A stretch of DNA of 64,000 nucleotides from Candidatus Aminicenantes bacterium (lineage in GTDB: Bacteria; Acidobacteriota; Aminicenantia; Aminicenantales; Aminicenantaceae): positions 14,727-78,726 of the forward strand of contig WVZK01000044.1 in the NCBI GenBank assembly GCA_011772475.1, given 5' to 3'. Made by a program: the position numbers and the translations under genes. Below the pieces are notes generated by a model. It saw nothing but the letters and a program-made list of their open reading frames with translations, was not told where the DNA came from and did no database searches. Below, one piece after another: positions 1 through 64,000 of the stretch (positions are counted from its first letter, which is position 1; every line of letters begins with the position of its first letter).

Positions 1-1007
1 GAAATCCTTATGCTGAAAGAATCGGGAACAAGCCCTACATCGAGATTGAGATCAACAGAGAAGAAGCTGCCCGTTATGGCGTAAAAGTGGGTGATATCCA
101 GCACTTGATCATGACCGCCATAGGAGGGATGAACATCACCACGACAGTAGAAGGAAGAGAGCGCTATCCGGTTCGAATCCGGTACATGAGAGAACTCAGA
201 GACAGCTTCGAAGCTCTGGAAAGAACCTTTGTTCCCACTCCTTCCGGCGCGCAGATCCCTCTCAGTCAATTGGCCGTGATCCAGAAGGTCCCAGGACCAG
301 CCAAGATCGCAGGAGAAAACACTCTTCCCTACGTAAGGGTTTTTGTCGATGTCAATACAGACGAAGTGGGAATTGTAGACTTTGTCAATCAGGCTCAAAA
401 CATTGTCAATGAAAAACTAGTACTTCCCTCTGGCTATTACATTTCCTGGAGTGGACAGTATGAGTATGAAATGCAGGCCAGGAACCGTCTGATGGTCGTG
501 CTTCCGATCTGTATCTTCATCATTTTTATATTGCTCTACCTGAAGTTCAAACGGTTTTCATCAGCTTCGATCCTGATTTTTTCACTGCCTTTTGCCTTCA
601 TAGGAGGAATCTGGCTTCAATTCATACTTGGATTTAAGTTCAGTACCGCAGTCTGGGTGGGCTACATTGCTCTATTTGGAGTTGCAGTGGAAGCAGGAGT
701 GGTGATGATGGATTTCTTGGTGGAATATTCTCGGAAAAGCAGGGACATCGTGGAAAACATCGTTCAAGCTGCCTTGCTAAGAGTCCGTCCCATAATCATG
801 ACCACTACCACCACCATCTTAGCACTTATTCCGATCCTGATAAGCACAGGAACCGGCGCCGAGATCATGAAGCCCATCGCTACTCCAACAGTCGGCGGAT
901 TGGTCACCGCAACCATGCTAAATCTGATACTTGTTCCTGTTATTTTTACTTGGGTACTCCAGTTCCGATTAAAACGAGAAAGAAAAACTGATAGCGAAAA
1001 GGAGTGA
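1..1007 (+). CDS. C-terminal fragment of an RND heavy-metal efflux pump (CusA/CzcA family); 5' end lies outside the window
   Basis: Frame 3 is open from base 3 (NPYAERIGNKPYIEIEINREEAARYGVKVGDIQHLI...) and runs into the listed ORF 87..1007. It shows the typical RND C-terminal periplasmic/TM region with helices VVLPICIFIIFILLYL, FIGGIWLQFILGF and IMTTTTTILALIPILIS. Stop is TGA at 1005-1007. Confidence 0.85.
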   Translation, partial: NPYAERIGNKPYIEIEINREEAARYGVKVGDIQHLIMTAIGGMNITTTVEGRERYPVRIRYMRELRDSFEALERTFVPTPSGAQIPLSQLAVIQKVPGPAKIAGENTLPYVRVFVDVNTDEVGIVDFVNQAQNIVNEKLVLPSGYYISWSGQYEYEMQARNRLMVVLPICIFIIFILLYLKFKRFSSASILIFSLPFAFIGGIWLQFILGFKFSTAVWVGYIALFGVAVEAGVVMMDFLVEYSRKSRDIVENIVQAALLRVRPIIMTTTTTILALIPILISTGTGAEIMKPIATPTVGGLVTATMLNLILVPVIFTWVLQFRLKRERKTDSEKE

Positions 1008-1009
1008 TT

Positions 1010-1396
1010 ATGGCTCAGAATAGGAAAAATTTTTCAATAGTTTTGATTATCGGTGTCTCGTTATTGATAGGATTTTTGGGAGGGTATTTAGCAGGTTTTC
1101 GATATGGATTAAGGTTAAACAGACAGAATTTTATACCCCCAATGGCTCAGAAAACCCAGAGCCGGCCTTCGAGGACCCATCTTGATGCTGAGGCAATCGA
1201 GATTATCAAAGAATTAAATTGCGTCTGTGACTGTAAAATGAAGCTTTCGCCTTGTACGTGTGAAGAAGTAAGAGGATCAAAGGAAATAAAGGCATATGTT
1301 CAAGAACTTGTTGAACAGAGATTATTGAAATCAGAAGTAATGGAGCGCCTTGTGGAAAGATATGGTCAAGCCGTTCTAATAAAAAGGAGCTCATAG
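1010..1396 (+). CDS. small membrane-anchored Cys-rich protein with a CcmH/NrfF-like C-terminal region (hypothetical)
   Basis: ATG 1010 is preceded by AAAAGGAG (996-1003); the listed ORF starts at GTG 1004, overlapping the pump stop. There is one TM helix (FSIVLIIGVSLLIGFLGGYLAGF). It is followed by the cluster CVCDCKMKLSPCTCEE and then KEIKAYVQELVEQRLLKSEVMERLVERYGQAVL, which resembles the CcmH pattern (Cys motif ... RYG.xVL). Confidence 0.45.
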   Translation: MAQNRKNFSIVLIIGVSLLIGFLGGYLAGFRYGLRLNRQNFIPPMAQKTQSRPSRTHLDAEAIEIIKELNCVCDCKMKLSPCTCEEVRGSKEIKAYVQELVEQRLLKSEVMERLVERYGQAVLIKRSS

Positions 1397-1476
1397 GAAA
1401 CAAATAAGGGTCAGGTCCCCATTTTCGTCTCCTGTTTTGTTTTTTTCCTTTTTTTTTAGTTTTTTTTCGAAATCTT

Positions 1477-1505
1477 TTGACCTTGGGATTTTCCTGTGCT
1501 ATAAG
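1477..1505 (+). promoter_or_regulatory. sigma-70-type promoter upstream of carA
   Basis: TTGACC (1477-1482), a 17-nt spacer, then TATAAG (1500-1505). This leaves a ~140-nt leader before the carA start. Confidence 0.5.
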
Positions 1506-1651
1506 TTAGGAAAATTGGAGAGACTTTCTGTGTGTCTCTGTTTACAAGTTAGGGGATCAAACACAGGGACTCTCACTCTCATTAATAATATAAAGCCAGC
1601 CCTAACAGAAACTATTAAAAAGAAACAATCCAATTCTCCCGAGCAAAGGAA

Positions 1652-2716
1652 GTGAAAAAGACTGCACTTATATTAGAGGATGGCACACAATACGATGGTT
1701 TTTCTTTCGGTCAAGAAAAGTCGGTCTCAGGAGAAGTTGTTTTTAACACTGGCATGGTCGGCTATTACGAATCCTTGACCGATCCCAGCTACAAAGGCCA
1801 GATTCTGGTCCTCACTTATCCTTTAATAGGAAATTATGGTGTTCCTGGAAACGAAACTGAACACAACTTATCAAAACATTTTGAGTCAGACAAGATTCAA
1901 ATTTCTGCCTTGGTCGTTTCTGATTATTCTTTCTCCCATGACCATTGGAGCGCCGCCAAAAGTCTGTCTGAATGGCTGAAAGAAGGCGATATTCCTGCCC
2001 TCCACGGGATTGATACCAGAGCTTTGACTAAAAGGTTAAGAGAAAGAGGAACCATGCTGGGCAAGATTCGTTTTGGCCAGGATGTTGAATTTTACGATCC
2101 CAATAAAGATGATCTCGTACGCCAGGTTTCCATCAAAGAGCCGATAGCCTACAACGAAAAGGGGAGGATAAAGATCGTTGTTGTTGACTGCGGTGTTAAA
2201 TACAGCATTCTCAGAAGTTTGATAAAAAGGGATTGTTCTTTGATAAGAATTCCCTATGACTACAATTTCTTCGATTATTCTTTCGATGCTGTTGTCATCT
2301 CTAATGGACCTGGCAATCCCAAAATGTATCAAGAAACCATCGATAACATAAAAGTTTGCTTGGAGCGAGAAATACCGACTTTTGGCATTTGTATGGGAAA
2401 TCAGATCATGGCCTTAGCAGCTGGAGCGAATACCTACAAACTCAAATATGGTCATCGAAGCCAGAATCAGCCCTGCCTCCAGCTCGGAACAAAGAGGTGT
2501 TTTATCACTTCCCAAAATCACGGCTATGCCGTGGAAACAAAAACCCTCCCCAAAGGTTGGGAGCCCTGGTTCGTGAACATCAATGATCAAACGAATGAAG
2601 GGATCAAGCACAAAGCCAAGCCTTTCATGTCGGTACAGTTTCATCCTGAGCAGTTACCAGGTCCAGTGGACACTGAATATTTGTTCGACACTTTTTTAAA
2701 GATGGTAAAAAAATGA
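1652..2716 (+). CDS. carA: carbamoyl-phosphate synthase small (glutaminase) subunit
   Basis: 354 aa. N-terminus ALILEDGTQYDGFSFG...VVFNTGMVGYYESLTDPSYKGQILV, followed by a class-I amidotransferase region (FGICMGNQIMA, QFHPE). GTG start. The stop overlaps the carB ATG (ATGA at 2713-2716). Confidence 0.95.
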   Translation: MKKTALILEDGTQYDGFSFGQEKSVSGEVVFNTGMVGYYESLTDPSYKGQILVLTYPLIGNYGVPGNETEHNLSKHFESDKIQISALVVSDYSFSHDHWSAAKSLSEWLKEGDIPALHGIDTRALTKRLRERGTMLGKIRFGQDVEFYDPNKDDLVRQVSIKEPIAYNEKGRIKIVVVDCGVKYSILRSLIKRDCSLIRIPYDYNFFDYSFDAVVISNGPGNPKMYQETIDNIKVCLEREIPTFGICMGNQIMALAAGANTYKLKYGHRSQNQPCLQLGTKRCFITSQNHGYAVETKTLPKGWEPWFVNINDQTNEGIKHKAKPFMSVQFHPEQLPGPVDTEYLFDTFLKMVKK

Positions 2717-5700
2717 AAAAGGTCATCATCTTAGGAAGCGGAGCCCTCAAGATTGGTCAGGCCGGAGAATTCGACTACTCGGGAAGCCAGGCGATCAAGG
2801 CTCTCCAAGAAGAAGGAATAAAAGTCGTCTTGGTCAATCCCAACATCGCCACTATCCAAACTTCAGAGGCTTTAGCTGATAAAATCTATTTCTTGCCCGT
2901 GACTCCCTATTTTGTAGAGAAGGTCATAAAAAGAGAAAAACCAGAGGGAATACTCCTGGGATTCGGCGGGCAGACAGCTCTCAATTGCGGCGTGGAGCTA
3001 CATAGAAAAGGCGTGTTTGATAAACACAAGGTCAAAGTGCTGGGAACCTCGATCCAGGCCATAATGGATTGTGAAGACAGGGAACTCTTTGTGAAAAGAT
3101 TGAGCCAAGCCAATTTAAAGGTACCGCGGAGTACAGCTGTAAAATCTCCTGAAGAAGCTCTAGAAGCGGCTCGAAAGATTGGTTATCCGGTGATGGCTAG
3201 AGTCGCCTATGCCCTGGGTGGTCTGGCTTCTGGGGTATCATACACTGAAGAAGAGCTTTCAGAAAGAGTCGAGAAGGCCTTTTCCTTCACCAGACAAATT
3301 CTCATAGAGGAATATCTCGAAGGTTGGAAGGAGATTGAATACGAGGTGGTCAGAGACAGCGCTGATAATTGCATCACTGTTTGCAATATGGAGAATTTTG
3401 ACCCCATGGGGATCCACACTGGCGAAAGCATCGTCATCGCTCCCTCTCAGACTCTGACCAACCAGGAATACCATAGATTAAGAGATGTCTCGATTAAAGT
3501 CATCAAGCATTTGGACATAGTCGGAGAATGCAATATCCAGTTCGCCTTGGATAAGAAGAGCGATGATTATCGGATCATAGAAGTCAATCCAAGACTGTCA
3601 AGAAGCAGCGCTCTCGCCTCCAAGGCCACTGGATACCCATTGGCTTTTATTGCAGCTAAGCTGGCCCTGGGTTATTCCCTTGTTGACTTGGAAAATTCCA
3701 TAACTAAGAAAACAATGGCTTGTTTCGAGCCGGCTTTGGACTATGTGGTGGTGAAGATTCCAAGATGGGATTTGATCAAATTCAAAAGGGCTTCGAAAAA
3801 GATCGGCACCGAGATGAAGAGCGTCGGAGAAGTCATGGCTATCGGGAGGAAATTTGAAGAAGCTCTCCAGAAAGCCCTTCGAATGCTGCAGGTGGGGATG
3901 TATGGTCTGGTTGGCAATGATATTACTTTTGATGATCTAGAAAAAGAGCTCAAGAATCCTACGGATTTGAGAATATTTGCTATCGCTGAGGCCGTAAAAC
4001 ATTATCCTATCGATAAAATCCATGATTTGACCCAGATAAACAAATGGTTTCTCTACAAGTTGAAGAATATCGTTGATTTAGAACAAGAACTCAGAGTATA
4101 TGATTACAGTCAGATTACCAAAGAGCTGTTGCTGAAGGCGAAGCAACATGGATTCTCTGATAAGCAGGTTGCCCTTCTCTTTCATAAGGAAGAATTAGAT
4201 ATCAGGAATTTGAGAAAGAAGTTCGACCTCATGCCAGTCGTGAAGCAGATTGATACCTTGGCCGCGGAATACCCTGCCCAAACCAATTATCTCTATCTCA
4301 CCTATAATGGAATGGAAGATGATGTTGAATTTTCAGAAAAAAACAAGGTTATTGTTTTAGGCTCTGGCTCTTACAGAATCGGTTCTTCGGTTGAATTCGA
4401 TTGGTGCTGCGTAAACGCTGTTTTATCGCTAAGGGATATGGGCTACAAGACTTTGATGATCAACTATAATCCCGAAACTGTCAGCACGGATTATGATATC
4501 TGCGATAAATTGTACTTTGATGAACTGAGCTTTGAGACCGTGGCCGATATTTATGAGAAAGAAGCTCCCCTGGGGCTTATCATCTCTATGGGAGGGCAGA
4601 TTCCTAACAATTTGGCCATGAAATGTCACCAATACGGAGTAAAGATTCTGGGAACCTCTCCATTGAATATCGATAAGGCAGAGGACAGGCATAAGTTCTC
4701 GGCTTTGTTGGATAAGCTGAAGATTGACCAGCCAGAATGGAAGGAACTCACAGAAATTAGCGTAGCCAAAGCCTTTGCGAGCAAGGTAGGCTATCCAGTG
4801 CTCATTAGGCCAAGCTATGTTCTGAGCGGGGCAGCCATGTCTGTGGCCCTGAATGACTCGGAGCTGGTGAGCTACCTGGAGAAGGCCTCTCGAATCAGCC
4901 CTGAGTATCCGGTTGTCATCAGCAATTTTATCGAGAATGCCAAAGAAATAGAGATCGATGCTGTGGCTAAAAAAGGCGATTTATTCGTATACGCCATCTG
5001 CGAGCATGTTGAAAATGCTGGAGTCCATTCAGGGGATGCCACCATGGTGCTGCCTCCTCAAAGGACCTATCTTGAGACAACCCGAAGAATGAAAAGAATT
5101 GCCCGGAAGATTGCCAAATCTCTCCAGATCAATGGACCGTTCAATATTCAGTTCATTGCTAAAGAGAATGAGGTTAAAGTCATCGAGTGCAATCTGCGGG
5201 CCTCGAGGTCCTTTCCATTTGTCTCCAAAGTCTTCAAGCTAAATTTTATTGACTTGGCCACAAGGTTCATCATGGCAAAGGATATTCCCAGAATTGATAA
5301 GTCCTGTTTTGAGCTTGATTATGTTGGTGTTAAAGCACCTCAATTTTCATTCACCAGGATAAAAGGTGCTGATCCAGTTTTGAGCGTAGAGATGACTTCT
5401 ACCGGCGAAGTGGCCTGCATCGGAGATAACTTTGAAGAAGCTTTCTTAAAGGCCTTGCTATCGGTTGGGTTTGAATTTCCGAAGAAGAACATCCTCTTGT
5501 CTACGGGTCCCTTTGAAAGCAAGGCCAAATTTTTACCTAATGCCAAAAGATTGCAGGATCTGGGTTTTAGCCTCTTCGCAACTCGTGGGACAGCCGACTA
5601 TATGAAGTATCACGGCATTTATTCGGCAGCTCTTTACTGGCCTCTGGAGAAGAGAGAACCCAATACACTCTCTTACATAGCGAACAGAAAGCTTGATCTT

Positions 5701-5883
5701 ATCATCAACATCCCGAAAAGCATCGATGAAGATGAGCTGACCAATGATTACCTCATCAGAAGGAAAGCCACTGATTTTAATATCCCTTTGATCACTAATC
5801 TGCAGTTCGCCGAAAGATTCATCGATGCCATCTCCAGGACAAAGCTGAATGAATTGAAAATAAAATCCTGGGACGAGTATTGA
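2713..5883 (+). CDS. carB: carbamoyl-phosphate synthase large subunit
   Basis: 1056 aa with duplicated ATP-grasp halves (KVIILGSGALKIGQAGEFDYSGSQA and KVIVLGSGSYRIGSSVEFDWCCV) and an MGS-like C-terminal domain. Confidence 0.97.
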   Translation: MKKVIILGSGALKIGQAGEFDYSGSQAIKALQEEGIKVVLVNPNIATIQTSEALADKIYFLPVTPYFVEKVIKREKPEGILLGFGGQTALNCGVELHRKGVFDKHKVKVLGTSIQAIMDCEDRELFVKRLSQANLKVPRSTAVKSPEEALEAARKIGYPVMARVAYALGGLASGVSYTEEELSERVEKAFSFTRQILIEEYLEGWKEIEYEVVRDSADNCITVCNMENFDPMGIHTGESIVIAPSQTLTNQEYHRLRDVSIKVIKHLDIVGECNIQFALDKKSDDYRIIEVNPRLSRSSALASKATGYPLAFIAAKLALGYSLVDLENSITKKTMACFEPALDYVVVKIPRWDLIKFKRASKKIGTEMKSVGEVMAIGRKFEEALQKALRMLQVGMYGLVGNDITFDDLEKELKNPTDLRIFAIAEAVKHYPIDKIHDLTQINKWFLYKLKNIVDLEQELRVYDYSQITKELLLKAKQHGFSDKQVALLFHKEELDIRNLRKKFDLMPVVKQIDTLAAEYPAQTNYLYLTYNGMEDDVEFSEKNKVIVLGSGSYRIGSSVEFDWCCVNAVLSLRDMGYKTLMINYNPETVSTDYDICDKLYFDELSFETVADIYEKEAPLGLIISMGGQIPNNLAMKCHQYGVKILGTSPLNIDKAEDRHKFSALLDKLKIDQPEWKELTEISVAKAFASKVGYPVLIRPSYVLSGAAMSVALNDSELVSYLEKASRISPEYPVVISNFIENAKEIEIDAVAKKGDLFVYAICEHVENAGVHSGDATMVLPPQRTYLETTRRMKRIARKIAKSLQINGPFNIQFIAKENEVKVIECNLRASRSFPFVSKVFKLNFIDLATRFIMAKDIPRIDKSCFELDYVGVKAPQFSFTRIKGADPVLSVEMTSTGEVACIGDNFEEAFLKALLSVGFEFPKKNILLSTGPFESKAKFLPNAKRLQDLGFSLFATRGTADYMKYHGIYSAALYWPLEKREPNTLSYIANRKLDLIINIPKSIDEDELTNDYLIRRKATDFNIPLITNLQFAERFIDAISRTKLNELKIKSWDEY

Positions 5884-6037
5884 CCCCAATAGTCGAGTTT
5901 GGCATTCAATAATTTCAATAACATCCAGGAGAAGCAATGTCAGTGGAGTCAAGCCTTTATGACTTTTATAATGTCCTTAAAAAGGGGAGAGTTTATTTTT
6001 CGTCTCCTTTATCGTCATCAATGTGTTTTTTATTTAA

Positions 6038-6065
6038 TTGACAATTTTGATAGAGATTGTATAAT
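6038..6065 (+). promoter_or_regulatory. near-consensus sigma-70 promoter for the Cu-binding protein gene
   Basis: TTGACA (6038-6043), a 16-nt spacer, then TATAAT (6060-6065), about 30 nt upstream of the GGAGGAG RBS and ATG 6098. Confidence 0.6.
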
Positions 6066-6097
6066 TATTATTTAATAAAAAACTTTTGGAGGAGCGA

Positions 6098-6790
6098 ATG
6101 ACTAAACATTCAAAAGTATTAACTTTCTTTTTGGCGTTTTCCTTTGTTCTTAGTTTAGCAGCAATTGCCCAGCAGGCTGAAGAGACAGTCGTTTGTGCTG
6201 TGAGCGGCCATAAGATCAAAAAATCTGAAGCCAAAATTACCCATGAGTACAAAGGAAAGACCTACTATTTCTGCAGTGAGAAGTGCAAGGAGGAGTTCCT
6301 GGAGAATCCTGAGAAATATATCCAGAAGAAAGAAGAAATGAAGGCCGTCTATACTTGCCCCATGCACCCCGAAGTTAAGTCAGATAAACCTGGCAAATGC
6401 TCTAAATGCGGCATGAAGCTAGAGAAAAAGATGATGCACAAAGAAAAAATGGAGCACAAAGAGCAAATGATGCATAAGGAGAAGATGGAGCATAAGGAGA
6501 AGATGCATGCCCATATGCACAAACAGACTCATATGCATAGGGAAGCTAAAGAAAAACAATGCTGTCCCATGATGGGCATGATGGGAAGTGAAGATATTGA
6601 AATGACTGTCGAGAATACGAAAGATGGAATTGTTGTGAAAGTCACCTCAAAAAATGAAGAAACCGTGAAGAAAATTCAGGAAATGGCGTCCAAGATGAAA
6701 GAGTGCTGCCAGGAAGAAGGCGAGAAAGCAAAAACCTGTAAAAAAGAAGTAAAAAAAGAGGAAGTCAAAAAGGAAGTAATCGAGAAGTAA
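6098..6790 (+). CDS. secreted metal (probably Cu) binding protein: YHS/TRASH domain + HMBD-type CxxC...CxxC motif + His/Met-rich repeats
   Basis: ATG 6098 follows GGAGGAG; the listed ORF starts at TTG 6086. Signal peptide is MTKHSKVLTFFLAFSFVLSLAAIAQQ. The YHS-like segment is VCAVSGHKIKK...YKGKTYYFCSEKCKEEFLENPEKY. YTCPMHPEVKSDKPGKCSKCGMKL matches the heavy-metal-binding domain seen on CusB/CopA-type proteins. MMHKEKMEHKEQMMHKEKMEHKEKMHAHMHKQTHMH is a His/Met tract. Confidence 0.75.
   Translation: MTKHSKVLTFFLAFSFVLSLAAIAQQAEETVVCAVSGHKIKKSEAKITHEYKGKTYYFCSEKCKEEFLENPEKYIQKKEEMKAVYTCPMHPEVKSDKPGKCSKCGMKLEKKMMHKEKMEHKEQMMHKEKMEHKEKMHAHMHKQTHMHREAKEKQCCPMMGMMGSEDIEMTVENTKDGIVVKVTSKNEETVKKIQEMASKMKECCQEEGEKAKTCKKEVKKEEVKKEVIEK
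6431..6538 (+). repeat. in-frame 36-bp tandem repeat encoding the His/Met-rich tract
   Basis: 6431-6466 (atgatgcacaaagaaaaaatggagcacaaagagcaa) and 6467-6502 (atgatgcataaggagaagatggagcataaggagaag) are two diverged copies. 6503-6538 is a third, more degenerate H/M unit. Confidence 0.8.
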
Positions 6791-6804
6791 ACACTTAAAA
6801 CATT

Positions 6805-6849
6805 AAAAAAAATCCCTCTGGTTCCGTCGGGCCAGAGGGATTTTTTTTA
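6805..6849. terminator. bidirectional Rho-independent terminator between convergent genes
   Basis: The stem TCCCTCTGG (6813-6821) pairs with CCAGAGGGA (6832-6840). It is flanked by an A-run (6805-6812) and a T-run (6841-6848), so it reads as hairpin plus U-tract on both strands. Confidence 0.8.
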
Positions 6850-6912
6850 TAAAATCATTTCCTGCTTTCCAGTCCATCCGCTCAGGTGCCTCTGGCTCTC
6901 AATCCAGCGGGA

Positions 6913-7893
6913 TTATAGGAAACCTTTTTCTCTCAGCCAATCATCGTTGTATATCGTGCTCAGGTAGCGGTTAGCTGAGTCAGGAATAATTGTAACAATC
7001 CGAGCTGGTTTATCAATCTCTTTGGCGAGCTTGAGAGACGCCCAGAGAGCAGCTCCGCTTGAACCCCCAGCTAGTATGGCTTCTTTGTTGGCCAGCTCTC
7101 TAGTCATCTGGAAAGCTTGCTTGTCTGTGATTTGATAGACATTGTCGATCAGGTCAAAATCAACACAGCCGATGAGGAATTCATCGCCCAAGCCTTCGAG
7201 CAAATAGGGAGAAGGTTTTGTCAATTTTTTTATGTGAAAATAGTTAAAAAGTACCGAACCTAAAGGATCAATACCGATGACTCTAATTTTTGGATCTTTT
7301 TCTTTGAGGAATTTTGCTACTCCACTGATAGTTCCGCCTGTTCCCATGCCGGCGACGAAATAGTCGATTTTCCCTTCCATCTGTTTCCAGATCTCTGGAC
7401 CGGTTGTTTTGTAGTGGGCTTCGTTGTTTTCTCGATTATTGTGCTGGTTGAAGTAATAGCCATTGGGGCTTTTCTTGGCAATTCGGAGAGCTATGTTGTT
7501 GTAGCTATCAGGAGATTCGGGAGGGATAGTATGGTCTATCAGGACGAGTTCCACATTCAAAACCTTGAGAAACTCGATTTTTTCGGGGCTGATGTTATCC
7601 CGGACCACCATTTTCACCTTGTATCCTTTAAGCGCACCAACCATAGCCAATGCAAGGGCTGTGTTCCCAGAAGAGTTGTCCACGATCGTATCACCGGGCT
7701 TTATCCTCCCTTCCTTTTCAGCTTTTTCAATCATGTATTTTGCGATTCTGTCTTTGATACTTCCCATGGGATTGAGGAACTCGAGCTTGGCAAAGATATC
7801 AGCTTTGATCCCCTTTGTGATTCGATTCAATTTAATGAGAGGAGTGTTGCCGATTCCTTCCAGAACGTCTTTTGAGAAAAATTTCAGCGGCAT
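6913..7893 (-). CDS. PLP-dependent cysteine synthase family enzyme (CysK/CysM/CBS-like)
   Basis: 326 aa. GNTPLIKLNRI...AKLEFLNPMGSIKDRIA carries the PLP-lysine motif. SSGNTALALAMVGALKGYKVKMVV and the GTGGTISG glycine loop are also present. Confidence 0.85.
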   Translation of the reverse strand: MPLKFFSKDVLEGIGNTPLIKLNRITKGIKADIFAKLEFLNPMGSIKDRIAKYMIEKAEKEGRIKPGDTIVDNSSGNTALALAMVGALKGYKVKMVVRDNISPEKIEFLKVLNVELVLIDHTIPPESPDSYNNIALRIAKKSPNGYYFNQHNNRENNEAHYKTTGPEIWKQMEGKIDYFVAGMGTGGTISGVAKFLKEKDPKIRVIGIDPLGSVLFNYFHIKKLTKPSPYLLEGLGDEFLIGCVDFDLIDNVYQITDKQAFQMTRELANKEAILAGGSSGAALWASLKLAKEIDKPARIVTIIPDSANRYLSTIYNDDWLREKGFL

Positions 7894-7965
7894 ATTTTTG
7901 TTTTTCTCCTCGTTAAATTGGATATCTCTTGTTCACGTGCCTCTGTTTTTTGAGCATGGGGATAG

Positions 7966-7994
7966 TTTATAACATCGACAAAATTGTCTGTCAA
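7966..7994 (-). promoter_or_regulatory. sigma-70-type promoter for the cysteine-synthase-family gene
   Basis: On the minus strand: TTGACA (7994-7989), a 17-nt spacer, then TATAAA (7971-7966). Confidence 0.5.
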
Positions 7995-8103
7995 TAAAAG
8001 GACGTATTTCCTCCGAGTCGGGTATTTATAAATATTATAATAAAAACACAATTTGAAGCTCAACTTTTGGAGATGAGAATAATTTGGTATCCTAGGGGAT
8101 AAG

Positions 8104-9204
8104 ATGAAGAGAAAGCATAATAGAGTTGTTGTGGCCATGAGTGGAGGAGTGGATTCCTCACTCGCAGCAGCTCTCCTCCAGGAGCAGGGCTATGAAGTCA
8201 TCGGAATCACCATGAATCTTTTCTCCCTGCCCAAGGAATACTGCAGGTCAGAGCAGTTGAGAAGCTGCTGTGGCTGGCAAGCTGTAGAAGATGCCAATCA
8301 GGTGGCCCACACGCTGGGGATTTCTCATTATGTAGCTAATCTTCGCCAGGAATTCGAAAAAAAAGTGATTTCCGATTTCTGCGAACAGTATTCCCTGGGT
8401 AGAACTCCTAATCCCTGCATTCGGTGCAATCAATACATAAAATTCGAAACTTTGATGGGGCGAGCTAAAAAACTCAAAGCTGATTATTTAGCTACCGGCC
8501 ATCATGCTCGAATCGTTCATGATTCTAAGACCGGACGCTATCTTCTAAAAAAGGGAAAGGATAAAAAGAAAGACCAGTCATATTTTCTCTACCCTATCAC
8601 TCAAGACCAACTCTCTCGCACCTTGATGCCGATTGGAGATTTTACAAAAGAAAAGGTGAGAGAAAAAGCTCGTGAATTCGTTCTTCCAGTGGCTCAAAGG
8701 CCCGAAAGCCAGGAAATTTGTTTTGTTCCTGACAAAGATTACCCAGGATTCCTGCAAAGCAGAATTCCTGAAGCTTTCCGCTCCGGACCCATCGTCGACC
8801 TTAAAGATCGAGTTCTAGGTCAGCACAAAGGAATCGGGTATTACACAGTCGGCCAGCGCCGAGGCATGGGGATTGCTGCGCCTCAGCCGCTTTATGTACT
8901 GGCCATCCGGAGAGAAAAAAATACGATTGTTGTCGGGACAAATGACAAGCTCTATGAGAGAAAACTCCATGCCACAAGAGTGAATTTGATTTCGGGGGAA
9001 AGAATTGCCAAACCACTGAGGATAAAAGCAAAAATCAGGCACAAACACAAAGAGTCGAAAGCTCTTCTTACCCCCTCGAATTCGGATCAGGCAATAGTCG
9101 AATTCGAAAAACCGCAGAGGGCCATTACTCCAGGTCAGGCTGTTGTTTTTTACGACGGAGACGTGGTCGTTGGTGGGGGAATAATAGATAAAATCAAGTC
9201 CTAG
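8104..9204 (+). CDS. mnmA: tRNA-specific 2-thiouridylase
   Basis: 366 aa. PP-loop VVVAMSGGVDSSLAAALLQEQGYEVIGITM, GRTPNPCIRCNQYIKF and DQSYFLY motifs. Confidence 0.93.
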   Translation: MKRKHNRVVVAMSGGVDSSLAAALLQEQGYEVIGITMNLFSLPKEYCRSEQLRSCCGWQAVEDANQVAHTLGISHYVANLRQEFEKKVISDFCEQYSLGRTPNPCIRCNQYIKFETLMGRAKKLKADYLATGHHARIVHDSKTGRYLLKKGKDKKKDQSYFLYPITQDQLSRTLMPIGDFTKEKVREKAREFVLPVAQRPESQEICFVPDKDYPGFLQSRIPEAFRSGPIVDLKDRVLGQHKGIGYYTVGQRRGMGIAAPQPLYVLAIRREKNTIVVGTNDKLYERKLHATRVNLISGERIAKPLRIKAKIRHKHKESKALLTPSNSDQAIVEFEKPQRAITPGQAVVFYDGDVVVGGGIIDKIKS

Positions 9205-9277
9205 CACCTCTATAAAAATTTATAAGTCCTCTCTATTCAGTCTTTTAAGTGATTTTTTTAAAATTGGATGAAGGAGC

Positions 9278-9571
9278 TTATCTTTTGCCGACGGCTTTGA
9301 CCTTTGAATCAATTGTCGCCTCTTTGTCTAAACGGTGGTCAATCTTGAGGTCAATATGAATTCTTTTTGCTCCCATTCTTGCCATAGTTTCATGGCACTT
9401 CTCTATAACTTCAAGCAGAGTTTCCATATCTGGTGCCTCAATGGTCGTCGACATGCCTCCTGTCTCATGATACAGGCCCGAGTCTTCGATAACTCTTATG
9501 GCTTCTTTGACAAAGCGGCTTACGGATACCCCTTCACTCGTAGGAAATATTGACAGTTCAGCAATGATCAT
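9278..9571 (-). CDS. MTH1187/YkoF-family (UPF0045) thiamine-binding-like protein
   Basis: 97 aa. MIIAELSIFPTSEG...SRFVKEAIRVIEDSGLYHETGGMSTTIEAP...CHETMARMGAKRIHIDLKIDHR is the characteristic family pattern. Confidence 0.75.
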   Translation of the reverse strand: MIIAELSIFPTSEGVSVSRFVKEAIRVIEDSGLYHETGGMSTTIEAPDMETLLEVIEKCHETMARMGAKRIHIDLKIDHRLDKEATIDSKVKAVGKR

Positions 9572-9785
9572 GGCTTTTTGAAAATTGCTCCTTAATTATG
9601 CTTGTTCGTTTTTTAGCGCAAGAATTATAAATGCTTTGTTTCGATCCAATACAGAGAGCCTAAATTATACCTTGAAGCATGAGAGTTTTCAATGTCATGG
9701 ATGGCAAAAACTTGATTTTGATACTATAAGGCTGGGCAAGCTCGTCTGCGACCTTCTCAGGCCATTTTTATAAATATCTTATGAG

Positions 9786-9815
9786 TTGACATGTCTATTA
9801 TTTTTTTTATAGAAT
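9786..9815 (+). promoter_or_regulatory. candidate sigma-70 promoter of the 9-gene respiratory operon
   Basis: TTGACA (9786-9791) is followed, after 16-18 nt, by TATAGAAT (9808-9815). It lies in a very AT-rich 400-bp intergenic region with a duplicated AAAATAATAGAA (about 9907 and 9939). Confidence 0.4.
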
Positions 9816-9974
9816 TCTTTATTAAATGTTTACTATTCCAATCAATATTATATTTATTTTGAGTTAAGATTTCTATTCTATATTTTAAAATATTTTTTTT
9901 ATAGTAAAATAATAGAAAAAACGTACTAAAAAAATTAAAATAATAGAATTGAGAGCTAAACTCTTGGAAGAATA

Positions 9975-10508
9975 ATGAAAATACTCAGAAATATAAATGT
10001 TCCTTTTTCTAGAAATCAAATTTTAGCCATTTTGGGGGGCATCCTCGTCGTTGTTGTGATTTTGATCTTCATTTTTGGAGCTGTTTGGGGAGGCGTTAAG
10101 CAGCCCATTTCTTTTAATCATAAAATTCATGCGGAGAATGATTTGGATTGCTTGGATTGTCATCCCTATTTTAATGAACATGCTTCATCAGGGAGACCGA
10201 GTCTAGAGACATGCATGAGCTGCCATGAGGAACCTCAAGGTGAAAGCTTGGCTGAAAAAAAGCTTTTAGAATATATAAAATCTGGGAATGAGATTGACTG
10301 GCAAAGACTTTATCGGGTTCCTGAAGATGTTTATTTTTCCCATAGGAGGCATGTAGTTTTAGGGCAAATTGATTGTATGACTTGTCATGGAAATATCGGC
10401 GAAAGTCCCAAGCCGCCTTCAGAGCCTTTAAAAATAACTATGAAGAAATGCATGAAATGTCATGAAGAAAAAGAGGCTAGTAACGATTGTATTGCCTGTC
10501 ATAGATAG
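9975..10508 (+). CDS. membrane-anchored pentaheme cytochrome c (ActA / c3-c7 family-like)
   Basis: 177 aa with an N-terminal TM helix (ILAILGGILVVVVILIFIFGAVWG). Five CXXCH motifs: CLDCH, CMSCH, CMTCH, CMKCH, CIACH. FNHKIH...CLDCH is a typical c7/ActA-type start. Confidence 0.8.
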   Translation: MKILRNINVPFSRNQILAILGGILVVVVILIFIFGAVWGGVKQPISFNHKIHAENDLDCLDCHPYFNEHASSGRPSLETCMSCHEEPQGESLAEKKLLEYIKSGNEIDWQRLYRVPEDVYFSHRRHVVLGQIDCMTCHGNIGESPKPPSEPLKITMKKCMKCHEEKEASNDCIACHR

Positions 10509-10556
10509 AAGTGATTTGAATATATTCTTACCGAAAACTCCAAAAAGGACGAATAA

Positions 10557-13016
10557 ATGGGCTTAAAAAGAAGAGATTTCCTTAAAATAATCGGAGGATC
10601 AGCTCTTAGCTTTTCTCTCTATGATTGTTCTACTAAGAATTATCTTTCTCCGATAAGAGAAAAGGAATGGAGCCCCAAGGTTGAAGAATGGATTCAATCT
10701 GTTTGTTTCGCTTGCCCTGGAGGCTGTGGGATATTGGGCAGAGTGGTTGATGGCAAGCTCGTAAAAATTGAAGGGAACCCCGCTCATCCTATTAATCGAG
10801 GGAAACTCTGTCCTGTAGGCCAGGCAAGCCTTCAGGTTCTTTACAGTCCTGATAGAATCAAAGGGCCTATGAAAAAAATCGGAGGAAAAGATTCTAGCAA
10901 ATGGCAGAGCATTAGTTGGGAAGAGGCTATGGAGACCTTGGTTTCAAAGCTCAAAGAATTAAGGAACGCTGGAGACTCTCATAAATTAGTTTTGTTGAAT
11001 GGGGGAAATAGAGGAATTCTCAGTGAAATTTTTGATAGATTCATGAAAGTTTTTGGCTCTCCCAATCATTTCCGCTATGATTTTTATAATAGTCTTACCC
11101 AGGCCTATTATCTTACTCAAGGGATTGATGAATTATTAGCTTATGATTTTGAAAACAGCAACTATATTCTTTCTTTTGGCAGCAGTTTCTTAACCTCTTG
11201 GCCCTCACCTGTTCAATCTATGAGAGCGTATGCTTTTTTAAGGCAGGGAAGGCCAGGGAAAAAAGCAAAGATCGCTCAGATCGAGCCTAGGTTTTCGATA
11301 GCTGCTTGTCGAGCGGATAAGTGGATCCCTATCGAACCCGGCACAGAGGGGCTGCTGGCATTAGGAATCGCCTATGTTCTCATCAAAGAAAGGCTCTACG
11401 ATAGAAATTTTATCGAGAAATTTACCTTTGGTTTTGAAGATTGGGAAGATGAAGATGGAAATAGCCATTACGGATACAAGAACTTAGTATCGGAAAGATA
11501 TCGATTAGATTTTGTTTCAGAAACCACTGGAGTTTCAGTTGATGATATTGTTACTCTTGCCAAAGATTTTGCTATGAATAAGCCTGCCATAGCCATTTTA
11601 GACCATAATGCCACTAATTATTCTAATGGATTGTATAATGCATTGGCCATTCATTCATTAAACGCTCTGATCGGAAGCATCGATGTGCCAGGAGGAGTTT
11701 TAGTTCAGAGAAAAGTGCCTCTTCAAGAATTACCCAAGATATCTGTAGATGAGGCTACAAAGATGAATCTTTCTCAGCCAGCAATTGATAGCCCTGAAGA
11801 AGGCCAATTCCCCCTGGCCACTTCGACTCCTTCCCTGATTCCAGAAAACATTCTTAAGGGAAAGCCATATCCTGTGAATTTAGCTTTCATCTGCAAAGCC
11901 AATCCCTTATTCTCATCCCCGAATTCAGAGAAATACCGAAAAGCCTTTGAGAAGATTCCTTTTATTGTAAGCTTTTCTTCTTTCATGGATGAGAGCACTC
12001 TGTATGCTGACCTTGTTCTTCCGGATAAAACCTATCTTGAAAAATGGCAGTATGCAGAAAGTTCCCCTGTTTCAAAAACTCCAGCCATTGGCATCGGGAA
12101 GCCCATTGTAGAGAATTTATTTAATGCGAAGCCTACCGAAGATGTTATTTTAGAGGCGGCTCAAAGGATGGGATCATCTTTTGCGAGTCATTTTCCTTGG
12201 AAAAATTCTAAGGATTTTCTCCTTTACAAGATTGATACTCTTTTTCGAGCTCGCAAAGGTATTATCTTCTCTGATCCTTTTGAAGAAACTCAGTTAAAGC
12301 TTTTGGAAGAGCGTGGTTGGTGGGTTCCTCAATTCACTTCAGCCAGCGAATTTAAGGCAGAATTAATGCAAAAAGGAGGATGGTGGGATCCGGCTTATAG
12401 CTTTGGCCAAAGGAGCTTTGTATTCAGGACTCCATCAAGAAAGTTTGAATTTTATTCTCAATTATTTGTAAAAAGGATTGAAAAAATTGCAGAACAAATA
12501 GGAGAGAATAGAGAGGATAAGAAGGATGTTATTTTTAATCAACTAAATTTTGAATCCAGAGGAGACGATTTTTTCATGGCTCATTATGAAAAGCCGCAAT
12601 TTGAGGGCGATAAGAAGGAATTTCCTCTGTATTTGTATATATATCAACCTTTTAGTTTAACCAATGAATATGAAGCTAACCAACCTTGGTTTCAGGAAAT
12701 TATGGGATTTCACCTTAACATGAACTGGGATTCATGGGCTGAGATTAATCCCCATACAGCTTCTGAATTAGGAATCGCAGATAATGATTTAATTTGGATT
12801 GAGTCTGTTCATGGAAAAGTTAGAGTTAAGGCAAAGATTTATTCCGGAGCCATGCCTGATGTGGTAAGTGTCCCTTTTGGATTGGGACATAGAGCTCTTG
12901 GCCAATGGGCCAAAAATAGAGGAATCAATCCTATTGATCTTATAGGAGCAAACTTTGATCAGCTGACGGGCTTAGCTATGAAATTATCAACGCGAGTAAA
13001 AATCTATAGAGCCTAG
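10557..13016 (+). CDS. Tat-exported molybdopterin-oxidoreductase-family large subunit (PsrA/ActB1/QrcB-like)
   Basis: 819 aa. Twin-arginine signal MGLKRRDFLKIIGGSALSF. N-terminal 4Fe-4S motif CFAC-PGG-C-x27-C. Whether it binds Mo/W cannot be decided by eye. Confidence 0.8.
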   Translation: MGLKRRDFLKIIGGSALSFSLYDCSTKNYLSPIREKEWSPKVEEWIQSVCFACPGGCGILGRVVDGKLVKIEGNPAHPINRGKLCPVGQASLQVLYSPDRIKGPMKKIGGKDSSKWQSISWEEAMETLVSKLKELRNAGDSHKLVLLNGGNRGILSEIFDRFMKVFGSPNHFRYDFYNSLTQAYYLTQGIDELLAYDFENSNYILSFGSSFLTSWPSPVQSMRAYAFLRQGRPGKKAKIAQIEPRFSIAACRADKWIPIEPGTEGLLALGIAYVLIKERLYDRNFIEKFTFGFEDWEDEDGNSHYGYKNLVSERYRLDFVSETTGVSVDDIVTLAKDFAMNKPAIAILDHNATNYSNGLYNALAIHSLNALIGSIDVPGGVLVQRKVPLQELPKISVDEATKMNLSQPAIDSPEEGQFPLATSTPSLIPENILKGKPYPVNLAFICKANPLFSSPNSEKYRKAFEKIPFIVSFSSFMDESTLYADLVLPDKTYLEKWQYAESSPVSKTPAIGIGKPIVENLFNAKPTEDVILEAAQRMGSSFASHFPWKNSKDFLLYKIDTLFRARKGIIFSDPFEETQLKLLEERGWWVPQFTSASEFKAELMQKGGWWDPAYSFGQRSFVFRTPSRKFEFYSQLFVKRIEKIAEQIGENREDKKDVIFNQLNFESRGDDFFMAHYEKPQFEGDKKEFPLYLYIYQPFSLTNEYEANQPWFQEIMGFHLNMNWDSWAEINPHTASELGIADNDLIWIESVHGKVRVKAKIYSGAMPDVVSVPFGLGHRALGQWAKNRGINPIDLIGANFDQLTGLAMKLSTRVKIYRA

Positions 13017-13030
13017 AAAAGGAGAAAGAA

Positions 13031-13723
13031 ATGCCTCGATGGGGAATGGTTATTGATTTAGATAGGTGTACTGCATGTCAAGCGTGCGTTGTGGCATGTA
13101 AAGCTGAGAATAATATTCCCTTTTCTTCACCCAAAGAAGCTGGAAGAAGAAGAATTATCTCCTGGATGCGTGTATTACCAATGATGGAGGGAGAATATCC
13201 TAACCTTAGAGAAAGGTTTATTCCCAGGCCATGTATGCATTGCGATAATCCTCCTTGCGTAAAAGTCTGTCCCGTTGGTGCTACTTATAAGAATAAAGAA
13301 GGATTAATTGCCCAAGTCTATACCCAATGTATAGGCTGTCGCTATTGTACCAATAACTGTCCTTATACTCTAAAGTACTTTAATTGGTTTAGACCCGAAT
13401 GGCCGGAGGAAATGGAAAATTATCTAAACCCAGATGTCTCGATTCGAAGCAAGGGTGTGGTCGAGAAATGCACTTTCTGTCATCATCGCCTCCAAAAAGC
13501 CAGAGAAAAAGCTCGGGCAGAAAACAGAGAGCTTAAGGAAGAAGATTATATCCCTGCTTGTGTTCAGACATGTCCCACTGATGCCATCTATTTTGGAGAT
13601 TTGGATGATTCTAAAAGCAAAGTGGCCCAGTTGGCAAGAAGTCCTCGAGCCTTTCGTCTTTTAGAAGAATTAGGAACAGAACCCAAGGTCTACTATCTCT
13701 CTGAAGGAGAATGGCATGGATAA
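13031..13723 (+). CDS. four-cluster 4Fe-4S ferredoxin subunit (PsrB/NrfC/ActB2/QrcC-like)
   Basis: 230 aa. Cys groups are CTACQACVVAC, CMHCDNPPCVKVC, CIGCRYCTNNC and CTFCHHR...CVQTC. It has no signal peptide, consistent with hitch-hiking on the Tat subunit. Confidence 0.88.
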   Translation: MPRWGMVIDLDRCTACQACVVACKAENNIPFSSPKEAGRRRIISWMRVLPMMEGEYPNLRERFIPRPCMHCDNPPCVKVCPVGATYKNKEGLIAQVYTQCIGCRYCTNNCPYTLKYFNWFRPEWPEEMENYLNPDVSIRSKGVVEKCTFCHHRLQKAREKARAENRELKEEDYIPACVQTCPTDAIYFGDLDDSKSKVAQLARSPRAFRLLEELGTEPKVYYLSEGEWHG

Positions 13724-15086
13724 AGATACATTAGATGAGCATTTTGTTGATGAGGTTGCGCATGAAGATGCTCCCATTCTCAAGCCTATCCTCTACACGA
13801 GCAAGAGATTTTATACAGTCGTTTTTATTCTTGTGGTCATTATCCTAATTGGCGTTCTCGCTTGGATATTCCAGCTTAGAAAGGGACTGGGAATCACAGG
13901 ACTAAATCAGCCAATATTTTGGGGATTTTACATAACTAACTTTGTCTTTTTTATCGGAATTAGCCATGCTGGGACATTGATTTCGGCTATTCTTCGTTTG
14001 GCTCGAGCGGAATGGAGAAGAGCCATCACTCGCTCAGCTGAAGTTATAACAGTTCTAGTCCTCTTTTTTGGGGTTTTCAACATCATTACTGATTTGGGTC
14101 AGCCTGGTCGGATGTTTAAAGTCTTTACCGATGGCAAGCTGAGTTCTCCGTTGCTTTGGGATGTTTTAAGTATATCGCTTTATTTAGCAGCGAGCGCCAT
14201 CTATCTTTATTTGCCTCTTATTCCAGACATTGCCTTGATGAGAGATAAATTTAAAAGTAAAACTAAAAGACTTTTTTACAGGATACTGGCTTTAAACTGG
14301 AAAGGAACAGAAAAACAATGGGCGATACTGGAAAAAGCCATTTCTATAATGGCCGTGGTCGTTATCCCTGTTGCAGTTTCCGTTCATACGGTTGTTTCTT
14401 ATGTTTTTGCCATGACCATTCAGCCTATGTGGCACAGCACAATTTTTGGCCCCTATTTCGTCACCGGAGCAATTTTCTCTGGCATTGCTGCCTTGATCAT
14501 TGCCATGTATTTTATCCGGCGAAGCTATCATCTTGAAGATTATTTAAAGCCTATTCATTTTAACAATTTAGGTTTATTGCTTCTGGTAATGAGTCTCTTG
14601 TGGTTTTATTTCACTTTTACCGAGAATCTGACAGCTTTTTATGGGGCCGAGCCTGCTCATCTGACCGTTTTTTGGAGCAAATTCATTGGAGGATATGCCC
14701 CATATTTTTGGACTATGGTGGGAAGCTGTTTTGTCATTCCTCTCGTTATTTTATCTAACAGAAGAACAAGGACTGTAACAGGCACGACGATAGCTTCGGT
14801 ATCAGTAATTATAGGGATGTGGCTGGAGAGATTCACGATAGTTTTGCCAACTTTAATAAATCCCAGACTCCCTTATGAAAAAGGAATGTACCATCCGACA
14901 TGGATCGAATTTGCTGTTACTGCAGGATGCTTTGCTACCTTTATTTTACTCTATGTATTATTTACAAAATTTTTCCCTATAGTTTCTATATGGGAAGTGA
15001 AAGAAGGCAAAGAGATAGGCGTGAAAGAGACTGAGGAACGCATTAAAAGTTATCTTCCTGGGAAAGAAAAAGAAAATTTGAAATGA
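13716..15086 (+). CDS. NrfD/PsrC/ActC-family integral membrane quinone-interacting subunit
   Basis: 456 aa and polytopic (about 10 predicted helices). The start overlaps the FeS gene by 8 nt. IFWGFYITNFVFFIGISHAGTLISAILRL is typical of the NrfD family. Confidence 0.85.
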   Translation: MDKDTLDEHFVDEVAHEDAPILKPILYTSKRFYTVVFILVVIILIGVLAWIFQLRKGLGITGLNQPIFWGFYITNFVFFIGISHAGTLISAILRLARAEWRRAITRSAEVITVLVLFFGVFNIITDLGQPGRMFKVFTDGKLSSPLLWDVLSISLYLAASAIYLYLPLIPDIALMRDKFKSKTKRLFYRILALNWKGTEKQWAILEKAISIMAVVVIPVAVSVHTVVSYVFAMTIQPMWHSTIFGPYFVTGAIFSGIAALIIAMYFIRRSYHLEDYLKPIHFNNLGLLLLVMSLLWFYFTFTENLTAFYGAEPAHLTVFWSKFIGGYAPYFWTMVGSCFVIPLVILSNRRTRTVTGTTIASVSVIIGMWLERFTIVLPTLINPRLPYEKGMYHPTWIEFAVTAGCFATFILLYVLFTKFFPIVSIWEVKEGKEIGVKETEERIKSYLPGKEKENLK

Positions 15087-15125
15087 AATATTAATATTTG
15101 CATCTAGAAGAAGAAGGAAAGAGAG

Positions 15126-16709
15126 ATGAATGAATCGATTAAAAAAACGAAAAATATTTATTTTATCTTAGGCATAATTTTCACTACTGGCGTTTTGATT
15201 TCCTTGTTCGCTGCTGAAGAAAATAAGAGCTTTACTTTTCCAGAAGATCCTTTGAAAGGAAGTAAGCTTTTTGTCAGCAAAGGTTGTATAAAATGCCATT
15301 CTATATGGGGAATCGGAGATACTCTTGGTCCTGATCTTGCCGACATGAGTAGAGAACAAAATCTTCTCCAGTTAGCTGGATTACTGTGGAGCCACTCTCC
15401 TAAAATGATAGAAATCATGCATGAGAGAGGAGTTTCTCGTCCCCTCTTTACTCCTCAAGAAATGGGCGATTTAATGGGCTATATTTATTATTTCAATTAT
15501 TTTGGTCGACCCGGTAATTTTATAGAAGGGGAAAAGCTGTTTCAGGAAAAGGGTTGTACAAGCTGCCATTCAGTAGGCGAGAATGGAGGCAAAACTAAGA
15601 TTTCCTTGGATGATTATGGGAAGTACATTTCTCCTTCGTTTTTAGTGACTGGTCTTTGGAATCATAGCCCTGAGATACTTTCTGAAATAAGAAGATTAGG
15701 TATAGAACAACCTGAATTCCATGGTCAGGAATTGGCTCATCTGCTGGCTTATATGCGAGGCGCAGCTCTAAATGAGGATGGAGACATCACCTATGCAGAA
15801 CCAGGAAGCCCGAAAAGAGGAAAAGATATCTTCATACAAAAAAAATGCAATGTGTGCCATGCTGTTTTCGGCGAAGGAGGAAGACGAGGGTCTGATTTGG
15901 GAAAAAGAGAGCTGCGGCTGACTCTCACTGAGATTTCAGGAAAAATATGGAGCCATTCTGGTCAAATGTGGCAGGAAATGAAGAGGATTGGCATTCCTTT
16001 TCCGATTTTTTCGCCTAAAGAAATGGCCGACCTCATTTCTTTTCTCTACTTCATTCAGTTTTATGAGGAGAAGGGAGATCCAGTAGAGGGAAAAAAACTT
16101 TTTAGAGAGAAAGTTTGTATTTTTTGTCATGCCCTAGAGGGGGAAGGAGAAAACGTTGGCCCTGATCTTACCAAGAGCGAGGCCCATTTTTCGCCAATTT
16201 TTTTGGCCTCTTCAATGTGGAATCATGCGATCGTAATGGAAGATATGCTGGCCGAGAAAGATCTGGGATGGCCACGCTTTTCTGGAAACGAGATGCGGGA
16301 TCTTGTTAGCTATGTTCAAGAAGCTTCCGAAAGATCTAAGGAAGAACGAATGAAAAGGCCTATCGTTCCTTCAAAACCAAAAGTTCTTTTTCTTTCTGAA
16401 AATAGGTTTGACCTTGAACTTGCCAGGAGCGGAAAAAAGATTTATATAGCGAAGGCATGTAATGCTTGCCACAACATCACTGGGAAAAAGCGTGCCATGG
16501 GTGGAGACCTCAAAGACATCACTAAAATAAGAGATTTGCAATGGCTTTTTAATTTTATTAAAAACCCAAAATCGATGCTTAAAACAGATGATCTAGCAAA
16601 GCAACTTCTTCAAGAATTCAACAATATCCCCATGCCACAACAGGGTTTGACCGATGAAGAAGTCATTGCCATTATCGAATATTTAAAGTCTCCTGAAAAA
16701 ATAGAATAG
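15126..16709 (+). CDS. membrane-anchored cytochrome c with five tandem class-I monoheme domains
   Basis: 527 aa with an N-terminal TM helix. There are five repeats of the G-x-x-[LI]F-x-x-K-x-C-x-x-CH pattern: CIKCH, CTSCH, CNVCH, CIFCH, CNACH. Confidence 0.8.
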   Translation: MNESIKKTKNIYFILGIIFTTGVLISLFAAEENKSFTFPEDPLKGSKLFVSKGCIKCHSIWGIGDTLGPDLADMSREQNLLQLAGLLWSHSPKMIEIMHERGVSRPLFTPQEMGDLMGYIYYFNYFGRPGNFIEGEKLFQEKGCTSCHSVGENGGKTKISLDDYGKYISPSFLVTGLWNHSPEILSEIRRLGIEQPEFHGQELAHLLAYMRGAALNEDGDITYAEPGSPKRGKDIFIQKKCNVCHAVFGEGGRRGSDLGKRELRLTLTEISGKIWSHSGQMWQEMKRIGIPFPIFSPKEMADLISFLYFIQFYEEKGDPVEGKKLFREKVCIFCHALEGEGENVGPDLTKSEAHFSPIFLASSMWNHAIVMEDMLAEKDLGWPRFSGNEMRDLVSYVQEASERSKEERMKRPIVPSKPKVLFLSENRFDLELARSGKKIYIAKACNACHNITGKKRAMGGDLKDITKIRDLQWLFNFIKNPKSMLKTDDLAKQLLQEFNNIPMPQQGLTDEEVIAIIEYLKSPEKIE

Positions 16710-16743
16710 ATTCTTGAATTGAAAGAAAACTACGGGCATAAAA

Positions 16744-18672
16744 ATGAAGTATAAAGTGTGGGTGCCAGATTTATTATGGTATAGAACAAATATTTTATGT
16801 ATGGAAGCCTGCCCTGTTCATACTGATTCTGGAAGATATGTTCAACTCATCGGGATAGGAGAAGATCAAGAGGCCTATTTAGTCGCACGGTCCTCCAACC
16901 CTTTTGCCTCTGTTTGTGGTCGGATATGCGCTGCTCCTTGTGAAGACGCCTGCCGAAGAGGAAAAATCAATGAATCTATTACAATTAGGTCTTTGAAAAA
17001 ATTTGTTACGGAAAAATATGGTGTTGAATCTAAGATAGCCCATACTCAAGAGCTGCTTACAGAAGGAAAGAAAATTCCACAAGGATCTGTGTGGCCTCTC
17101 CATGTGTCTTCTGTGATTAAGAGAGAAACATCTAAGACAAGGAAAAAAGTCGCTGTCGTCGGAGGAGGGCCTTCGGGATTAGCTTGTGCCCATGATTTGG
17201 CCTTGAGAGGCTATCAAGTAACCATATTTGAAGCCTCTAATATGCTGGGCGGAATGCCGAGAACAGCTATTCCAGAGTACAGATTGCCAAAAGATATTTT
17301 GAGAAAAGAGGCAGAATTTGTGCTTTCTTTAGGAGTTGAAGTCAGATTTAATACGCCTCTCAGTGAAAATTTCGGCCTTGATGAATTGAAGAAGCTGGGT
17401 TTCGAAGCATTTTATATTTCTGTGGGAGCCCAGCAGAGTCGAGAACCTAATATTGAAGGCACAGAGTTGGAAGGTGTTTTTAATGCCACTGATTACCTTT
17501 TGAATATAAACCAAGGTTATAAAATAGAATTAGGAAGAAGGACGGTTATCATCGGAGGAGGTCTAGTGGCTCTAGATTCGGCTCGAACCGCGTTGAGAGA
17601 AGTTCTGGCTCACCTTTCTGATTCGGAAGAAGCAAAGCTAGCTATCGATATATCTGCAGAGGCTGGAATGATGATGACTGCGATTGATGTTGCTCGAACA
17701 GCCTTGAGAAGAGGAACACTTAAGGTTGATGTGGCTAGCCTTGAGTCATTTGAAGAGATGCCGGCTACCCAAAGCACTCAAGGAAAAGAAGAATTTGAAG
17801 AATCTGTTAGAGAAGGAATTACTTTCCATCCCTCCCGAGGTCCAAAGCGAATTATTGGCGAGGGCGGACAAGTCAAAGCTGTTGAGTTTCTCAAAGTCAA
17901 AAGAGTTTTTGATGAGAAAGGGCGATTTAATCCTGAGCTTGAGCCGAAAACAGAAGAGATCATTGAAGCCGATTCTGTAATCCTGGCTATAGGTCAAAGG
18001 CCTGATCTTACATTTATTAGACCAAAAGATGGGGTAGAAATAACGCCCCAGGGGACGATCAAGGTGGATCCTCATACTCTGGCCACGACTCGAGAAGAGG
18101 TATTTGCAGGAGGAGATGCAGCTTTTGGGGCGAGAATCCTTATCGAGGGAGTGGCTAATGGGAAAGTGGCTGCCCACTCAATTGACAATTATTTGCGTAA
18201 AAAGAGAGGCACAGAGAAAATGTGTTCTGTCTCTATAAAGGTTCTATCACACCAAGATTATAAGAAGCCTGAAGAATATGAGATTAGGGAGAGAAAGACA
18301 CCTGATAAAATTTCTCTGGAACACCGAACAGGAGCAAATGAAGTGGAACTCTCTTTTGAAGAAAAAGAAGCTCGATCACAGGCACAGCGCTGTTTGATTT
18401 GCCATATTAACACTATTTATGACTCTGAGCTATGTATTCTTTGCGGCGCCTGTGTTGATCACTGTCCAAACAACTGCTTAAAGCTTGTTCCCTTCTCTGA
18501 GATTGAACTTGAACAAAGAGAAATCATAGAAAAGAAAATAAAAAATAAGAAAAGAAAATCATTAACGGCAATGATCAAAGATGAGATAGTTTGTATACGC
18601 TGCGGCATTTGTGCCGACGTATGTCCTACTAGAGCCATGACCATGGAAAGATTTTCTTTTAGGGAGATGTAG
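16744..18672 (+). CDS. GltD-like NAD(P)H-dependent FAD oxidoreductase with N-terminal FeS Cys motifs and a C-terminal 2x[4Fe-4S] ferredoxin domain
   Basis: 642 aa. CMEACPVH...NPFASVCGRICAAPCEDACRRG is the glutamate-synthase small-subunit type. Dinucleotide folds are KKVAVVGGGPSGLACAHDLALRG and RTVIIGGGLVALDSA. C-terminus carries CLICH...CILCGACVDHCP and CIRCGICADVCP. Confidence 0.82.
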   Translation: MKYKVWVPDLLWYRTNILCMEACPVHTDSGRYVQLIGIGEDQEAYLVARSSNPFASVCGRICAAPCEDACRRGKINESITIRSLKKFVTEKYGVESKIAHTQELLTEGKKIPQGSVWPLHVSSVIKRETSKTRKKVAVVGGGPSGLACAHDLALRGYQVTIFEASNMLGGMPRTAIPEYRLPKDILRKEAEFVLSLGVEVRFNTPLSENFGLDELKKLGFEAFYISVGAQQSREPNIEGTELEGVFNATDYLLNINQGYKIELGRRTVIIGGGLVALDSARTALREVLAHLSDSEEAKLAIDISAEAGMMMTAIDVARTALRRGTLKVDVASLESFEEMPATQSTQGKEEFEESVREGITFHPSRGPKRIIGEGGQVKAVEFLKVKRVFDEKGRFNPELEPKTEEIIEADSVILAIGQRPDLTFIRPKDGVEITPQGTIKVDPHTLATTREEVFAGGDAAFGARILIEGVANGKVAAHSIDNYLRKKRGTEKMCSVSIKVLSHQDYKKPEEYEIRERKTPDKISLEHRTGANEVELSFEEKEARSQAQRCLICHINTIYDSELCILCGACVDHCPNNCLKLVPFSEIELEQREIIEKKIKNKKRKSLTAMIKDEIVCIRCGICADVCPTRAMTMERFSFREM

Positions 18673-18677
18673 TTTCA

Positions 18678-19142
18678 GTGAAAGAAAATGAAAGAAAAAT
18701 AACTAGAAGATTCTTTTTTGGAGTCTTAGGCAAAACATCAATTATCGTGGCTTTACTGGCAGAAGCAATAGGAGCAATTAAAGCTTTTATTCCTAAGGTC
18801 CTCTATGAACCGCCTTCTAAATTTAAAATTGGCAAACCAGAAGACATCCCAGAAGGAATAACTTTTCTTCCACAACATAGATTATACATTTTTAGAAATA
18901 ATGATGACTTTCATGCAATTTCAGCTGTGTGCACTCATCTGAAATGCATCGTCGATTGGAAACCAGATCAAAGGGAATTTTACTGCCCCTGTCATGGAAG
19001 TATATTTTCTCAAGCTGGGATTAATCTAACAGGACCTGCTCCAAAGCCTCTTCCATGGTATCCTTTATCCCTTGCTCCTGATGGTAACTTGGTTATAGAT
19101 TCAAGCAAACAAGTCAAGCCAGATTATAAGTATTCCCTTTAA
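18678..19142 (+). CDS. Rieske [2Fe-2S] protein
   Basis: 154 aa, GTG start. Tat-like anchor TRRFFFGVLGKTSIIVALLA. Rieske boxes CTHLKC and CPCHGS. Confidence 0.9.
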   Translation: MKENERKITRRFFFGVLGKTSIIVALLAEAIGAIKAFIPKVLYEPPSKFKIGKPEDIPEGITFLPQHRLYIFRNNDDFHAISAVCTHLKCIVDWKPDQREFYCPCHGSIFSQAGINLTGPAPKPLPWYPLSLAPDGNLVIDSSKQVKPDYKYSL

Positions 19143-19154
19143 AGAGAGATATAT

Positions 19155-20456
19155 ATGAAAGAAAAGTTGACTAATATATGGAGGAAATTAACCTGGTCTT
19201 GGTCTCCACGATCAGAACGGGAGGCGAGCGAATCTGTCATCAAAAATTTCTGGTTACACTGGTTCCCATCGCGGATATCTCTCCGGAGTTTAGGCTGGAG
19301 TTATTCTCTTTGGTTGGGAACAATTGCTGCCTGCCTGTTTATCATCTTGGCAATCACTGGACTTTTGCTTCTTTATTTCTATATTCCTTCCGTCCGGAGC
19401 GCTTATTGGAGCATAAAGGACTTAGAAAATGTTGTTGTTTTTGGCTCGCTTCTCCGAGCTCAACATCGGTGGGCTGCTGAGTTAATGGTTGCAGTTGTTT
19501 TCATTCATCTGATGAGGGTCTTTTTTACTGCCTCATATCGTGACCAGAGAGTATGGAATTGGTATATTGGAATTGGTCTCTTGGTCATAACGCTTTTTCT
19601 TTCCTTTACCGGCTATATTCTTCCCTGGGATCAGCTCGCTTATTGGGCCTTGACTATAGGGATGAGTATTGCCAGCGAAATTCCTTTTCTTGGCAAGAGT
19701 ATCAGTTTTCTTTTGGCCGGAGGAAATGTATTAGGACAAAATAGCCTCCTCCGTTTTTTTGTTCTTCATAATTTTTTTCTTCCCGCTATGCTTCTCTTTC
19801 TGTTTGCTCTTCATATGTGGAGAATTAGAAAAGATGGAGGGCTAACTTCTATGGACAGGTTGATACGAGAAACGCAATTAAAAGAAACTCCTGTCAGTCC
19901 TACCAAGTCATATTCCTTGCTGGGGGTTACCGAAGGAACAACCATTCAGGTCACAACAACACAAGTGCTTGATGAAAGAAATTCCGTGAGGAGCTCTCCT
20001 CATTTACTCCGTAGAATTGCAGTTGTTTTTTTGATCACAACAATCTTCACTTTAGGACTTGCTCTTCTTTCTCCAGCACCATTGGAAGAGCCTGCTAACC
20101 CTTCTGTAACTCCAATTCCTGCCAAGGCTCCCTGGTATTTTCTCTGGCTTCAGGAATTGATTGCTATTACAACTATCAAAATCGGGAAGATAACAATAAG
20201 CGGTGGCCTGATCGGAGGAATTCTAGTTCCAGGCTTTCTTTTTCTTTTAGCTATTCTCTGGCCTTTTTTGGATAGAAGCCCCAAAGAAGCCATTGGAGTC
20301 TGGTTTCATAAAAAAAGAAGAATTCAAAACAGTGTTTTCATTTTAATCTGCGTGGTGATTATAGTTCTTATCATAATTGGCCTTTATTTAAGAGGACCAT
20401 ACTGGAAATTTTTCTGGCCATGGCAGCCTTGGCCTGAAATTCCGGCTCAATTCTAG
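19155..20456 (+). CDS. cytochrome b (fused b6 + subunit-IV-like, extended C-terminus)
   Basis: 433 aa and polytopic. RAQHRWAAELMVAVVFIHLMRVFF and FTGYILPWDQLAYWALTIG are cytochrome b/b6 signatures. Confidence 0.88.
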   Translation: MKEKLTNIWRKLTWSWSPRSEREASESVIKNFWLHWFPSRISLRSLGWSYSLWLGTIAACLFIILAITGLLLLYFYIPSVRSAYWSIKDLENVVVFGSLLRAQHRWAAELMVAVVFIHLMRVFFTASYRDQRVWNWYIGIGLLVITLFLSFTGYILPWDQLAYWALTIGMSIASEIPFLGKSISFLLAGGNVLGQNSLLRFFVLHNFFLPAMLLFLFALHMWRIRKDGGLTSMDRLIRETQLKETPVSPTKSYSLLGVTEGTTIQVTTTQVLDERNSVRSSPHLLRRIAVVFLITTIFTLGLALLSPAPLEEPANPSVTPIPAKAPWYFLWLQELIAITTIKIGKITISGGLIGGILVPGFLFLLAILWPFLDRSPKEAIGVWFHKKRRIQNSVFILICVVIIVLIIIGLYLRGPYWKFFWPWQPWPEIPAQF

Positions 20457-20468
20457 GAGATCAAAGTT

Positions 20469-21689
20469 TTGAACAATAAAAAGAATTTCAATCCTGACAA
20501 AGATTTTTACTGGCTGGCTTTCTTTTCTTTCCTTCTATTCGTAGTGGTGATCATAGCTTTCTACAGGGAGGCAAATCCTGAATGGAAGAAATATCAGCGA
20601 GAATTCAAAAATTATCTCGAAGAAAACATAAGCCCAGAGTCAGCTTCTGCCTTTGAGTTTTCTGTAAAACAGCTCTGGCTTCCGGAGCTTAATAAGGTCG
20701 ATCGCTGCATCAGTTGTCATTTAGGATATGACCAACCTAATCTGACTGAAGCGCCGGAGCCTTATGCAGCCCACCCTGATATTTTGCCTCATTCTGTGTT
20801 GAAAATGGGATGCACTATTTGTCATGGAGGACAGGGTTTTGCACTCAAGAAAAAAGATGCTCATGGAGAAGTAGAACACTGGGAAGAGCCTATGTTGGGA
20901 GCGAAGCTGGCCAAAAAATATGGTTTTGAGTCTGAGAAAATATTGATGCAGATGAATTGTAACACTTGTCATCGCCGTGATGAGGATTTGACTGGAATGG
21001 AAATGATAAATCTTGGCAAGAACCTCTTGACTCAGAAGAAAAAATGTCAAACCTGCCATATCATAGATGGAAAAGGTGGAAAATTGGCAGCTGACCTAAC
21101 ATTTATCGGAGATAAACCGGCGGAGAGATTCGATTTTTCTCAAATTAAAGATAAACTTATCGAAAGCGAAAGACCTCTCTCCGTGTTGAGCTGGCATTTT
21201 GAACACTTTATGAATCCCAAGGCTGTTGTCCCTGATAGTAAAATGCCCTATGTCAAATATACAGAAGAGGAGGCATGGGCTTTAGCAATGTTAATGATGA
21301 GCTGGAGAAGTGTCAGCCTGCCCGTTATGCTCATACCCGAAGAAAAAAGGGAGGAAGTGCCACCTCCTGAAAAAAAGCTCGAGAAAAGGAAACTATCCAT
21401 TGTTGAATGGGGAAAAGAGCTCTTTGAAAGTAAGGGCTGTTCTGAGTGTCATACTATTGGAGGGGGAGTAGAGGTTGGTCCTGATCTAATAGGTATAACG
21501 AAATTGAGAGACATACAATGGTTGAGAAAAATGATTCTTGACCCTGAGAAAATGGAACAAACTGATCCACTAGCCAAAAAATTGTATCAAGAATATGAAG
21601 AAACTGGAATGCCTACAGAAGAATTAACCCTGCAAGAAGTCGAAGCGATCATTAAATATATTGAGTCCTTTAATAAGGAAAGTAATTAG
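20469..21689 (+). CDS. membrane-anchored pentaheme cytochrome c of the Rieske/cyt b complex
   Basis: 406 aa, TTG start 8 nt after AGGAGA, with an N-terminal TM helix. Motifs are CISCH, CTICH, CNTCH, CQTCH, CSECH. The last class-I domain is clearly paralogous to the last domain of the 15126..16709 protein (KLRDIQWL / KIRDLQWL, EAIIKYIES / IAIIEYLKS). Confidence 0.8.
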   Translation: MNNKKNFNPDKDFYWLAFFSFLLFVVVIIAFYREANPEWKKYQREFKNYLEENISPESASAFEFSVKQLWLPELNKVDRCISCHLGYDQPNLTEAPEPYAAHPDILPHSVLKMGCTICHGGQGFALKKKDAHGEVEHWEEPMLGAKLAKKYGFESEKILMQMNCNTCHRRDEDLTGMEMINLGKNLLTQKKKCQTCHIIDGKGGKLAADLTFIGDKPAERFDFSQIKDKLIESERPLSVLSWHFEHFMNPKAVVPDSKMPYVKYTEEEAWALAMLMMSWRSVSLPVMLIPEEKREEVPPPEKKLEKRKLSIVEWGKELFESKGCSECHTIGGGVEVGPDLIGITKLRDIQWLRKMILDPEKMEQTDPLAKKLYQEYEETGMPTEELTLQEVEAIIKYIESFNKESN

Positions 21690-21816
21690 AAACAAAAAAT
21701 ATACTTTTTACTCATTACTATTCTTTTGGTGACATTTAAGTAATTCCATATCGAAATACTGCGGCAGTTAACCAGTAAAATCACAGGATAAACTAAATTC
21801 AATTCCCCTAATTTCG

Positions 21817-21845
21817 TTGACAGAAAAAAGTTAATCCTATAATAT
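21817..21845 (+). promoter_or_regulatory. sigma-70-type promoter for the cytochrome-porin fusion gene
   Basis: TTGACA (21817-21822) is followed by TATAATAT (21838-21845). That gives a -10 at either 15- or 17-nt spacing. Confidence 0.5.
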
Positions 21846-21889
21846 AGTATTTCTATATTTATAGTATATAAATCACAGAAGGATTTAAA

Positions 21890-23116
21890 ATGAAAAGAAA
21901 ATTTATATTCTCAATTCTTTTTCTAGGAATTTGCGTTATAGCATCCGCTCAAGGCGATTCTTATCAAGGAGAGAGGCTATACCAACTTAAGTGTGGACGC
22001 TGCCATTTTGCCTATTCCCCTAGTAAGTATTCTGCTGAGGAATGGAAGACAATCATCAGCGAAATGGGCCCGCTTTCTGGATTAAACAAAGAGACCGAAG
22101 AAGTCATCTTGGATTACCTTCGACAGGAAGCTTCAAAAAAGGAAAGAGAGGCTCTGCCATCGAGTCCTGTCTTGGCTGGCTATGTTTACACTGAATTATT
22201 TTCATCTAAAGATATAACAGATACTTTTGACATCCACTATTTGAACATCAATCTAACGGGCCGAGTCCATGAAAGAATATCCTATCGCGCAGAATTTGAG
22301 TTTGAGCACGGAGGAGGGAAAGATGATCCCCCATTTATTGAACAGGCTTATATTGATGTATGGTTTTTGAAAAATGTAGGTTTAAGAATAGGGGCCATGT
22401 TGACTCCCTTCAATCGCTTTGATGAATTCCATGGTCCCTTAGAGAATCTTCTCGTCACCCGTCCCCAAGTGTCGAGGGAAATTGGAGTCAGTGCTTGGAA
22501 GGAAGTCGGTGTCAACCTTCATGGTAATCTCTTTATTAATAAAGATTTATACCTCAATTACGATGCTTATGTGATAAATGGGCTTGGCAGTGGAAGCCGA
22601 TTGAGAGGAAGTCGTCAATATCGAGACAATAACGATGCCAAAAGCTTTGGGGTTCGTTTAAGCGGAGTTTATTTAGATAGATGGGAAGTGGGTGCCTCAT
22701 ACTATAGGGGTGCCTGGGACGATGCAGGTGATTTCGATTTAAGCATTTATGGCTTTCATCTCATGGGAAAAATCGGTGAATTAAATCTTTTTGCTGAGTA
22801 TTCACGTTCCCTTTCTGAAAATCCAGATCCCTTTGAAGAGGGAAAAGCTGATGGGTATTTTATCCAAGCCTCTTACTTGATCAATGATAAATTCAGACCT
22901 ACGATCAGGTATGGAACTCTGGATTATTTGGACGGGGGAGGGCTCTTGGGTCGTAGCCCAACGGATTTCGATACCAGAGTCTTGGCCTTAGGATTCAATT
23001 ATTACCTCACTCGGGCCATTGTCTTTAAGATTGAATACGACATCGTTCAAGAGGGAGAAAGAAAAGAAGAGAAAGATAATAATCTTCTCGCCTTGCAAGC
23101 TGCAGTCAGGTTCTAA
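21890..23116 (+). CDS. outer-membrane porin-like beta-barrel (porin O/P-like) with an N-terminal monoheme cytochrome c domain
   Basis: 408 aa. Signal peptide MKRKFIFSILFLGICVIASAQ. Heme domain is GERLYQLKCGRCHFAY...EEWKTIISEMGPLSGL...EVILDYLRQ. The remainder has alternating amphipathic strands and ends in an aromatic residue (LALQAAVRF). Confidence 0.65.
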   Translation: MKRKFIFSILFLGICVIASAQGDSYQGERLYQLKCGRCHFAYSPSKYSAEEWKTIISEMGPLSGLNKETEEVILDYLRQEASKKEREALPSSPVLAGYVYTELFSSKDITDTFDIHYLNINLTGRVHERISYRAEFEFEHGGGKDDPPFIEQAYIDVWFLKNVGLRIGAMLTPFNRFDEFHGPLENLLVTRPQVSREIGVSAWKEVGVNLHGNLFINKDLYLNYDAYVINGLGSGSRLRGSRQYRDNNDAKSFGVRLSGVYLDRWEVGASYYRGAWDDAGDFDLSIYGFHLMGKIGELNLFAEYSRSLSENPDPFEEGKADGYFIQASYLINDKFRPTIRYGTLDYLDGGGLLGRSPTDFDTRVLALGFNYYLTRAIVFKIEYDIVQEGERKEEKDNNLLALQAAVRF

Positions 23117-23186
23117 CGGAACGTCTCAGCTATGGTGCAGTTAGAGGTGCCTAATTCTATTCCCTCTCCAAAAAGAAAAGAGATCA

Positions 23187-23618
23187 TTAGGATATTGATG
23201 AGAGAGCGGTTGCTATTCCTGTAAGCAATAGAATCGCGATCCCTAGAATAAATCCTATAGTAGCGAGATTGATCTGCATCTTTTGAAGTCGTGCCACCTC
23301 TGGTGATAGACCTTGTGCAGCAAGTCGTGAAACTTTGGGAGCTAGGATTTCCAAGGCGTATACAGCAAGAATGACTAACGGTACAGTGAAAATATGCTTA
23401 ATTAAAGTAACAAGAGTCCAAAGGTTGCCAAACCTAAAGACCCCTAAATAGCTCTTGTTGAGAAGGTTCATCACTATCCCTGTTACAGCGAGGAGCATCA
23501 TGCTGGCATAGACTAAGCTGCGAAACCTCTTCATGACTGAACCCATCAGTTTTCCCATAAACGCAGGCTCCAGCGTTTCCCTCATAGAGGGTAGGAGAAT
23601 TAATAAATTAGTGGCCAT
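23187..23618 (-). CDS. small polytopic membrane protein (CopD/DUF2269-like), possibly an N-terminally truncated remnant
   Basis: 143 aa, about 4 TM helices. The reading frame stays open upstream across a single TAG (23628-23630): ...APSIATVV*IGAMATNLLIL. Confidence 0.4.
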   Translation of the reverse strand: MATNLLILLPSMRETLEPAFMGKLMGSVMKRFRSLVYASMMLLAVTGIVMNLLNKSYLGVFRFGNLWTLVTLIKHIFTVPLVILAVYALEILAPKVSRLAAQGLSPEVARLQKMQINLATIGFILGIAILLLTGIATALSSIS

Positions 23619-23748
23619 GGCGCCAATCTAGACTACGGTTGCTATAGATGGAGCGTATTCATTAAAGAAAGCAAAATTAATAAAAGCGTCGGTGACGTTT
23701 GATCACCTTATGTTTTTTGGAATTAAAATTTCTTTTTTCGTTCAAGTC

Positions 23749-24633
23749 TTATTTTGCCCATTGTAATTTAGCTAAAGCGGCTGGGGTATGAACTAAATGG
23801 CATTTGAAACAACTCTCCATCCCTATGTTCATGAATAGTTTCTCCACAGCACTCTTATTAACGGAAGAACTGCTAATAGTCCTTCCCAACTCATCTATCA
23901 TAGCTTTAACGCTCTCATCAATATAATACTTCCTCTCCTCGGCACCATGACATTCTTCACATGTCTCCTCCATTGCCTGAAACCTCGCTTTGAATCCTTG
24001 AAGCTGTTTCTGAGCTTTCTCACTCTGGCCTTGCTCAACATCGACAATGATTCCTATGAAGCTTGTATTCAGATACTGCATGAGTTGGGTGAAGTTTACT
24101 TTCTCATCAGTTAAAGGGTCCTTGGTCATGATTCCACGGAAATCTCGCCAGTGATATTTTTGTTGAACTTTGACCATATTCACTTCATGACATTCATGAC
24201 AGACTTTGCCCACTTTCTCATAAGCTGTCATCACTTTATCCTGGCCTCCATTCTCTAGTGCTTTTTCGAGCTCTTCGAGCGGCGCTATGGGAAAATCCTT
24301 CTCCCATTCAGGAACTAATTGTGAGACTTCTGAATACTGGACTTTGAATTTGTCAAAGTTAGCTTTGACATTTTGAGGTTCATTCTCAAACAAGTCGACC
24401 ATAATGCCAACAAAGGGAGTCGCCATTCCCAACATTCTGAACAAATACACGGGTTGTTCTGTCTTTGGAGGATACAGAAGGTCAAGTGAGCTAGGAGGTG
24501 GAGTAGCCATTTCCGGAGGAGCTTTTTTTCCCAGTTGGGGGGTTTCAATTTTTTGAGTTTTCGGGATTGTGTTAGCGAGAATAAAAACCAGGATGAATAG
24601 AAAGATTATCACCAGAAAAACTAATTTTTTCAT
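23749..24633 (-). CDS. secreted triheme cytochrome c (three helical modules, each ending in CXXCH; class-II-like)
   Basis: The likely start is ATG 24633 (MKKLVFLVIIF...) after GAGAGG; the listed ORF extends to 24660. Motifs are CHECH, CEECH and CFKCH, each near the end of a roughly 90-aa segment. Confidence 0.6.
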   Translation of the reverse strand: MKKLVFLVIIFLFILVFILANTIPKTQKIETPQLGKKAPPEMATPPPSSLDLLYPPKTEQPVYLFRMLGMATPFVGIMVDLFENEPQNVKANFDKFKVQYSEVSQLVPEWEKDFPIAPLEELEKALENGGQDKVMTAYEKVGKVCHECHEVNMVKVQQKYHWRDFRGIMTKDPLTDEKVNFTQLMQYLNTSFIGIIVDVEQGQSEKAQKQLQGFKARFQAMEETCEECHGAEERKYYIDESVKAMIDELGRTISSSSVNKSAVEKLFMNIGMESCFKCHLVHTPAALAKLQWAK

Positions 24634-24903
24634 ATTAAACCTCTCTTTTAAATATGGCAAATATTTTTTTCAATTTGGACGAATATGAGAAATATTTTGC
24701 ATTAGTATCCCTTCACTTAATCATTATTTTAAAATGTGAATTTCACGTTTTAGTTTTTTTATTTAATTGTTCCTATAAAATTTATATTAATAATTGAGTA
24801 TATCATAATAGTAATATTTAAAGTCAAGAAAAAATTAGGTGCTTAAGAGAGTTCATTAAAAATAGATCTTTAGCCTTTTGAAATGATAAGATGAGGTTTA
24901 GCC

Positions 24904-26070
24904 CTACAAAATGGATTCTTTAAGACCAAGGAATATTCGTCTTTGAGCTTCGATATATCGGTAATAATAAACGGCAAAAAATACACATAGAAAAGTTAAA
25001 ATTATTGAAAACCAGATCTGTTGGATACCGAACCTGAGCCATACGTAGCTTAAGATAAGAAGAAGGCCTGTTACTAAATGTCCCATTACAGTAAAGGCAT
25101 TGGCGGGAGCAAGATCAAAAGATTTTTCATGGAATGCTTGAGAAATCTTTATAGCTTTAAGAAAGAAGGGGGAAGATGCGATTGCAGTTAAAGTTATTAA
25201 AGGTAGGATTGAGAGCATGATTCTGATGATAATAGCAAGATAGGTCATGGCGATGAGAGCAATGAATCCAAAAAAAGCCTTTTTTCTTCCCAAGCGAACA
25301 ACAAGTGTTTTTTTCCCGACTGCCCTATCAGCTTGATAATCAGGAAATTCGTTGATATAAAGCACTGCTGTGATGAGAAAAGCAATTGGGAGGCTGACAA
25401 TTATAGGTTCTGCAGCAATTCTCTGAGTTTGGACGTAGAAAGCGCCGAGAGTCATTAAGACTCCATAGTTGAGACCCACTAAAAATTCTCCAAATCCTCT
25501 GCTTGCCCAATTCAAAGAAGGCCAACTGTAAAATAATCCGGAGATAAAACCGATGAATCCTAGAAGAAGTATGAACATTCCTCTTTCGATAGCAAGATAA
25601 AGTCCAATCAAACCTCCAAATAAAAAGAAAAGCAATCCACCTACTAAAACCTCTGAGGGCGTTAATAGGCCGAGCTGAATCAGCCTGCTTCCGCCGCTGA
25701 AGGGTCTGACAAATTCCCGGTTTATCTCGTCCTTTCCACTTTTATGATCAAAATAGTCATTTAAGACGTTCGTTCCTGCATGGAGCAATAAACCCCCTAA
25801 AAGAGTGAGCAGAAAATATCCCAAATGGAAAATTCCAGTCTTAACCCAAGCTATCACGGTACCTAAAAAAATTGAAATGCCAGAAGCAGTAAAAAAAGGT
25901 GCTCTGAGCTCTTTTATCCAGCTTTTTACCTTTCTGATGATAAGGCTAATATCTTTCATCGCTTCCTTATTTTCAGGGAATTCAATCACAGTAGGAGAGA
26001 CACCCTGAACAATCTCTTCGAAGATTCTAAGCTTAACTGTTTGAGGTATAATCTTGATACAGTCAAGCAT
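24904..26070 (-). CDS. UbiA-family prenyltransferase, MenA-like (1,4-dihydroxy-2-naphthoate polyprenyltransferase)
   Basis: 388 aa as listed. NVLNDYFDHKSGKDEIN and YINEFPDYQADRAVGKKT are the two Asp-rich UbiA/MenA motifs, with about 8 TM helices. The first ~35 residues belong to an upstream soluble domain (see the pseudogene entry). Confidence 0.8.
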   Translation of the reverse strand: MLDCIKIIPQTVKLRIFEEIVQGVSPTVIEFPENKEAMKDISLIIRKVKSWIKELRAPFFTASGISIFLGTVIAWVKTGIFHLGYFLLTLLGGLLLHAGTNVLNDYFDHKSGKDEINREFVRPFSGGSRLIQLGLLTPSEVLVGGLLFFLFGGLIGLYLAIERGMFILLLGFIGFISGLFYSWPSLNWASRGFGEFLVGLNYGVLMTLGAFYVQTQRIAAEPIIVSLPIAFLITAVLYINEFPDYQADRAVGKKTLVVRLGRKKAFFGFIALIAMTYLAIIIRIMLSILPLITLTAIASSPFFLKAIKISQAFHEKSFDLAPANAFTVMGHLVTGLLLILSYVWLRFGIQQIWFSIILTFLCVFFAVYYYRYIEAQRRIFLGLKESIL

Positions 26071-26436
26071 TGATTCGTTTTGAGTATCCCTTAGATAAGC
26101 TACAACAGGAGATCTCTTAGCAATAGCCTCTAAAGCTTTAGCTCGATTCTTTTCTTCCTAAAGAATCAAAGCTTTCCCGATAAGTTCGACTTCCTTTGAT
26201 TTATTTATATCCTCTTTGCCCTTATAGGCTAGCAAAGTGATTGAAGAGTTATTGGCGAGCTGAATTATCTTGGGATCTCCTTTCATACTGGCCTAATAAA
26301 TATTAAATTCATCGTCTAGGGCAAAATGCATCATTCGAATTCTGATGTGGTCTCCTCCTGAAGTGGCTATTCCTGCAACTTCTAAATCATTGAGAATTGA
26401 AAGAATCTCTTGTTTTGTGTGTTTTGGCCCTGTCAT
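26071..26436 (-). pseudogene. PNPOx/general-stress-protein-26-like FMN-binding-fold domain, in frame with menA-like but interrupted by two TAG codons
   Basis: Codon-by-codon translation from ATG 26436 gives MTGPKHTKQEILSILNDLEVAGIATSGGDHIRIRMMHFALDDEFNIY*ASMKGDPKIIQLANNSSITLLAYKGKEDINKSKEVELIGKALIL*EEKNRAKALEAIAKRSPVVAYLRDTQNES, then MLDCIKIIPQTVKLRIFEEIV... (the MenA ORF). The stops are TAG at 26295-26293 and 26160-26158. Confidence 0.55.
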
Positions 26437-26445
26437 CTTTTGATT

Positions 26446-27594
26446 TTATTTCGACATCATTTTTACATCTTCAGCCATTATAACTCTCATCTCTGTAGGC
26501 CTCAGAATTGCAGTCCTGTAGAGATAGTCTACCCGAGCGGTTATCGTAATTTTCTTATTTCTGGGTTTGGCAAAAGCGAACCTCTCCATCCTTGTTTCTC
26601 TGGGTTTTATCCGGTTATCGAAAGAGATTTTTGCCGCTTGGAGGAAGACGGTGCCTTCTTTTTTGATCTCCTTCCCAGACTCATCTTGCATAATTTTTTG
26701 GTAGATTCGCTGTTGAGAAAAATATTCATTAGGAGTTCTTAATTCGACTAAAAGAATCAATTTTCTTGCTGGAATGCCAGTGGGAACGAAATGCCCAGAT
26801 CCCGAGTTCGTCACTCCTACCACAACCTCAATCACATCTTCTTCCAGGTGAATATTTTTGATTTCCACTTTGACGGCTTTTTGCAATTGTTCAGTCGAAT
26901 GACTAGCTGATATGGCGTGCAAGTTTATTCTCTTCTGTTTTATAGCTTTGATTTCAGGTTTTACGATTTTTCCTATGATCAGTGGCATATGGCAATTCTG
27001 GCAGTGAGTTCCTTCTTCTGCGTAGGGACTTTCCTTCCATTCAGAATAGGTGCCTAATATTTTTACCCCTTTATCATTCGTATACTCATGACATCCTGCA
27101 CAAAGCTCTGAGGATTTAAAAAGAGAAGATGGCTCAGTTTTATGAGCTGGAGAGTCCACATTGGATAGTGGGCCTCTTTTTGTTTCTCCAATTTCGAGTT
27201 CAAAAGGATTGTCTCTATTGTCTAGATTCACTTTTTTTACAGAATGACAGAAATCGCAACTTACACCCTCCCTCGTAATTTCATTTTTTAAATCATAGTC
27301 GTTATTGATGAGGGATACAGGCGCATGACAGCGCATACAATTAAATTTCGCTTCACCCGCAGTGTTTAAATAGGACTCCATGTAGGCAGCTTTGAATATA
27401 GGGTCTTCAATAGACATGGAATGCATGGCATTTTTCCAATGATTGTGTATTTCTTCATGACATTCTTTGCAGCTTTCACTGGATGTGAACGTAGGAGCTT
27501 TTTGAAGAGCTGATTTAGACCCAACATGAGAATGCAGAAAAAAGAGAAAAATCCCCAAGATAAGAATTGACCATATTGTCATTTTTCTTGCCAT
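26446..27594 (-). CDS. secreted pentaheme cytochrome c (cytochrome c554-family-like N-terminus, beta-rich C-terminal domain)
   Basis: 382 aa with a signal/anchor. Motifs are CKECH, CMRCH, CDFCH, CAGCH, CQNCH. CKECHEEIHNHWKNAMH and GSGHFVPTG resemble multiheme c554-type proteins. Confidence 0.7.
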   Translation of the reverse strand: MARKMTIWSILILGIFLFFLHSHVGSKSALQKAPTFTSSESCKECHEEIHNHWKNAMHSMSIEDPIFKAAYMESYLNTAGEAKFNCMRCHAPVSLINNDYDLKNEITREGVSCDFCHSVKKVNLDNRDNPFELEIGETKRGPLSNVDSPAHKTEPSSLFKSSELCAGCHEYTNDKGVKILGTYSEWKESPYAEEGTHCQNCHMPLIIGKIVKPEIKAIKQKRINLHAISASHSTEQLQKAVKVEIKNIHLEEDVIEVVVGVTNSGSGHFVPTGIPARKLILLVELRTPNEYFSQQRIYQKIMQDESGKEIKKEGTVFLQAAKISFDNRIKPRETRMERFAFAKPRNKKITITARVDYLYRTAILRPTEMRVIMAEDVKMMSK

Positions 27595-27626
27595 TTTCTC
27601 CTCCTTAAATTTTATGAGTCCAGCAG

Positions 27627-30281
27627 CTAAAGAGATGTATGATGCAATGCCAATCTTTTCTTAAAAATTTTGTTTACCATTGTTTTGAAAGCTGAACGGA
27701 GAAGAAGCTTAAAATTTCTTACCTCGAGCCAGGTATTCTTGTACGTTTCCTGGCCCGACACTATATTAAAAAATGCTCTTTTCAGGCCCTTTTCGTTTTT
27801 TGCCACTTCAAATACACTATCCAATAAACCGAATTTTGTAGACTGGATTATTAAAAATCTTAAAATTTTTCCATAGGGCATGTCATCAGTGAGTTCACAA
27901 CAATTCTCTAAATATTTTTGAAAGGCAGTTTTTGAAATTCCGTAGTTGACGATAACCTCGGCCGCTTTTATCCCGGTCATAATTGCTGAATTTATGCCCT
28001 TTCCTTTGAAAGGACGATTCAAGCCGGCCGCATCTCCTACCATCACATACCTGTTCCCGAAGATGCCCTTTGCTGGAAGAGTGGGAAATTTGCCCTTAAA
28101 GTAATAAAGGTGAGGCAAGAAATTGTCCGCATTATCAGGCAGTGCTTTTCTTACCGACGGAAGATTGAGGAACTTGTCCATCATCCCGGCATTGATTTCT
28201 CTTCCAGCTATATTCAAGCTTAGATGGTTTCCTTTGGGTGTAATAGCTCCAAATTCGACATGAGGAAGGGATGAAGGAAGAAAAGCGTGCAAATACTTTC
28301 CAAACTCATTCATCGCCTTTTCTCCCGGGTGAATTTTAGTCACAATGGAGTAGAGAAAATTGGGCTGACGATAAGGAGTGGCCCTTTCAAAAATTTTGGC
28401 CATGCCGTCATCCAAGCCAAAGGCGCCGATAACGACATCGGCTTTAATATTATTGCTTTCGCTGTAAACCATGACTCCATCATGGTCAAAATCAACGTCA
28501 GTAGCTCGAGCAGGAAAAATCTCTATTCCAATCTCCTTTGCCTTCTGAAAAAGATAATTGTCAAACTCCACTCTTCGACACGCATAAGAAGGTTCATGCT
28601 CTCCTGAGAGTTTCAGTATATTATTATCGGAATAGACAAAATAGCCATTTATTTCTTTTTGAACGATCGGCCAAGGGAAAGGCACCTCTAATTCTTCCTT
28701 CATAATTTTTCCTAGAGGAGGTGAAAGCACTCCCAAGCACTGGTTATAATAGCTCTTTTTTTCAAATCTTTTTCCTTCATAGATAATTATCCTGGGATTT
28801 ATTCCTTTCTGGAGACACAATCTTTTAAGCTTGATAGCGCAGCTGGAGCCCGCAGGTCCGCCTCCTATGATGACGATAATGCTTTTATCTTTAACAGAGC
28901 CGATGGTCGTATTTTTAACGGACATGTTCGATAAATTCTTACTCGCGCTTTTTTTTTTAAAAGGAAGTTTCAGGGTGTTGGATAAAAGATCCATTTGGAA
29001 TTTTAGGTCTAGTGAATCCCTGAAAATATCCCTATAAGGGATATTTCCGGAGAACATATTCCAAAGAATCGACCTTAACCTTTTTGGAGAATCTTTGTTC
29101 CCCTTCTGTTTGGCTAATGATAAATGGGATTTGGTCAAGAGAGGAACAGAGGATATTATATCATTTATCCAAAAAAGAAGCTGGCCATAATAATTGTCGT
29201 TGATGATCAATTTTTTAGCTCTCTTATGATAAGAAGAAAAAGACGAGGTATCAAGTCCGGTGTTGAAGGCTGTTTCTGCAGCCAATTTGGCTGTGATAAA
29301 AGCAGATTCAATCCCATTTTTATAATGTCGAGAAAAGCTGGCATCACCGATCATTACCAACCGATCGGAGAAAGGCTTTTTTGAAGGGGAAACAGCTATT
29401 CTTGGATAACAGAAACAGTGAGGCTTAATAGAAGGAATTCGATCTTTAATTTCTTCGAGATTAAGGAATTCTTGAAAGATGTCTTTTGTTGCATCTTTTT
29501 TCCCGATTAAGGTTACTGTGATGTAATCTACTTTAGGAATAACTGTGGCGTACCTGATAGCTTTTGATTTAGGCATGTAAACATGGATCGTGTTGCCAAA
29601 ATTTTCATGGACTTTTTCGCGGCCCATTTTCAGCTCAGCTTGGTAGGTTATGAGCGTGGAGGGAGGCTTGTAGCCGAAGCCAAGGTTTTGAAATTTTCTT
29701 AATAGATAGGTGTTCACTCCAAAAGCCCCAACAACTAAATCCGCCTTGTCTTCATAAAGATCATCTTTCTTTCCAAAGTAGAGGAGCAAAGGCTCTTGTC
29801 TTCGCTCAGGCAATTTAACGTCCCAGACGGGCAAGGATGTGACTTTAGCTCCTCTATCTTGTGCCCAAGTCAAGAGAAAATCATCGAAACTGATGTTCTC
29901 AGGAAAGGTTGAATACCGAGGGCCATTTCCTCTAAAAACAGTGGCAATCGATTTTATCTCGTTTTCTGCACAAGAGAGATAGAGGCTTTCGCCATGCATA
30001 TGAAGACAGTAGCCTTCGACTCGGTTAATGATCCTTTTTTCAGGGAGGTATATGCTTTCTTCTTGCAGTTTTTGATTTAAGCTCTCTGATATAACACCTG
30101 CGCAAAGGTTGCATCCTTTAGGTCCACGTTCCAGGAAATCCTTACCGTCGTAAATAGTAATCGTGACATCTATGCCTTTTTGTGAAGCCAATTTTTGGCC
30201 AAAATGCGCAAAAAAGGAACCTGCAGGACCGCCTCCGATTATGGCAATTTTGGAGCCGTCTCTGAGGGCCAGATCCTTCAT
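27627..30281 (-). CDS. tandem-duplicated FAD-dependent oxidoreductase of the geranylgeranyl-reductase family
   Basis: 884 aa with two complete halves, each opening with a Rossmann FAD motif: KIAIIGGGPAGSFFA at the N-terminus and IIVIIGGGPAGSSCA near residue 470. Each half ends with a GDAAG/GDASF-type motif (MIGDASFSRHYKNGI; MVGDAAGLNRPFKGKGI). Confidence 0.7.
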   Translation of the reverse strand: MKDLALRDGSKIAIIGGGPAGSFFAHFGQKLASQKGIDVTITIYDGKDFLERGPKGCNLCAGVISESLNQKLQEESIYLPEKRIINRVEGYCLHMHGESLYLSCAENEIKSIATVFRGNGPRYSTFPENISFDDFLLTWAQDRGAKVTSLPVWDVKLPERRQEPLLLYFGKKDDLYEDKADLVVGAFGVNTYLLRKFQNLGFGYKPPSTLITYQAELKMGREKVHENFGNTIHVYMPKSKAIRYATVIPKVDYITVTLIGKKDATKDIFQEFLNLEEIKDRIPSIKPHCFCYPRIAVSPSKKPFSDRLVMIGDASFSRHYKNGIESAFITAKLAAETAFNTGLDTSSFSSYHKRAKKLIINDNYYGQLLFWINDIISSVPLLTKSHLSLAKQKGNKDSPKRLRSILWNMFSGNIPYRDIFRDSLDLKFQMDLLSNTLKLPFKKKSASKNLSNMSVKNTTIGSVKDKSIIVIIGGGPAGSSCAIKLKRLCLQKGINPRIIIYEGKRFEKKSYYNQCLGVLSPPLGKIMKEELEVPFPWPIVQKEINGYFVYSDNNILKLSGEHEPSYACRRVEFDNYLFQKAKEIGIEIFPARATDVDFDHDGVMVYSESNNIKADVVIGAFGLDDGMAKIFERATPYRQPNFLYSIVTKIHPGEKAMNEFGKYLHAFLPSSLPHVEFGAITPKGNHLSLNIAGREINAGMMDKFLNLPSVRKALPDNADNFLPHLYYFKGKFPTLPAKGIFGNRYVMVGDAAGLNRPFKGKGINSAIMTGIKAAEVIVNYGISKTAFQKYLENCCELTDDMPYGKILRFLIIQSTKFGLLDSVFEVAKNEKGLKRAFFNIVSGQETYKNTWLEVRNFKLLLRSAFKTMVNKIFKKRLALHHTSL

Positions 30282-30463
30282 CTTGAGTGTATTATATTAT
30301 TTTTTTTATTTTTACGATAGATTAAATAAAATAAAATAATAAAATATGGCTAAATATTATTGGGAGGGAATGAAATCTTTATGCTGCTTTCAATTTAGAC
30401 TTTTTAGTATTTAAATAGTTTTTTTATACTCATATCATTCAATTTTTTTAAGTGCTTTTTTTC

Positions 30464-31075
30464 TTATTCTAAAACCTTTAATTGGACGACTCGTTCAAAG
30501 TAATTACCCTTCATTCCTTCTTTTGCTTTTCCTTTTACAGATTCCCCTTTGGTTAGCATGATTTGAAGCTTCAATCCTGCATCTTGAGCGTCATCTCCAG
30601 GCCGGATGCTCATGGGAAGCGAAGTGATGTTTGCACTTTCAAATCCTTTTAGTCTGTCTCCGACGATTCGGCAGGCCATGGGCAGATTTACCCTCCATCC
30701 AGAAGCGAACTTGGAGAGTGAATTGCTCTTTATCCTTTTGGGGTCGACATAGAGCCAGGCATTCCTGTACGGAACCTCGGCTGTATCCTCCTTTTTGCGG
30801 CCAATAACTGTTAAAACTGTTTTAACCTTTCCTCTCTGTACCTCGATTAAGAAACTGCCGTCAGGTTGGGCAAGGGACTTTTTAGTCTCTTTATCCAAGA
30901 TATCGATGATTGTGTTTTCCTCATCCTCCCATGGGCCGTTGTTGACATGGCAGGTAAGACAGTTTTTAGCTTTACCTACGATACCTACAGCAGGGGGATA
31001 GGAGAAAGTATTTTGTGCAAGGCATATTGCTATACCGATTACGATTGATATGGTTAGAATGATTTTTATTTTCAC
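30464..31075 (-). CDS. secreted monoheme c-type protein of unknown function
   Basis: 203 aa. Signal peptide, then a single CLTCH 20 residues after the predicted cleavage region. I recognise no other family signature. Confidence 0.45.
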   Translation of the reverse strand: MKIKIILTISIVIGIAICLAQNTFSYPPAVGIVGKAKNCLTCHVNNGPWEDEENTIIDILDKETKKSLAQPDGSFLIEVQRGKVKTVLTVIGRKKEDTAEVPYRNAWLYVDPKRIKSNSLSKFASGWRVNLPMACRIVGDRLKGFESANITSLPMSIRPGDDAQDAGLKLQIMLTKGESVKGKAKEGMKGNYFERVVQLKVLE

Positions 31076-31208
31076 TTTTCGCTCCTCCTTTTCTCATTAA
31101 ATAAATAATATTTAAAGTCCAGATTGATGACTAAATATCAGGCTGGAATTTGAGTTTCTACAGATGATGGAAAAACAAGTGCGCATGATACATTTTTCCA
31201 CATTTTAT

Positions 31209-32021
31209 TCATTGGGATTGTATCTTCGCTCCCTCCTTCATTTGTTTTTCATCTATCGTGTAGAGAGCATCGAGCATGGCGACCTGAAAACTCCCAGGAG
31301 CTTGGGCTGTTTTAGCTGCCCTCTCGCCTGCAAGGCCAAAATAGGCTAAGGCTGTTGTTGTGGCTTCGACCGGGTCGCGATCTATCGCCAGGAATGCTCC
31401 AATAATAACCGATGCAGTACATCCTGTTCCGGTGACAAATCCCATCAGCTCGTGGCCATTGAATACACGGTAGATGCGCTCTCCGTCTGTGATCAGATCC
31501 ACTTCACCGGTAATGGCAAGAGTGGTTTCGAGTTCCTTAGCGAGTATGAGTGCAGAATCAGCAGCATCATCGACACTGTGGACGGAATCAACTCCTTTTG
31601 TTCTAGAACCCTCATGGGCAAGAGAAAGCACCTCAGAGGCATTTCCTCTAACCACACTGATAGATAGCTCATCTATCAATTTCTTGGCGGAATCGGTCCT
31701 CAATTTCGTAGCCCCAGAACCAACTGGATCCAGAATAATCGGGACATTCAATTCGTTTGCTCGTTTGCCTGCCCTGAGCATCGAATCAATCCAGTAAGGA
31801 GTAAGGGTTCCGATATTGAGTACGAGTGCACCTGCAAAGGAAACCATCTCTACTACTTCCTCTGATGCATGCGCCATCACCGGAGAAGCGCCACAGGCGA
31901 GCAATGCATTGGCAGTATAATTCATGACCACATAATTTGTGATGTTATGGATCAGAGGCTTCTTCTCCCGAAGGTTACTTAGGTTTTTTCCTGCTTTTTG
32001 GGCTAGAAGCTGGTCAAACAT
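31209..32021 (-). CDS. thiM: hydroxyethylthiazole kinase
   Basis: 270 aa. PLIHNITNYVVMNYTANALLACGASPVMA, ILDPVGSGAT and VTGTGCTASVIIGAFLA motifs. Confidence 0.92.
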   Translation of the reverse strand: MFDQLLAQKAGKNLSNLREKKPLIHNITNYVVMNYTANALLACGASPVMAHASEEVVEMVSFAGALVLNIGTLTPYWIDSMLRAGKRANELNVPIILDPVGSGATKLRTDSAKKLIDELSISVVRGNASEVLSLAHEGSRTKGVDSVHSVDDAADSALILAKELETTLAITGEVDLITDGERIYRVFNGHELMGFVTGTGCTASVIIGAFLAIDRDPVEATTTALAYFGLAGERAAKTAQAPGSFQVAMLDALYTIDEKQMKEGAKIQSQ

Positions 32022-32031
32022 TCTCTCCTCC

Positions 32032-33057
32032 TCACTTTGAAAAGTGGTTCCAACCAGAAGGGATCACATGACGATGAGTACCGTTGGGAAGTGTCAGCTG
32101 GATATCTCCGACTGAATCTGTGATCCTGCCAACTTCAGTGACAGGCACATCGCTCACCGCAGCAATAGCAGAACGAATCTGAGTTACGTTATCAGGAGGA
32201 CAGGTTATGATCAGTTCATAATCGTCACTTTCCTGCAAGACCAGTTTGTAGGGATCGAGCTTCAATTCGGCGGCAGCATTGCGCAGGTCCTCATTGACGG
32301 GCAATTTTTCTTGAATCAAAACAGCACCCACACCACTACTTTGACAGATGTGTCCCAGATCCCCTAAAAATCCATCGCTGGTGTCGATCATCGCTGTAGC
32401 AAAGCCTGAATGTGCAATCGCTTGTCCCTCCCTGGCACGGTGTGAAGGAGTCGTATGAGCGCAGACTAATCGATGTTCTCGTAAACCTTCGGTTGATTTG
32501 GAATGCGAGAGGAGTTGCAGACCGGTAGCAGCTTGTCCTGGATACCCTGTCACTAAGATTGCATCGTCTACCTTAGCGTTTGAACGGAGCATGAGTTTGC
32601 CTTGTTCTACCTCGCCGATCAAAGTGATATCAATGAAAAGAGCATCGTCTGTTTTGGTGATATTGCCGCCTACAATAGAGGCTTCGAACGGATTGAGTTC
32701 CATGATGAATCCACGATAAATGGCTTCTACATCTGCAACAGAAGTATCTGTTTTTAAACCTAAAGATACAAGAGCATACAGCGGGCGGCCACCCATGGCG
32801 CCGATGTCACTGATATTCACCACCATCGCACGCCGCCCTAGGTCCAAGGGAGTGATGAAATCCGGCAAAAAATGTTGGCCGGCGACTAGACAGTCACAGG
32901 TCACCAAAATTTCGTATCCTGGACGAGGTTGGAATGATGCGCTATCATCTCCAATTCCCAGCGTCACTCCAAGAGCAAGAGCACTCTCTTTTTGGAGGAG
33001 TTTGTGAATTCTATCAATCAGTCCGAATTCGCCGATGTCAGCTAGAGTTTCAGACAT
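32032..33057 (-). CDS. thiL: thiamine-monophosphate kinase
   Basis: 341 aa, AIR-synthase-related fold. LADIGEFGLIDRI, GIGDDSA, NISDIGAMGG and IVGGNIT motifs. Confidence 0.9.
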   Translation of the reverse strand: MSETLADIGEFGLIDRIHKLLQKESALALGVTLGIGDDSASFQPRPGYEILVTCDCLVAGQHFLPDFITPLDLGRRAMVVNISDIGAMGGRPLYALVSLGLKTDTSVADVEAIYRGFIMELNPFEASIVGGNITKTDDALFIDITLIGEVEQGKLMLRSNAKVDDAILVTGYPGQAATGLQLLSHSKSTEGLREHRLVCAHTTPSHRAREGQAIAHSGFATAMIDTSDGFLGDLGHICQSSGVGAVLIQEKLPVNEDLRNAAAELKLDPYKLVLQESDDYELIITCPPDNVTQIRSAIAAVSDVPVTEVGRITDSVGDIQLTLPNGTHRHVIPSGWNHFSK

Positions 33058-33079
33058 GGTGTCCTCCTGTGTTTCCTGC

Positions 33080-33697
33080 CTACAGAGCTTGAGAAAGAAT
33101 CCGAGTTGCTTGTTCAGGATTTTCGTGACAACAAACAGCGGATATCACAGCGATTCCGTGTGCACCTGCCTGCATCACCTCTGGTGCATTCTCTGCGTTT
33201 ATTCCACCAATGGCAACAATCGGCAACGGAATCGACTCCACAGCTTGAGTCAGAAGGTCAACACCAGAGACAGGGCCTGCATCTAATTTGGATGTCGTGT
33301 GATAAACGGGGCCAAAGCCAATGTAGTCTGCTCCTTCTGCAAGGCATTTATGGGCTTCCTCAAGCGTTCCAGCAGAACCACCAATGATCAAGTCTTTACC
33401 AAGCAATTCTCGCCCAAGGGGAATAGGAAAATCATCCTGTCCCAGGTGGACTCCATCCGCCTCGGCTGCAATCGCAACATCCACACGATCGTTTACGATA
33501 AATGTCACCTCAGCAGCCACACACATTTGTCTCAACTGTCGAGCAATCTCGATCATCTCACGTGTGGACCCAGTCTTCTGACGGAATTGGATGGTATCTG
33601 CGCCTCCCGCAATTGCCAACCTGGCGATGTCTTGGTGTGAGAATCGGGACTGCAATATCGTATCGGTGAGTACATGTAATTTTCCGATTTTTTTCAT
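33080..33697 (-). CDS. thiE: thiamine-phosphate synthase
   Basis: 205 aa. LHVLTD, IQFRQK, FIVNDRVDVAIAAEADGVHLGQDD, YIGFGPVYHTTSK and VAIGGI motifs. Confidence 0.92.
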   Translation of the reverse strand: MKKIGKLHVLTDTILQSRFSHQDIARLAIAGGADTIQFRQKTGSTREMIEIARQLRQMCVAAEVTFIVNDRVDVAIAAEADGVHLGQDDFPIPLGRELLGKDLIIGGSAGTLEEAHKCLAEGADYIGFGPVYHTTSKLDAGPVSGVDLLTQAVESIPLPIVAIGGINAENAPEVMQAGAHGIAVISAVCCHENPEQATRILSQAL

Positions 33698-33939
33698 TAT
33701 GGTTTCCTTAGGCAGCTACCATGATACCGGATGACAGCCAATTATTGATTTATGAGCACTCATTACGATAATTCAGAAGCCGATGTGGTGGATGTGCTGG
33801 ATTATTTCCCTAGCGCAATGATTAAAGTTAGCAATCACATCGATGTGGCTCATGTCAGGGCACGAGTCTCGGCCATAAGGGAATAGAACTTGTTCTTTTT
33901 CCAGTTTGCCTTCATTTTTTTCTTTGATTCCGATTAAAA

Positions 33940-33968
33940 TTTATAGCATAGGAGAAATACGGTGTCAA
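33940..33968 (-). promoter_or_regulatory. sigma-70-type promoter of thiE-thiL-thiM, giving a ~235-nt leader
   Basis: On the minus strand: TTGACA (33968-33963), a 17-nt spacer, then TATAAA (33945-33940). Confidence 0.55.
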
Positions 33969-34220
33969 AACTTGTGGAGTTATGAGAAAGAAATAGTCTC
34001 GAAGCCATAGAAGGTTGGGTAGTGTTCAACAGTAGGCATGCTTGCCGGGTTCGTACTAAAATCCCCTTTATGATAGTCTATCAAGATCCCTTTTGGCCTG
34101 CTTTTTTCAAGAGACCAAAAAAAACTTAGGATTTTGATCAGTTTGAAATGGATTTATACAGAAAAGAAGTTTGGTACTTGATATATTAAATTCAGAATAC
34201 GAATTATTTAAATTCTCAGC

Positions 34221-34745
34221 TTATTCTGTTTCTGGAACAGGGTGTTTTATTTTCTCCCAAGCTGCATCAAAATCAAAACTTTTCTCATGGGCATTCTCAT
34301 GACAGGACAAGCAATGCTTTTTTATAGCGTCCGGCGATTCATAGGCGACCATTCCATTCGCCACAGACTCTTCTCTGCTTTTCATAATGTTTAGTTTTTT
34401 ATAAGCGCTCCCTGGGCCGTGACAGACTTCACAGGTGACTCCTTCCTCTTTAAAGTCAGCTGCTTTATCAGAAAGAGGAGCATGACAGCTAAGGCATTTG
34501 GGGCTTTCTACCGGATTTTCTACTCCTGCTTCTTGGGCCTTGGCAGACGCATCTGGAGAGCTTAAAGCCGCGAAAGATTTGGAATGTTTGCTCTCTTCCC
34601 AGATAGGAAATTGTTTTCCTCGTTTTTCACTCTTATGGCAGGTTTTACACTTTGCGGCCCCAACATACGTGAAATCCTGACCAAAAAGACTGATGATGAA
34701 TACAAAGGCAATGAGAACAATTGCGATAAATAGGACTTTTTTCAT
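34221..34745 (-). CDS. periplasmic tetraheme cytochrome c (c554-family-like)
   Basis: 174 aa with a signal peptide. Motifs are CKTCH, CLSCH, CEVCH, CLSCH. The RBS AAGGAGG lies just upstream. Confidence 0.8.
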   Translation of the reverse strand: MKKVLFIAIVLIAFVFIISLFGQDFTYVGAAKCKTCHKSEKRGKQFPIWEESKHSKSFAALSSPDASAKAQEAGVENPVESPKCLSCHAPLSDKAADFKEEGVTCEVCHGPGSAYKKLNIMKSREESVANGMVAYESPDAIKKHCLSCHENAHEKSFDFDAAWEKIKHPVPETE

Positions 34746-34791
34746 CCATTCCTCCTTGCAGTAATAAACCTTATTCGCATCTGCATTTATA

Positions 34792-34806
34792 GCAAAATAT
34801 GTGCCA
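34792..34806 (-). promoter_or_regulatory. sigma-54 (-24/-12) promoter of the tetraheme gene
   Basis: The minus strand reads TGGCAC-ATATT-TTGCT, an exact match to the TGGCAC-N5-TTGCW consensus, about 45 nt upstream of ATG 34745. Confidence 0.7.
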
Positions 34807-35034
34807 AAATAAAAGAGTTATATTTAGTTGTTGTAAAGATGGGAATCAAAGAACCTAAGAAAATTTTTAGAGAGAAATGGAGAAATTTGGCTAAAAGACT
34901 GGATATGATTCAATAATTATTCATCTACTTTCTGTCAAATAATAAAAAAAGAAAACTTAGATAAAAATTAATGGGAATTCTTATTTCTCGGCAAAGTATG
35001 ATAAATCAAAATCGATAAAAACTTGATAAAAATT

Positions 35035-35048
35035 GGGTGATATGACCC
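35035..35048. promoter_or_regulatory. candidate enhancer (UAS) palindrome for the NtrC-type activator
   Basis: GGGTGATATGACCC matches the perfect palindrome GGGTGATTTCACCC at 52745-52758 at 12 of 14 positions. It lies about 122 bp upstream of the -24 element at 35162 and about 237 bp upstream of the one at 34806. Confidence 0.45.
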
Positions 35049-35161
35049 AGCATTGGGGAAAATCCCCCTAAAGATAGAACCAGTACTACTTTCATTTAAT
35101 TTACTGTTATCTAACTTTATTATTTTCTATGAGATAGTAATCTATATATTTTTAAGACACT

Positions 35162-35176
35162 TGGCACAAAAAATGC
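35162..35176 (+). promoter_or_regulatory. sigma-54 (-24/-12) promoter of the CbcL-like gene
   Basis: TGGCAC-AAAAA-ATGC, with GG-N10-GC spacing correct. It is nearly identical to the promoter at 52640-52654 and lies about 65 nt upstream of the start. Confidence 0.65.
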
Positions 35177-35238
35177 CATCTAAATCATGGAGAAATATAT
35201 GAATTAGATCTCAAGATGATACGAAAACTTAAAGTTGT

Positions 35239-37302
35239 TTGAGAATGAGGATTTTTTATAAGCTGATTTTAACTTCATTTCTTTCGTTAGTGTTGATGAT
35301 CACATTAACGCAGGGCCAAACTCCAGAGGAGTCTTCTTGCTTAGATTGTCACGATGATGTTCGGGTTACCTCTTCTGCCCACAAAGATTTGGATTGTATT
35401 GAATGTCATTCCAATATTAAGAAAATACCTCATAAGGAAGGACTTCTGAAGGCACTCACTGGAAAAAGACTCTGCGTCCAATGTCATGAGGAAACTGTTT
35501 CCAATCTCAATACCAGTGTTCATGAAAAATCCTCCTGCGGGGCTTGTCACAGAAAAGCACACGCAATTCCGAAACCATCTGAAAGGCCTTGTACTTCCTG
35601 CCATAGGTCTGAAAGCCAAGACTTCCTAGAGAGTGTCCATGGGGAAACTCTGGAATGTGTTACTTGTCATAAAGACTCTCACAAGATCACACCTTCTTCC
35701 AACTTCGATTCTCCAGTATCTCCACTGAAACAGATTGAGACCTGCCGAGAGTGTCATGATTCGCCTCCTCAACTCATTGAAGGTTTTTTGGAAAGTGTCC
35801 ATGGCCGCGGATTGGTCCTCTCTGGATTAACCATTGCTCCCACCTGCGCGCACTGCCATGGAGGACATGGGATCTTTCCACACACCGACGCACGCTCGAC
35901 CGTTTCTTATGAGAAGGTTCCTAAAACCTGCGGTTCCTGCCATCGTTACATCGTCGATAGATGGGTGGAGAGAAGCGCTCATGGACAAGGATGGAACAAG
36001 GGCAAAGAAGTTCCGGTCTGCATTACCTGTCATACCTCTCACAGTATTGAGGAACCTCGCATCGGAATCGCTCGTCTGAAGTTCCCTGAAACCTGCGGTG
36101 GTTGCCATGGCGAGAGTTATTCAAGTTATCGGGACAGCTTCCATGGGCAAGCTACAGACCTTGGCTTCATTACTGGAGCTACCTGCTCTGACTGTCATAC
36201 GCCGCATGAGAACCTGCCCAAGAGTGAATCAGGGTCCTCCATCTATCCTTCCAATCTTGAAAAAACGTGCGGAAGGTGTCACGGAGAAGTCACTGCTGCT
36301 TTCGCCACCTTTAATCCTCATATGAATCCCCGCAACCCCGAACAAAACCGCAATGTTTACTATGTCTGGCTCTTCATGAGGGGACTCATCATATTCATCT
36401 TTGGATTCTTTAGCATTCACTCTGTCTTATGGTTTCAGCGCTCATTGGTGGGATTGATCCGGAAAGAGCTCAAGACTATCCGACGGGAAGGAGATGTCTA
36501 CTTCCTGAGGTTTACTCCTGTGCATCAATGGATACACGTTACTATTATTGCGACTTTTCTGATCTTGGCTGCCAGTGGACTTCCTTTGAAGTATCATTTT
36601 ACAGGATGGGCGAATATGCTTTCGCTCTTTCTTGGTGGAATCTCCGCTGCTCGACTTTTCCATCGTTTTGCAGCCATTCTGACCTTTGGCTATGCTCTCT
36701 TCTATGTGGGATATCTCTTGTATCATATTCTGATCAAAAGAGAGTGGGGTATCCTTTCTGGGTGGCGCTCTATGGTACCGCGGAAGAAAGACTTTTTGGA
36801 CCTTTTTCACAATATCCGTTGGTTCTTTTATCTCGGTCAACAGCCCAAACTGGACCGGTGGACTTACTGGGAGAAATTTGACTATTTTGCTGTTTTCTGG
36901 GGAATCCCTATCATCGGAATCTCGGGACTGATGCTCTGGTTTCCCAAGTTTTTTAGCCAATTCCTTCCTGGTTGGGTGCTGAACGCAGCCTATGTGGTCC
37001 ACAGCGATGAGGCGACGTTGGCGGTGGGGTTTATATTTCTATTTCATTTCTTCCACAACCATCTCCGTTCCGAAAATTTCCCGATTGATCCTGTGATCTT
37101 TACAGGAAGGCTTCCGCTGGAACGATTCAAAGAAGAGCGTCCAGTAGAATATGAACGACTGGTCAAGAATGGCGAGCTGGATAAACGTCTTGTTGGCCCT
37201 CCATCCAACTGTCACCGGGTGGCCGCCTATGTTTTTGGTTTCATTACCTTCGCTATCGGGATCATTCTTATTGTCGCTATTCTCTGGACGGGATTAGTCT
37301 AA
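35239..37302 (+). CDS. inner-membrane fusion of a 13-heme periplasmic cytochrome c domain and a FdnI/HydC-type b-cytochrome membrane domain (CbcL-like)
   Basis: 687 aa (TTG 35239; alternative ATG 35245) with a signal peptide. There are 13 CXXCH motifs: CLDCH, CIECH, CVQCH, CGACH, CTSCH, CVTCH, CRECH, CAHCH, CGSCH, CITCH, CGGCH, CSDCH, CGRCH. About 5 TM helices follow, with conserved His ([42 protein letters not shown]). Confidence 0.8.
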
Positions 37303-37440
37303 ACGCGTCAACCTATACTTTTTCCTTAATTTTTCAAGTTGTTATTTTACAGAACTGTCTTCATTTTCACTGGAAGTGTAAAAGTAAGTATAGATCCTCC
37401 TATTCCTCATTTTATTAGAATGCTGAAATCTAAGAATGGT

Positions 37441-38706
37441 TTAAGTGGAGGTCTTTCTATCAATCTGCTTGATTTTAAGAAAAAGGGCTATGGCCAGAAG
37501 AAAGATGAATAGAGTGGCAATAATTAGTCCTGTTTTTCTGAATCTAGCTTCTCTTAAAGCATTTTCTCCAGCTTCTGTGACCTCAACTACGATTTTTTCC
37601 CCTTCTTCTATTTTCTCTTCAATTTCCACCAGAGAAAAACTATGGGTTAAATTTCGCACGAATATCAGTGCGGTGTTTGCTTCTGTTAACCTGAACTTGG
37701 GTTCGCTAACCTCGACTCCCTGCCTGTCTGCTCGCTCGAGGAGATTTTCGGCATGCCGAATTTTTTCGATGAACTCGTCAAGTTTCTCCTTAATGCGGGA
37801 AGCTATCTGGTAGGGCTCAGAATCAGGCTCATGACACTGGATGCAAACAGCCCTTTCCCCTGTTCCGAGCATTTCATCTGAAGGGGGAAGAATCTTATGA
37901 TTTCCATGACAGGCTTCGCACTCGGATATTCCCATCTCATCATAAGCTTTTTTGTGAGGACTTTGGGAGAAGAGTTCCCCAGCACTGGGATGGCATTGAT
38001 GACAGACATAAGCGATGGATGTAACTTCAGGTGGAGAAGCGCCATGATTGCCGTGACAGTCATTGCAGACAGGAGCAGACAAATCTTTTTTTTCGAAAAG
38101 GGCGTGAGCGTGGACACTCTCTTTGTATTCCTCCCACTGATTGGTGGGTATTTTGTAGCCTTTCATGTACTCTTTATCAGAGTGGCAGCGGCTGCATGTT
38201 TGAGGGATGTTCCAGGGAAAAGTCCAAGATTTGGGGTGGGTGGCAGCCTGGATGCCATGAGTTCCATGGCAATCCGTGCAGACCGCAACCCTGGTATCCT
38301 TTTTTTTAAAAAGCTGACCGTGCTCGCTTGTCCAATAGATAGCGAGTTGGTCAACTCTGAGACTGGGATTATAATGTCTCATATAGCTGGAGTCAGAATG
38401 GCAGGAAGCGCAGAAATCAGGGATTTGCGATCTTTTGGGGATTCCTTTAAAAGATTCATCCTTGGCTAAATCCATATCTTCTTCAGAAGCATTTCCTCCA
38501 TGGCAGTCCACACAACTCAACCCGAATTGTTGATGGATATCTAATTGAAAGGTTTCAACAGGTGCCAGAAGTTCATCTTCTAGTTCTTGGTGACACTCGA
38601 TGCAGGAATTTCTTTGGGCAAAGAGAGCATGGTGGGAAATGAATATAGCCAGGATCATAGGAAAGGAAAAGAATATAATTTTTCTCATTCCCGATGTTTT
38701 TTTCAT
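37441..38706 (-). CDS. nonaheme cytochrome c with a C-terminal membrane anchor
   Basis: 421 aa with a signal peptide. Motifs are CIECH, CVDCH, CASCH, CTDCH, CSRCH, CNDCH, CHQCH, CEACH, CIQCH. C-terminal TM helix GLIIATLFIFLLAIALFL. The start is 3 nt after the cyt b stop. Confidence 0.8.
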   Translation of the reverse strand: MKKTSGMRKIIFFSFPMILAIFISHHALFAQRNSCIECHQELEDELLAPVETFQLDIHQQFGLSCVDCHGGNASEEDMDLAKDESFKGIPKRSQIPDFCASCHSDSSYMRHYNPSLRVDQLAIYWTSEHGQLFKKKDTRVAVCTDCHGTHGIQAATHPKSWTFPWNIPQTCSRCHSDKEYMKGYKIPTNQWEEYKESVHAHALFEKKDLSAPVCNDCHGNHGASPPEVTSIAYVCHQCHPSAGELFSQSPHKKAYDEMGISECEACHGNHKILPPSDEMLGTGERAVCIQCHEPDSEPYQIASRIKEKLDEFIEKIRHAENLLERADRQGVEVSEPKFRLTEANTALIFVRNLTHSFSLVEIEEKIEEGEKIVVEVTEAGENALREARFRKTGLIIATLFIFLLAIALFLKIKQIDRKTST

Positions 38707-38709
38707 CTC

Positions 38710-39789
38710 TTATAATCCCGGGAGAAGATAGGTCAAAGCAGTCATGACTACAATGTAAAGGAAGACAATCCAACCTATTGTAGAAAAAACCGGGCTCTTC
38801 CTTTCCTTGGCTGCATTACGATCCAAAAGGGGAACCAGCATCCAGAAAAATCCTCCTATCATGAAACCAAATATAGCCAGAATCTCTCCTTCTAAGGTAA
38901 AAATATGGGCAGGTATGATTTTCAGAGTCGTGAACATGAAAGTAAAATACCATTCAGGTTTTATTCCGAGGGGTGTTGGAGCAAAAGGATCAGCCTTTTG
39001 ACCGACTTCCCAAGGGAAGAAAACACATAAAACACCGATGAGAGCCAGGATGAGCATCCAGCCTAAAGAGTCCTTTAGGATGAAATTTGGGAAAAAGGGA
39101 ACCTCACTTACTTTCTTTTTGCCGAGTCCTATGGGGGTACTCATTCCAAGAATCTGGACTAAGAGCACATGGATTCCAAGGACTATTATTGTCAACAGAG
39201 GAAGAATAGCTATATGGAGCCAGAAAAAGCGCGAAATAGTGGCTCCGGAAACCTCAGTCCCTCCAAGGATAAATGACTTAATCTGACTGCCAATTAAAGG
39301 CAGAGTTCCTGCAAGATCAGTTGCCACTCGTGTGGCAAAAAAGGAAAGCTCGTTCCAAGGGAGAAGATATCCGCTGAAACCAAAAAGAAGGAAAATCAGA
39401 AGAAGGAAAAAACCGGTGATCCAGGTGAGTTCCCGCGGGGATCTGTAAGCTTTGAGAAAAAAGGAGCTGAACATATGAATGAAAATTGCTGCAATAAGAA
39501 TATTCGCGGACCAGCTATGGACAGAGCGCATGAGCCAGCCAAATTTGACTTGGCTCATGATGTATTGAATGCTTTCGTGGGCGGAATCTACAGACGGGGT
39601 GTAGTAAAGGAGGAGCAGGATCCCGGTGAGGACTTGTATAACAAAAAGAAAAAGACAAATGCCCCCAAAATAATACCAGAAGGAATACCTATGTTCAGGA
39701 ACTTTCTTTTTTTTAGCGAATAGAATGAGGCTGGAGAGCTTAAAACGGGAATCTATATAAGAATAAATATTTTGGAGCGCTTTTTTCAT
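38710..39789 (-). CDS. cytochrome b (fused b6 + subunit-IV-like)
   Basis: The probable start is ATG 39789 (MKKALQNIYSYIDSRF...), 1 nt after the Rieske stop; the listed ORF extends to 39834. Signatures are SVHSWSANILIAAIFIHMFSSFF and FSGYLLPWNELSFFATRV. Confidence 0.88.
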   Translation of the reverse strand: MKKALQNIYSYIDSRFKLSSLILFAKKKKVPEHRYSFWYYFGGICLFLFVIQVLTGILLLLYYTPSVDSAHESIQYIMSQVKFGWLMRSVHSWSANILIAAIFIHMFSSFFLKAYRSPRELTWITGFFLLLIFLLFGFSGYLLPWNELSFFATRVATDLAGTLPLIGSQIKSFILGGTEVSGATISRFFWLHIAILPLLTIIVLGIHVLLVQILGMSTPIGLGKKKVSEVPFFPNFILKDSLGWMLILALIGVLCVFFPWEVGQKADPFAPTPLGIKPEWYFTFMFTTLKIIPAHIFTLEGEILAIFGFMIGGFFWMLVPLLDRNAAKERKSPVFSTIGWIVFLYIVVMTALTYLLPGL

Positions 39790-39790
39790 C

Positions 39791-40216
39791 TTAGGCTTTT
39801 TTGGAAACGATGATATCATCTCCTGAAATTTCAACGTTGTAGGATTCTAAAGGAGCAGGGGGAGGGCCAGAGACAACATTTCCGCTTAAATCGAATCTCC
39901 CGTTGTGACAGGGGCAAAGAATCGTGCCTGTATCGCTCTCATAGATGATAGTACAGGTGAGGTGAGTGCAGATAGCAGAGAAAGCCCTTAACTCGCCATC
40001 AGGAGTGTTTATGAGAATGCCGGGAGAGGTTCCGAATTTAAAGATTTTAGACATATTGGGGGCAAGTTCACCTAGCTTGGCAGCGGTAATTTTTTTTATG
40101 ACAGCCTCGGTTTGCTTGGTCGGCAAGATAAAGCTAATAATTGGGTAGAGAAAAGCAATAATTGTACCTACTAGACTCCCTCCTAAAAAGTAGTTGATGA
40201 AATTTCTTCTTTTCAT
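39791..40216 (-). CDS. Rieske [2Fe-2S] protein
   Basis: 141 aa with an N-terminal anchor (MKRRNFINYFLGGSLVGTIIAF). Rieske boxes CTHLTC and CPCHNG. Confidence 0.9.
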   Translation of the reverse strand: MKRRNFINYFLGGSLVGTIIAFLYPIISFILPTKQTEAVIKKITAAKLGELAPNMSKIFKFGTSPGILINTPDGELRAFSAICTHLTCTIIYESDTGTILCPCHNGRFDLSGNVVSGPPPAPLESYNVEISGDDIIVSKKA

Positions 40217-40217
40217 T

Positions 40218-42209
40218 CTACATTGGTTTACCCAAAGATTCTAATTCTTTTTGAAGATTTGTCAATATCTCTTCTGTAGATGTATAGTTATGAATTCCAG
40301 AACTCCCATCGAGTTCAATGTTACGAATGGTCTGTTCAATATTTAAAAGTTGCGCTTTTTCTCCCTCAGATAAGCTGAGTTTTTTCTTTTCTCTTACAAT
40401 AACCTTAGTAGAATCTATGAGATTTTTTATGGAATCTTGCCATTCAGAGAAAATTTCTCTGTAATCTTCATCATGGCAGTCAAGACATTTATTTTTGTCT
40501 GAAAGAAAAATCTGATTCTGAGGGCCAAGATGGCAGTCGATACATTCTGCTTCCGCTTCGAACATTATATCCTTTGCAATGTCATGGCCATTTAATTGAC
40601 CTCCTTGATAGAAGGTTTTTTGTAATTGATGGCAAACAGTACAGTCCTTCTTAGTGTCCTTGTGGTGACAAACAGCGCAACCATGCTTAGTGGCGATGAA
40701 TTCCCCATGTTTTCTGACATTAGAATGGCAGACATTGCACTGTATTTTCTGTTCGATCAAGTGCTTTTGATGAGGAAAGTCTAGTCCGAAAATCTGCATA
40801 TTTATTTCTTCAATCCCGGCGTGGCAATTGTAACACTGGATAGGAATTTCTTTGGATACTGCTAAAAATGCTTCTGGTTTATATGAAGAGCCTATGATCC
40901 CAAGAGCCTCCACGACACTATTATAGGAAGCGGAAAGGAGTTCCTGAGAGTATTCAACATTATGAACACTCTTTCCTCGGTCGACTATGTCGATGTTAAA
41001 GGCAGCTTCCTCAAGCGTTTTCTGAGCTTTTTCTTTCTCTGTATTTTTAGATTGCTCGAGCTCCTGACTGGCTTTGTTATAGATGGTCCTGAGTTTACTC
41101 AATTTTTTATCTGTAGAGATTTCCCAATCCTTCATGATTCTCGCAAAGCCTCTTCCATGACAGGACTCGCAGGCTTGGGCCTTTGAGGTGAAGGTCTCAC
41201 TTTTTATAATTTTCCCACCTGTTTCTTCGTGAAAAATATGGCAGCCTTTACAGCTCAATCCCTTCTCCAGCATGATATTAGGCACTGGGTGGGAAATGCC
41301 CTTACCTCCCTCTCCGATGAAGAGAATCTTTTGAGCTTTGTGATAGTCGGTATGGCATGTCTGGCAATCGGCGATGGTCTCAATTTCTTTGATGATCTTA
41401 TGTTGAATATCCATGTGACATTGATTACATTCGATTTTATGAGAAAAAATATGCACAAAATGCATCTGATCAGTATCAACATATTTATTGAGTCGGTCTA
41501 TTTCCCAGTGGCATTTATAGCAGTTTTCTCGAGGCACCACACCGTCACCTAAGATGGTATGGCTGTGGCATTTGTTACATTCAAAGCCATTATCAAAAAC
41601 AAGGGAATGGTTGAATTTTGACGTCTTTTCCGAAATCAAATCTTCTCGATGATGGCAGTGGTAACATTCGCTTATCTGAGGATAATGGTCACTTTTTTTG
41701 AAATGACAAATAAAACAGGTGCTTTCTGTAACGGTGATATGTTCTCCTTGGACAATTTGGGAATGACAACTTGTACACCGGAGTTGTTTGCCTCTTTTTA
41801 GGTCTGTAAAGTGGATTTTATGGTCGAAAGCGACTCTTTTGAACTTCACTTTGCCTTCCAGAAGCCTCTTCTTGTGACATCCCTCCCGAAGACAGCTTTC
41901 ATCCGGAATTTCAGCCCAAGGCTTTGATTTCAGGTAGAGCTTGGTCCAGTAGCGACCGACTTGAAGAATCCCTTCGATTTTAGCTCGGATTTTTGGTCTA
42001 ATTCCTGGAGGATAATGACAGGCGTTACACTCGATGTGGCTGTGTGAAGAGGTCTTCCAGCTTTGGTAAAAGGGTTTCATATAATGACAGGAATTACAAA
42101 AATAGGAGTGAGAAGTGTACTCGACTGAACCCAGAGTTAGAATGAGGACAAATCCTATAATTGAGAGAAAGATTATTCTTTTCTTCTTATTAATCTTTTT
42201 TTTCTTCAT
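40218..42209 (-). CDS. membrane-anchored multiheme cytochrome c with 17 CXXCH plus one CX4CH; NapC/NirT-like N-terminus
   Basis: 663 aa. TM helix IIFLSIIGFVLILTLG is followed by CNSCH...CNACH, the NapC/NirT-type start. The remaining motifs are CTSCH, CFICH, CYHCH, CNKCH, CYKCH, CNQCH, CQTCH, CKGCH, CESCH, CYNCH, CNVCH, CAVCH, CTVCH, CIDCH, CLDCH. CLREGCH is encoded at 41894-41874. Confidence 0.8.
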   Translation of the reverse strand: MKKKKINKKKRIIFLSIIGFVLILTLGSVEYTSHSYFCNSCHYMKPFYQSWKTSSHSHIECNACHYPPGIRPKIRAKIEGILQVGRYWTKLYLKSKPWAEIPDESCLREGCHKKRLLEGKVKFKRVAFDHKIHFTDLKRGKQLRCTSCHSQIVQGEHITVTESTCFICHFKKSDHYPQISECYHCHHREDLISEKTSKFNHSLVFDNGFECNKCHSHTILGDGVVPRENCYKCHWEIDRLNKYVDTDQMHFVHIFSHKIECNQCHMDIQHKIIKEIETIADCQTCHTDYHKAQKILFIGEGGKGISHPVPNIMLEKGLSCKGCHIFHEETGGKIIKSETFTSKAQACESCHGRGFARIMKDWEISTDKKLSKLRTIYNKASQELEQSKNTEKEKAQKTLEEAAFNIDIVDRGKSVHNVEYSQELLSASYNSVVEALGIIGSSYKPEAFLAVSKEIPIQCYNCHAGIEEINMQIFGLDFPHQKHLIEQKIQCNVCHSNVRKHGEFIATKHGCAVCHHKDTKKDCTVCHQLQKTFYQGGQLNGHDIAKDIMFEAEAECIDCHLGPQNQIFLSDKNKCLDCHDEDYREIFSEWQDSIKNLIDSTKVIVREKKKLSLSEGEKAQLLNIEQTIRNIELDGSSGIHNYTSTEEILTNLQKELESLGKPM

Positions 42210-42382
42210 TTACTAATTAGATAAGATTTATAGAGAGCGCATAAAGCGTCGTCAAGCCAAAGCTTAAATTATGCAGATACTGCTCTCAGATCAAAGAAGT
42301 ATCAGAGAATTTTTTAATCTATTAAGTACTATTATAAAGCAAGTGATGCATAATTTCTATAATTTTTATTAATTTTATAATT

Positions 42383-42411
42383 TTGACAATTTCTATACTT
42401 TTAATTATAAT
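42383..42411 (+). promoter_or_regulatory. consensus sigma-70 promoter of the octaheme-NrfC-NrfD operon
   Basis: TTGACA (42383-42388), a 17-nt spacer, then TATAAT (42406-42411). Confidence 0.65.
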
Positions 42412-42429
42412 TCTGAAAACATTATTAAA

Positions 42430-43209
42430 ATGAAAGATATTTCCTTCCTCGCGAAGTGGGCAAAAAAATTTTGGAAAAAAGTCCCTGACCAGGTAGTACG
42501 TCTTTCCATACCAATATTGATATTAATCATTGGCTTCATTGTCATGAGAAATCTTCTTGTTCCTTCTGACTTCGGCAAGTATGGACATTTCCGAGCTGCT
42601 GCAATTGACGAATTAGTATCACAGGAAATACAATACAGCGAGCATGAGATGTGTTTTGAGTGTCATGATGATGTCGTAAAAGCCAAGAACATGTCCTATC
42701 ACAGAGGTGTGGAGTGCGAGGTGTGCCATGGTCCCGCAGCAGCCCACATTGAAGACCCAGAAGGCAATCAACTTCCAGCCCCAAGAGAGAGAGGCTACTG
42801 TCCACTCTGCCATGAGTATCTTCCATCAAGACCTACTGGCTTTCCTCAGATTGTTTCAGAGTCACATAACCCATTTAGAGCTTGCGTCTCCTGTCATGAT
42901 GCTCATGACCCGAAACCGCCTACTGTGCCGAAGGAATGTGAGGCTTGTCATGCTGAGATTGCTCGGACCAAGGCTCTTTCTCATCATGTTTACATTTCGT
43001 GTATCAGATGTCACAAAACCCCTAAAGAGCACAATATACGCCCGAGAGCTCATCGGCCTGAGAAACCAAGCACGCGGGAGTTTTGTGGGGAATGTCACGA
43101 TGAGAAGGCACCGAGTGCCAAAGGAGTCCCTAGGGTGAACATGGAGACTCACGGCGAAAGATATGTGTGTTGGCAGTGTCATTATCCTCACTTACCAGAG
43201 GCGCATTAA
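42430..43209 (+). CDS. membrane-anchored octaheme cytochrome c (c3-family-like)
   Basis: 259 aa. TM helix LSIPILILIIGFIVM. Motifs are CFECH, CEVCH, CPLCH, CVSCH, CEACH, CIRCH, CGECH, CWQCH. Confidence 0.78.
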   Translation: MKDISFLAKWAKKFWKKVPDQVVRLSIPILILIIGFIVMRNLLVPSDFGKYGHFRAAAIDELVSQEIQYSEHEMCFECHDDVVKAKNMSYHRGVECEVCHGPAAAHIEDPEGNQLPAPRERGYCPLCHEYLPSRPTGFPQIVSESHNPFRACVSCHDAHDPKPPTVPKECEACHAEIARTKALSHHVYISCIRCHKTPKEHNIRPRAHRPEKPSTREFCGECHDEKAPSAKGVPRVNMETHGERYVCWQCHYPHLPEAH

Positions 43210-43983
43210 ATGAAGGAAGCAAATATCGAAAGAAGAGATTTTTTGAAAAGACTTATCGTCTCAGTTCTTTCTTTTTCATCGCCCGGGCTACTTAAGGCCC
43301 AAGAAAAAAGTAAGGAAAGTACGTCACTTTATGAGAAAGGTTATGATCCAGAAGAACACCTTTGGGGGATGGGAATAAGGATAAATAGATGCATCGGGTG
43401 CGGACGGTGTGCTGATGCCTGCAAGAGAGAAAATGATGTACCAAGACTGCCCTTTTTTTTCCGTACCTGGGTAGAACGCTATATTATCCTTGAGGGAGAT
43501 GAAGTTGTTGTGGATAGCCCCACCGGGGGAGTGGATGGCTTCAAAACCCATGTCCAGGAGAAAAAATTAGTCAGAAGCTTTTTTGTGCCTAAATTATGTA
43601 ACCAGTGCGATAAGCCTCCGTGTGTCCAGGTTTGTCCTGTTGGTGCGACCTACAAGACTGAAGATGGAGTTACTCTTGTTGATTCAGAGTATTGTATAGG
43701 ATGTCGGTACTGCATTCAGGCCTGCCCCTACGGAGCTCGTTTTATTCATCCCAGGACCCATACGGCTGAAAAGTGCACTTTTTGTTATCACCGGATTGTA
43801 AAGGGCTTAATCCCCGCCTGTGTTAAAGTGTGTCCCACCCAGGCGAGGGTATTCGGAGATACAAAAGGAAGGGCTAGTCCTCTCGTTAGATTCATGCGCA
43901 TGAATAAGATACGAGTCCTTAAACCTTATCTCAACACAGAGCCCAAGGTCTTTTATGCCGGACTTGATATGGAAGTAAAATAA
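43210..43983 (+). CDS. Tat-exported four-cluster 4Fe-4S ferredoxin subunit (NrfC/HybA/PsrB-like)
   Basis: 257 aa. Twin-arginine signal ERRDFLKRLIVSVLSF. Cys groups are CIGCGRCADAC, CNQCDKPPCVQVC, CIGCRYCIQAC and CTFCYHR...CVKVC. The start abuts the previous stop. Confidence 0.88.
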   Translation: MKEANIERRDFLKRLIVSVLSFSSPGLLKAQEKSKESTSLYEKGYDPEEHLWGMGIRINRCIGCGRCADACKRENDVPRLPFFFRTWVERYIILEGDEVVVDSPTGGVDGFKTHVQEKKLVRSFFVPKLCNQCDKPPCVQVCPVGATYKTEDGVTLVDSEYCIGCRYCIQACPYGARFIHPRTHTAEKCTFCYHRIVKGLIPACVKVCPTQARVFGDTKGRASPLVRFMRMNKIRVLKPYLNTEPKVFYAGLDMEVK

Positions 43984-43985
43984 GA

Positions 43986-45179
43986 ATGGAAGAAATCGCT
44001 CACCAATTAGCACCAATCCTTGAACAGATAACCGGATATATCTATCCGAATGAGATCGAATTGCACTGGCGTATCCTCATCGTTGTCTACCCTTATATTA
44101 CGGGACTCGTTGCTGGTGCCTTCATCCTCGCTTCGCTGGTAAAAGTATTCAATGTTAGAGAGGTTCAGCCGACCTATCGTCTTTCTCTTCTTACAGCTCT
44201 TGCCTTTTTAATAGTGGCCCCTTTGCCGCTTTTGGCGCATATCGGACACCCTGAAAAATCCCTGGAGATATTCCTGACCCCAAATTTTAGCTCTGCCATG
44301 GCAATGTTTGGATTCATATACGCCTGGTACCTCATGGCAGTTTTATTGCTTGAAATATGGTTTGACTACAGAAGAGACCTCATCATCTGGGCTAAGAATG
44401 AGAAGGGATTGATGAAGTGGATACACAGGATATTCACCTTGTTTTCCACAGACACTTCAGAAAGAGCAGTGCGCTTTGATAAAAGATCAATAAAAGCCAT
44501 AACAATAGTTGGAATTCCTTCCGCCTTTCTACTGCATGGATATGTGGGATTTATCTTTGGTTCTGTGAAGGCCAATCCCTGGTGGTCAAGCGTGCTCATG
44601 CCAATTGTGTTTCTTTTTTCGGCGATTGTATCAGGAATTGCCCTGGTATTACTCATCTACATGGTAGTGACTCTGGTGCGAGGAAAAGAGATAAATATGG
44701 CCTGTCTGGATAAACTCGCAGGCTATTTGTTTTATACGATGATTATTGATTTCTCCCTCGAAGCTTTAGATTTCATTCACCGATTGTATGAGTCAGAGGA
44801 ATCCATAGAAATACTCTCCCAGCTGATCTCAGGAAGATTATTTGTGAGCCTTATCGTTATCCAGCTCCTTCTTGGAATGATATTGCCTCTAGCCGGGCTT
44901 TCTTCAGTCAAATTATTCCGGGTGCCAGCCGAATTAAGAAGGCATATCTACTTTGTCTCAGCTTTACTTGTTCAAGTTGGTATTTTTACGACTAGATGGA
45001 ATGTCGTTATTGGAGGACAATTGTTCTCTAAAAGCTTTAGAGGTCTTACGGCTTATAAGATGTCTCTGGGCGGGGTAGAGGGACTACTCGTATCTTTGGG
45101 TTTTCTTATCCTTCCTTTCATAGTTCTGTATATTCTCGTTAAAATTTTCCCCCCTTGGCAAGAAGCCAAACAGCCCTGA
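43986..45179 (+). CDS. NrfD/PsrC-family integral membrane quinone-interacting subunit
   Basis: 397 aa, about 8-9 TM helices. HWRILIVVYPYITGLVAGAFILASL is the typical NrfD-family first helix. Confidence 0.82.
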   Translation: MEEIAHQLAPILEQITGYIYPNEIELHWRILIVVYPYITGLVAGAFILASLVKVFNVREVQPTYRLSLLTALAFLIVAPLPLLAHIGHPEKSLEIFLTPNFSSAMAMFGFIYAWYLMAVLLLEIWFDYRRDLIIWAKNEKGLMKWIHRIFTLFSTDTSERAVRFDKRSIKAITIVGIPSAFLLHGYVGFIFGSVKANPWWSSVLMPIVFLFSAIVSGIALVLLIYMVVTLVRGKEINMACLDKLAGYLFYTMIIDFSLEALDFIHRLYESEESIEILSQLISGRLFVSLIVIQLLLGMILPLAGLSSVKLFRVPAELRRHIYFVSALLVQVGIFTTRWNVVIGGQLFSKSFRGLTAYKMSLGGVEGLLVSLGFLILPFIVLYILVKIFPPWQEAKQP

Positions 45180-45302
45180 GTCTTAGACTTAGGAAGAACA
45201 GGTTTCGCTTTTGGTCATCATTTCTACAGGATTTTCTATAAGATAGAAAGGGCCAATTTTTCTGATGGATCTGAAAGTAATTTGTCTTTTGAAAAATCGA
45301 TC

Positions 45303-46121
45303 TTAGGCATAGCTGTGCAGGCCAGCCAGAAGATAATTCACGCCGAAATAGGTGAAGAGAGCAGCTAAGAAGCCAAGGACGGCAATATAGGCAGATCTGC
45401 GTCCTTTCCAGCCCATTACGATCCGGGTATGGAGGTAGAGAGCAAAGACAAACCAGGTTATCAGACTCCAAACTTCTTTGGGGTCCCAGCTCCAGTAGCT
45501 TCCCCAAGCGTAATAAGCCCATATCATGCCAAAAACGAGGCCCCCTAGAGTAAAGAGTGGAAAGCCGATGGCGATACATCTGTAGCTGATAGAATCGAGT
45601 TTTTCTGACGATATTCCCGTTTTCTTGGCCTTGCCTTTTTTTTCTTTTGAATCAGCCACTAAATACATGATGCTGGTGACAAAAGCCAAGGCAAAGAAAG
45701 CTTCGCCGAGGAGTGTGACCGAGACATGGAGCCAGAGCCAATAACTCTGGAGGGCAGGAACCAGGGGGGTTGCCTCTTTTGGCATCAACGGAGAAGAAGC
45801 TAAAGCCATGATGGCTATAACGACCAGCATAAAAAGGGCTCCTGCTTTTCGAATCTTGAATTTCCACTCGATAATGACATAGGCGAGAATAGCACTCCAT
45901 GCAAGGAAGGAAAGAGATTCATACATATTGGTGAAAGGTGCATGTCCGCTTTCCACAGTTCTCATAATAAGGGCAGCAGTATGGAGAAGCAGCCCGATGA
46001 ACGCTATGCTAAAGCCTGTTTTGGCCAGATTTTCTTTTTTTGAAAAGAAGTAAGAGAAGTAGAAAAACGCTGCTAAGAAATAGAATATGAAGGTTACGAG
46101 AAATAGGGTTGATTCGCTCAT
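45303..46121 (-). CDS. ccsA: System II cytochrome c biogenesis heme-handling protein CcsA/ResC
   Basis: 272 aa and polytopic. WWD (tryptophan-rich) motif WGSYWSWDPKEVWSLITW and conserved His residues. Confidence 0.9.
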   Translation of the reverse strand: MSESTLFLVTFIFYFLAAFFYFSYFFSKKENLAKTGFSIAFIGLLLHTAALIMRTVESGHAPFTNMYESLSFLAWSAILAYVIIEWKFKIRKAGALFMLVVIAIMALASSPLMPKEATPLVPALQSYWLWLHVSVTLLGEAFFALAFVTSIMYLVADSKEKKGKAKKTGISSEKLDSISYRCIAIGFPLFTLGGLVFGMIWAYYAWGSYWSWDPKEVWSLITWFVFALYLHTRIVMGWKGRRSAYIAVLGFLAALFTYFGVNYLLAGLHSYA

Positions 46122-47470
46122 TTTGATCTCCTTAGGGAAGTCATGATTTTCTCGAATTCAGATTGAAAGGCATCCCGGTTTTTGGAAGCGATTCCTCCTG
46201 CAGTGACTTCTGTTTTCCCGTGGCTCTCTTCCAGAATAACTTTAACCTCTCGAATAGGCCAGTAAAAAGCCAGGGCAAGTCCTAACATTAAAAAGCCGCA
46301 TCCAATCCAAATAATGTTAACTCCTGGGTCTTTAGATGCCTGGATGACAGAGAATTGACTGGACTTGAAATCACGAAGTTCTAGAGTCAAATCCATTTCC
46401 TTTTCTGAGTGAATACGGGCAAAATCGGGAAATTTGGCAAAGATCCAGCCTGAAAAAATTCTCTGTTCGTCTTGCCATCCTTCTATGAAAGCGGCTGGAT
46501 TGTTAGGTTCATTCGAGCGGGATGTAATCTCATTTTTATCGTTAATAATGAAGTCAGGTAGAAAATGGAGGGCAATAAGTTGAATATCATCGTCCCCAAG
46601 ACTGACTCTCTGCCCAACTTTGAACTCTAATTTCCTCAAGAATGATGGGTCCTTTCTTTTTTTAACCCAGATTTCCAAAGAAGGACTTTCCCAGTCCCAG
46701 CCATAGCCACTCTGGTAAAACGCGAAACCTTGGTAGGCCAGGGGATGGTTAACCTCGACAATTTTGCTGAGCTGAGGTTTCTCATTTTCGAGGACTGTTA
46801 GGGTGCTCTTCCAGTCTCTAACCCTTCCATCAGGATAGAATTCAGTTTCGAACTTATCCAGTCTTACCTGAAAGTCGGCCTTGGGGACCGGGAGAACTTG
46901 TCCTTCAAAAAGAGTCAAGTCCGCTTTGAATCCTCCCAGACCGCTGATGATTCCCCCTGCGAGTATGATGAGAAGGCCGAGATGGACAATATCTGACCCA
47001 AACAATCCCAGAGTCTTCTTTCGAGCCAGCAGGAAGCTTCTAGCTTCCTTTTTTTCCTCTTTCAGACGATAATGCCTGGCGGAGAACTCCCTTCCCAACT
47101 CTTCTCTAGTCCTGGCCAAATTCCAGTTTTTCCTGAATTTCTCCCTGATTTTTAAGGAATTGATGTTTTTTGTCTCGAATCGAAGCCTTGGCTGAAAAAC
47201 TCTTTTAAATTTCGGAGAAAGTCGATTCAAGGTACAGATGATGATATTTAAAGAAAAAAGGAAAAGAAGGCCATTGTACCACCAGGAATGGTAGAGGTTT
47301 GTGAACTGGAGGCGGATGAGAAGGCCGGCCAGCTGACCATAGCGAACAGCATATTCGGCAGCACTCCTTTGTTGAGGAATCAAGGTGCCCAGGATAGAGG
47401 CGCAAGTGATGATGATCAACAACACTATGGCTAATTTTACAGAGCTAAAAAATTTAATTAAAGATTTCAT
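46118..47470 (-). CDS. ccsB: System II cytochrome c biogenesis protein CcsB/ResB
   Basis: 450 aa. N-terminus FFSSVKLAIVLLIIITCASILGTLIPQ, a large periplasmic loop and a C-terminal TM. There is a 4-nt overlap with ccsA. Confidence 0.85.
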   Translation of the reverse strand: MKSLIKFFSSVKLAIVLLIIITCASILGTLIPQQRSAAEYAVRYGQLAGLLIRLQFTNLYHSWWYNGLLFLFSLNIIICTLNRLSPKFKRVFQPRLRFETKNINSLKIREKFRKNWNLARTREELGREFSARHYRLKEEKKEARSFLLARKKTLGLFGSDIVHLGLLIILAGGIISGLGGFKADLTLFEGQVLPVPKADFQVRLDKFETEFYPDGRVRDWKSTLTVLENEKPQLSKIVEVNHPLAYQGFAFYQSGYGWDWESPSLEIWVKKRKDPSFLRKLEFKVGQRVSLGDDDIQLIALHFLPDFIINDKNEITSRSNEPNNPAAFIEGWQDEQRIFSGWIFAKFPDFARIHSEKEMDLTLELRDFKSSQFSVIQASKDPGVNIIWIGCGFLMLGLALAFYWPIREVKVILEESHGKTEVTAGGIASKNRDAFQSEFEKIMTSLRRSK

Positions 47471-47490
47471 CTAAATACTAATCCTTAGGT

Positions 47491-48786
47491 CTAAATTCTT
47501 CCAGATAATAATGAATTCATCTCGTTATTGTTACTGTATCTAATGTTGTTCTGCTGATGGTTTTTACGCATCTCTTTGGCCGTGGCCTTGATCACACCCA
47601 AGGAACGCTGCATCTCACTCCATCCGTACCAGAGAGCATAATCAGGATTAGCGTGGAATGTTCCCTGGAAAGTTCTCATCCGGTGTTCTAGAAACATGAC
47701 AAACAGTTCTTGTTCGATGGCTGTGGGAGCATCATGGAAGGTCAGCAAGTCAGGGAAAGGATAGGAATAGTTTTCGGGTTTGGTGAGGAGACCATCCTTG
47801 TATAATCCGGCTACTATGCGTATAGCTTCTGCCATGAGGTAGTCTGCTTCTTTGATCATCTGATCACCCTTATCCAGCTCATTCTTAGCAAAATTCAGAG
47901 AATGGCATTGATTACATGTCTTGAGCATCTTATCTCGTTCTTGTTGCCAGTCTTCCTGGGTAAGCCTGGCGAGATCTGCTGCCTTGACGATATCGAGCCT
48001 TGCAGTAGGATTACCCTCTGGATCCAGGACTCCAAGACCTTGAAGGATTGTTACTCGGTCAGCAGTCCATTGCTCATCTTCTGGCATAGGAAGCCTGACC
48101 GCTAGGAATCCCCAGGCAGTTCTCACAGCATGATTCCCTTTTTCCATATGACAGGTCTGGCAGGTTGGTGCGGCCACTGTTTCTGGAAGCGTCTTGTTCT
48201 GCTTCAATAAATATCGAACGCCATGTTTAGAGCCTGAATACATCTCCCATTGAGGATGGTCGAAACCCATATGGCAGGTCTGACAGGCTTGAGGCTGCTT
48301 AGCTTCCTTCACCGAGAAGATATGACGGGTATGGCAGGCATCACAGGAGGCAACTCCGAAACCTGCCCCATCTTTTTTCAGTTCTGTTATCTCTTCTTTG
48401 GTCTTCAACCCGATCTTATGGCATCCTCCACATCCTTTCATTCCTTCCATCATAGCCATTGGCTGCCAGTGGGCGGTGGGCATAGCTTTCATAGCTGCCC
48501 AGGCGAAGGCATGCTTGCCTTTCTTGAATTGGGCTACTTTCTCATCATGACATTCAGCGCAGGTCTCAGGCGTAGGAATCTGCACTTTGGCCACATCATA
48601 GGAGTCTTTATGAGCTTCTCCGTGGCAGACTGAACAGTCAACTTCATTCTGGCTGTGCTTGCTCAATTGCCAGTCGGTAACGATATTAGGAGTAACATCC
48701 TTGTGACACTTCACACACTCCTGGGCGAATGCTCCTGTACAGAAAGCAATGCTTAAAAGGATAACAGCCATAGTTTTGTGATTCAA
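47491..48786 (-). CDS. octaheme cytochrome c of the hydroxylamine oxidoreductase (HAO) family
   Basis: 431 aa. The TTG start at 48786 is 6 nt after AGGAGGTGA. Signal peptide present. Motifs are CVKCH, CSVCH, CAECH, CGGCH, CDACH, CQTCH, CQTCH, CNQCH. CQTCHMGFDHPQWEMYSGSKHG and FHANPDYALWYGW are HAO-family signatures. Confidence 0.85.
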   Translation of the reverse strand: MNHKTMAVILLSIAFCTGAFAQECVKCHKDVTPNIVTDWQLSKHSQNEVDCSVCHGEAHKDSYDVAKVQIPTPETCAECHDEKVAQFKKGKHAFAWAAMKAMPTAHWQPMAMMEGMKGCGGCHKIGLKTKEEITELKKDGAGFGVASCDACHTRHIFSVKEAKQPQACQTCHMGFDHPQWEMYSGSKHGVRYLLKQNKTLPETVAAPTCQTCHMEKGNHAVRTAWGFLAVRLPMPEDEQWTADRVTILQGLGVLDPEGNPTARLDIVKAADLARLTQEDWQQERDKMLKTCNQCHSLNFAKNELDKGDQMIKEADYLMAEAIRIVAGLYKDGLLTKPENYSYPFPDLLTFHDAPTAIEQELFVMFLEHRMRTFQGTFHANPDYALWYGWSEMQRSLGVIKATAKEMRKNHQQNNIRYSNNNEMNSLLSGRI

Positions 48787-49057
48787 GGCTCACCTCCTTT
48801 TAAATTTATTCGAAAACCTTCTAATTTTTCTACCCCTGCTTGGCTTAAAACATATATCATTGTTGCCATAAATTGTCAAAGCTAAACTCGTGCTCTAAAT
48901 TCTTATGATTTTACAAATTAATAGATACTAATAATATAGAATTAGTAGATTTTTTTCAATAGAAATAGTCTATGAATTTCTCTATGAATGTTTATTCGAG
49001 TTTTTGGTCTTTTTGGCGACAATTTTGATGGATGGCTTCTTCTCTATTCAGGAGGTG

Positions 49058-49095
49058 AGGAAAAAAGAGAGAAGCAGTTAACTTCTCTCTTTTCT
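49058..49095 (-). terminator. Rho-independent terminator after the MtrB-like gene (hairpin readable on both strands)
   Basis: AGAGAGAAG (49066-49074) pairs with CTTCTCTCT (49082-49090) across a 7-nt loop. It is flanked by an A-run (49061-49065) and TTTCT. On the minus strand the hairpin is followed by TTTTTCC. Confidence 0.7.
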
Positions 49096-49139
49096 AAAAA
49101 ATTTATGAGTTGTCTTGTTTCTCTCTACTTCTTATCTTA

Positions 49140-51254
49140 TCAGAATCTGTAGCCAAACCCAAAATAGAGAATGTGGTAATGTCCTGAGTCCTCATATCCT
49201 CCTGTAGCATGGATGACAAAGGCTTTATCTTTATAGTCTTCGTACTTCCATTTTCCAAACACCGAGACATTCTTCATGAGAAAATAGTCAGCTCCTGCCG
49301 AAATCCTGTAATGGGCAATATCCTGGTCACTGAGATCGGCCAGACCTGATGTGTCCTCTTCTATACCCTCAATTCCAGTTGAAACCCAATCTGATTTTCC
49401 TATAGTCATTGAAAAGTCACCGAATATGGAGAAATTGTCAGAGAGTCTGTAATCAAGAGCTACCAAGAAAACATTCACATTTTTGTTGTAAGGAACATCT
49501 TTATCTTCTCGGGCTATCCTTTGGCCTTGGTACTCGTATTGTGTCCCGTAGATGAGGCTGTTCACGATCTTCTCGTTTAGGTAAGTGTAGGCCGCAGTGA
49601 TTGAAACTTTGTTTGTCAGAGCATACCATAAACTAAAAACAATGTTATGTCTTTTTTGAGACGAGTCTATCTGGTCGTTTTTGCCTGAATTATAGAAGTA
49701 GTTCGCAGTGAGAGCAAATCTGTTAGCCGGGATTACCGAAACGCCTGCTGAGACTAGATGAATATCAGTGTACAAGCTGGTCATGAAACGTTCCGTGGTA
49801 GGATCAACAGGATTTTCTTCAGCCGAGTGGGGCACACCAAGGGGATTTTCTATGCTTTTTCCTTTGTAACGGAGAAAACCCTTTATTTTTGGAGAGGGAT
49901 AGAAAGTAACTCCCACACGATAAGTGGTGGTTTTCATCTCCTCGAGGTACTTATCCATGAGGTCTTTTTCTTCTTCTTCTACTTCTGAAGCCCAACTAAA
50001 ATTCCTTTTCAGGCTGTTGTAGTCTAATCCGGCTCTTAGGTGGATTTTCTGCTTGGGAATCCTGTAGGAAGCATCAGCCCCTATAGCGTATCCATCTGTG
50101 GATAAGTGGTTGGCCACAAGGGTACTTGTGTCAAAAGCATAGTCAGGATCTAGGTTGTTTTCATACTTGTTGTTTCCATATCTCAGCGTGAGGTTAAAGC
50201 CTTTACCCAAGAGGGCTCGAAACCGGGAGAGAAAATTCTTGATATCAGCTTCTCCGTTGTTATTCTTGTTCTTGACTTTGGCAATTGTGTAGCTTCCAAA
50301 GAGTGAAGCATTCTTTACCGCATCAACTTTAGCTTTGAGAGTATCAGCATTCTTCTCAGAATCCGGAATATGGGCAAATTCTTGAGTTCCTTCGAAAGGG
50401 AAACTGCCGTAAGGATTTGTATACTCATGGTATAAAGGGTTGGCTTTATTTTCAAAGCTCCGCCCCAGGTGAGAGTAACTTAAGGCTACACCCTTGGTTT
50501 TGAACTCAGCTCCTATGATGAAATCCCTGGTTCTCTGATCGATGGCTTGAGTTTGGGCCTCGATATGGCACACTGTGCACATCTCGAAGGTTCTTGCCTG
50601 TTGGGAACCATTTTCATGGACATATCTGACTTGGGATTTAATTTTTAAGTTGGGGATCGAGGGGATAACGAGATCTGTTTTGTTGATTATTTCGGTTCGG
50701 GTTGTAGAATAGACATCGTCAGGATTGCTGTCTACAAAAGGGAATTCATGTTGAGCCTCGGGATCTGGATCCACATTCGTTAAGGGGTCATGATCCAGGC
50801 GGTGGATGAATCGACTAGATTGGAATTCAGTTCTTACGATTCTTCCTATGTCAAGCCCAGCGTAATAGGCCTGTTCATCCTTGTGGTAGGACTTGCCCGA
50901 GAGGTTGAACAAGCTATTATCTCCCAAGAATCCCTTCAGTCCAAAACCAGCTCCAGCAGAGGAACCAACAGTGGAAAACTCTGCTGCTCTTCCGCCAGAA
51001 AGCCCTGAGACATTTAACGGCAAGTCGCTTTCATCAGTCAATAGAAATCTTTGGAAGACGGAGACGTGTCCTGAAATATCAGTTTTTGTCTCTTTGGCTG
51101 CTCCTTCTGGAGCTAAGGCAAAGCTCTTGAGCGCGGATTTGACCAATTCGCTCGGTGAGTGGACTGGATTATCGTTCTTTTTTGATTCAGCAAAGCTCGA
51201 AGAGAGGCTGATTATGCCGATGATGGCTACGATTACGATTATTTTTTTTCTCAT
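49140..51254 (-). CDS. MtrB/PioB-like large outer-membrane beta-barrel (porin partner of the decaheme cytochrome), containing one CXXCH
   Basis: 704 aa with a signal peptide. It has long alternating-strand architecture and a C-terminal aromatic (FGFGYRF). Its size matches MtrB/PioB/MtoB, and it lies 9 nt downstream of the decaheme gene. CTVCH is at residues 226-230 (50579-50565). Confidence 0.65.
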   Translation of the reverse strand: MRKKIIVIVAIIGIISLSSSFAESKKNDNPVHSPSELVKSALKSFALAPEGAAKETKTDISGHVSVFQRFLLTDESDLPLNVSGLSGGRAAEFSTVGSSAGAGFGLKGFLGDNSLFNLSGKSYHKDEQAYYAGLDIGRIVRTEFQSSRFIHRLDHDPLTNVDPDPEAQHEFPFVDSNPDDVYSTTRTEIINKTDLVIPSIPNLKIKSQVRYVHENGSQQARTFEMCTVCHIEAQTQAIDQRTRDFIIGAEFKTKGVALSYSHLGRSFENKANPLYHEYTNPYGSFPFEGTQEFAHIPDSEKNADTLKAKVDAVKNASLFGSYTIAKVKNKNNNGEADIKNFLSRFRALLGKGFNLTLRYGNNKYENNLDPDYAFDTSTLVANHLSTDGYAIGADASYRIPKQKIHLRAGLDYNSLKRNFSWASEVEEEEKDLMDKYLEEMKTTTYRVGVTFYPSPKIKGFLRYKGKSIENPLGVPHSAEENPVDPTTERFMTSLYTDIHLVSAGVSVIPANRFALTANYFYNSGKNDQIDSSQKRHNIVFSLWYALTNKVSITAAYTYLNEKIVNSLIYGTQYEYQGQRIAREDKDVPYNKNVNVFLVALDYRLSDNFSIFGDFSMTIGKSDWVSTGIEGIEEDTSGLADLSDQDIAHYRISAGADYFLMKNVSVFGKWKYEDYKDKAFVIHATGGYEDSGHYHILYFGFGYRF

Positions 51255-51263
51255 CTTGGTCTC

Positions 51264-52166
51264 CTATCTCATGAATCTTCCGGCGCCTGATAACGACGGA
51301 TTGTCGCTCCCGTGAATCTGGGAATGACAGTGAGTGCACCTGGTAAAGAAGCTGACGTTCCATGTTTGAAGACTCAGAGCGGGATGGCGTCGATCTTCAT
51401 GGCTAGTGTGGCACTGCATGCAGAGGAATGGTTCAGTCTGACGCTGGAGATGGTTGGCGATGCTTCCGTGCGAGTCGTGGCAAATAGCGCAGCTTTCAAC
51501 AACAGGAGCGTGCTCAAAAGTGAAGGGTCCCTGTTTTTCAGCATGACAGCTGAGACAGAGCTCGTTAAGAGTTTCAGCTTTGATGTTTCTTTCTCCTCCC
51601 CCGTGAGAATCATGGCAGGAAGAGCAGTTCATTTTTTTCTCGCGAATGGGGTGATGCGAGGGAAAATTTATTTGAGCTCTCTTGTCAGCGTGGCACTTGA
51701 AGCAGAGGTCAGGATCGTTCTTGGCTAATTGATTCTTGGCAGCGGTGTGAGAGCGATGACAGCTCGTGCAGGAGACACCGCTTATGTCATGGGAACTTCC
51801 AGGCCAGTTCATCTGCATTCCGCTTCGGTGACACTTCAGGCAAATCTCCCCAGCTTCGGTAGGGGAGAGTTCCTTCAGGCGGATAATCTTTTCCGGGTCT
51901 TCCTCTTCCACGTGCAGGCTTCCTGGACCATGGCAAGCTTCGCAGCCAGCGATTTTCCCCTTGAGTTCAAAATCAGCCAGTCTTCCGTGGATTGTTTTCT
52001 TGAAGGCTTCTCCGACTTCCTCATGACATTCCATACAGGTCTCTGAACCAACATATTCTCCTTCGGAAGCCGGCTCTACAGCGCAAAGAGAGGAATACAG
52101 GAAGAAAATACCAGTAAGAACAAAAGCGCAGGTGATGAGTCCAATCAGTAAACTGCTTTTTTTCAT
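51264..52166 (-). CDS. periplasmic decaheme cytochrome c, MtrA/DmsE/PioA/MtoA family-like
   Basis: The probable start is ATG 52166 (MKKSSLLIGLITCAF...) after AAGGAG; the listed ORF extends to 52244. There are 10 CXXCH motifs: CMECH, CEACH, CLKCH, CTSCH, CFKCH, CSSCH, CLSCH, CAICH, CMQCH, CTHCH. About 300 aa. The C-terminal CTHCHSQIHGSDNPS is typical of the family. Confidence 0.8.
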   Translation of the reverse strand: MKKSSLLIGLITCAFVLTGIFFLYSSLCAVEPASEGEYVGSETCMECHEEVGEAFKKTIHGRLADFELKGKIAGCEACHGPGSLHVEEEDPEKIIRLKELSPTEAGEICLKCHRSGMQMNWPGSSHDISGVSCTSCHRSHTAAKNQLAKNDPDLCFKCHADKRAQINFPSHHPIREKKMNCSSCHDSHGGGERNIKAETLNELCLSCHAEKQGPFTFEHAPVVESCAICHDSHGSIANHLQRQTEPFLCMQCHTSHEDRRHPALSLQTWNVSFFTRCTHCHSQIHGSDNPSLSGAGRFMR

Positions 52167-52261
52167 CTTCTTCTCCTTAGTGAAAATTTCCGATAAATTG
52201 AATGCACCAATACCTTGTTTTATTATTTTCTGTTTGATTCCCACCTCCTTTGTTCATTCTC

Positions 52262-52618
52262 TTAATCTAAAGCCTCTTTGACAAGCGTTTTCATCTGCTC
52301 AGCGTTGAAAGGTTTTTCGACGACTGAAAAGACGTTTAAAGTGCTCAATTGAGGCTCTATTTGGTATTTCGGGTGTGCCGATAAAATTACAATTTTCGTC
52401 GACGGCTGGATTTTATTGACTTCTTTTAACATATCAAGACCAATTTCTTCATCTATTTCTATGTCCGCAAAGATGAGATGATAAGCATCGTTTGAGGCCC
52501 GGCTCAAAGCATCCTTGGTCGTGGCCACAGTATCAACTTCGTATCCTTCTTGAGCGAATATTTCCCTTAAAGACCATCGAATAAGCTTGTCGTCATCAAC
52601 GACTAGAATTTTATACAT
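52262..52618 (-). CDS. single-domain response regulator (CheY-like receiver)
   Basis: 118 aa. KILVVDDD...FADIEI...ILSAHPK receiver pattern, with no output domain. Confidence 0.85.
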   Translation of the reverse strand: MYKILVVDDDKLIRWSLREIFAQEGYEVDTVATTKDALSRASNDAYHLIFADIEIDEEIGLDMLKEVNKIQPSTKIVILSAHPKYQIEPQLSTLNVFSVVEKPFNAEQMKTLVKEALD

Positions 52619-52639
52619 TTCAATCCACGGAAGAAGATA

Positions 52640-52654
52640 GCAATTTTTGTGCCA
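52640..52654 (-). promoter_or_regulatory. sigma-54 (-24/-12) promoter of the receiver / MtrA-like / MtrB-like operon
   Basis: The minus strand reads TGGCAC-AAAAA-TTGCT, an exact consensus match, about 20 nt upstream of ATG 52618. Confidence 0.7.
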
Positions 52655-52744
52655 ATAAAAGGCACGGTCTTGGCTTTCTAATTTATTGAAAATAAATAAA
52701 TTACTTGCTATATAAATTCAGCAGTTTCTGGAGGTGACAAAAGT

Positions 52745-52758
52745 GGGTGATTTCACCC
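52745..52758. promoter_or_regulatory. candidate enhancer (UAS) palindrome for the NtrC-type activator
   Basis: GGGTGA-TT-TCACCC is a perfect 6-2-6 palindrome about 99 bp upstream of the -24 element at 52654. A related site lies at 35035-35048. Confidence 0.45.
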
Positions 52759-52842
52759 TCTAATGGGCTATATTTCCCATAATTATTAGGGGTTTACTAT
52801 TATTTTTTGAAGAGATTTTGTGAGAAGGAGTGGAGGGGGGAT

Positions 52843-54234
52843 TTACTCTGAAAAATGAAAGCGTTCGGGCGTGATATTGAATTTTTTAATCTTATAACGC
52901 AGAACATCTCGAGTAATGTTCAGTAATCTTGCGGCCTTGGTTTTATTCCCGTTTGTTTTTTTCAAGGCTTGAATCATCAGTTTTTGTTCCATATCGTACA
53001 GAGATAAGTTTTGGTCAGAAGTTTCGTCTAAGGAGCCTTCTGGAGATGAGAAAGAATCTCCGTTTAGATGAATGGGCAGATATTTGGCAGTGATTGAAGA
53101 ATTTTCTTCGAAGATCATGGCTCGTTCCACGGCATTTTTTAGCTCTCTGACATTTCCGGGCCAGTCGTATTCCAGAAAAAGCTTTTCTGTCTGCTTGTCC
53201 AATCCTTTAATGCTCTTTCTGAATTTTTTATCATAATGGAAAATGAAATGATTAGCTAAGGGCAGGATATCTTCCCTTCTCTCCCTTAAAGGCGGAATGT
53301 AGACAGGACAGACATTCAATCGATAAAACAAATCTCTCCTGAATTTTTCTTCTCTTGAGGCAAGCTCAATATCCTGGTTAGTGGCCGCTATGACTCGGAT
53401 ATCCACTTCGATATCTTTCAATCCGCCTACCCTCTTAAAAGAATGGATTTCCAGAAACCTCAACAGCTTGGCTTGGAGATGAAGGTTTAGAGTGCTTATT
53501 TCATCCAGGAACAAGGTTCCTCCGTCAGCCAGTTCGACTAGCCCTTTCTTCTGTGCCTTGGCGTCAGTAAAAGCTCCTTTTTCGTAGCCGAAGAGCTCGC
53601 TTTCCAGAAGGTTATCAGGAATGGCTGAACAGTTTATGGCGAGATAAGAGGCGTTTCTACGCCGGCTGAGATGATGAATGGCTTGAGCCAAGAGGTCCTT
53701 TCCAGTACCACTTTCTCCCTGAAGAAGAATGATAGAAGCTTCGCTTTCGGCAATCTTCTTGACCATTTCCAGGATCTGTTTCATTGCTTTTGAGTTGGTT
53801 ATAATCTGATCAGCATCAAATCTATTTTGTTCCTTTTCTTTGTAATAGGCGATTTCTTGTTTCAGAGAGGCAGCCTCCAGGGCGTTTTTTACAGTGTTCT
53901 GAAGCTTTGTGTAATCAATTGGCTTGGTGATGAAATCATAGGCTCCTCGGCGCATGGCCGTCACTGCATCTTCTATGACTCCGAAGCCGGTCATCATGAT
54001 GACCGGAAGCTCTGGCTGGGCCTTCTTTAATTCCATCAATAAATCCGTGCCTTTCTTATCCGGGAGTTTGACATCGAGCATCACGAGATCAGGTGTTTCT
54101 TCTTCTGCCAGGCGCAGGCCTTGAGCTCCGTTTTCAGCAGTAGAAGCTTCAAGGTTCCATTTGTTTAATTTCTGGCTGAGTGTCCAGCGGATGAGTTTTT
54201 CATCATCGACGATTAAGATCTTTTTTTTGCGCAT
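52843..54234 (-). CDS. sigma-54-dependent response regulator (NtrC family: REC + AAA+ + Fis-type HTH)
   Basis: 463 aa. ILIVDDE...MLDVKLPD receiver, Walker A GESGTGKD, ESELFGYEKGAFTDA (GAFTGA-type loop) and a C-terminal HTH (NKTKAARLLNITRDVLRYKIKK). Confidence 0.92.
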   Translation of the reverse strand: MRKKKILIVDDEKLIRWTLSQKLNKWNLEASTAENGAQGLRLAEEETPDLVMLDVKLPDKKGTDLLMELKKAQPELPVIMMTGFGVIEDAVTAMRRGAYDFITKPIDYTKLQNTVKNALEAASLKQEIAYYKEKEQNRFDADQIITNSKAMKQILEMVKKIAESEASIILLQGESGTGKDLLAQAIHHLSRRRNASYLAINCSAIPDNLLESELFGYEKGAFTDAKAQKKGLVELADGGTLFLDEISTLNLHLQAKLLRFLEIHSFKRVGGLKDIEVDIRVIAATNQDIELASREEKFRRDLFYRLNVCPVYIPPLRERREDILPLANHFIFHYDKKFRKSIKGLDKQTEKLFLEYDWPGNVRELKNAVERAMIFEENSSITAKYLPIHLNGDSFSSPEGSLDETSDQNLSLYDMEQKLMIQALKKTNGNKTKAARLLNITRDVLRYKIKKFNITPERFHFSE

Positions 54235-54236
54235 CC

Positions 54237-55718
54237 TTAATCTCCTTGTTGTAAAACCGGAAGTCGGATAAGAAAAGTGGTGCCTTTCCCTTCCTTGCTT
54301 TTCACTTGAATGGAACCTTGGTGGGCAGCAGTAATTTTCTTGCAGATGGAAAGACCGAGACCAGTGCCTCTGCTCTTGGTAGTGAAAAAAGGATTAAATA
54401 TCTGAGACAAGTGGTCTTTTTTTATCCCTTTCCCGTTGTCTTCAAATATAATTTCTAACTCTTTTTCATTCCTTTTGAGGAGCTTGATATCGATTTGACC
54501 TTTGTTATCTATGGCCGAAATACTGTTCAGCATGAGATTCAGCATGAGCTCTTGAATCTTGTCCGCATCTAGACGGGCTAGGGTGTTGTTAGCCAGTTTC
54601 TGAAAATGAAAGATGATATCTTTGCTTTTTTTTTGAGGTTGGGCGAGTTTGATGGCATTTTCTACACATTCGTTAGGATTAACAAGACTGAAGCTCATCT
54701 CTTTTGGCTTGGCATAGCTGAGGAGGTCCTGGATAACTTTATGCATTTTTTCGATTTGAAGCAGAATTTCATTAAATATTTCTTTCTTAGGGTCAGCGGG
54801 ATCGGTTTTTTGACCGATGATTTCCAAGGCTCCTTTCATTCCGGCGATGGGGTTTTTCATCTCATGAGCTAGCCCGGCAGCTAGCTCTCCTATGGAAGCC
54901 AGATGTTCAGCCTTTTCCATCTGCTGGCTATGCAGGTGTTCTATTTTTTGGTTAGCTTCGCGGAGCTTTTTCACCATGGCATTGAAGCTTTCAGCTAGGT
55001 TTCCGATTTCATCGTGTTTGACGACCGGAAATTGAATGTTCAAGTCTCCCTCCTGGACGGTCTTCATGTTGCCTTTTAATCGGGAAATGGGGCGATTGAC
55101 CAACTTTTCGAATAATCGGAGGATGATGAAGATGAGGATGGATATCGATACCAAGCCTATAAGAATACCCTTGAGCTGGCTTTTTTTAAGAAGAATGGCA
55201 GCAGCTGTATAATCGACGTTGATTTCTAAGATACCATTGATTTTCGCCTGAGGAGAATGGCAGGCATAGCATTCTTGTCTGTTTTCGATAAGACGAAAAT
55301 TCTGTATGGTTGATTTTGGCTTAAGGAAGTAGATATTAGATCTGGTTCCGTTCGAAAAAAGTTCTTTCAGTTTGTTTTGAATACTAGCTTCAGAGGAGCT
55401 CCCGATTTCATTCTCGTGAGAAGAGCGAAGTATCTTTCCTTCAGCAGAGATAATACGAATTTTTTTAATATAGCTGGAAGAGGCTGTTTGGCTGATGATA
55501 TCTTGAACTTCCTCTGGCTTTCCCTCTTTCATGGCCTGGAAAAGGCTGTTTTCGATCATCAAGCCTGCAACCTCAGCTTTTTGTCGGCTCACAGAGTGGA
55601 TGATGTTCCTCTGGCCTCTTAGATAGAGAACAATCAAGACAAGAGTTGTTATGATTCCGATGACTAACACATGGAGAATGACCTTATTCCTCAGACTCCA
55701 CTGCTTTAAGCTCTTCAT
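54237..55718 (-). CDS. sensor histidine kinase with a periplasmic c-type-heme motif, HAMP, HisKA and HATPase domains
   Basis: 493 aa. TM1 is VILHVLVIGIITTLVLIVLYL and TM2 is GILIGLVSISILIFIILRLF. CYACH (residues 150-154, 55271-55257) sits in the ~135-aa periplasmic loop. H-box is HEMKNPIAGM. G-boxes are present (GTGLGLSICKKI). Confidence 0.88.
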   Translation of the reverse strand: MKSLKQWSLRNKVILHVLVIGIITTLVLIVLYLRGQRNIIHSVSRQKAEVAGLMIENSLFQAMKEGKPEEVQDIISQTASSSYIKKIRIISAEGKILRSSHENEIGSSSEASIQNKLKELFSNGTRSNIYFLKPKSTIQNFRLIENRQECYACHSPQAKINGILEINVDYTAAAILLKKSQLKGILIGLVSISILIFIILRLFEKLVNRPISRLKGNMKTVQEGDLNIQFPVVKHDEIGNLAESFNAMVKKLREANQKIEHLHSQQMEKAEHLASIGELAAGLAHEMKNPIAGMKGALEIIGQKTDPADPKKEIFNEILLQIEKMHKVIQDLLSYAKPKEMSFSLVNPNECVENAIKLAQPQKKSKDIIFHFQKLANNTLARLDADKIQELMLNLMLNSISAIDNKGQIDIKLLKRNEKELEIIFEDNGKGIKKDHLSQIFNPFFTTKSRGTGLGLSICKKITAAHQGSIQVKSKEGKGTTFLIRLPVLQQGD

Positions 55719-55925
55719 CAGTTTTTCTTTATAATAAGTATATTTATGGAAACTATAGTCTTTATATAATTGATGATTATAATAGAATCAATTTATATTT
55801 ACAAGTTTGAGAAATGAGTCAGCTGAGGGGAAAAAAAGGAAACTGTTTAGAATTCTTAGAGTGGAATGGAGAGAAATACAAATATCAAAGGATAATCGTA
55901 TATATTACAGGGAGGATTCAAGATT

Positions 55926-55968
55926 CAGAAAAGAGGACCCTTTCTTTAAAATTTAAGTTCAGGTCCTC
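55926..55968 (-). terminator. possible terminator downstream of the Rrf2 gene
   Basis: On the minus strand GAGGACC (55968-55962) pairs with GGTCCTC (55939-55933), followed by TTTTCTG. The 22-nt loop is large, so the call is tentative. Confidence 0.35.
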
Positions 55969-55983
55969 AAAGGGAAGAATTCA

Positions 55984-56442
55984 CTAAGCTCTGGAAGCAG
56001 ACTTCTTTTTCGCCTGTCGATTTTTTTTCTTTTGGATTTCTATAAGGTCTTGGAGAGTTATTCCGTCGAAATAGCTTTTCAACATATTGGTGGCCTCTTT
56101 CCAGACTTCAAAAGTAGCACAGATAGGAATGCGGTTACAATAATCATTATCCTCAATGCAGTCTACCAAACAGCAGGAGCCTTCTAAAGCATGGAGAATT
56201 TCACTCAGTCTAATTTCAGAAGGAGCACGGGATAAAGTGTAACCTCCTCCTGCGCCTCGAATGCTTTTTACGAGCCTGGCAATTTTAAGGGGGATAATGA
56301 TCTGTTCTAGATAGCGAATTGATATTTCTTCTTCATCAGAGATGCTCTTGAGAATAACAGAATGATTTCCGTTATTATAATTTTGAGCAAGATTGAGCAT
56401 AAGGCGACTCCCATATCTTCCCTTAGTGGAAAGCCTTATCAT
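55984..56442 (-). CDS. Rrf2-family transcriptional regulator (IscR/NsrR-like, Cys-rich C-terminal half)
   Basis: 152 aa. MIRLSTKGRYGSRLMLNLA winged-helix start, GGGYTLSR, and cysteines in GSCCLVDCIEDNDYCNRIPIC that could ligate an Fe-S cluster. Confidence 0.85.
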   Translation of the reverse strand: MIRLSTKGRYGSRLMLNLAQNYNNGNHSVILKSISDEEEISIRYLEQIIIPLKIARLVKSIRGAGGGYTLSRAPSEIRLSEILHALEGSCCLVDCIEDNDYCNRIPICATFEVWKEATNMLKSYFDGITLQDLIEIQKKKNRQAKKKSASRA

Positions 56443-56744
56443 AGATAACTCCTTATAAATTGTTATAGAACCTAAATCTACCTAATCCACACTCTATATT
56501 AATCAATTTATTTACTTTTTTCAACATAATTTTATAGAAATTGTAAGATTTATTTTTTATCCTTGAAAGCTTGTGTTTTTCTTAAACTTAAGCTGCAGGT
56601 TAAAATCCGAGATCTACAAAAGAATACTTTCTCTAATTTTGGATGGATCAAAGAGCATCTTGAGAAGTTGATTTTTGGTTTGGAGGGCTCGATGATTTAA
56701 AGTCTGACTAAGACTATAAAAACCTGATTTGGTTCTATTCGAGA

Positions 56745-57686
56745 TTAAGATTTTGATTTTCGTTTTTGATTTTCAAGAATCCGGACAACCCTGGTCAAGG
56801 CTTCAAGATAGGGAGTAGGGCTGCCGATTTCTTTCCCGTAATCAATAATAGGCTGATAGACATACTCTACGGGATTACCAGCCTCTAGATCGAGGCTCAT
56901 CGAGGGTTTGTGATGGCCTGCGCCTGATAAATAAGCCAAGCCTTTTTCAACAAAGTCGGCTTCATACTCATAGCCTAATTTTTTTGCCACTTGGATACAT
57001 TCCAGGAGAATTTTTTCGGTGAGGAACCGTGTTTCTTCGAATTCCATAGCCTCCTTCATGGTTAAGTCAGTAGTGGCGCAGACAGGCATCAAGGCCGCGT
57101 TAAGGATTGTTTTTCTCCATTCATACTTTTTTATCTCAGGCGTGAAAACTGTTTCCAGGCCTGCATCACTGATGAATCCGGCGATTTCTTGCGCCAGAGA
57201 TTCATTCTTATCAGATAGGGCTCCGATATAGTTCGGAGGATGAAAGAAGGACATCTTGACTGTGCCCGGTTTGACAATCATTCCAGCATAATTGATAACA
57301 AACCGGAGGACATCATCCGGGCTGAGTTTTTCAGCTGCTCGGTCTTCGTTATCGATCCCATTTTGAATGAGTAAGATTTTTTGGCCGGGCTTAAAAATCT
57401 TTTTGATATCGTCTAAGACCGAATCTAGAAAATTGAATTTGACAGCGATAAAATACAAGTTAACATCGAAGCAGGCTAATCCCGCTGCTGAGATGCCTGT
57501 TCCGTTGACTTGAGTTTGGAAGTTATCGCCCGTCCCGGTGACAGATATTCCTTGTTGGTCTATGGCTAATATCAATTCTTCCTTGATGTCGATGAGGTAG
57601 ATATTCTCTTTGTTCCGGGCGAGGTGAGCAGCCATCAGGCTTCCCACAGGTCCGGCTCCGATGATTCCGATATTATGACCTGGCAT
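56745..57686 (-). CDS. 2-dehydropantoate 2-reductase family (ketopantoate reductase, PanE/ApbA)
   Basis: 313 aa. N-terminal IGIIGAGPVGSLMAAHLA Rossmann motif. The C-terminal domain carries SMSLDLEAGNPVEY (the family S-M-x-x-D...E motif). Confidence 0.75.
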   Translation of the reverse strand: MPGHNIGIIGAGPVGSLMAAHLARNKENIYLIDIKEELILAIDQQGISVTGTGDNFQTQVNGTGISAAGLACFDVNLYFIAVKFNFLDSVLDDIKKIFKPGQKILLIQNGIDNEDRAAEKLSPDDVLRFVINYAGMIVKPGTVKMSFFHPPNYIGALSDKNESLAQEIAGFISDAGLETVFTPEIKKYEWRKTILNAALMPVCATTDLTMKEAMEFEETRFLTEKILLECIQVAKKLGYEYEADFVEKGLAYLSGAGHHKPSMSLDLEAGNPVEYVYQPIIDYGKEIGSPTPYLEALTRVVRILENQKRKSKS

Positions 57687-57961
57687 TGAAGTTTCCCTGA
57701 GTATTCTTAGCCATCAGTTTTGCGGTAATTATAAAAAAAGTACCCTGTCATTGCAAACACCACAGAAAAATGTGAACAATGGGGTCGGGCCTTTATAATT
57801 TTTTAATTGGTTAAAAATTAGAACGGTCGTGCTCATATTCATGAAAAGTCAGAAAAAATTAGAACTGACTTTTTATAAAATCAGTAACTTTCAGCCTAAA
57901 ATTCCGCTATAATAAACAATAGGAATAAACTGGAAAAACAGAAAAAGGAGCCCCTTTTGGT

Positions 57962-59464
57962 ATGAATGAGGTCTATGTGGCTGGAGTCGGCTCAACTCCT
58001 TTTGGCAAGGATTTCAGACCCATCGGAGTAATTTTGGCTGATGCCTGCCAGAAGGCCATCCAAGATTCTCTATCTTTCACCACTGATTTGGTCCCCGATG
58101 CGCTGGTCATCGGCGCCATGGATCCCATAGGATTTGCCCGACAAACTGGTCTTGATTCTCTGGTGGGAATGGAAATGGCCATAGACAGAGACACAGAGAT
58201 TTATCATGTCGAACGGGGTTCAGCTACCGGAGCAGCAGCGGTAGACCTGGGAAAGCGATTGGCTTCTTCAGGACTGAAGGTCTTGGTCTGCTTCGGGGAG
58301 AAGATGAAAGGAAAACTCAAGAACGAGGAGATTCCTTCTCAAATTTCTACCGTGATATCTGAGGAAGAAAGAGAACGAGGGTTGGGAGAAATGCCGGCTG
58401 TAGCTGCTTTAGCCTCCATAAATTATATGGATGCCTATAAGATTTCCGCTAAAGAGTTCAGGAATATCTGTTACGAGATGAGCGCACGATGCCTTGGCTA
58501 TGGAGCCTTGAATGAGGTTGCTTATTTTAAAAAATCTGTCACCAGAGAAGAGTATGATAATCCTGAAATCAACAGAATTATCGCCAAACCTTTGACAAAA
58601 TTTGACTGCAGCGGGTCTTATAACGGGGCGGGAGCAGTCTATTTGGTTCCTTTTCCCACTGACATAAAACTCACCAGCGTCAGATCTGCCTTTGACAATA
58701 TAAAGATTGCCGAGCGAAAGACTCTGCTTTCCATGGAAGCGGCTGTGTTAGCTGGAAGGAAGGCCTACCAAGAAGCTTCTCTCAATCCTCATGAGATGGA
58801 CCTTTGCGAGCTCCATGACGCGTTTAAGACTGTTCCCTGGATAGTCGCTGAAGATTTAGGCCTGGCCGACAGGGGAAAAGGCCATAAGTTTGTGATGGAA
58901 GAAAAGAACACCCAAGGCAGGAGGGTTTACTTCAATCGGTCGGGGGGATTCTTAGCTAAGACCCACCCTTTAGGAGCCTCTGGCGGAGCCCAGCTGGTGG
59001 AGCTTGTCTGGCAGCTTCGAGGACACAATCAGTATCAGGAAATGTTCGGAGAGACGTTGAGTGACTTGAATTACGGGCTCTGGTTCAACATGAGTGGGTT
59101 TGGTAATGCCTGTATCGTCGGGATTGTGGAGAGGACCGAACCAACGCGGAGGCGGGAAGGATTCAAGGAAGAATACCAGCCTCAATCCATTCCTGAAGAG
59201 CTTATTTCTAAAGAGGCGCCCCCGAAAGATAAGGTTCTGGTAACGACAGAATATATATCTCCCGAAGATGAGAAGGTTAACGTAGCTATCATTCAGACCA
59301 GGGAGGGCGATTTCAGGATCGGACTAGCCAAAGGCCCCCATGGCGTGAAAAAAGGAAAATACATAAAATGGGTCAAGCCTGAAGAAGGGCCCTATTTTAT
59401 AAAAGAAGGGTATATTAAGGGAAAATTGTCCGACTTCCTCCGCCTCTTCCGCAAAAAATCATAA
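57962..59464 (+). CDS. thiolase-like (SCP-x/archaeal-type) protein fused to a C-terminal DUF35/OB-fold-like segment
   Basis: 500 aa. VYVAGVGSTPFGK start, CELHDAF and GASGGAQLVEL thiolase-like motifs. GSATG occupies the position where the nucleophilic Cys (C-A-[ST]-G) is expected. The last ~100 aa (KVLVTTEYISPEDEKVNVAIIQTREGDFRIG...) resemble DUF35. Confidence 0.6.
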   Translation: MNEVYVAGVGSTPFGKDFRPIGVILADACQKAIQDSLSFTTDLVPDALVIGAMDPIGFARQTGLDSLVGMEMAIDRDTEIYHVERGSATGAAAVDLGKRLASSGLKVLVCFGEKMKGKLKNEEIPSQISTVISEEERERGLGEMPAVAALASINYMDAYKISAKEFRNICYEMSARCLGYGALNEVAYFKKSVTREEYDNPEINRIIAKPLTKFDCSGSYNGAGAVYLVPFPTDIKLTSVRSAFDNIKIAERKTLLSMEAAVLAGRKAYQEASLNPHEMDLCELHDAFKTVPWIVAEDLGLADRGKGHKFVMEEKNTQGRRVYFNRSGGFLAKTHPLGASGGAQLVELVWQLRGHNQYQEMFGETLSDLNYGLWFNMSGFGNACIVGIVERTEPTRRREGFKEEYQPQSIPEELISKEAPPKDKVLVTTEYISPEDEKVNVAIIQTREGDFRIGLAKGPHGVKKGKYIKWVKPEEGPYFIKEGYIKGKLSDFLRLFRKKS

Positions 59465-59465
59465 T

Positions 59466-59698
59466 TTGGGGTCAGACCAAGCTATCTCATTTATTTTTAA
59501 TAAGATAGTTCTAATTTAGGCTTGTTTTTAGCTCTTAAAGCGCCGTTTTTAGGGGCAAAATCATCACTTTAAGCACTCTAGGCCCGTTTTCTTAAAACAG
59601 TGTTTTTGACCCCGAAATCTGCATTTTAAGAACCAAAATACCATTAAAATTGAACTTTATTTATTTAATTTCAATTAGTTAGTTTGGTCTGACCCCAA
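59466..59698. mobile_element. MITE-like non-autonomous element (233 bp) with 15-bp perfect terminal inverted repeats and a TAAT target-site duplication
   Basis: TTGGGGTCAGACCAA (59466-59480) is the exact reverse complement of TTGGTCTGACCCCAA (59684-59698). TAAT directly flanks both ends (59462-59465 and 59699-59702). There is no ORF inside. Confidence 0.55.
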
Positions 59699-59712
59699 TA
59701 ATTAAGTTTTTA

Positions 59713-59742
59713 TTGACAGGCGGAAGAAGGGGTAACTATAAT
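59713..59742 (+). promoter_or_regulatory. sigma-70-type promoter of the thiolase-hbd-acyl-CoA dehydrogenase-crotonase genes
   Basis: TTGACA (59713-59718), an 18-nt spacer, then TATAAT (59737-59742). Confidence 0.55.
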
Positions 59743-59812
59743 AGTGGCTCTCCGATGAAGTCTCTTTTATATGGTGCTTCACATCAAGAATTCATAAACA
59801 GGGAGGTTACCC

Positions 59813-60997
59813 ATGAGTGATATTGTCATTGGCAGCGCTGTCAGAACAGCTGGAGGCAGTTTTGGCGGTTCTTTCAAAAGAGTTTCTGCTGTAGAATTAG
59901 GAGCTCTTGTCCTTCAGGAGGCTGTTCGACGGGGTGAGATCGAGCCCAACCAGGTGGAAGAAGTGGTCTTCGGTACTGGATGGCAGGCCGGACTCGGACC
60001 AAATATTGGGCGTTTGGCTACTGTTAAGGGAGGTCTACCCCATGAAGTTCCCGCCTTTACCGTGAACAAGCGCTGTGGTTCCTCGCTGCGAGCTGTTTCT
60101 TTAGCTGCCCAGATGATCAAGGCCGGAGATGCAGAGGTCATTTTGGCTGGTGGAGCTGAGAACACTTCCCAGGTTCCCTACATTGCTCAGGGAGCTCGAT
60201 GGGGGAACCGCATGGGAGACAGCAAATTGATCGATATCATGCACCAGGATGGCTTCATGTGCCCCTTAGCCGGCCATCTGATGGGAATGACTGCGGAAAC
60301 ACTCGTCGAAAAATATTCTATCAGCCGTGAGGAACAGGATACTTTTGCCCTTGAAAGCCAGGAAAAAGCTCTTAAAGCGGTAAAAGAAGGCAAGTTCAAA
60401 GAAGAAATCCTTCCGGTGGAGGTGCCGTTAAAAAAAGGACAAACAGAGACCTTTGACACCGAGGAGATCCCGAGAGAGGGAGTCACTTTAGAGAAACTGG
60501 GTAAACTCCCACCGGTTTTTAAAAAGGATGGATCTGTCACAGCTGGAAACAGCTGTGCTCTCTGCGATGCTGCTGCAGCCGTCTTAGTCATGAAAAGCGA
60601 CAAGGCCTCTGAGTTTGGAGTCAAGCCCCTTGCCAAAATTGTATCCTACGCTCATGCTGGAGTTGACCCGGCTGTTATGGGGATAGGACCCGTGCCAGCT
60701 GTTAATAAAGCCTTGGAGAAAGCCGGACTCAAACTTGAAGACATTGACATTATCGAACTCAACGAAGCCTTCGCAGCTCAAATCTTGGCTGTTGAGCGCG
60801 ACCTGGAATGGGACCGGGCCAAGGTCAATGTGCACGGCGGAGCCATAGCGCTCGGCCATCCTGTGGGTGCTACTGGAGCGAAAATACTGACGACTTTGCT
60901 CTATGCTCTGAAAACTTATGATAAGACTCTGGGATTAGCGAGCATGTGCATCGGAGGCGGACAGGGCGTAGCTCTTATAGTCGAAAGACTATCTTAG
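59813..60997 (+). CDS. acetyl-CoA C-acetyltransferase (thiolase II)
   Basis: 394 aa. VNKRCGSSLRAV (active-site Cys), NEAFAAQ, HGGAIALGHPVGATG and MCIGGGQG motifs. Confidence 0.93.
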   Translation: MSDIVIGSAVRTAGGSFGGSFKRVSAVELGALVLQEAVRRGEIEPNQVEEVVFGTGWQAGLGPNIGRLATVKGGLPHEVPAFTVNKRCGSSLRAVSLAAQMIKAGDAEVILAGGAENTSQVPYIAQGARWGNRMGDSKLIDIMHQDGFMCPLAGHLMGMTAETLVEKYSISREEQDTFALESQEKALKAVKEGKFKEEILPVEVPLKKGQTETFDTEEIPREGVTLEKLGKLPPVFKKDGSVTAGNSCALCDAAAAVLVMKSDKASEFGVKPLAKIVSYAHAGVDPAVMGIGPVPAVNKALEKAGLKLEDIDIIELNEAFAAQILAVERDLEWDRAKVNVHGGAIALGHPVGATGAKILTTLLYALKTYDKTLGLASMCIGGGQGVALIVERLS

Positions 60998-61083
60998 CTC
61001 TTTCCTTAAACCTGCCAACTTGGATGTATTGAAGGTTTGGAAATAGATATTTAGGATTATTAACTTAAAACGGAGGAATTAGG

Positions 61084-61935
61084 ATGGATGTTAAAAAGCC
61101 TTTTGTGGTGGGCGCAGGAATCATGGGCTCTGGTGTCGGGCAACTCTGTGCTCAGCAAGGTTATGAAGTCACTGTGGTCGATATTGCAGATGAGCTCGTC
61201 GAAAAAGCTAAAAATAAAATCACTGCCGGATTGACAAGACGGATTGAAAAAGGAAAAATCACTCAGGAGGATATGGACTCTATCCTTTCGCGGATGAACT
61301 GGTCGACAGACCTGAACCTCGCCAGCGATTGTGATTTCGTCGTCGAAGCTATTTCTGAGAACATCGAAGCAAAAAAAGAAGTCTTCAGTAAACTGGATTC
61401 TATCTGTTCGCCCCAGACAATCCTGGCCACCAACACCACCGCCCTCTCGGTGAGCGAGATCGCTTCAGCCACTTCCCGTCCCGATAAAGTCATTGGCATG
61501 CATTTTTTCAATCCAGCGGTCATCATGAAACTGGTGGAGATCATCCGGGGCGAGCAAACCTCGGAAGAAACCATTGCCACCACCAAAAAGTTTGCAGAAG
61601 ACCTGGGTAAAATTCCTGTGGCCACGACTAAAGAAGCGCCCGCCGGTATCGTCAGCAGGGTCTTAGCAGGGCTCCTGAACGAAGCAGCCGTTGTTTACGC
61701 TGACGGTGTGGCTTCTCCAGAAGATATTGACGAAGCTATGAAGCTCGGTGCCGGCCTTCCAATGGGTCCGCTAGCACTCATTGATATGATTGGATTGGAT
61801 ATCCATCTGGCAAAAATGGAAACTCTGTACGAAAAGCTGAAAGATGAGCGATACAAGCCGCCAGAGATCATCAAGAAGATGGTGGCCGAGGGGAAATTAG
61901 GGAAAAAATCAGGTGAAGGATTCTATAAATATTAA
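61084..61935 (+). CDS. hbd: 3-hydroxybutyryl-CoA (3-hydroxyacyl-CoA) dehydrogenase
   Basis: 283 aa. VVGAGIMGSGVGQLCAQ Rossmann motif, HFFNPA, and the GKKSGEGFYKY C-terminus. Confidence 0.92.
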   Translation: MDVKKPFVVGAGIMGSGVGQLCAQQGYEVTVVDIADELVEKAKNKITAGLTRRIEKGKITQEDMDSILSRMNWSTDLNLASDCDFVVEAISENIEAKKEVFSKLDSICSPQTILATNTTALSVSEIASATSRPDKVIGMHFFNPAVIMKLVEIIRGEQTSEETIATTKKFAEDLGKIPVATTKEAPAGIVSRVLAGLLNEAAVVYADGVASPEDIDEAMKLGAGLPMGPLALIDMIGLDIHLAKMETLYEKLKDERYKPPEIIKKMVAEGKLGKKSGEGFYKY

Positions 61936-62045
61936 ATAGAATCCCCGAATCAGGTATTCAATAAACCAAGAGGGCTGGGATTGCTAGGCTGGCTAATCCA
62001 GCCAGACCAGTGAGTCTAGCTGATATCTCTTGAAAGGAGCGGGCC

Positions 62046-63200
62046 ATGGATTTTGATTTAACCGAAGAACAAAGGATGATCCAGGAAACGATCAGTAAAT
62101 TCGCGAAGGAAGAGATAGCTCCCGTGGCGAGTGAAAACGACAAGAAAGCTCATTTCCCCCGCGATATTTTTAAAAAATTGGCAGGTTTGGGCTTTATGGG
62201 CACACCCATTCCCCATGAATATGGCGGAGCAGGATTTGATTACATTAGCCATGCTATAGTGGCTGAGGAAATAGGCAGAGTAGATTCATCCATGCGAGGC
62301 ACCTATTCTGTTCAGGTTTCCCTGGTTGAGCTTCCCCTTCTTAAGTTCGGTAATGAGGAGCAAAAGAGAAAATATCTTCCCAAGCTCACTAGTGGAGAGT
62401 GGATCGGCTGTTTTGGCCTGACAGAACCGAATGCAGGCAGTGACCCGGCCAGCATGATCTCATCAGCAGAGGAAGATGGAGATCATTACGTGCTCAACGG
62501 CCAAAAGACATGGATCACCAACGCCGGAATCGCTGATCTGGCCATAGTCTATGCCAAGACTGACAAAGATGCAGGCCCCAAAGGGATCACAGCTTTTCTG
62601 GTGGAAAAAGGCACCGAGGGCTTTTCCACCAAAGACCTCCACGACAAGCTAGGTCTTCGTGCCTCGAATACTGGGGAGATCTACCTTGAGAACTGCCGTG
62701 TTCCCAATGAAAATATCTTGGGCGAGCTAAATAAAGGCTTTAAGGTGGCCATGGGGACTCTAGATTTTGGCCGTTTCACTGTGGCCGCAGGCTGTGTAGG
62801 AGCAGCTCAGGGATGCATCGACATCTGTAAAGAATACGCCAAGCAGAGAATCCAATTCGGGAAGCCCATTGCCAGCTTCCAGCTTGTCCAGCAGATGATC
62901 GCTGACATGGTCGTCGAGTGTGAAGCTGGACGCCTTCTTGTCTACCGGGCAGGGCATCTGAAAAACAAAGGTGAGCCCAATACCAGGGAAACCTCTATCG
63001 CCAAATATTACTGTAGCGAAATGGTGAACCGAGTGGCCTACAAGGCTATCCAGATTCATGGGGGATATGGCTTCTCTGGCGAATACGACGTGGAGCGCTT
63101 TTACCGGGATGCCAGAATCAACACACTGTATGAGGGAACTTCCCAGATCCAGCAGCTCATCATCGGTGCCATCGAGCTGGAGATCAGAGCTTTCACTTAA
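62046..63200 (+). CDS. acyl-CoA dehydrogenase (short/butyryl-chain type)
   Basis: 384 aa. GCFGLTEPNAGSD, QKTWITNAG, IHGGYGFSGEYDVERFYRDARINTLYEGTSQIQ motifs. Confidence 0.92.
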   Translation: MDFDLTEEQRMIQETISKFAKEEIAPVASENDKKAHFPRDIFKKLAGLGFMGTPIPHEYGGAGFDYISHAIVAEEIGRVDSSMRGTYSVQVSLVELPLLKFGNEEQKRKYLPKLTSGEWIGCFGLTEPNAGSDPASMISSAEEDGDHYVLNGQKTWITNAGIADLAIVYAKTDKDAGPKGITAFLVEKGTEGFSTKDLHDKLGLRASNTGEIYLENCRVPNENILGELNKGFKVAMGTLDFGRFTVAAGCVGAAQGCIDICKEYAKQRIQFGKPIASFQLVQQMIADMVVECEAGRLLVYRAGHLKNKGEPNTRETSIAKYYCSEMVNRVAYKAIQIHGGYGFSGEYDVERFYRDARINTLYEGTSQIQQLIIGAIELEIRAFT

Positions 63201-63209
63201 AGTTCATAA

Positions 63210-63362
63210 GTCATTACGAGGAGCGAATCAGATTGCCATTGAGGGGCGTGTAGCGCCGAAGTTATCTCATAAAATAAATATGTCATGGCGACGAACGAAT
63301 GAATGTCATTGCGGGCAATAAATTTAAATTGTCATTGCGAGCAAAGCGAAACAATCTCATAA
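63210..63362 (+). repeat. cluster of four degenerate GTCATTGCGAG-type short repeats
   Basis: The copies are GTCATTACGAGGAGCGAA (63210), GTCATGGCGACGAACGAA (63282), GTCATTGCGGGCAATAAA (63305) and GTCATTGCGAGCAAAGCGAAACAATCTCATAA (63331). The ATCTCATAA tail is also present at 63264-63272. Confidence 0.7.
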
Positions 63363-63381
63363 GATGAAAAGGAGTGTAATC

Positions 63382-64000
63382 ATGTTTAAGACACTCATTT
63401 ATGAAAAAAAAGAAAATATCGGTCTCCTGACCATCAATCGGCCTGAAAAAATGAATGCCATTTCCAATGAATTGACTACCGAGTTAAAGAAGTTTCTTGA
63501 TAAAGTCGAAAAGGATAAAGACCTCAGAGTGCTGGTGATCACTGGCGCTGGGAATAAAGCCTTTGTCGCTGGTGCAGATATCAAAGAGCTTATTGACCGT
63601 GATGCCAGCCAGGGAAGAGAGGTCACTCAGGAAAGGCAAGAAGCTTTCTCCCGCCTTGAGAACCTTCAAGTTCCGGTCATCGCCGCGGTTAACGGTTATG
63701 CCTTGGGAGGGGGCCTGGAATTAGCTTTAGCCTGTTCTGTCCGAATCGCGTCTGATAATGCTCAGTTTGGAGCTCCAGAAGTCAAGCTGGGAATCATTCC
63801 TGGAGATGGAGGAACCCAGAGGCTTCCCCGCTTAGTCGGTTTAGGCCGGGCTATGGAAATGATACTCACCGGAGATTTCATCGATGCCCAGGAAGCCTTT
63901 CGCATTGGCCTGGTGAACAAGGTCATTCCCCAGAAGAAATTGATGGAGGAGGCCATGGCCCTCGCTCAAAAAATCGCTGCAAGACCGCCCCTAGCCGTGA
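63382..64000 (+). CDS. enoyl-CoA hydratase (crotonase family), 3' end outside the window
   Basis: ATG 63382 follows AAAGGAG. Translated by eye: MFKTLIYEKKENIGLLTINRPEKMNAI...VITGAGNKAFVAGADIKE...AAVNGYALGGGLELALAC...FGAPEVKLGIIPGDGGTQRLPRLVG. It is absent from the ORF track because no stop is reached. Confidence 0.9.
   Translation, partial: MFKTLIYEKKENIGLLTINRPEKMNAISNELTTELKKFLDKVEKDKDLRVLVITGAGNKAFVAGADIKELIDRDASQGREVTQERQEAFSRLENLQVPVIAAVNGYALGGGLELALACSVRIASDNAQFGAPEVKLGIIPGDGGTQRLPRLVGLGRAMEMILTGDFIDAQEAFRIGLVNKVIPQKKLMEEAMALAQKIAARPPLAV

What the first reader, a model, noticed from the sequence alone, without database searches (positions are those of the whole stretch)
9975..21689. 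Single 9-gene operon fusing an ACIII/Qrc-like quinone module with a Rieske/cytochrome b complex and an NAD(P)H-type flavoprotein
Nine same-strand genes are separated by -8 to 48 nt: 10508/10557, 13016/13031, an overlap at 13716, 15086/15126, 16709/16744, 18672/18678, 19142/19155, 20456/20469. In order they encode a pentaheme ActA-like cytochrome, a Tat-exported molybdopterin-family subunit, a 4-cluster FeS subunit, an NrfD-type membrane subunit and a five-domain monoheme cytochrome c. These are followed by a GltD-like NAD(P)H/FAD/FeS protein, a Rieske protein, cytochrome b and a pentaheme cytochrome c. ACIII/Qrc-type complexes and Rieske/cyt b complexes are normally alternative, separately encoded quinol:acceptor oxidoreductases. 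Here two distinct quinone-interacting membrane modules (NrfD-type and cyt b) appear co-transcribed with 15 soluble-side c hemes and a cytoplasmic pyridine-nucleotide module. The last class-I heme domains of the 15126 and 20469 proteins are recognisable paralogs (KIRDLQWL / KLRDIQWL; IAIIEYLKS / EAIIKYIES), which suggests a shared docking partner. A supercomplex coupling quinol oxidation or quinone reduction to NAD(P)+/NAD(P)H is a plausible but unproven reading. That could be reverse electron flow, or bifurcation as proposed from memory for the unusual anammox Rieske/cyt b complexes.
Basis: partly seen in the sequence, partly recalled or inferred. Interest (0 to 1): 0.85.

Follow-up and report, generated by a model that had tools for sequence, protein, structure and literature searches.

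The report
Two linked respiratory modules in Aminicenantes
Nine tightly packed genes in an uncultured Aminicenantes bacterium join two separable quinone-linked respiratory modules: a Psr/Qrc/ACIII-like cytochrome–FeS–NrfD unit and a Rieske/cytochrome b complex with a cytoplasmic NADP(H) flavoprotein. The second module usually sits beside nitrous-oxide reductase genes in other bacteria and resembles the unusual anammox complexes.

Summary
The window comes from a Candidatus Aminicenantes MAG.

The cluster consists of two cassettes that also occur apart:
- **g6–g9** (NfnB/GltD-like flavoprotein, Rieske, fused b6-type cytochrome b, pentaheme c) keeps the same order in about 80 species of at least nine phyla. 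In 51 of 63 informative loci, clade II nosZ follows it directly. The nearest solved relatives of its Rieske are the two Kuenenia Rieske/cytochrome b (R/b) proteins.
- **g1–g5** also stands alone elsewhere. Its NrfD and FeS subunits are ACIII-like and its α subunit is Arr/Psr-like. The α subunit keeps FS0 but lacks the Cys Mo ligand.

Linkage of the two cassettes is confined to Aminicenantia:
- Five loci share the window's order.
- Two loci have the modules swapped.
- One locus (L092) pairs the g1–g5-type module with Moco-biosynthesis genes and a canonical b6f-type Rieske/cytochrome b set lacking the flavoprotein.

In loci with the window's order, g5 carries an extra copy of g9's exit heme domain.

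Functional coupling through the menaquinone pool or a shared periplasmic partner is plausible. A supercomplex, bifurcation to NADP+ and the Mo status of g2 are untested. Verdict: a new variant of known kinds, of moderately high interest.

The parts
9786..9815 (+). Best sigma-70-like promoter match, in the 403-nt gap upstream of g1. This is a candidate operon promoter on weak evidence.
   Evidence: TTGACA-18-TAGAAT, 11 of 12 matches. Promoter-like sites overall are not above the shuffled expectation (37 found against 31.2 +/- 5.8).
9975..10508 (+). g1: membrane-anchored pentaheme c7/c3-type cytochrome (177 aa), resembling QrcA and ActA.
   Evidence: It has 5 CXXCH and one N-terminal TM helix. 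Pfam Cytochrome_C7 scores 1.4e-13. The NCBIfam QrcA match is full-length at 110 bits, below the 180-bit cutoff.
10557..13016 (+). g2: Tat-exported molybdopterin-family α subunit (819 aa). FS0 cysteines are retained and the canonical Cys Mo ligand is absent.
   Evidence: The Tat motif is RRDFLK. C50, C53, C57 and C85 are invariant in the family. Best PDB matches are ArrA (5e-88, or 9e-141 with a profile) and PsrA; ActB matches only at 1e-11 to 2e-19, mostly over the N-terminal part. The ArrA Cys aligns to Asn178 or to an insert.
13031..13723 (+). g3: periplasmic FeS subunit with four cluster-binding motifs (230 aa).
   Evidence: It has 16 Cys in four cluster motifs. The best PDB match is the C-terminal FeS domain of ACIII ActB (6f0k_B, 3e-62), ahead of ArrB (7e-44) and PsrB. 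NCBIfam QrcC scores 326 bits, below the 400-bit cutoff.
13716..15086 (+). g4: NrfD-family quinone-interacting membrane subunit (456 aa, about 10 TM helices) of the ActC type.
   Evidence: PDB matches are ActC from 6f0k_C (3.6e-73), 6btm_C, 6lod_C and 8k9e_C, with no PsrC hit at E < 0.01. The QrcD HMM gives only 43 bits against a 570-bit cutoff.
15126..16709 (+). g5: anchored cytochrome c with five monoheme domains (527 aa). Domains 1-4 are of the 'WNH' type. Domain 5 (about nt 16383-16709) is a copy of the g9 exit domain.
   Evidence: It has 5 CXXCH and five PF00034 stretches. Domain 5 is 45% identical over 95 aa to the g9 tail. The extra domain is present only in loci with the window's gene order.
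16744..18672 (+). g6: cytoplasmic NfnB/GltD-type FAD/NAD(P)H flavoprotein (642 aa) with N-terminal and C-terminal FeS domains and no TM helix.
   Evidence: Pfam finds Fer4_20, Pyr_redox_2 and Fer4 x2. Best PDB matches are 9bov/9bp5 (9e-81), NfnA, StnC and NfnB (1e-55), well ahead of GltD (1e-35).
18678..19142 (+). g7: Rieske [2Fe-2S] protein (154 aa) with an RR-containing N-terminal anchor.
   Evidence: The motifs are CTHLKC...CPCHGSIF. Best PDB matches are the Kuenenia Rieske proteins 9rk4 and 9rk3 (5e-24 and 5e-23), with the next hit at 1.7e-15. The redox-tuning Ser is present, as in all 82 family members that show the motif.
19155..20456 (+). g8: long cytochrome b (433 aa), a b6-like four-helix part fused to a subunit-IV-like part.
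   Evidence: Best PDB match is cytochrome b6 (1e-38), ahead of bc1 cytochrome b. It hits the NCBIfam ExtP and ExtQ models. H104, H118, H205, H220 and also H35 are invariant in 46 of 46 sequences. CxGG is replaced by [W/Y]LGT, and KAPWYF is invariant.
20469..21689 (+). g9: anchored pentaheme cytochrome c (406 aa). The fifth, exit domain (about nt 21366-21689) is of the 'RDxxWL...GMP...AIIKYIES' type.
   Evidence: All five CXXCH are invariant in 60 homologues. The exit domain differs from the 'IGPDLS...PTGTM' type carried by every nos-linked homologue listed.
21890..23116 (+). g10: outer-membrane porin with an N-terminal heme-binding (DHC-like) domain. It follows a 200-nt gap and is possibly associated with the cluster.
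   Evidence: Pfam finds Porin_O_P, Porin_4 and DHC, with one CXXCH. The same gene follows g9 in L082 and L084. A promoter-like site lies at 21817-21845.

Best explanation
The nine genes are two autonomous respiratory cassettes that one bacterial class, Aminicenantia, keeps side by side. In this genome they very probably form one transcription unit.

**Module A (g1-g5)** is a periplasm-facing complex anchored by an NrfD subunit. It combines a pentaheme cytochrome, an Arr/Psr-like α subunit that keeps the FS0 cluster but lacks the Cys Mo ligand, an ActB-like four-cluster FeS subunit, an ActC-like quinone subunit and a multi-domain cytochrome c. It sits evolutionarily between Psr/Arr-type molybdoenzymes and Qrc/ACIII.

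**Module B (g6-g9)** is a Rieske/cytochrome b complex with a fused b6-type cytochrome b, no heme cn and a pentaheme cytochrome c. A cytoplasmic NfnB-like NADP(H)/FAD/FeS subunit docks on its n-side. It is the same cassette that precedes clade II nosZ in most other lineages, and it is the counterpart of the anammox Kuste4569-73 and Kustd1480-85 complexes.

**Inferred mechanism (not shown)**
1. Module A exchanges electrons between periplasmic c-type hemes, or a substrate at the α subunit, and menaquinone.
2. Module B oxidises menaquinol at the Qp site.
3. One electron goes to the Rieske cluster, which carries the tuning Ser of the high-potential type, then to the g9 hemes, and then to the multiheme and porin-cytochrome network encoded around the cluster.
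4. The other electron crosses the membrane via the two b hemes and a putative extra heme held by the invariant His35. It then passes along the FeS chain of g6 to FAD and NADP+.
5. The reverse direction, with NADPH as donor, is not excluded.

The two modules would communicate through the menaquinone pool and through a common periplasmic partner recognised by the duplicated exit domain of g5 and g9. They need not form a fixed supercomplex.
For: **Identity of the parts:**

**Separability of the modules**
- g6-g9 occurs without g1-g5 in about 75 species-level loci. In 51 of 63 informative loci nosZ-nosB-nosDFYL follows directly.
- g1-g5-like modules occur without any Rieske/cytochrome b in L089, L090 and L091.

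**Linkage within Aminicenantia**
- The window's order recurs in L082, L084, L085 and L088, where g2 is only 62% identical.
- The order is swapped in L002 and L086.
- The module sits upstream of a different, canonical b6f-type R/b set in L092.
- In an NJ tree the linked flavoproteins form one clade nested among nos-linked ones.

**Co-adaptation**
- g5 has an extra domain paralogous to the g9 exit domain only in loci with the window's order.
- The g9 exit domain differs from the nos-linked type.

**Electron path**
- Five histidines are invariant in 46 cytochromes b, including His35. His35 has no equivalent in two flavoprotein-less cytochromes b.
- This fits the extra b heme predicted for the anammox complexes (PMC12954380).
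- The Rieske tuning Ser is present in 82 of 82 family members showing the motif.

**Context and transcription**
- The cluster lies in a multiheme and porin-cytochrome island with no nosZ and no heme-copper oxidase among the ORFs scanned.
- Spacers are at most 48 nt and there is no junction terminator.
Against: - No expression, complex or activity data exist for this organism.
- The direction of electron flow in both modules is inferred.
- The g5 class-I-type domains would suit an ACIII-like (quinol-oxidising) direction for module A. That would make the two modules parallel rather than sequential.
- The window shows no obvious high-potential terminal acceptor that could pay for NADP+ reduction.
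- The equivalence of g8 His35 with Kuste4571 His43 was not aligned directly. The Arg spacing test was inconclusive.
- The Mo status of g2 is unresolved, and the evidence conflicts.
- In relatives the modules are separated by 253 nt or by a regulator gene. Co-transcription is therefore not a conserved property.
- The tree has no support values.
Confidence: 0.5

Rival explanations
1. The nine products would assemble into one physical supercomplex, in which ACIII/Qrc-type and Rieske/cytochrome b modules jointly couple quinol oxidation or quinone reduction to NAD(P)+/NAD(P)H by bifurcation or reverse electron flow.
For: - Adjacency is conserved through rearrangement and through replacement of the R/b type.
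- The exit domain is duplicated in g5 and g9.
- Qrc and ACIII are both reported to form supercomplexes with partners (PMC13059093 text; the title of the ACIII-oxidase structure paper cited).
- The anammox counterparts co-migrate as complexes, and bifurcation to NAD(P)+ is proposed for them.
Against: - Each module functions without the other in many genomes.
- Gene order is not fixed, and a regulator gene or a 253-nt spacer intervenes in relatives.
- L002 keeps the linkage without the duplicated domain.
- L092 links the module to an R/b set that has no flavoprotein. The NAD(P) link is therefore not what the association depends on.
- Nothing tested here bears on physical contact.
Confidence: 0.15
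2. Module A would be a genuine periplasmic molybdoenzyme, a reductase or oxidase of unknown substrate related to Arr, Psr and Ttr. The Rieske/cytochrome b cassette would be its dedicated quinol:cytochrome c feeder or outlet. This would parallel the cassette's position next to NosZ in other phyla.
For: - g2 aligns with ArrA over its full length (9e-141 with a profile). It keeps invariant FS0 cysteines, a Tat signal and strong conservation in all domains.
- NarJ/TorD-type chaperone genes occur in the related modules of L089, L090 and L092.
- In L092 the module is preceded by mobA-like, moaA, moeA and MOSC genes, with a 4-nt overlap into g1.
- Rieske/cytochrome b genes embedded in terminal-reductase clusters are a known theme: nosZ here, and Nap/εHao in Caldithrix (PMC5317091).
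Against: - The Cys ligand is absent and that loop is not conserved. The neighbouring D/E position is Asn in exactly the subclade linked to the flavoprotein cassette.
- The window has no chaperone or Moco gene.
- The FeS and NrfD subunits are closest to ACIII, whose α-like domain has no cofactor.
- A module with its own quinone subunit does not obviously need a bc-type feeder.
Confidence: 0.25
3. The two modules would be independent, parallel menaquinol:cytochrome c oxidoreductases tuned to different acceptor potentials. They would be neighbours only because the region is a respiratory island for extracellular electron transfer, with no specific coupling.
For: - The window holds at least five putative quinone-interacting modules within 35 kb: g4, g8, a second cytochrome b at 38710-39834, a NapC/NirT-type protein at 40218-42209 and a second NrfD at 43986-45179. 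It also holds porin-cytochrome genes.
- ActC-like and ActB-like similarity and class-I-type heme domains favour the quinol-oxidising direction for module A.
Against: - The linkage persists at 5-48 nt spacing across lineages in which g2 has diverged to 55-62% identity. It also survives a swap of order and a swap of R/b type.
- The duplicated exit domain is specific to linked loci.
- Other island genes are not conserved around the cluster in L088 or L092.
Confidence: 0.15

Closest known systems
Anammox NAD(P)-oxidoreductase-containing Rieske/cytochrome b complexes (Kuenenia stuttgartiensis Kuste4569-4573/4 and Kustd1480-1485; cytochrome b 'subfamily G' of Dibrova et al.)
   Same: - The operon combines a Rieske protein, a b6-like cytochrome b with a subunit-IV-like part, a multiheme cytochrome c in place of cytochrome f or c1, and a cytoplasmic NAD(P)/FAD/FeS subunit.
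- The best solved relatives of g7 are the two Kuenenia Rieske proteins.
- g7 carries the Ser/Phe pair of Kustd1480.
- g6's top PDB hit is the 9bov/9bp5 sequence, and 9bp5 is the entry reported as the closest structural homologue of Kuste4570.
- The invariant N-terminal His fits the predicted extra b heme.
   Different: - Cytochrome b and subunit IV are fused here.
- The heme-cn CxGG motif is absent ([W/Y]LGT).
- The cytochrome c has five hemes rather than six or eight.
- There is no HAO-like partner.
- The host is not an anammox bacterium.
- The gene order starts with the flavoprotein.
- The cassette is joined to an NrfD-type module.
Rieske/cytochrome b genes of clade II nos (N2O reductase) clusters. 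That such genes occur there is recalled from the nos literature (from memory: Sanford et al. 2012; Hein and Simon). No held paper describing them could be read.
   Same: g6-g7-g8-g9 homologues at 46-58% identity for g6, in the same order and orientation, precede nosZ-nosB-nosDFYL in 51 of 63 informative species loci across many phyla. All five hemes of g9 and all five histidines of g8 are conserved.
   Different: The window has no nosZ in 64 kb. The g9 exit heme domain is of a different type. The cassette is attached to module A and to a multiheme-cytochrome island instead.
QrcABCD (cytochrome c3:menaquinone oxidoreductase of sulfate reducers)
   Same: The gene order is the same: cytochrome c, Mo-family α subunit, FeS subunit, NrfD. 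The complex faces the periplasm with a Tat signal on the α subunit. QrcA-, QrcB- and QrcC-model matches are the best or near-best NCBIfam hits. The Cys Mo ligand is missing.
   Different: - All four proteins score below the equivalog cutoffs, and QrcD gives only 43 of 570 bits.
- There are five hemes rather than six.
- The α subunit keeps the FS0 cysteines, whereas QrcB has no cofactor.
- The NrfD subunit is ActC-like.
- There is an extra multi-domain cytochrome c (g5).
Alternative complex III (ActABCDEF)
   Same: The pentaheme anchored cytochrome resembles ActA. The FeS subunit is most similar to the C-terminal half of ActB, and the NrfD subunit is strongly similar to ActC (3.6e-73). Class-I-type heme domains are analogous to ActE.
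   Different: - The α-like and FeS parts are separate genes.
- The α part resembles ArrA and PsrA far more than ActB, and it keeps FS0.
- There is no ActD and no second NrfD (ActF).
- The ActE analogue has five heme domains.
Arr/Psr/Phs-type complex iron-sulfur molybdoenzymes
   Same: The α subunit aligns over its full length with ArrA. It has a Tat signal and FS0. The architecture is α-β-NrfD. Chaperone and Moco genes occur in relatives.
   Different: There is no Cys, Sec, Ser or Asp conserved at the ligand position. Scores fall far below the family cutoffs (ArrA 326 of 1600 bits; PhsA 318 of 694 bits). The membrane subunit is ActC-like with about 10 helices. Two c-type cytochromes are added.

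Membership tests
QrcABCD | All four subunits reach the NCBIfam equivalog cutoffs. | tested here: not met
   One search gives QrcA 110 of 180 bits, QrcB 320 of 440, QrcC 326 of 400 and QrcD 43 of 570.
QrcABCD | QrcA is a hexaheme cytochrome c (PMC8076601, Table 1). | tested here: not met
   g1 has 5 CXXCH.
QrcABCD | QrcB carries no redox cofactor (PMC13059093). | tested here: not met
   The FS0 cysteines C50, C53, C57 and C85 are invariant across the g2 family. Cofactor content itself cannot be tested with these tools.
QrcABCD | The complex has cytochrome c3:menaquinone oxidoreductase activity and is electrogenic. | not testable with these tools
   This needs biochemistry.
Alternative complex III | An ActC-type NrfD subunit is present. 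| tested here: met
   g4 matches 6f0k_C (3.6e-73), 6btm_C (1.8e-67), 6lod_C and 8k9e_C.
Alternative complex III | ActB is a single polypeptide: a cofactor-less Mo-like domain fused to an FeS domain. | tested here: not met
   g2 and g3 are separate genes. g2 resembles ArrA and PsrA far more than ActB and keeps the FS0 ligands.
Alternative complex III | ActD and a second NrfD-like subunit, ActF, are present. | tested here: not met
   No such genes lie between 9975 and 21689. g4 is the only NrfD in the cluster.
Alternative complex III | A pentaheme ActA and a monoheme ActE are present. | tested here: inconclusive
   g1 has 5 hemes and an N-terminal anchor, consistent with ActA. The ActE role would fall to a five-domain protein, g5.
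Arr/Psr-type molybdoenzyme | A Cys (or Sec, Ser or Asp) side chain ligates Mo. | tested here: not met
   The ArrA Cys (chain position 153) aligns to g2 Asn178 or to an insert. The column is Y/D/N/W/G/P in the clade.
Arr/Psr-type molybdoenzyme | A Tat signal and an FS0 [4Fe-4S] motif are present. | tested here: met
   The Tat motif is RRDFLK, and the FS0 motif C-x2-C-x3-C-x27-C is present.
Arr/Psr-type molybdoenzyme | The α subunit contains the Mo-bisPGD cofactor. | not testable with these tools
   Indirect evidence for: Moco genes and chaperones in relatives. Indirect evidence against: none of these genes is in the window.
NAD(P)-linked Rieske/cytochrome b complex (anammox type, subfamily G) | The Rieske subunit is of that lineage. 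| tested here: met
   9rk4 and 9rk3 score 5e-24 and 5e-23, and the next hit scores 1.7e-15.
NAD(P)-linked Rieske/cytochrome b complex (anammox type, subfamily G) | An NAD(P)/FAD/FeS oxidoreductase is encoded within the R/b operon. | tested here: met
   g6 lies 5 nt upstream of g7. Its nearest solved relative, 9bov/9bp5, includes the entry reported for Kuste4570.
NAD(P)-linked Rieske/cytochrome b complex (anammox type, subfamily G) | A short b6-type cytochrome b with the heme-cn CxGG motif, plus a separate subunit IV. | tested here: not met
   g8 is a fused 433-aa protein. The motif is WLGT here and [W/Y]LGT in 46 of 46 sequences.
NAD(P)-linked Rieske/cytochrome b complex (anammox type, subfamily G) | An N-terminal His provides the ligand of an additional b heme at the dimer interface. 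This is predicted, not shown, in PMC12954380. | tested here: inconclusive
   His35 is invariant in 46 of 46 sequences and is absent from two flavoprotein-less cytochromes b. No direct alignment with Kuste4571 or Kustd1481 was possible.
Clade II nos-associated Rieske/cytochrome b cassette | The cassette is adjacent to nosZ and the nos accessory genes. | tested here: not met
   There is no nosZ-like sequence in the window or in any Aminicenantes locus.
Clade II nos-associated Rieske/cytochrome b cassette | The same four genes occur in the same order, with conserved cofactor ligands. | tested here: met
   The exit domain of g9, however, is of another type.

The most novel reading that the evidence does not exclude
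In Aminicenantia, an NrfD-type module that still resembles a molybdoenzyme and a Rieske/cytochrome b complex would form an obligate functional pair, a menaquinone loop between two periplasmic heme pools. In the window's lineage the pair would have been upgraded in two ways. It gained an NfnB-like subunit, so that quinol-based bifurcation delivers one electron to NADP+ and the other to an extracellular-electron-transfer network. It also gained a duplicated exit domain, so that both modules dock the same partner. By extension, the NADP-linked cassette would be the standard electron-delivery machine of most clade II N2O reducers. It would use the very high potential of N2O to regenerate NADPH, as a kind of super Q-cycle.
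Probability: 0.15. Interest if true: 0.85.

Novelty: new variant of a known kind. Interest (0 to 1): 0.6.

Why it matters
The NAD(P)-linked Rieske/cytochrome b complexes are an open problem in bioenergetics. They have been discussed almost only for anammox bacteria, which cannot be manipulated genetically.

This work adds three points:
- The same cassette is widespread, including in cultivable genera such as Anaeromyxobacter and a MAG assigned to Ignavibacterium album, and it usually sits next to nosZ.
- Its cytochrome b has a fifth invariant histidine, which fits the extra heme predicted for the anammox enzymes.
- Its exit domain changes with genomic context.

Together these make the proposed bifurcation to NAD(P)+ testable outside anammox.

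Module A looks like an evolutionary intermediate between Psr/Arr molybdoenzymes and the cofactor-less Qrc and ACIII. That bears on how those complexes arose. The recurrent pairing of the two module types in one class suggests a designed quinone loop for organisms whose electron donors and acceptors are both outside the cytoplasm.

Tried and rejected
- **Anammox origin of the window:** rejected. Source records name the proteins as Candidatus Aminicenantes, and no anammox genes were seen.
- **Nine-gene order as a common operon:** rejected. In 80 species-level loci it appears only in the close relative L002, and there with the modules swapped.
- **'g2 is simply Mo-less like QrcB':** I first favoured this from the missing Cys and from the chaperone in Cys-containing L089. 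I withdrew it as a firm claim after finding Cys-less L090 with a chaperone and L092 with co-operonic Moco genes.
- **Arg at +204 from His35:** tested as a second marker of the extra-heme site. It is not conserved, so the result is inconclusive.
- **Literature searches:** searches for the flavoprotein in nos clusters and for respiratory clusters in Aminicenantes gave nothing specific. Sanford et al. 2012 is not held.
- **My simple ORF caller:** it produced antisense shadow ORFs in high-GC loci (cluster 7). Counts were therefore redone with tblastn.
- **First Rieske motif count:** a faulty filter made it wrong. It was redone.
- **tblastn HSPs of g9:** these were truncated before the exit domain. 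The analysis was redone on full ORFs.
- **Promoter and terminator scans:** not informative beyond chance.
- **Structure prediction and fold search:** not used. Monomer models cannot show cofactor occupancy or inter-subunit contacts.

Full report
**1. Observation**

The spacers are 48, 14, -8, 39, 34, 5, 12 and 12 nt. g1, g5 and g9 each have five CXXCH motifs. g2 starts with a Tat motif (RRDFLK) and a C-x2-C-x3-C-x27-C FS0 motif. g7 has both Rieske boxes.

Pfam and NCBIfam confirm each domain assignment. Hydropathy gives single N-terminal anchors for g1, g5 and g9, about ten helices for g4, seven for g8, and none for g2, g3 or g6.

Promoter-like and terminator-like matches are no more frequent than in shuffles. 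The best + strand promoter-like sites lie before g1 and before the next gene, and no terminator-like site falls in an internal junction. In this genome one transcription unit is therefore the simplest reading, though it is not shown.

The DNA matches NCBI contig JABAOF010006213.1 of GCA_012974965.1 at 99.7-100% identity in every aligned segment, apart from three stretches that read as runs of N in the stored copy. Its proteins are named 'MAG: Candidatus Aminicenantes bacterium'. This is not an anammox organism.

**2. Module B (g6-g9) is a widespread, portable cassette**

A scan of one genome per species with a g6 profile returned 80 loci. tblastn with all nine proteins shows g6-g7-g8-g9 in the same order and orientation in essentially every locus long enough to judge. 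By record title these include Acidobacteriota classes, Ignavibacteria, Bacteroidota, Calditrichaceae, KSB1, Gemmatimonadota, Anaeromyxobacter, Binatia, Acidimicrobiia, Planctomycetales and Kryptoniota.

In L087 the cassette is followed by nosZ (nos_propeller plus cupredoxin), nosD, nosF and nosL. A systematic tblastn finds nosZ directly after the g9 homologue in 51 of 63 species loci that extend beyond g9. The window has no nosZ-like sequence.

The nearest solved relatives of the g7 Rieske protein are the two Kuenenia stuttgartiensis R/b Rieske proteins. 9rk4 and 9rk3 score 5e-24 and 5e-23, and the next hit scores 1.7e-15.

The nearest solved relatives of g6 are NfnB-type NADPH/FAD subunits of bifurcating enzymes. 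9bov/9bp5 scores 9e-81, followed by NfnA, StnC, NfnI and NfnB. Glutamate synthase small chains score only 1e-35. Hauser et al. 2025 report 9bp5 as the closest structural homologue of Kuste4570 (PMC12954380).

g8 is b6-like. The composition matches what that paper and Kartal et al. describe for Kuste4569-73 and Kustd1480-85: a Rieske protein, a b6-like cytochrome b plus subunit IV, a multiheme c and an NAD(P) oxidoreductase. Dibrova et al. 2017 had already noted that subfamily G cytochromes b co-occur with NAD(P)-binding FeS oxidoreductases 'in many other cases'. They also noted a clade G' of long cytochromes b in 'large conserved operons... of an unknown function' (PMC5600118).

**3. New details on module B**

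- **Invariant histidines.** Across 46 cassette cytochromes b from many phyla, five histidines are invariant. Four are the canonical b-heme ligands. The fifth is His35 in the N-terminal n-side segment.
- **Specificity of His35.** Two related cytochromes b that lack a flavoprotein partner have no His at the equivalent position, 18 residues before the CxGG position. These are L092 and the window's second cytochrome b. This fits the extra interfacial b heme that AlphaFold3 predicted for the anammox complexes, bound by His43 or His62. I could not align those proteins directly, and the Arg spacing test was inconclusive.
- **No heme cn.** The heme-cn Cys is absent in all 46 sequences ([W/Y]LGT), and KAPWYF is invariant.
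- **Rieske tuning residues.** The Ser that raises the Rieske potential is present in all 82 family members that show the motif. The next tuning position is Phe or Tyr in equal numbers. g7 has Ser/Phe like Kustd1480, which was measured at +335 mV.
- **Two exit-domain types.** All five hemes of g9 are invariant in 60 homologues, but the fifth domain comes in two types. Every nos-linked protein listed carries an '...IGPDLS...PTGTM...' domain. The Aminicenantes proteins and one Binatia protein carry a 'GPDL...RDxxWL...GMP...AIIKYIES' domain. The exit domain therefore tracks genomic context. That is expected if it selects the electron-transfer partner.

**4. Module A (g1-g5)**

| Subunit | Nearest solved relatives |
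|---|---|
| g4 (NrfD) | ACIII ActC, 6f0k_C 3.6e-73; no PsrC hit |
| g3 (FeS) | FeS half of ActB 3e-62; then ArrB 7e-44; then PsrB |
| g2 (α) | ArrA 5e-88 (profile 9e-141, full length); PsrA; ActB only 1e-11 to 2e-19 |

NCBIfam Qrc models are among the best hits for g1 to g3, but all fall below their cutoffs. QrcD scores only 43 of 570 bits.

The FS0 cysteines are invariant in the g2 family. This differs from QrcB, which has no cofactors (PMC13059093), and from ActB (PMC8076601 Table 1).

The ArrA Mo-ligand Cys aligns to Asn178 or to an insert. That loop is variable in the Aminicenantes/Acidobacteria clade, while some distant members have a Cys there.

The five-gene arrangement recurs on its own in L089, L090 and L091, usually among multiheme cytochromes. 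It runs c7-like cytochrome, α, FeS, NrfD, sometimes a NarJ/TorD-type chaperone, then a multi-domain cytochrome c.

The Mo status is unresolved. Three observations suggest loss of Mo:
- The Cys is missing.
- The window has no chaperone or Moco genes.
- The neighbouring D/E position is Asn in the window's subclade.

Four observations suggest that at least some members are true molybdoenzymes:
- FS0 is retained.
- The similarity to ArrA is full-length.
- Chaperone genes occur next to Cys-less members (L090, L092).
- In L092 a mobA-like gene, moaA, moeA and MOSC precede the module, with MOSC overlapping g1 by 4 nt.

If that is right, a missing ligand is not proof of loss.

**5. The linkage**

- The window's order g1-g9 recurs in L082, L084 and L085. 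L085 is a second contig of the same assembly whose flavoprotein, P0011, is 83% identical to g6.
- It also recurs in L088, where g2 is only 62% identical.
- L002 and L086 have g6-g9 first and g1-g5 after. In L086 a cNMP-binding gene lies between the modules.
- The g5-g6 spacer is 34 nt here, 3 nt in L084, 26 nt in L088 and 253 nt in L082.
- In an NJ tree of the flavoprotein the linked sequences form one clade nested among nos-linked ones. The tree is midpoint-rooted with no support values.
- L092, a more divergent Aminicenantia, has the module at 49-79% identity. It is followed in the same orientation by a different, canonical b6f-type set with no flavoprotein. That set comprises a Rieske protein without the tuning Ser, a short cytochrome b6 with CxGG, a separate subunit IV with PEWY, and a nonaheme c.
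- Fragments of the association also appear elsewhere in Acidobacteriota. In L068 the cassette is followed by a chaperone and a g5-like cytochrome. In L056 g5-like and g1-like matches lie on the opposite strand about 8 kb upstream of a nos-linked cassette.

The pairing of this NrfD-type module with a Rieske/cytochrome b complex has therefore survived a swap of order and a swap of R/b type. This is better evidence for a functional relationship than frozen synteny would be. It does not depend on the flavoprotein.

**6. Co-adaptation**

g5 and g9 align at E = 8e-23, and their last domains are 45% identical over 95 residues.

Stand-alone g5-like proteins (L089, L090, L091, L068, L092) and the g5-like protein of swapped-order L002 contain only four or five 'WNH'-type domains. 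The extra g9-type terminal domain is found only in loci with the window's order: the window, L082, L084, L085 and L088.

It also shows that the duplication is not needed for the linkage itself.

**7. Context**

From about 10 to 52 kb the window is a multiheme-cytochrome island. It contains:
- a porin with a heme domain (g10, also downstream in L082 and L084);
- MtrC-like, c554-like and c7-repeat cytochromes;
- a second cytochrome b with a multiheme partner;
- a NapC/NirT-type multiheme protein;
- a second cytochrome c-FeS-NrfD trio;
- system II cytochrome c biogenesis genes;
- a heptaheme, β-barrel and multiheme trio typical of porin-cytochrome conduits;
- a sigma-54 two-component pair.

No terminal oxidase or nosZ was found among the ORFs of at least 150 aa that were scanned.

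**8. How it most likely works (inference)**

Module B oxidises menaquinol at Qp. One electron goes to the Rieske cluster, which has the tuning Ser of the high-potential type, then through the five g9 hemes to a periplasmic partner. The other electron crosses via bL and bH and a putative His35-bound heme into the g6 FeS chain, and on to FAD and NADP+. This follows the Kartal/Hauser proposal.

I hold this direction at roughly 55:45 over the reverse, with NADPH as donor. The reverse would suit organotrophs, and Hauser et al. rejected it only for Kuenenia.

Module A exchanges electrons between periplasmic hemes, or a substrate at g2, and menaquinone. If it runs in the Qrc direction (quinone reduction), the two modules form a complete menaquinone loop between a low-potential and a higher-potential periplasmic pool. 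That would make sense of co-expression. If it runs in the ACIII direction, the two are parallel outlets.

I rank the explanations as follows:

| Explanation | Confidence |
|---|---|
| Coupled but separable modules | 0.5 |
| Module A as a true molybdoenzyme served by the R/b complex | 0.25 |
| Fixed supercomplex | 0.15 |
| Mere co-location | 0.15 |

These overlap in part.

**9. Verdict**

Each half is a member of a known or recognisable kind.

What is new here:
- the recurrent pairing of the two modules in Aminicenantia;
- the intermediate Psr/Arr to Qrc/ACIII character of module A;
- the duplicated exit domain;
- as by-products, the scale of the nos linkage, the invariant fifth histidine and the two exit-domain types of the cassette.

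None of this has been tested experimentally.

Noticed in passing
L003-L087 (for example L087 10001-21860; L025; L042 Anaeromyxobacter sp. PSR-1): The flavoprotein-Rieske-cytochrome b-pentaheme cassette directly precedes clade II nosZ-nosB-nosDFYL in 51 of 63 informative species loci from many phyla. The first gene is always the NfnB/GltD-like NAD(P) flavoprotein. I found no mention of this flavoprotein in the nos literature held here.
   Followed up: partly
window 19257-19259 (g8 His35) and 46 homologues in L002-L087: A fifth histidine in the N-terminal n-side segment of cytochrome b is invariant in all 46 cassette sequences. It is absent from two flavoprotein-less cytochromes b. This fits the extra b heme predicted by AlphaFold3 for the anammox complexes.
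   Followed up: partly
window 21366-21689 (g9 domain 5), compared with L003-L087: The exit heme domain of the pentaheme cytochrome exists in two unrelated-looking types. One type is in every nos-linked cassette listed. The other is in Aminicenantes and in one Binatia locus (L063).
   Followed up: partly
L092 148-15899 (GCA_046760445.1, Ca. Aminicenantia): Sixteen co-oriented genes run in this order: NarJ-like chaperone, mobA-like, moaA, tauE, moeA, MOSC, a g1-g5-like module, then a canonical b6f-type Rieske, cytochrome b6 and subunit IV, a nonaheme c and a c554-like protein. Moco genes are fused to the module, and the R/b partner is of a different type.
   Followed up: yes
window 37441-45179: Three further putative quinone-interacting units lie back to back: a second fused cytochrome b (38710-39834, -) with a 421-aa multiheme partner (37441-38706, -); a 663-aa NapC/NirT-type multiheme protein (40218-42209, -); and a cytochrome c-FeS-NrfD trio (42430-45179, +).
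   Followed up: no
window 45303-52244: System II cytochrome c biogenesis genes (CcsA/ResB-like, 45303-47470, -) are followed by a heptaheme cytochrome (47491-48786), a 704-aa outer-membrane β-barrel (49140-51254) and a 326-aa multiheme cytochrome (51264-52244). The layout resembles a porin-cytochrome conduit.
   Followed up: no
window 21890-23116; L082 15120-16277; L084 15149-16378: A porin with an N-terminal heme-binding (DHC-like) domain follows g9 in three related loci, and a c554-like cytochrome lies on the opposite strand.
   Followed up: no
L085 (JABAOF010020301.1) compared with the window (JABAOF010006213.1): The same assembly, GCA_012974965.1, holds a second contig with the same gene order. 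Its flavoprotein, P0011, is 83% identical to g6. The MAG therefore either mixes two populations or carries two paralogous clusters.
   Followed up: no
L001 4137-4154, 8246-8247, 8864-8913, compared with window 10671-10742, 14834-14888, 15505-15656: The stored public copy has runs of N that are shorter than the real sequence (18, 2 and 50 N against 72, 55 and 152 nt). This truncates three gene calls there (801, 421 and 325 aa instead of 819, 456 and 527).
   Followed up: yes
window 18391-18477 (g6 residues 550-578): Besides the two ferredoxin-type motifs, C550, C553, H554 and C578 are invariant in 14 flavoproteins. This may be an additional cluster site at the start of the C-terminal domain.
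   Followed up: no
window 27627-30281 (-), compared with L082 17478-20124 and L084 17549-20228: An 884-aa protein with a weak FAD/NAD-binding signature is a single ORF in the window. In two relatives it appears as two adjacent genes (424 + 467 aa; 434 + 455 aa).
   Followed up: no
L089 1-4500 and 17752-20247: A stand-alone g1-g5-like module with a Cys-containing α subunit sits next to MtrB/PioB-like, OmcA/MtrC-like and FeoAB genes. This suggests an iron-related or extracellular-electron-transfer role for that relative.
   Followed up: no

What the first reader, a model, noticed from the sequence alone, without database searches (positions are those of the whole stretch)
16744..18672. GltD-like NAD(P)H/FAD/FeS protein embedded between the cytochrome c genes and the Rieske gene
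A 642-aa cytoplasmic-type protein (no signal peptide) sits 5 nt upstream of the Rieske gene. It has glutamate-synthase small-subunit FeS motifs (CGRICAAPCEDACRRG), two dinucleotide-binding folds and a C-terminal 2x[4Fe-4S] ferredoxin domain. Canonical bc1/b6f operons carry no pyridine-nucleotide subunit. The placement implies electron exchange between the quinol/Rieske system and NAD(P)(H) or ferredoxin. That would be bioenergetically unusual, because quinol to NAD(P)+ is uphill and would need bifurcation or proton-motive-force input.
Basis: inference. Interest (0 to 1): 0.7.

Follow-up and report, generated by a model that had tools for sequence, protein, structure and literature searches.

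The report
Flavoprotein subunit of Rieske/cytochrome b complex
The gene is real and encodes the cytoplasmic iron-sulfur flavoprotein of an unusual quinol-oxidising membrane complex, a type so far described only in anammox bacteria and thought to make NAD(P)H from quinol; here it turns up in an Aminicenantes genome and, in relatives from several phyla, often beside the N2O reductase gene.

Summary
Window 16744-18672 (+) encodes a 642-aa soluble FeS flavoprotein 5 nt upstream of a Rieske gene. It has an N-terminal FeS domain, FAD and NAD(P) folds, a linker and a C-terminal 2x[4Fe-4S] domain.

It is not a chance neighbour. All 18 loci examined that carry a full-length relative also carry Rieske plus cytochrome b genes next to it. 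They come from Acidobacteriota/Aminicenantes, Eisenbacteria, Nitrospirae, Chloroflexota, a Bacteroidota-named MAG and anammox Planctomycetes, with two gene orders.

All five core subunits are homologous to the Kuenenia Kuste4569-4573 complex. Its NAD(P) oxidoreductase subunit was proposed in 2013 to receive the low-potential electron of quinol oxidation.

This is a new variant:
- the haem cN cysteine is absent;
- cytochrome b and subunit IV are fused, giving 7 transmembrane helices;
- an NADH-type 'SLE' motif and a ~40-aa insertion replace the NADPH 'YRR' motif;
- an ACIII/Qrc-like module and a porin-cytochrome are linked to it.

In six relatives the same module sits directly upstream of Sec-type nosZ.

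Association with the complex is very likely. The direction of electron flow (NAD+ reduction or NADH oxidation) remains inference.

The parts
16744..18672 (+). 642-aa soluble FeS flavoprotein (DsrL/NfnB/GltD-like); proposed cytoplasmic subunit of the Rieske/cytochrome b complex
16792..17016 (+). N-terminal FeS domain (aa 17-91; invariant C19, C23, C58, C62, C66, C70)
   Evidence: Pfam Fer4_20; invariant columns
17161..17178 (+). FAD-binding glycine loop GGGPSG (aa 140-145)
17554..17571 (+). second Rossmann loop GGGLVA (aa 271-276), the NAD(P)-binding fold
17599..17715 (+). family-specific ~40-aa insertion (aa 286-324) that repeats the helix ALDSARTALR as AIDVARTALRRG; the only low-confidence part of the model
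   Evidence: a comparable insertion is reported for DsrL-1A
17737..17745 (+). S332-L333-E334 at the position of the NADPH-binding YRR motif of NfnB, DsrL-2 and Kuste4570
   Evidence: motif function from PMC7596348
18388..18405 (+). invariant R-C550-L-x-C553-H in the linker; candidate extra cluster ligands (inference)
18415..18639 (+). C-terminal 2x[4Fe-4S] ferredoxin domain (aa 558-632)
18678..19142 (+). Rieske [2Fe-2S] protein, 154 aa, with an RR-containing N-terminal membrane anchor; cluster boxes CTHLKC and CPCHGSIF (Ser/Phe pair)
19155..20456 (+). fused cytochrome b6-like plus subunit IV-like protein, 433 aa, 4+3 TM helices. Haem ligands H104, H118, H205, H220. His35 (nt 19257-19259) aligns with the proposed extra-haem ligand of Kuste4571. 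Trp53 (nt 19311-19313) replaces the haem cN cysteine. APWY motif at nt 20127-20138
20469..21689 (+). membrane-anchored pentahaem cytochrome c, 406 aa; its N-terminal half is homologous to the Kuste4573 orthologue
21890..23116 (+). outer-membrane porin (Porin_O_P-like) with an N-terminal cytochrome c domain; conserved after the module in L088
9975..16709 (+). co-oriented upstream module: pentahaem anchor cytochrome (9975-10508), TAT molybdopterin-family subunit (10557-13016), 4Fe-4S subunit (13031-13723), NrfD (13716-15086), 5x class-I cytochrome c (15126-16709). It stays linked to the flavoprotein module in relatives even when the order is swapped

Best explanation
The 642-aa protein is the cytoplasmic (N-side) subunit of a non-canonical Rieske/cytochrome b complex. 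The complex is made of the products of 16744-21689: flavoprotein, Rieske protein, fused cytochrome b/subunit IV and an anchored pentahaem cytochrome c. It is the same kind of complex as the 'NAD(P) oxidoreductase-containing' Rieske/cytochrome b complexes of anammox bacteria.

Proposed mechanism: menaquinol is oxidised at the P-side site. One electron goes to the Rieske cluster and on through c-type haems to a high-potential periplasmic acceptor. The other crosses the membrane through the two b haems. From there it passes, possibly via an extra haem held by His35 of the two cytochrome b monomers, to the C-terminal ferredoxin domain. It then runs along four FeS clusters to FAD, where two such electrons reduce NAD+. 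This is quinol-based electron bifurcation that yields NADH without spending proton-motive force.

Shown here: domain content, homology and linkage. Inferred: physical docking, the nucleotide (NADH rather than NADPH) and the direction of flow.
For: 1. Linkage. Of 80 GltD-like loci from species-representative genomes, only the 9 with a full-length match carry cytochrome b, and all 9 carry it with a Rieske gene adjacent. The same holds for 3 Aminicenantes-clade loci, 3 metagenome loci and 2 anammox loci. Two gene orders occur: flavoprotein-Rieske-b-c and flavoprotein-b-SUIV-Rieske.

2. Homology to the Kuenenia complex.
- Flavoprotein: 33% identity over the full length, E 5e-96, against the Kuste4570 orthologue.
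- Rieske: the best solved relatives are 9rk4 (Kuste4569, 5e-24) and 9rk3 (Kustd1480, 5e-23); the next hit scores 1.7e-15.
- Cytochrome b: 40% identity. Subunit IV: 33% identity, with the same PAKAPWYF motif.
- Anchored cytochrome c: E 5e-16.

3. Cofactor path. His35 aligns with Kuste4571 His43, the proposed ligand of an interfacial haem. It is invariant in the 10 linked cytochromes b aligned and aligns with His43 of the Kuenenia orthologue. It is absent from the flavoprotein-less second cytochrome b of this window.

4. Fold. The AF2 model has pLDDT 85.3 and pTM 0.86. Its nearest folds are the NAD(P)H/FAD/FeS modules of NfnABC, StnC, NfnI-L and NfnB.

5. Published support for the anammox homologues: subunits co-migrate, the Rieske potentials exceed +300 mV, and AF3 models show a cofactor path with steps of 15 A or less (PMC12954380).

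6. The Rieske protein here keeps the potential-raising Ser (CPCHGS). The second Rieske protein of the window has CPCHNG instead.

7. Relatives are linked to very high-potential acceptors: nosZ in 6 loci and an HAO-like protein in anammox. By my arithmetic an acceptor must lie above about +180 mV, from 2 x (-70) - (-320), using the potentials quoted in PMC12954380.

8. [quoted passage not shown]
Against: - No experiment or multimer model exists for this organism.
- The direction of flow is not determined by sequence.
- Described Aminicenantes are, to my knowledge, mostly organotrophs, which would not obviously need quinol-driven NADH synthesis.
- The haem cN cysteine is missing (Trp53). The Arg next to the first ferredoxin cluster, which contacts the extra haem in the Kuenenia model, is Ala here. 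The electron path may therefore differ from the published model.
- No high-potential terminal reductase lies within the operon.
- The His35 motif may also occur in flavoprotein-less ExtP-type cytochromes b; this was not tested.
Confidence: 0.55

Rival explanations
1. Same complex, opposite direction. The flavoprotein is an NADH-oxidising input module. NADH reduces FAD, and electrons pass through the FeS chain to the N-side haem(s) and reduce menaquinone at the N-side site, or feed the b haems directly. The operon would then encode a self-contained NADH:cytochrome c oxidoreductase serving periplasmic or extracellular acceptors.
For: The flow is thermodynamically downhill. It suits an organotroph. 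The SLE motif predicts NAD(H), the catabolic carrier. The operon is embedded in a multihaem-cytochrome and porin island typical of outward electron transfer. GltD, NfnB and DsrL modules are reversible wires.
Against: PMC12954380 argues that this direction wastes energy where proton-pumping NADH dehydrogenases exist. The Rieske protein keeps a high-potential signature. DsrL-1A, the closest analogue in motif and insertion, is biased toward NAD+ reduction. Replacement of the cN cysteine by a bulky Trp may mean the N-side quinone pocket is altered (inference).
Confidence: 0.27
2. The flavoprotein is attached to the complex, but its soluble partner is not a pyridine nucleotide. The insertion and the loss of YRR would have converted the second Rossmann fold into a structural element or a site for another partner, such as ferredoxin, flavodoxin or a thiol/disulfide couple.
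For: A ~40-aa insertion of low model confidence sits inside the NAD(P) domain. The YRR motif is lost. Relatives in the Nfn and Stn enzymes handle ferredoxin.
Against: The GGGxxA loop and the surrounding Rossmann elements are invariant across 63 sequences. DsrL-1A carries a comparable insertion, lacks YRR, and is an active NAD(H) enzyme. Other members of the same Rieske-linked family (Kuenenia, Chloroflexota) keep a canonical YRR site.
Confidence: 0.08
3. Fortuitous adjacency. The protein is a soluble NfnB/SudA/DsrL-type enzyme that works with an unrelated partner encoded elsewhere.
For: Generic GltD-like proteins are abundant, and most have soluble partners: 71 of 80 loci in the survey have no cytochrome b nearby.
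Against: Every full-length family member examined (18 of 18 loci, at least six phylum-level groups, two gene orders) sits beside Rieske and cytochrome b genes. The intergenic gap is 5 nt. No NfnA, SudB, GltB or DsrAB partner gene was seen in the window.
Confidence: 0.04

Closest known systems
Kuenenia stuttgartiensis Rieske/cytochrome b complexes with an NAD(P) oxidoreductase subunit (Kuste4569-4574 and Kustd1480-1485; hypothesis of Kartal et al. 2013; Hauser et al. 2025, PMC12954380)
   Same: The five core subunits are shared and homologous: Rieske protein, FeS flavoprotein with four cluster motifs plus FAD and NAD(P) folds, b6-type cytochrome b, subunit IV-like part with the PAKAPWYF motif, and an anchored multihaem cytochrome c. 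The His proposed to bind an extra interfacial haem b is conserved. The Rieske protein has the Ser/Phe pair of Kustd1480.
   Different: - Gene order: the flavoprotein gene comes before the Rieske gene.
- Cytochrome b and subunit IV are fused, and the subunit IV part has 3 rather than 5 TM helices.
- The haem cN cysteine is absent (Trp53).
- SLE and a ~40-aa insertion replace YRR. The Scalindua orthologue has the same insertion with CLE.
- No HAO-like gene lies in the operon. Instead an ACIII/Qrc-like module and a porin-cytochrome are linked.
- The host is Aminicenantes, not an anammox bacterium.
DsrL, in particular DsrL-1A (NAD(P)H:acceptor oxidoreductase of dissimilatory sulfite reductase; PMC7596348)
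   Same: Identical domain order: N-terminal two-cluster domain, FAD domain with an embedded NAD(P) domain, a ~100-aa linker and a C-terminal 2x[4Fe-4S] ferredoxin domain. DsrL-1 also lacks YRR, with an S/T-L/V-E/F-type replacement. DsrL-1A also has a ~32-aa insertion in the NAD(P) domain.
   Different: The partner is soluble DsrAB, not a membrane complex. There are no dsr genes here. Identity to a probable DsrL-1A (L037) is only about 29%. That DsrL identification is my inference.
NfnB / NfnI-L / NfnABC / StnC and GltD / DPD N-terminal modules
   Same: These are the best sequence and fold matches among solved structures. All are NAD(P)H-FAD modules wired through two [4Fe-4S] clusters.
   Different: They are soluble enzymes with other partners (NfnA, GltB, hydrogenase- or formate-dehydrogenase-like domains). 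They carry YRR and have no C-terminal ferredoxin domain of this type. The N-terminal CxxC of NfnB is missing here, and an RCLxCH motif appears in the linker instead.
Geobacter extHIJKLMNOPQS cluster (PMC5877670)
   Same: Both combine a phosphate-porin-like outer-membrane protein with multihaem cytochromes, a Rieske protein, cytochrome b and a small membrane protein. The best NCBIfam matches of the window's cytochrome b are ExtP and ExtQ, both below cut-off.
   Different: The ext cluster has no flavoprotein.

Membership tests
Anammox-type Rieske/cytochrome b complex with NAD(P) oxidoreductase subunit | Rieske, b6-type cytochrome b, subunit IV-like part, multihaem c and an FeS flavoprotein are encoded together | tested here: met
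   Genes at 16744-21689, separated by gaps of 5-12 nt
Anammox-type Rieske/cytochrome b complex with NAD(P) oxidoreductase subunit | The flavoprotein is homologous over its full length to Kuste4570 | tested here: met
   33% identity, E 5e-96, residues 9-640 against 16-572 of the Kuenenia sp. orthologue. P0243, 89% identical to that orthologue, is named as the K. stuttgartiensis NAD(P) oxidoreductase subunit
Anammox-type Rieske/cytochrome b complex with NAD(P) oxidoreductase subunit | The Rieske protein belongs to the Kuste4569/Kustd1480 type | tested here: met
   Best PDB hits are 9rk4 and 9rk3, eight orders of magnitude ahead of the next hit
Anammox-type Rieske/cytochrome b complex with NAD(P) oxidoreductase subunit | N-terminal His of cytochrome b proposed to ligate an extra interfacial haem b | tested here: met
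   His35 aligns with His43 of the Kuste4571 orthologue and is invariant in 10 linked cytochromes b. Whether a haem binds there cannot be tested here
Anammox-type Rieske/cytochrome b complex with NAD(P) oxidoreductase subunit | Covalent haem cN (Cys equivalent to b6 Cys35) | tested here: not met
   Trp53 occupies the position. The Cys is kept in Kuenenia, Nitrospirae and Chloroflexota members
Anammox-type Rieske/cytochrome b complex with NAD(P) oxidoreductase subunit | Subunit IV-like protein with five TM helices | tested here: not met
   Three TM helices in the fused C-terminal part, against five in the Kuenenia protein
Anammox-type Rieske/cytochrome b complex with NAD(P) oxidoreductase subunit | Physical association of the flavoprotein with the membrane complex | not testable with these tools
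   Only single-chain prediction was available. Co-migration is reported for Kuenenia
DsrL | DsrL domain order: N-terminal FeS domain, FAD/NAD(P) domains, linker, C-terminal 2x[4Fe-4S] domain | tested here: met
DsrL | Encoded in an organism or locus with dsrAB (criterion 1 of PMC7596348) | tested here: not met
   No dsr genes among the window's ORFs. The partner genes are Rieske and cytochrome b. The rest of the genome was not seen
Glutamate synthase small subunit (GltD) / NfnB | Scores above the curated family cut-offs and carries the YRR NADPH motif | tested here: not met
   All NCBIfam hits fall below cut-off; the best is PRK12771 with 397 bits against a cut-off of 516. SLE stands at the YRR position

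The most novel reading that the evidence does not exclude
Flavoprotein-bearing Rieske/cytochrome b complexes are not an anammox peculiarity. They are a widespread respiratory device in Acidobacteriota/Aminicenantes, a Bacteroidota-named lineage, Eisenbacteria, Nitrospirae, Chloroflexota and Planctomycetes. The device uses the surplus driving force of a high-potential periplasmic reduction to push the second quinol electron uphill onto NAD(P)+. The acceptor would be N2O via Sec-type NosZ, nitrite in anammox, or an unknown acceptor behind the ACIII/Qrc-like module and porin-cytochrome here. If so, quinone-based bifurcation with a pyridine-nucleotide output would be a general alternative to pmf-driven reverse electron transport. 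It would also mean that part of clade II-like N2O respiration is coupled to NADH formation.
Probability: 0.3. Interest if true: 0.85.

Novelty: new variant of a known kind. Interest (0 to 1): 0.55.

Why it matters
The hypothesis that a Rieske/cytochrome b complex can deliver its low-potential electron to NAD(P)+ has been discussed since 2013. As far as I found, only for anammox bacteria, and to my knowledge these are not available in pure culture or genetically tractable.

Three results widen the question:
- The same five-subunit module occurs in at least six phylum-level groups.
- It comes in NADH-type and NADPH-type versions.
- It is often placed directly upstream of nosZ.

This offers natural variants for testing which parts of the proposed electron path are essential: with or without haem cN, and with 3 or 5 subunit IV helices. 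It also raises a concrete, testable question about the energy yield and redox balance of N2O reduction in non-denitrifying N2O reducers.

For this window, it assigns a function to a gene that automatic annotation calls only 'FAD-dependent oxidoreductase'.

Tried and rejected
- First AF2 run, 17 sequences at 53% identity or more: pLDDT 57.6, unusable. It was replaced by a 63-sequence alignment that includes anammox homologues.
- Model coordinates are not exposed, so Cys-cluster geometry and the role of C550/C553 could not be measured.
- Multimer prediction with cytochrome b is not possible with these tools.
- The promoter/terminator scan of 9200-23700 gave counts close to shuffled controls. It was used only to note that there is no evident terminator before 16744.
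- The Rfam scan of the window found no matches.
- Kartal 2013 and Sanford 2012 are not held in the library. Their content is cited through PMC12954380 or marked as memory.
- Literature searches for a flavoprotein in nos clusters, or for this complex in Aminicenantes, found nothing. Absence from this library is not proof of novelty.
- L045 (Chromatiales) and L040 (Chlorobium) were considered as DsrL. They are longer YRR-type proteins with other C-terminal domains, so they were dropped.
- No Kuenenia or other cultured-organism hit appeared in that scan. The Kuenenia locus was reached indirectly, through the PDB Rieske sequence.
Full report
**1. Observation**

The ORF 16744..18672 (+) is real and encodes 642 aa.
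- Pfam finds Fer4_20 (aa 17-91), Pyr_redox_2 (134-464) and two Fer4 motifs (558-632).
- The quoted motif CGRICAAPCEDACRRG lies at aa 58-73.
- The two glycine-rich loops are GGGPSG (140-145) and GGGLVA (271-276).
- A hydropathy scan finds no membrane segment.
- The Rieske ORF starts 5 nt after the stop codon. A 527-aa protein with five CxxCH motifs ends 34 nt upstream.
- The identical protein is deposited as 'FAD-dependent oxidoreductase [Candidatus Aminicenantes bacterium]', assembly GCA_012974965.1.

All NCBIfam matches are below their curated cut-offs. The best is PRK12771, with 397 bits against a cut-off of 516. The protein is therefore a GltD-superfamily member but belongs to no named family.

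**2. The operon**

Ten genes lie on the + strand, 5-48 nt apart or overlapping, except for about 200 nt before the last one:
- a membrane-anchored pentahaem cytochrome;
- a TAT-exported molybdopterin-family subunit;
- a 4Fe-4S subunit;
- an NrfD membrane subunit;
- a cytochrome with five class-I domains;
- the flavoprotein;
- a Rieske protein;
- a fused cytochrome b6/subunit IV protein with 4+3 TM helices;
- an anchored pentahaem cytochrome c;
- a porin with an N-terminal cytochrome domain.

The promoter/terminator scan is no better than shuffled sequence. It shows no terminator between 16709 and 16744.

**3. Is the adjacency meaningful?**

A scan of one genome per species returned 80 loci that encode GltD-like proteins.

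Only nine of those loci match the query over its full length, including the C-terminal ferredoxin domain. Exactly those nine have cytochrome b and a Rieske gene directly adjacent. The other 71 have neither. The nine are:
- four Acidobacteriota MAGs;
- one Eisenbacteria MAG;
- one Nitrospirae MAG;
- one Chloroflexia MAG and two Limnocylindria MAGs.

The Chloroflexota loci have the order flavoprotein, cytochrome b, subunit IV, Rieske. The others have flavoprotein, Rieske, cytochrome b, cytochrome c.

Nine further loci, reached through exact-protein look-ups, show the same linkage. In total, 18 of 18 full-length family members examined sit beside Rieske and cytochrome b genes. Fortuitous adjacency is effectively excluded.

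**4. Relation to the known anammox complexes**

PMC12954380 (Hauser et al. 2025) reports the following:
- Kartal et al. (2013) proposed that these complexes bifurcate quinol electrons to NAD(P)+ and to a high-potential acceptor.
- The subunits co-migrate.
- The Rieske potentials exceed +300 mV.
- AF3 models trace four FeS clusters and a new interfacial haem b, held by His43 of Kuste4571.

Comparison with the window:
- The window's Rieske protein matches those two crystal structures best: 9rk4 at 5e-24 and 9rk3 at 5e-23, with the next hit at 1.7e-15. It has the Ser/Phe pair of Kustd1480.
- I reached a Kuenenia sp. locus through the Rieske sequence.
- The flavoprotein is 33% identical over its full length (E 5e-96).
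- Cytochrome b is 40% identical.
- The subunit IV part is 33% identical, with the same PAKAPWYF motif.
- The anchored cytochrome c is homologous in its N-terminal half (E 5e-16).
- His35 of the window's cytochrome b aligns with His43. It is invariant in all ten linked cytochromes b aligned.
- The motif is missing from the second, flavoprotein-less cytochrome b of the same window.

The window holds a homologue of that system in a different phylum.

**5. How this member differs**

a. The b6 Cys35 that binds haem cN is Trp53 here. It is also lost in the Acidobacteriota and Eisenbacteria members. It is kept in Kuenenia, Nitrospirae and Chloroflexota.

b. Cytochrome b and subunit IV are fused. The subunit IV part has three rather than five helices.

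c. The NAD(P) domain differs.
- Where NfnB, Kuste4570 and the Chloroflexota members have YRR, the window has S332-L333-E334.
- The Scalindua orthologue and the Eisenbacteria member have CLE. The Nitrospirae member has TLE.
- A ~40-aa insertion that repeats the preceding helix precedes the motif in most non-YRR members. The Nitrospirae protein lacks it.
- PMC7596348 shows experimentally that YRR-type DsrL-2 uses only NADP(H). DsrL-1 enzymes carry S/T-L/V-E/F-type replacements and use NAD(H).
- DsrL-1A has a ~32-aa insertion in the same domain and is biased toward NAD+ reduction.
- By analogy I predict NAD(H) for the window's protein. This is an inference.

d. The neighbouring modules differ (see section 7).

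**6. Structure**

With a 63-sequence alignment the AF2 model reaches pLDDT 85.3 and pTM 0.86. Only the insertion (296-324) is uncertain.

Foldseek places the model next to the NAD(P)H/FAD/FeS modules of NfnABC (9n5u, 9bov), StnC (8oh5), NfnI-L, Xfn, NfnB, DPD and GltD. Sequence search gives the same list.

Sixteen invariant cysteines would suffice for four clusters:
- six in the N-terminal domain;
- two in an RCLxCH motif in the linker;
- eight in the ferredoxin domain.

The N-terminal CxxC of NfnB is absent, and the linker CxxC may replace it. This is an inference, because I could not inspect coordinates.

**7. Context and the high-potential partner**

Six relatives at about 46-55% identity have nosZ and nosD directly after the four-gene module. 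These are L002, L003 and L007 (Acidobacteriota) and L084, L085 and L086. The L084 flavoprotein equals an NCBI protein named 'Sphingobacteriales bacterium CHB3'.

These NosZ proteins have Sec or lipoprotein leaders without a twin arginine. A NosB-like membrane protein follows them. This is the clade II pattern (pattern as described in PMC11409646).

The window has no nosZ. Within the Aminicenantes clade:
- L088 (82% identity) repeats the window's ten-gene order.
- L089 (80% identity) has the molybdopterin/FeS/NrfD/cytochrome module downstream instead of upstream.

The two modules thus stay linked through a rearrangement.

The molybdopterin subunit is closest to ArrA (6cz7, E 5e-88) and to PsrA. 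ArrA's 'SSVCAE' cysteine, which from memory is the molybdenum ligand, aligns with Asn. It may therefore be a cofactor-less QrcB/ActB-like subunit. This is unresolved.

Energetically, bifurcation from menaquinol (about -70 mV) to NAD+ (-320 mV) needs an acceptor above roughly +180 mV. This is my arithmetic, using the potentials quoted in PMC12954380. N2O and nitrite qualify. The acceptor here is unknown.

**8. Mechanism and rivals**

Best explanation (0.55): the protein is the N-side subunit. It takes the low-potential electron from the b haems through four FeS clusters to FAD and reduces NAD+.

Within that figure, association with the complex is very likely (about 0.85-0.9). The direction of flow is the weak step.

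Rivals:
- The same complex running from NADH toward quinone or cytochromes (0.27). This suits an organotroph in a cytochrome-rich, porin-linked island.
- A non-nucleotide partner (0.08).
- Chance adjacency (0.04).

**9. Verdict**

This is a new variant of a known kind.

Two by-products stand out: the cross-phylum distribution and the nosZ linkage. I could not find either described in the held literature.

Interest is 0.55.

Noticed in passing
L002, L003, L007, L084, L085, L086 (for example L084:9001-19896): In relatives at about 46-55% identity, the four-gene module (flavoprotein, Rieske, cytochrome b, pentahaem c) is followed directly by nosZ, a NosB-like membrane protein, nosD and an ABC-type ATPase gene (plus nosL in L084). 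The NosZ proteins have a Sec or lipoprotein leader and no twin arginine. I did not find this linkage described in the searched literature.
   Followed up: partly
window 37441-42209 (-): A second Rieske/cytochrome b set without a flavoprotein: a NapC/NirT-like multihaem protein (40218-42209), a Rieske protein (39791-40216, CPCHNGRF, no Ser), cytochrome b (38710-39834, canonical PEWY, no NxxLHxxP motif, no cN Cys) and a multihaem c (37441-38706). It served as an internal control.
   Followed up: partly
window 9975-16709 (+); L089:15042-21664: An ACIII/Qrc-like module: pentahaem anchor cytochrome, TAT molybdopterin-family subunit, FeS subunit, NrfD, and a 5x class-I cytochrome c. It stays linked to the flavoprotein module even when it is moved downstream (L089). 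The cysteine in ArrA's 'SSVCAE' stretch (from memory the molybdenum ligand) aligns with Asn in the 819-aa subunit, so it may lack the cofactor, like QrcB and ActB.
   Followed up: partly
window 27627-30281 (-); L087:16439-17824: An 884-aa protein made of two tandem FAD-binding halves is 45% identical to a ~910-aa protein encoded two genes downstream of the Scalindua rubra Rieske/cytochrome b/flavoprotein cluster. The same gene, split in two, is also near the module in L088. Its function is unknown. A UbiA prenyltransferase gene (24904-26070) lies nearby in the window.
   Followed up: partly
window 47491-48786 (-): A 431-aa 'Multi-haem_cyto' protein is homologous (26% identity, E 3e-38) to the HAO-like octahaem protein (Kuste4574 orthologue) of the Kuenenia cluster. 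It lies 26 kb from the flavoprotein operon, next to ResB/CcsA cytochrome c biogenesis genes (45303-47470).
   Followed up: partly
window 33700-52300: The region is a dense multihaem-cytochrome island. It holds a 174-aa cytochrome (34221-34745), a 687-aa multihaem protein with a hydrophobic C-terminal half (35239-37302), a cytochrome/FeS/NrfD trio (42430-45179), a 704-aa outer-membrane beta-barrel protein (49140-51254) and a Paired_CXXCH cytochrome (51264-52244). A sigma-54 two-component pair follows at 52843-55718. This suggests extracellular or periplasmic electron transfer.
   Followed up: no
window 21890-23116 (+): A Porin_O_P-like outer-membrane protein carries an N-terminal domain that Pfam scores as dihaem cytochrome c, but only one CxxCH motif is present. 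The gene is conserved after the module in L088. It resembles the porin-plus-Rieske/cytochrome b combination of the Geobacter ext cluster.
   Followed up: partly
window 10671-10742, 14834-14888, 15505-15656 versus L001: The stored copy of the NCBI contig (L001) is identical to the window except for three short stretches that are shorter there. This shortens its gene calls for the molybdopterin, NrfD and cytochrome c genes (801, 421 and 325 aa, against 819, 456 and 527 aa). It is probably an assembly or storage difference. It does not affect the flavoprotein gene.
   Followed up: partly
P0336-P0360, L087 versus P0243-P0330 (anammox flavoproteins): Among the kuste4569-type homologues recovered, the Scalindua-named proteins and L087 carry the insertion and a CLE motif. 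The Kuenenia, Brocadia and Jettenia proteins, and some other Scalindua-named proteins (P0308, P0326), have no insertion and YRR. This predicts different nucleotide specificity for the same complex in different lineages.
   Followed up: partly
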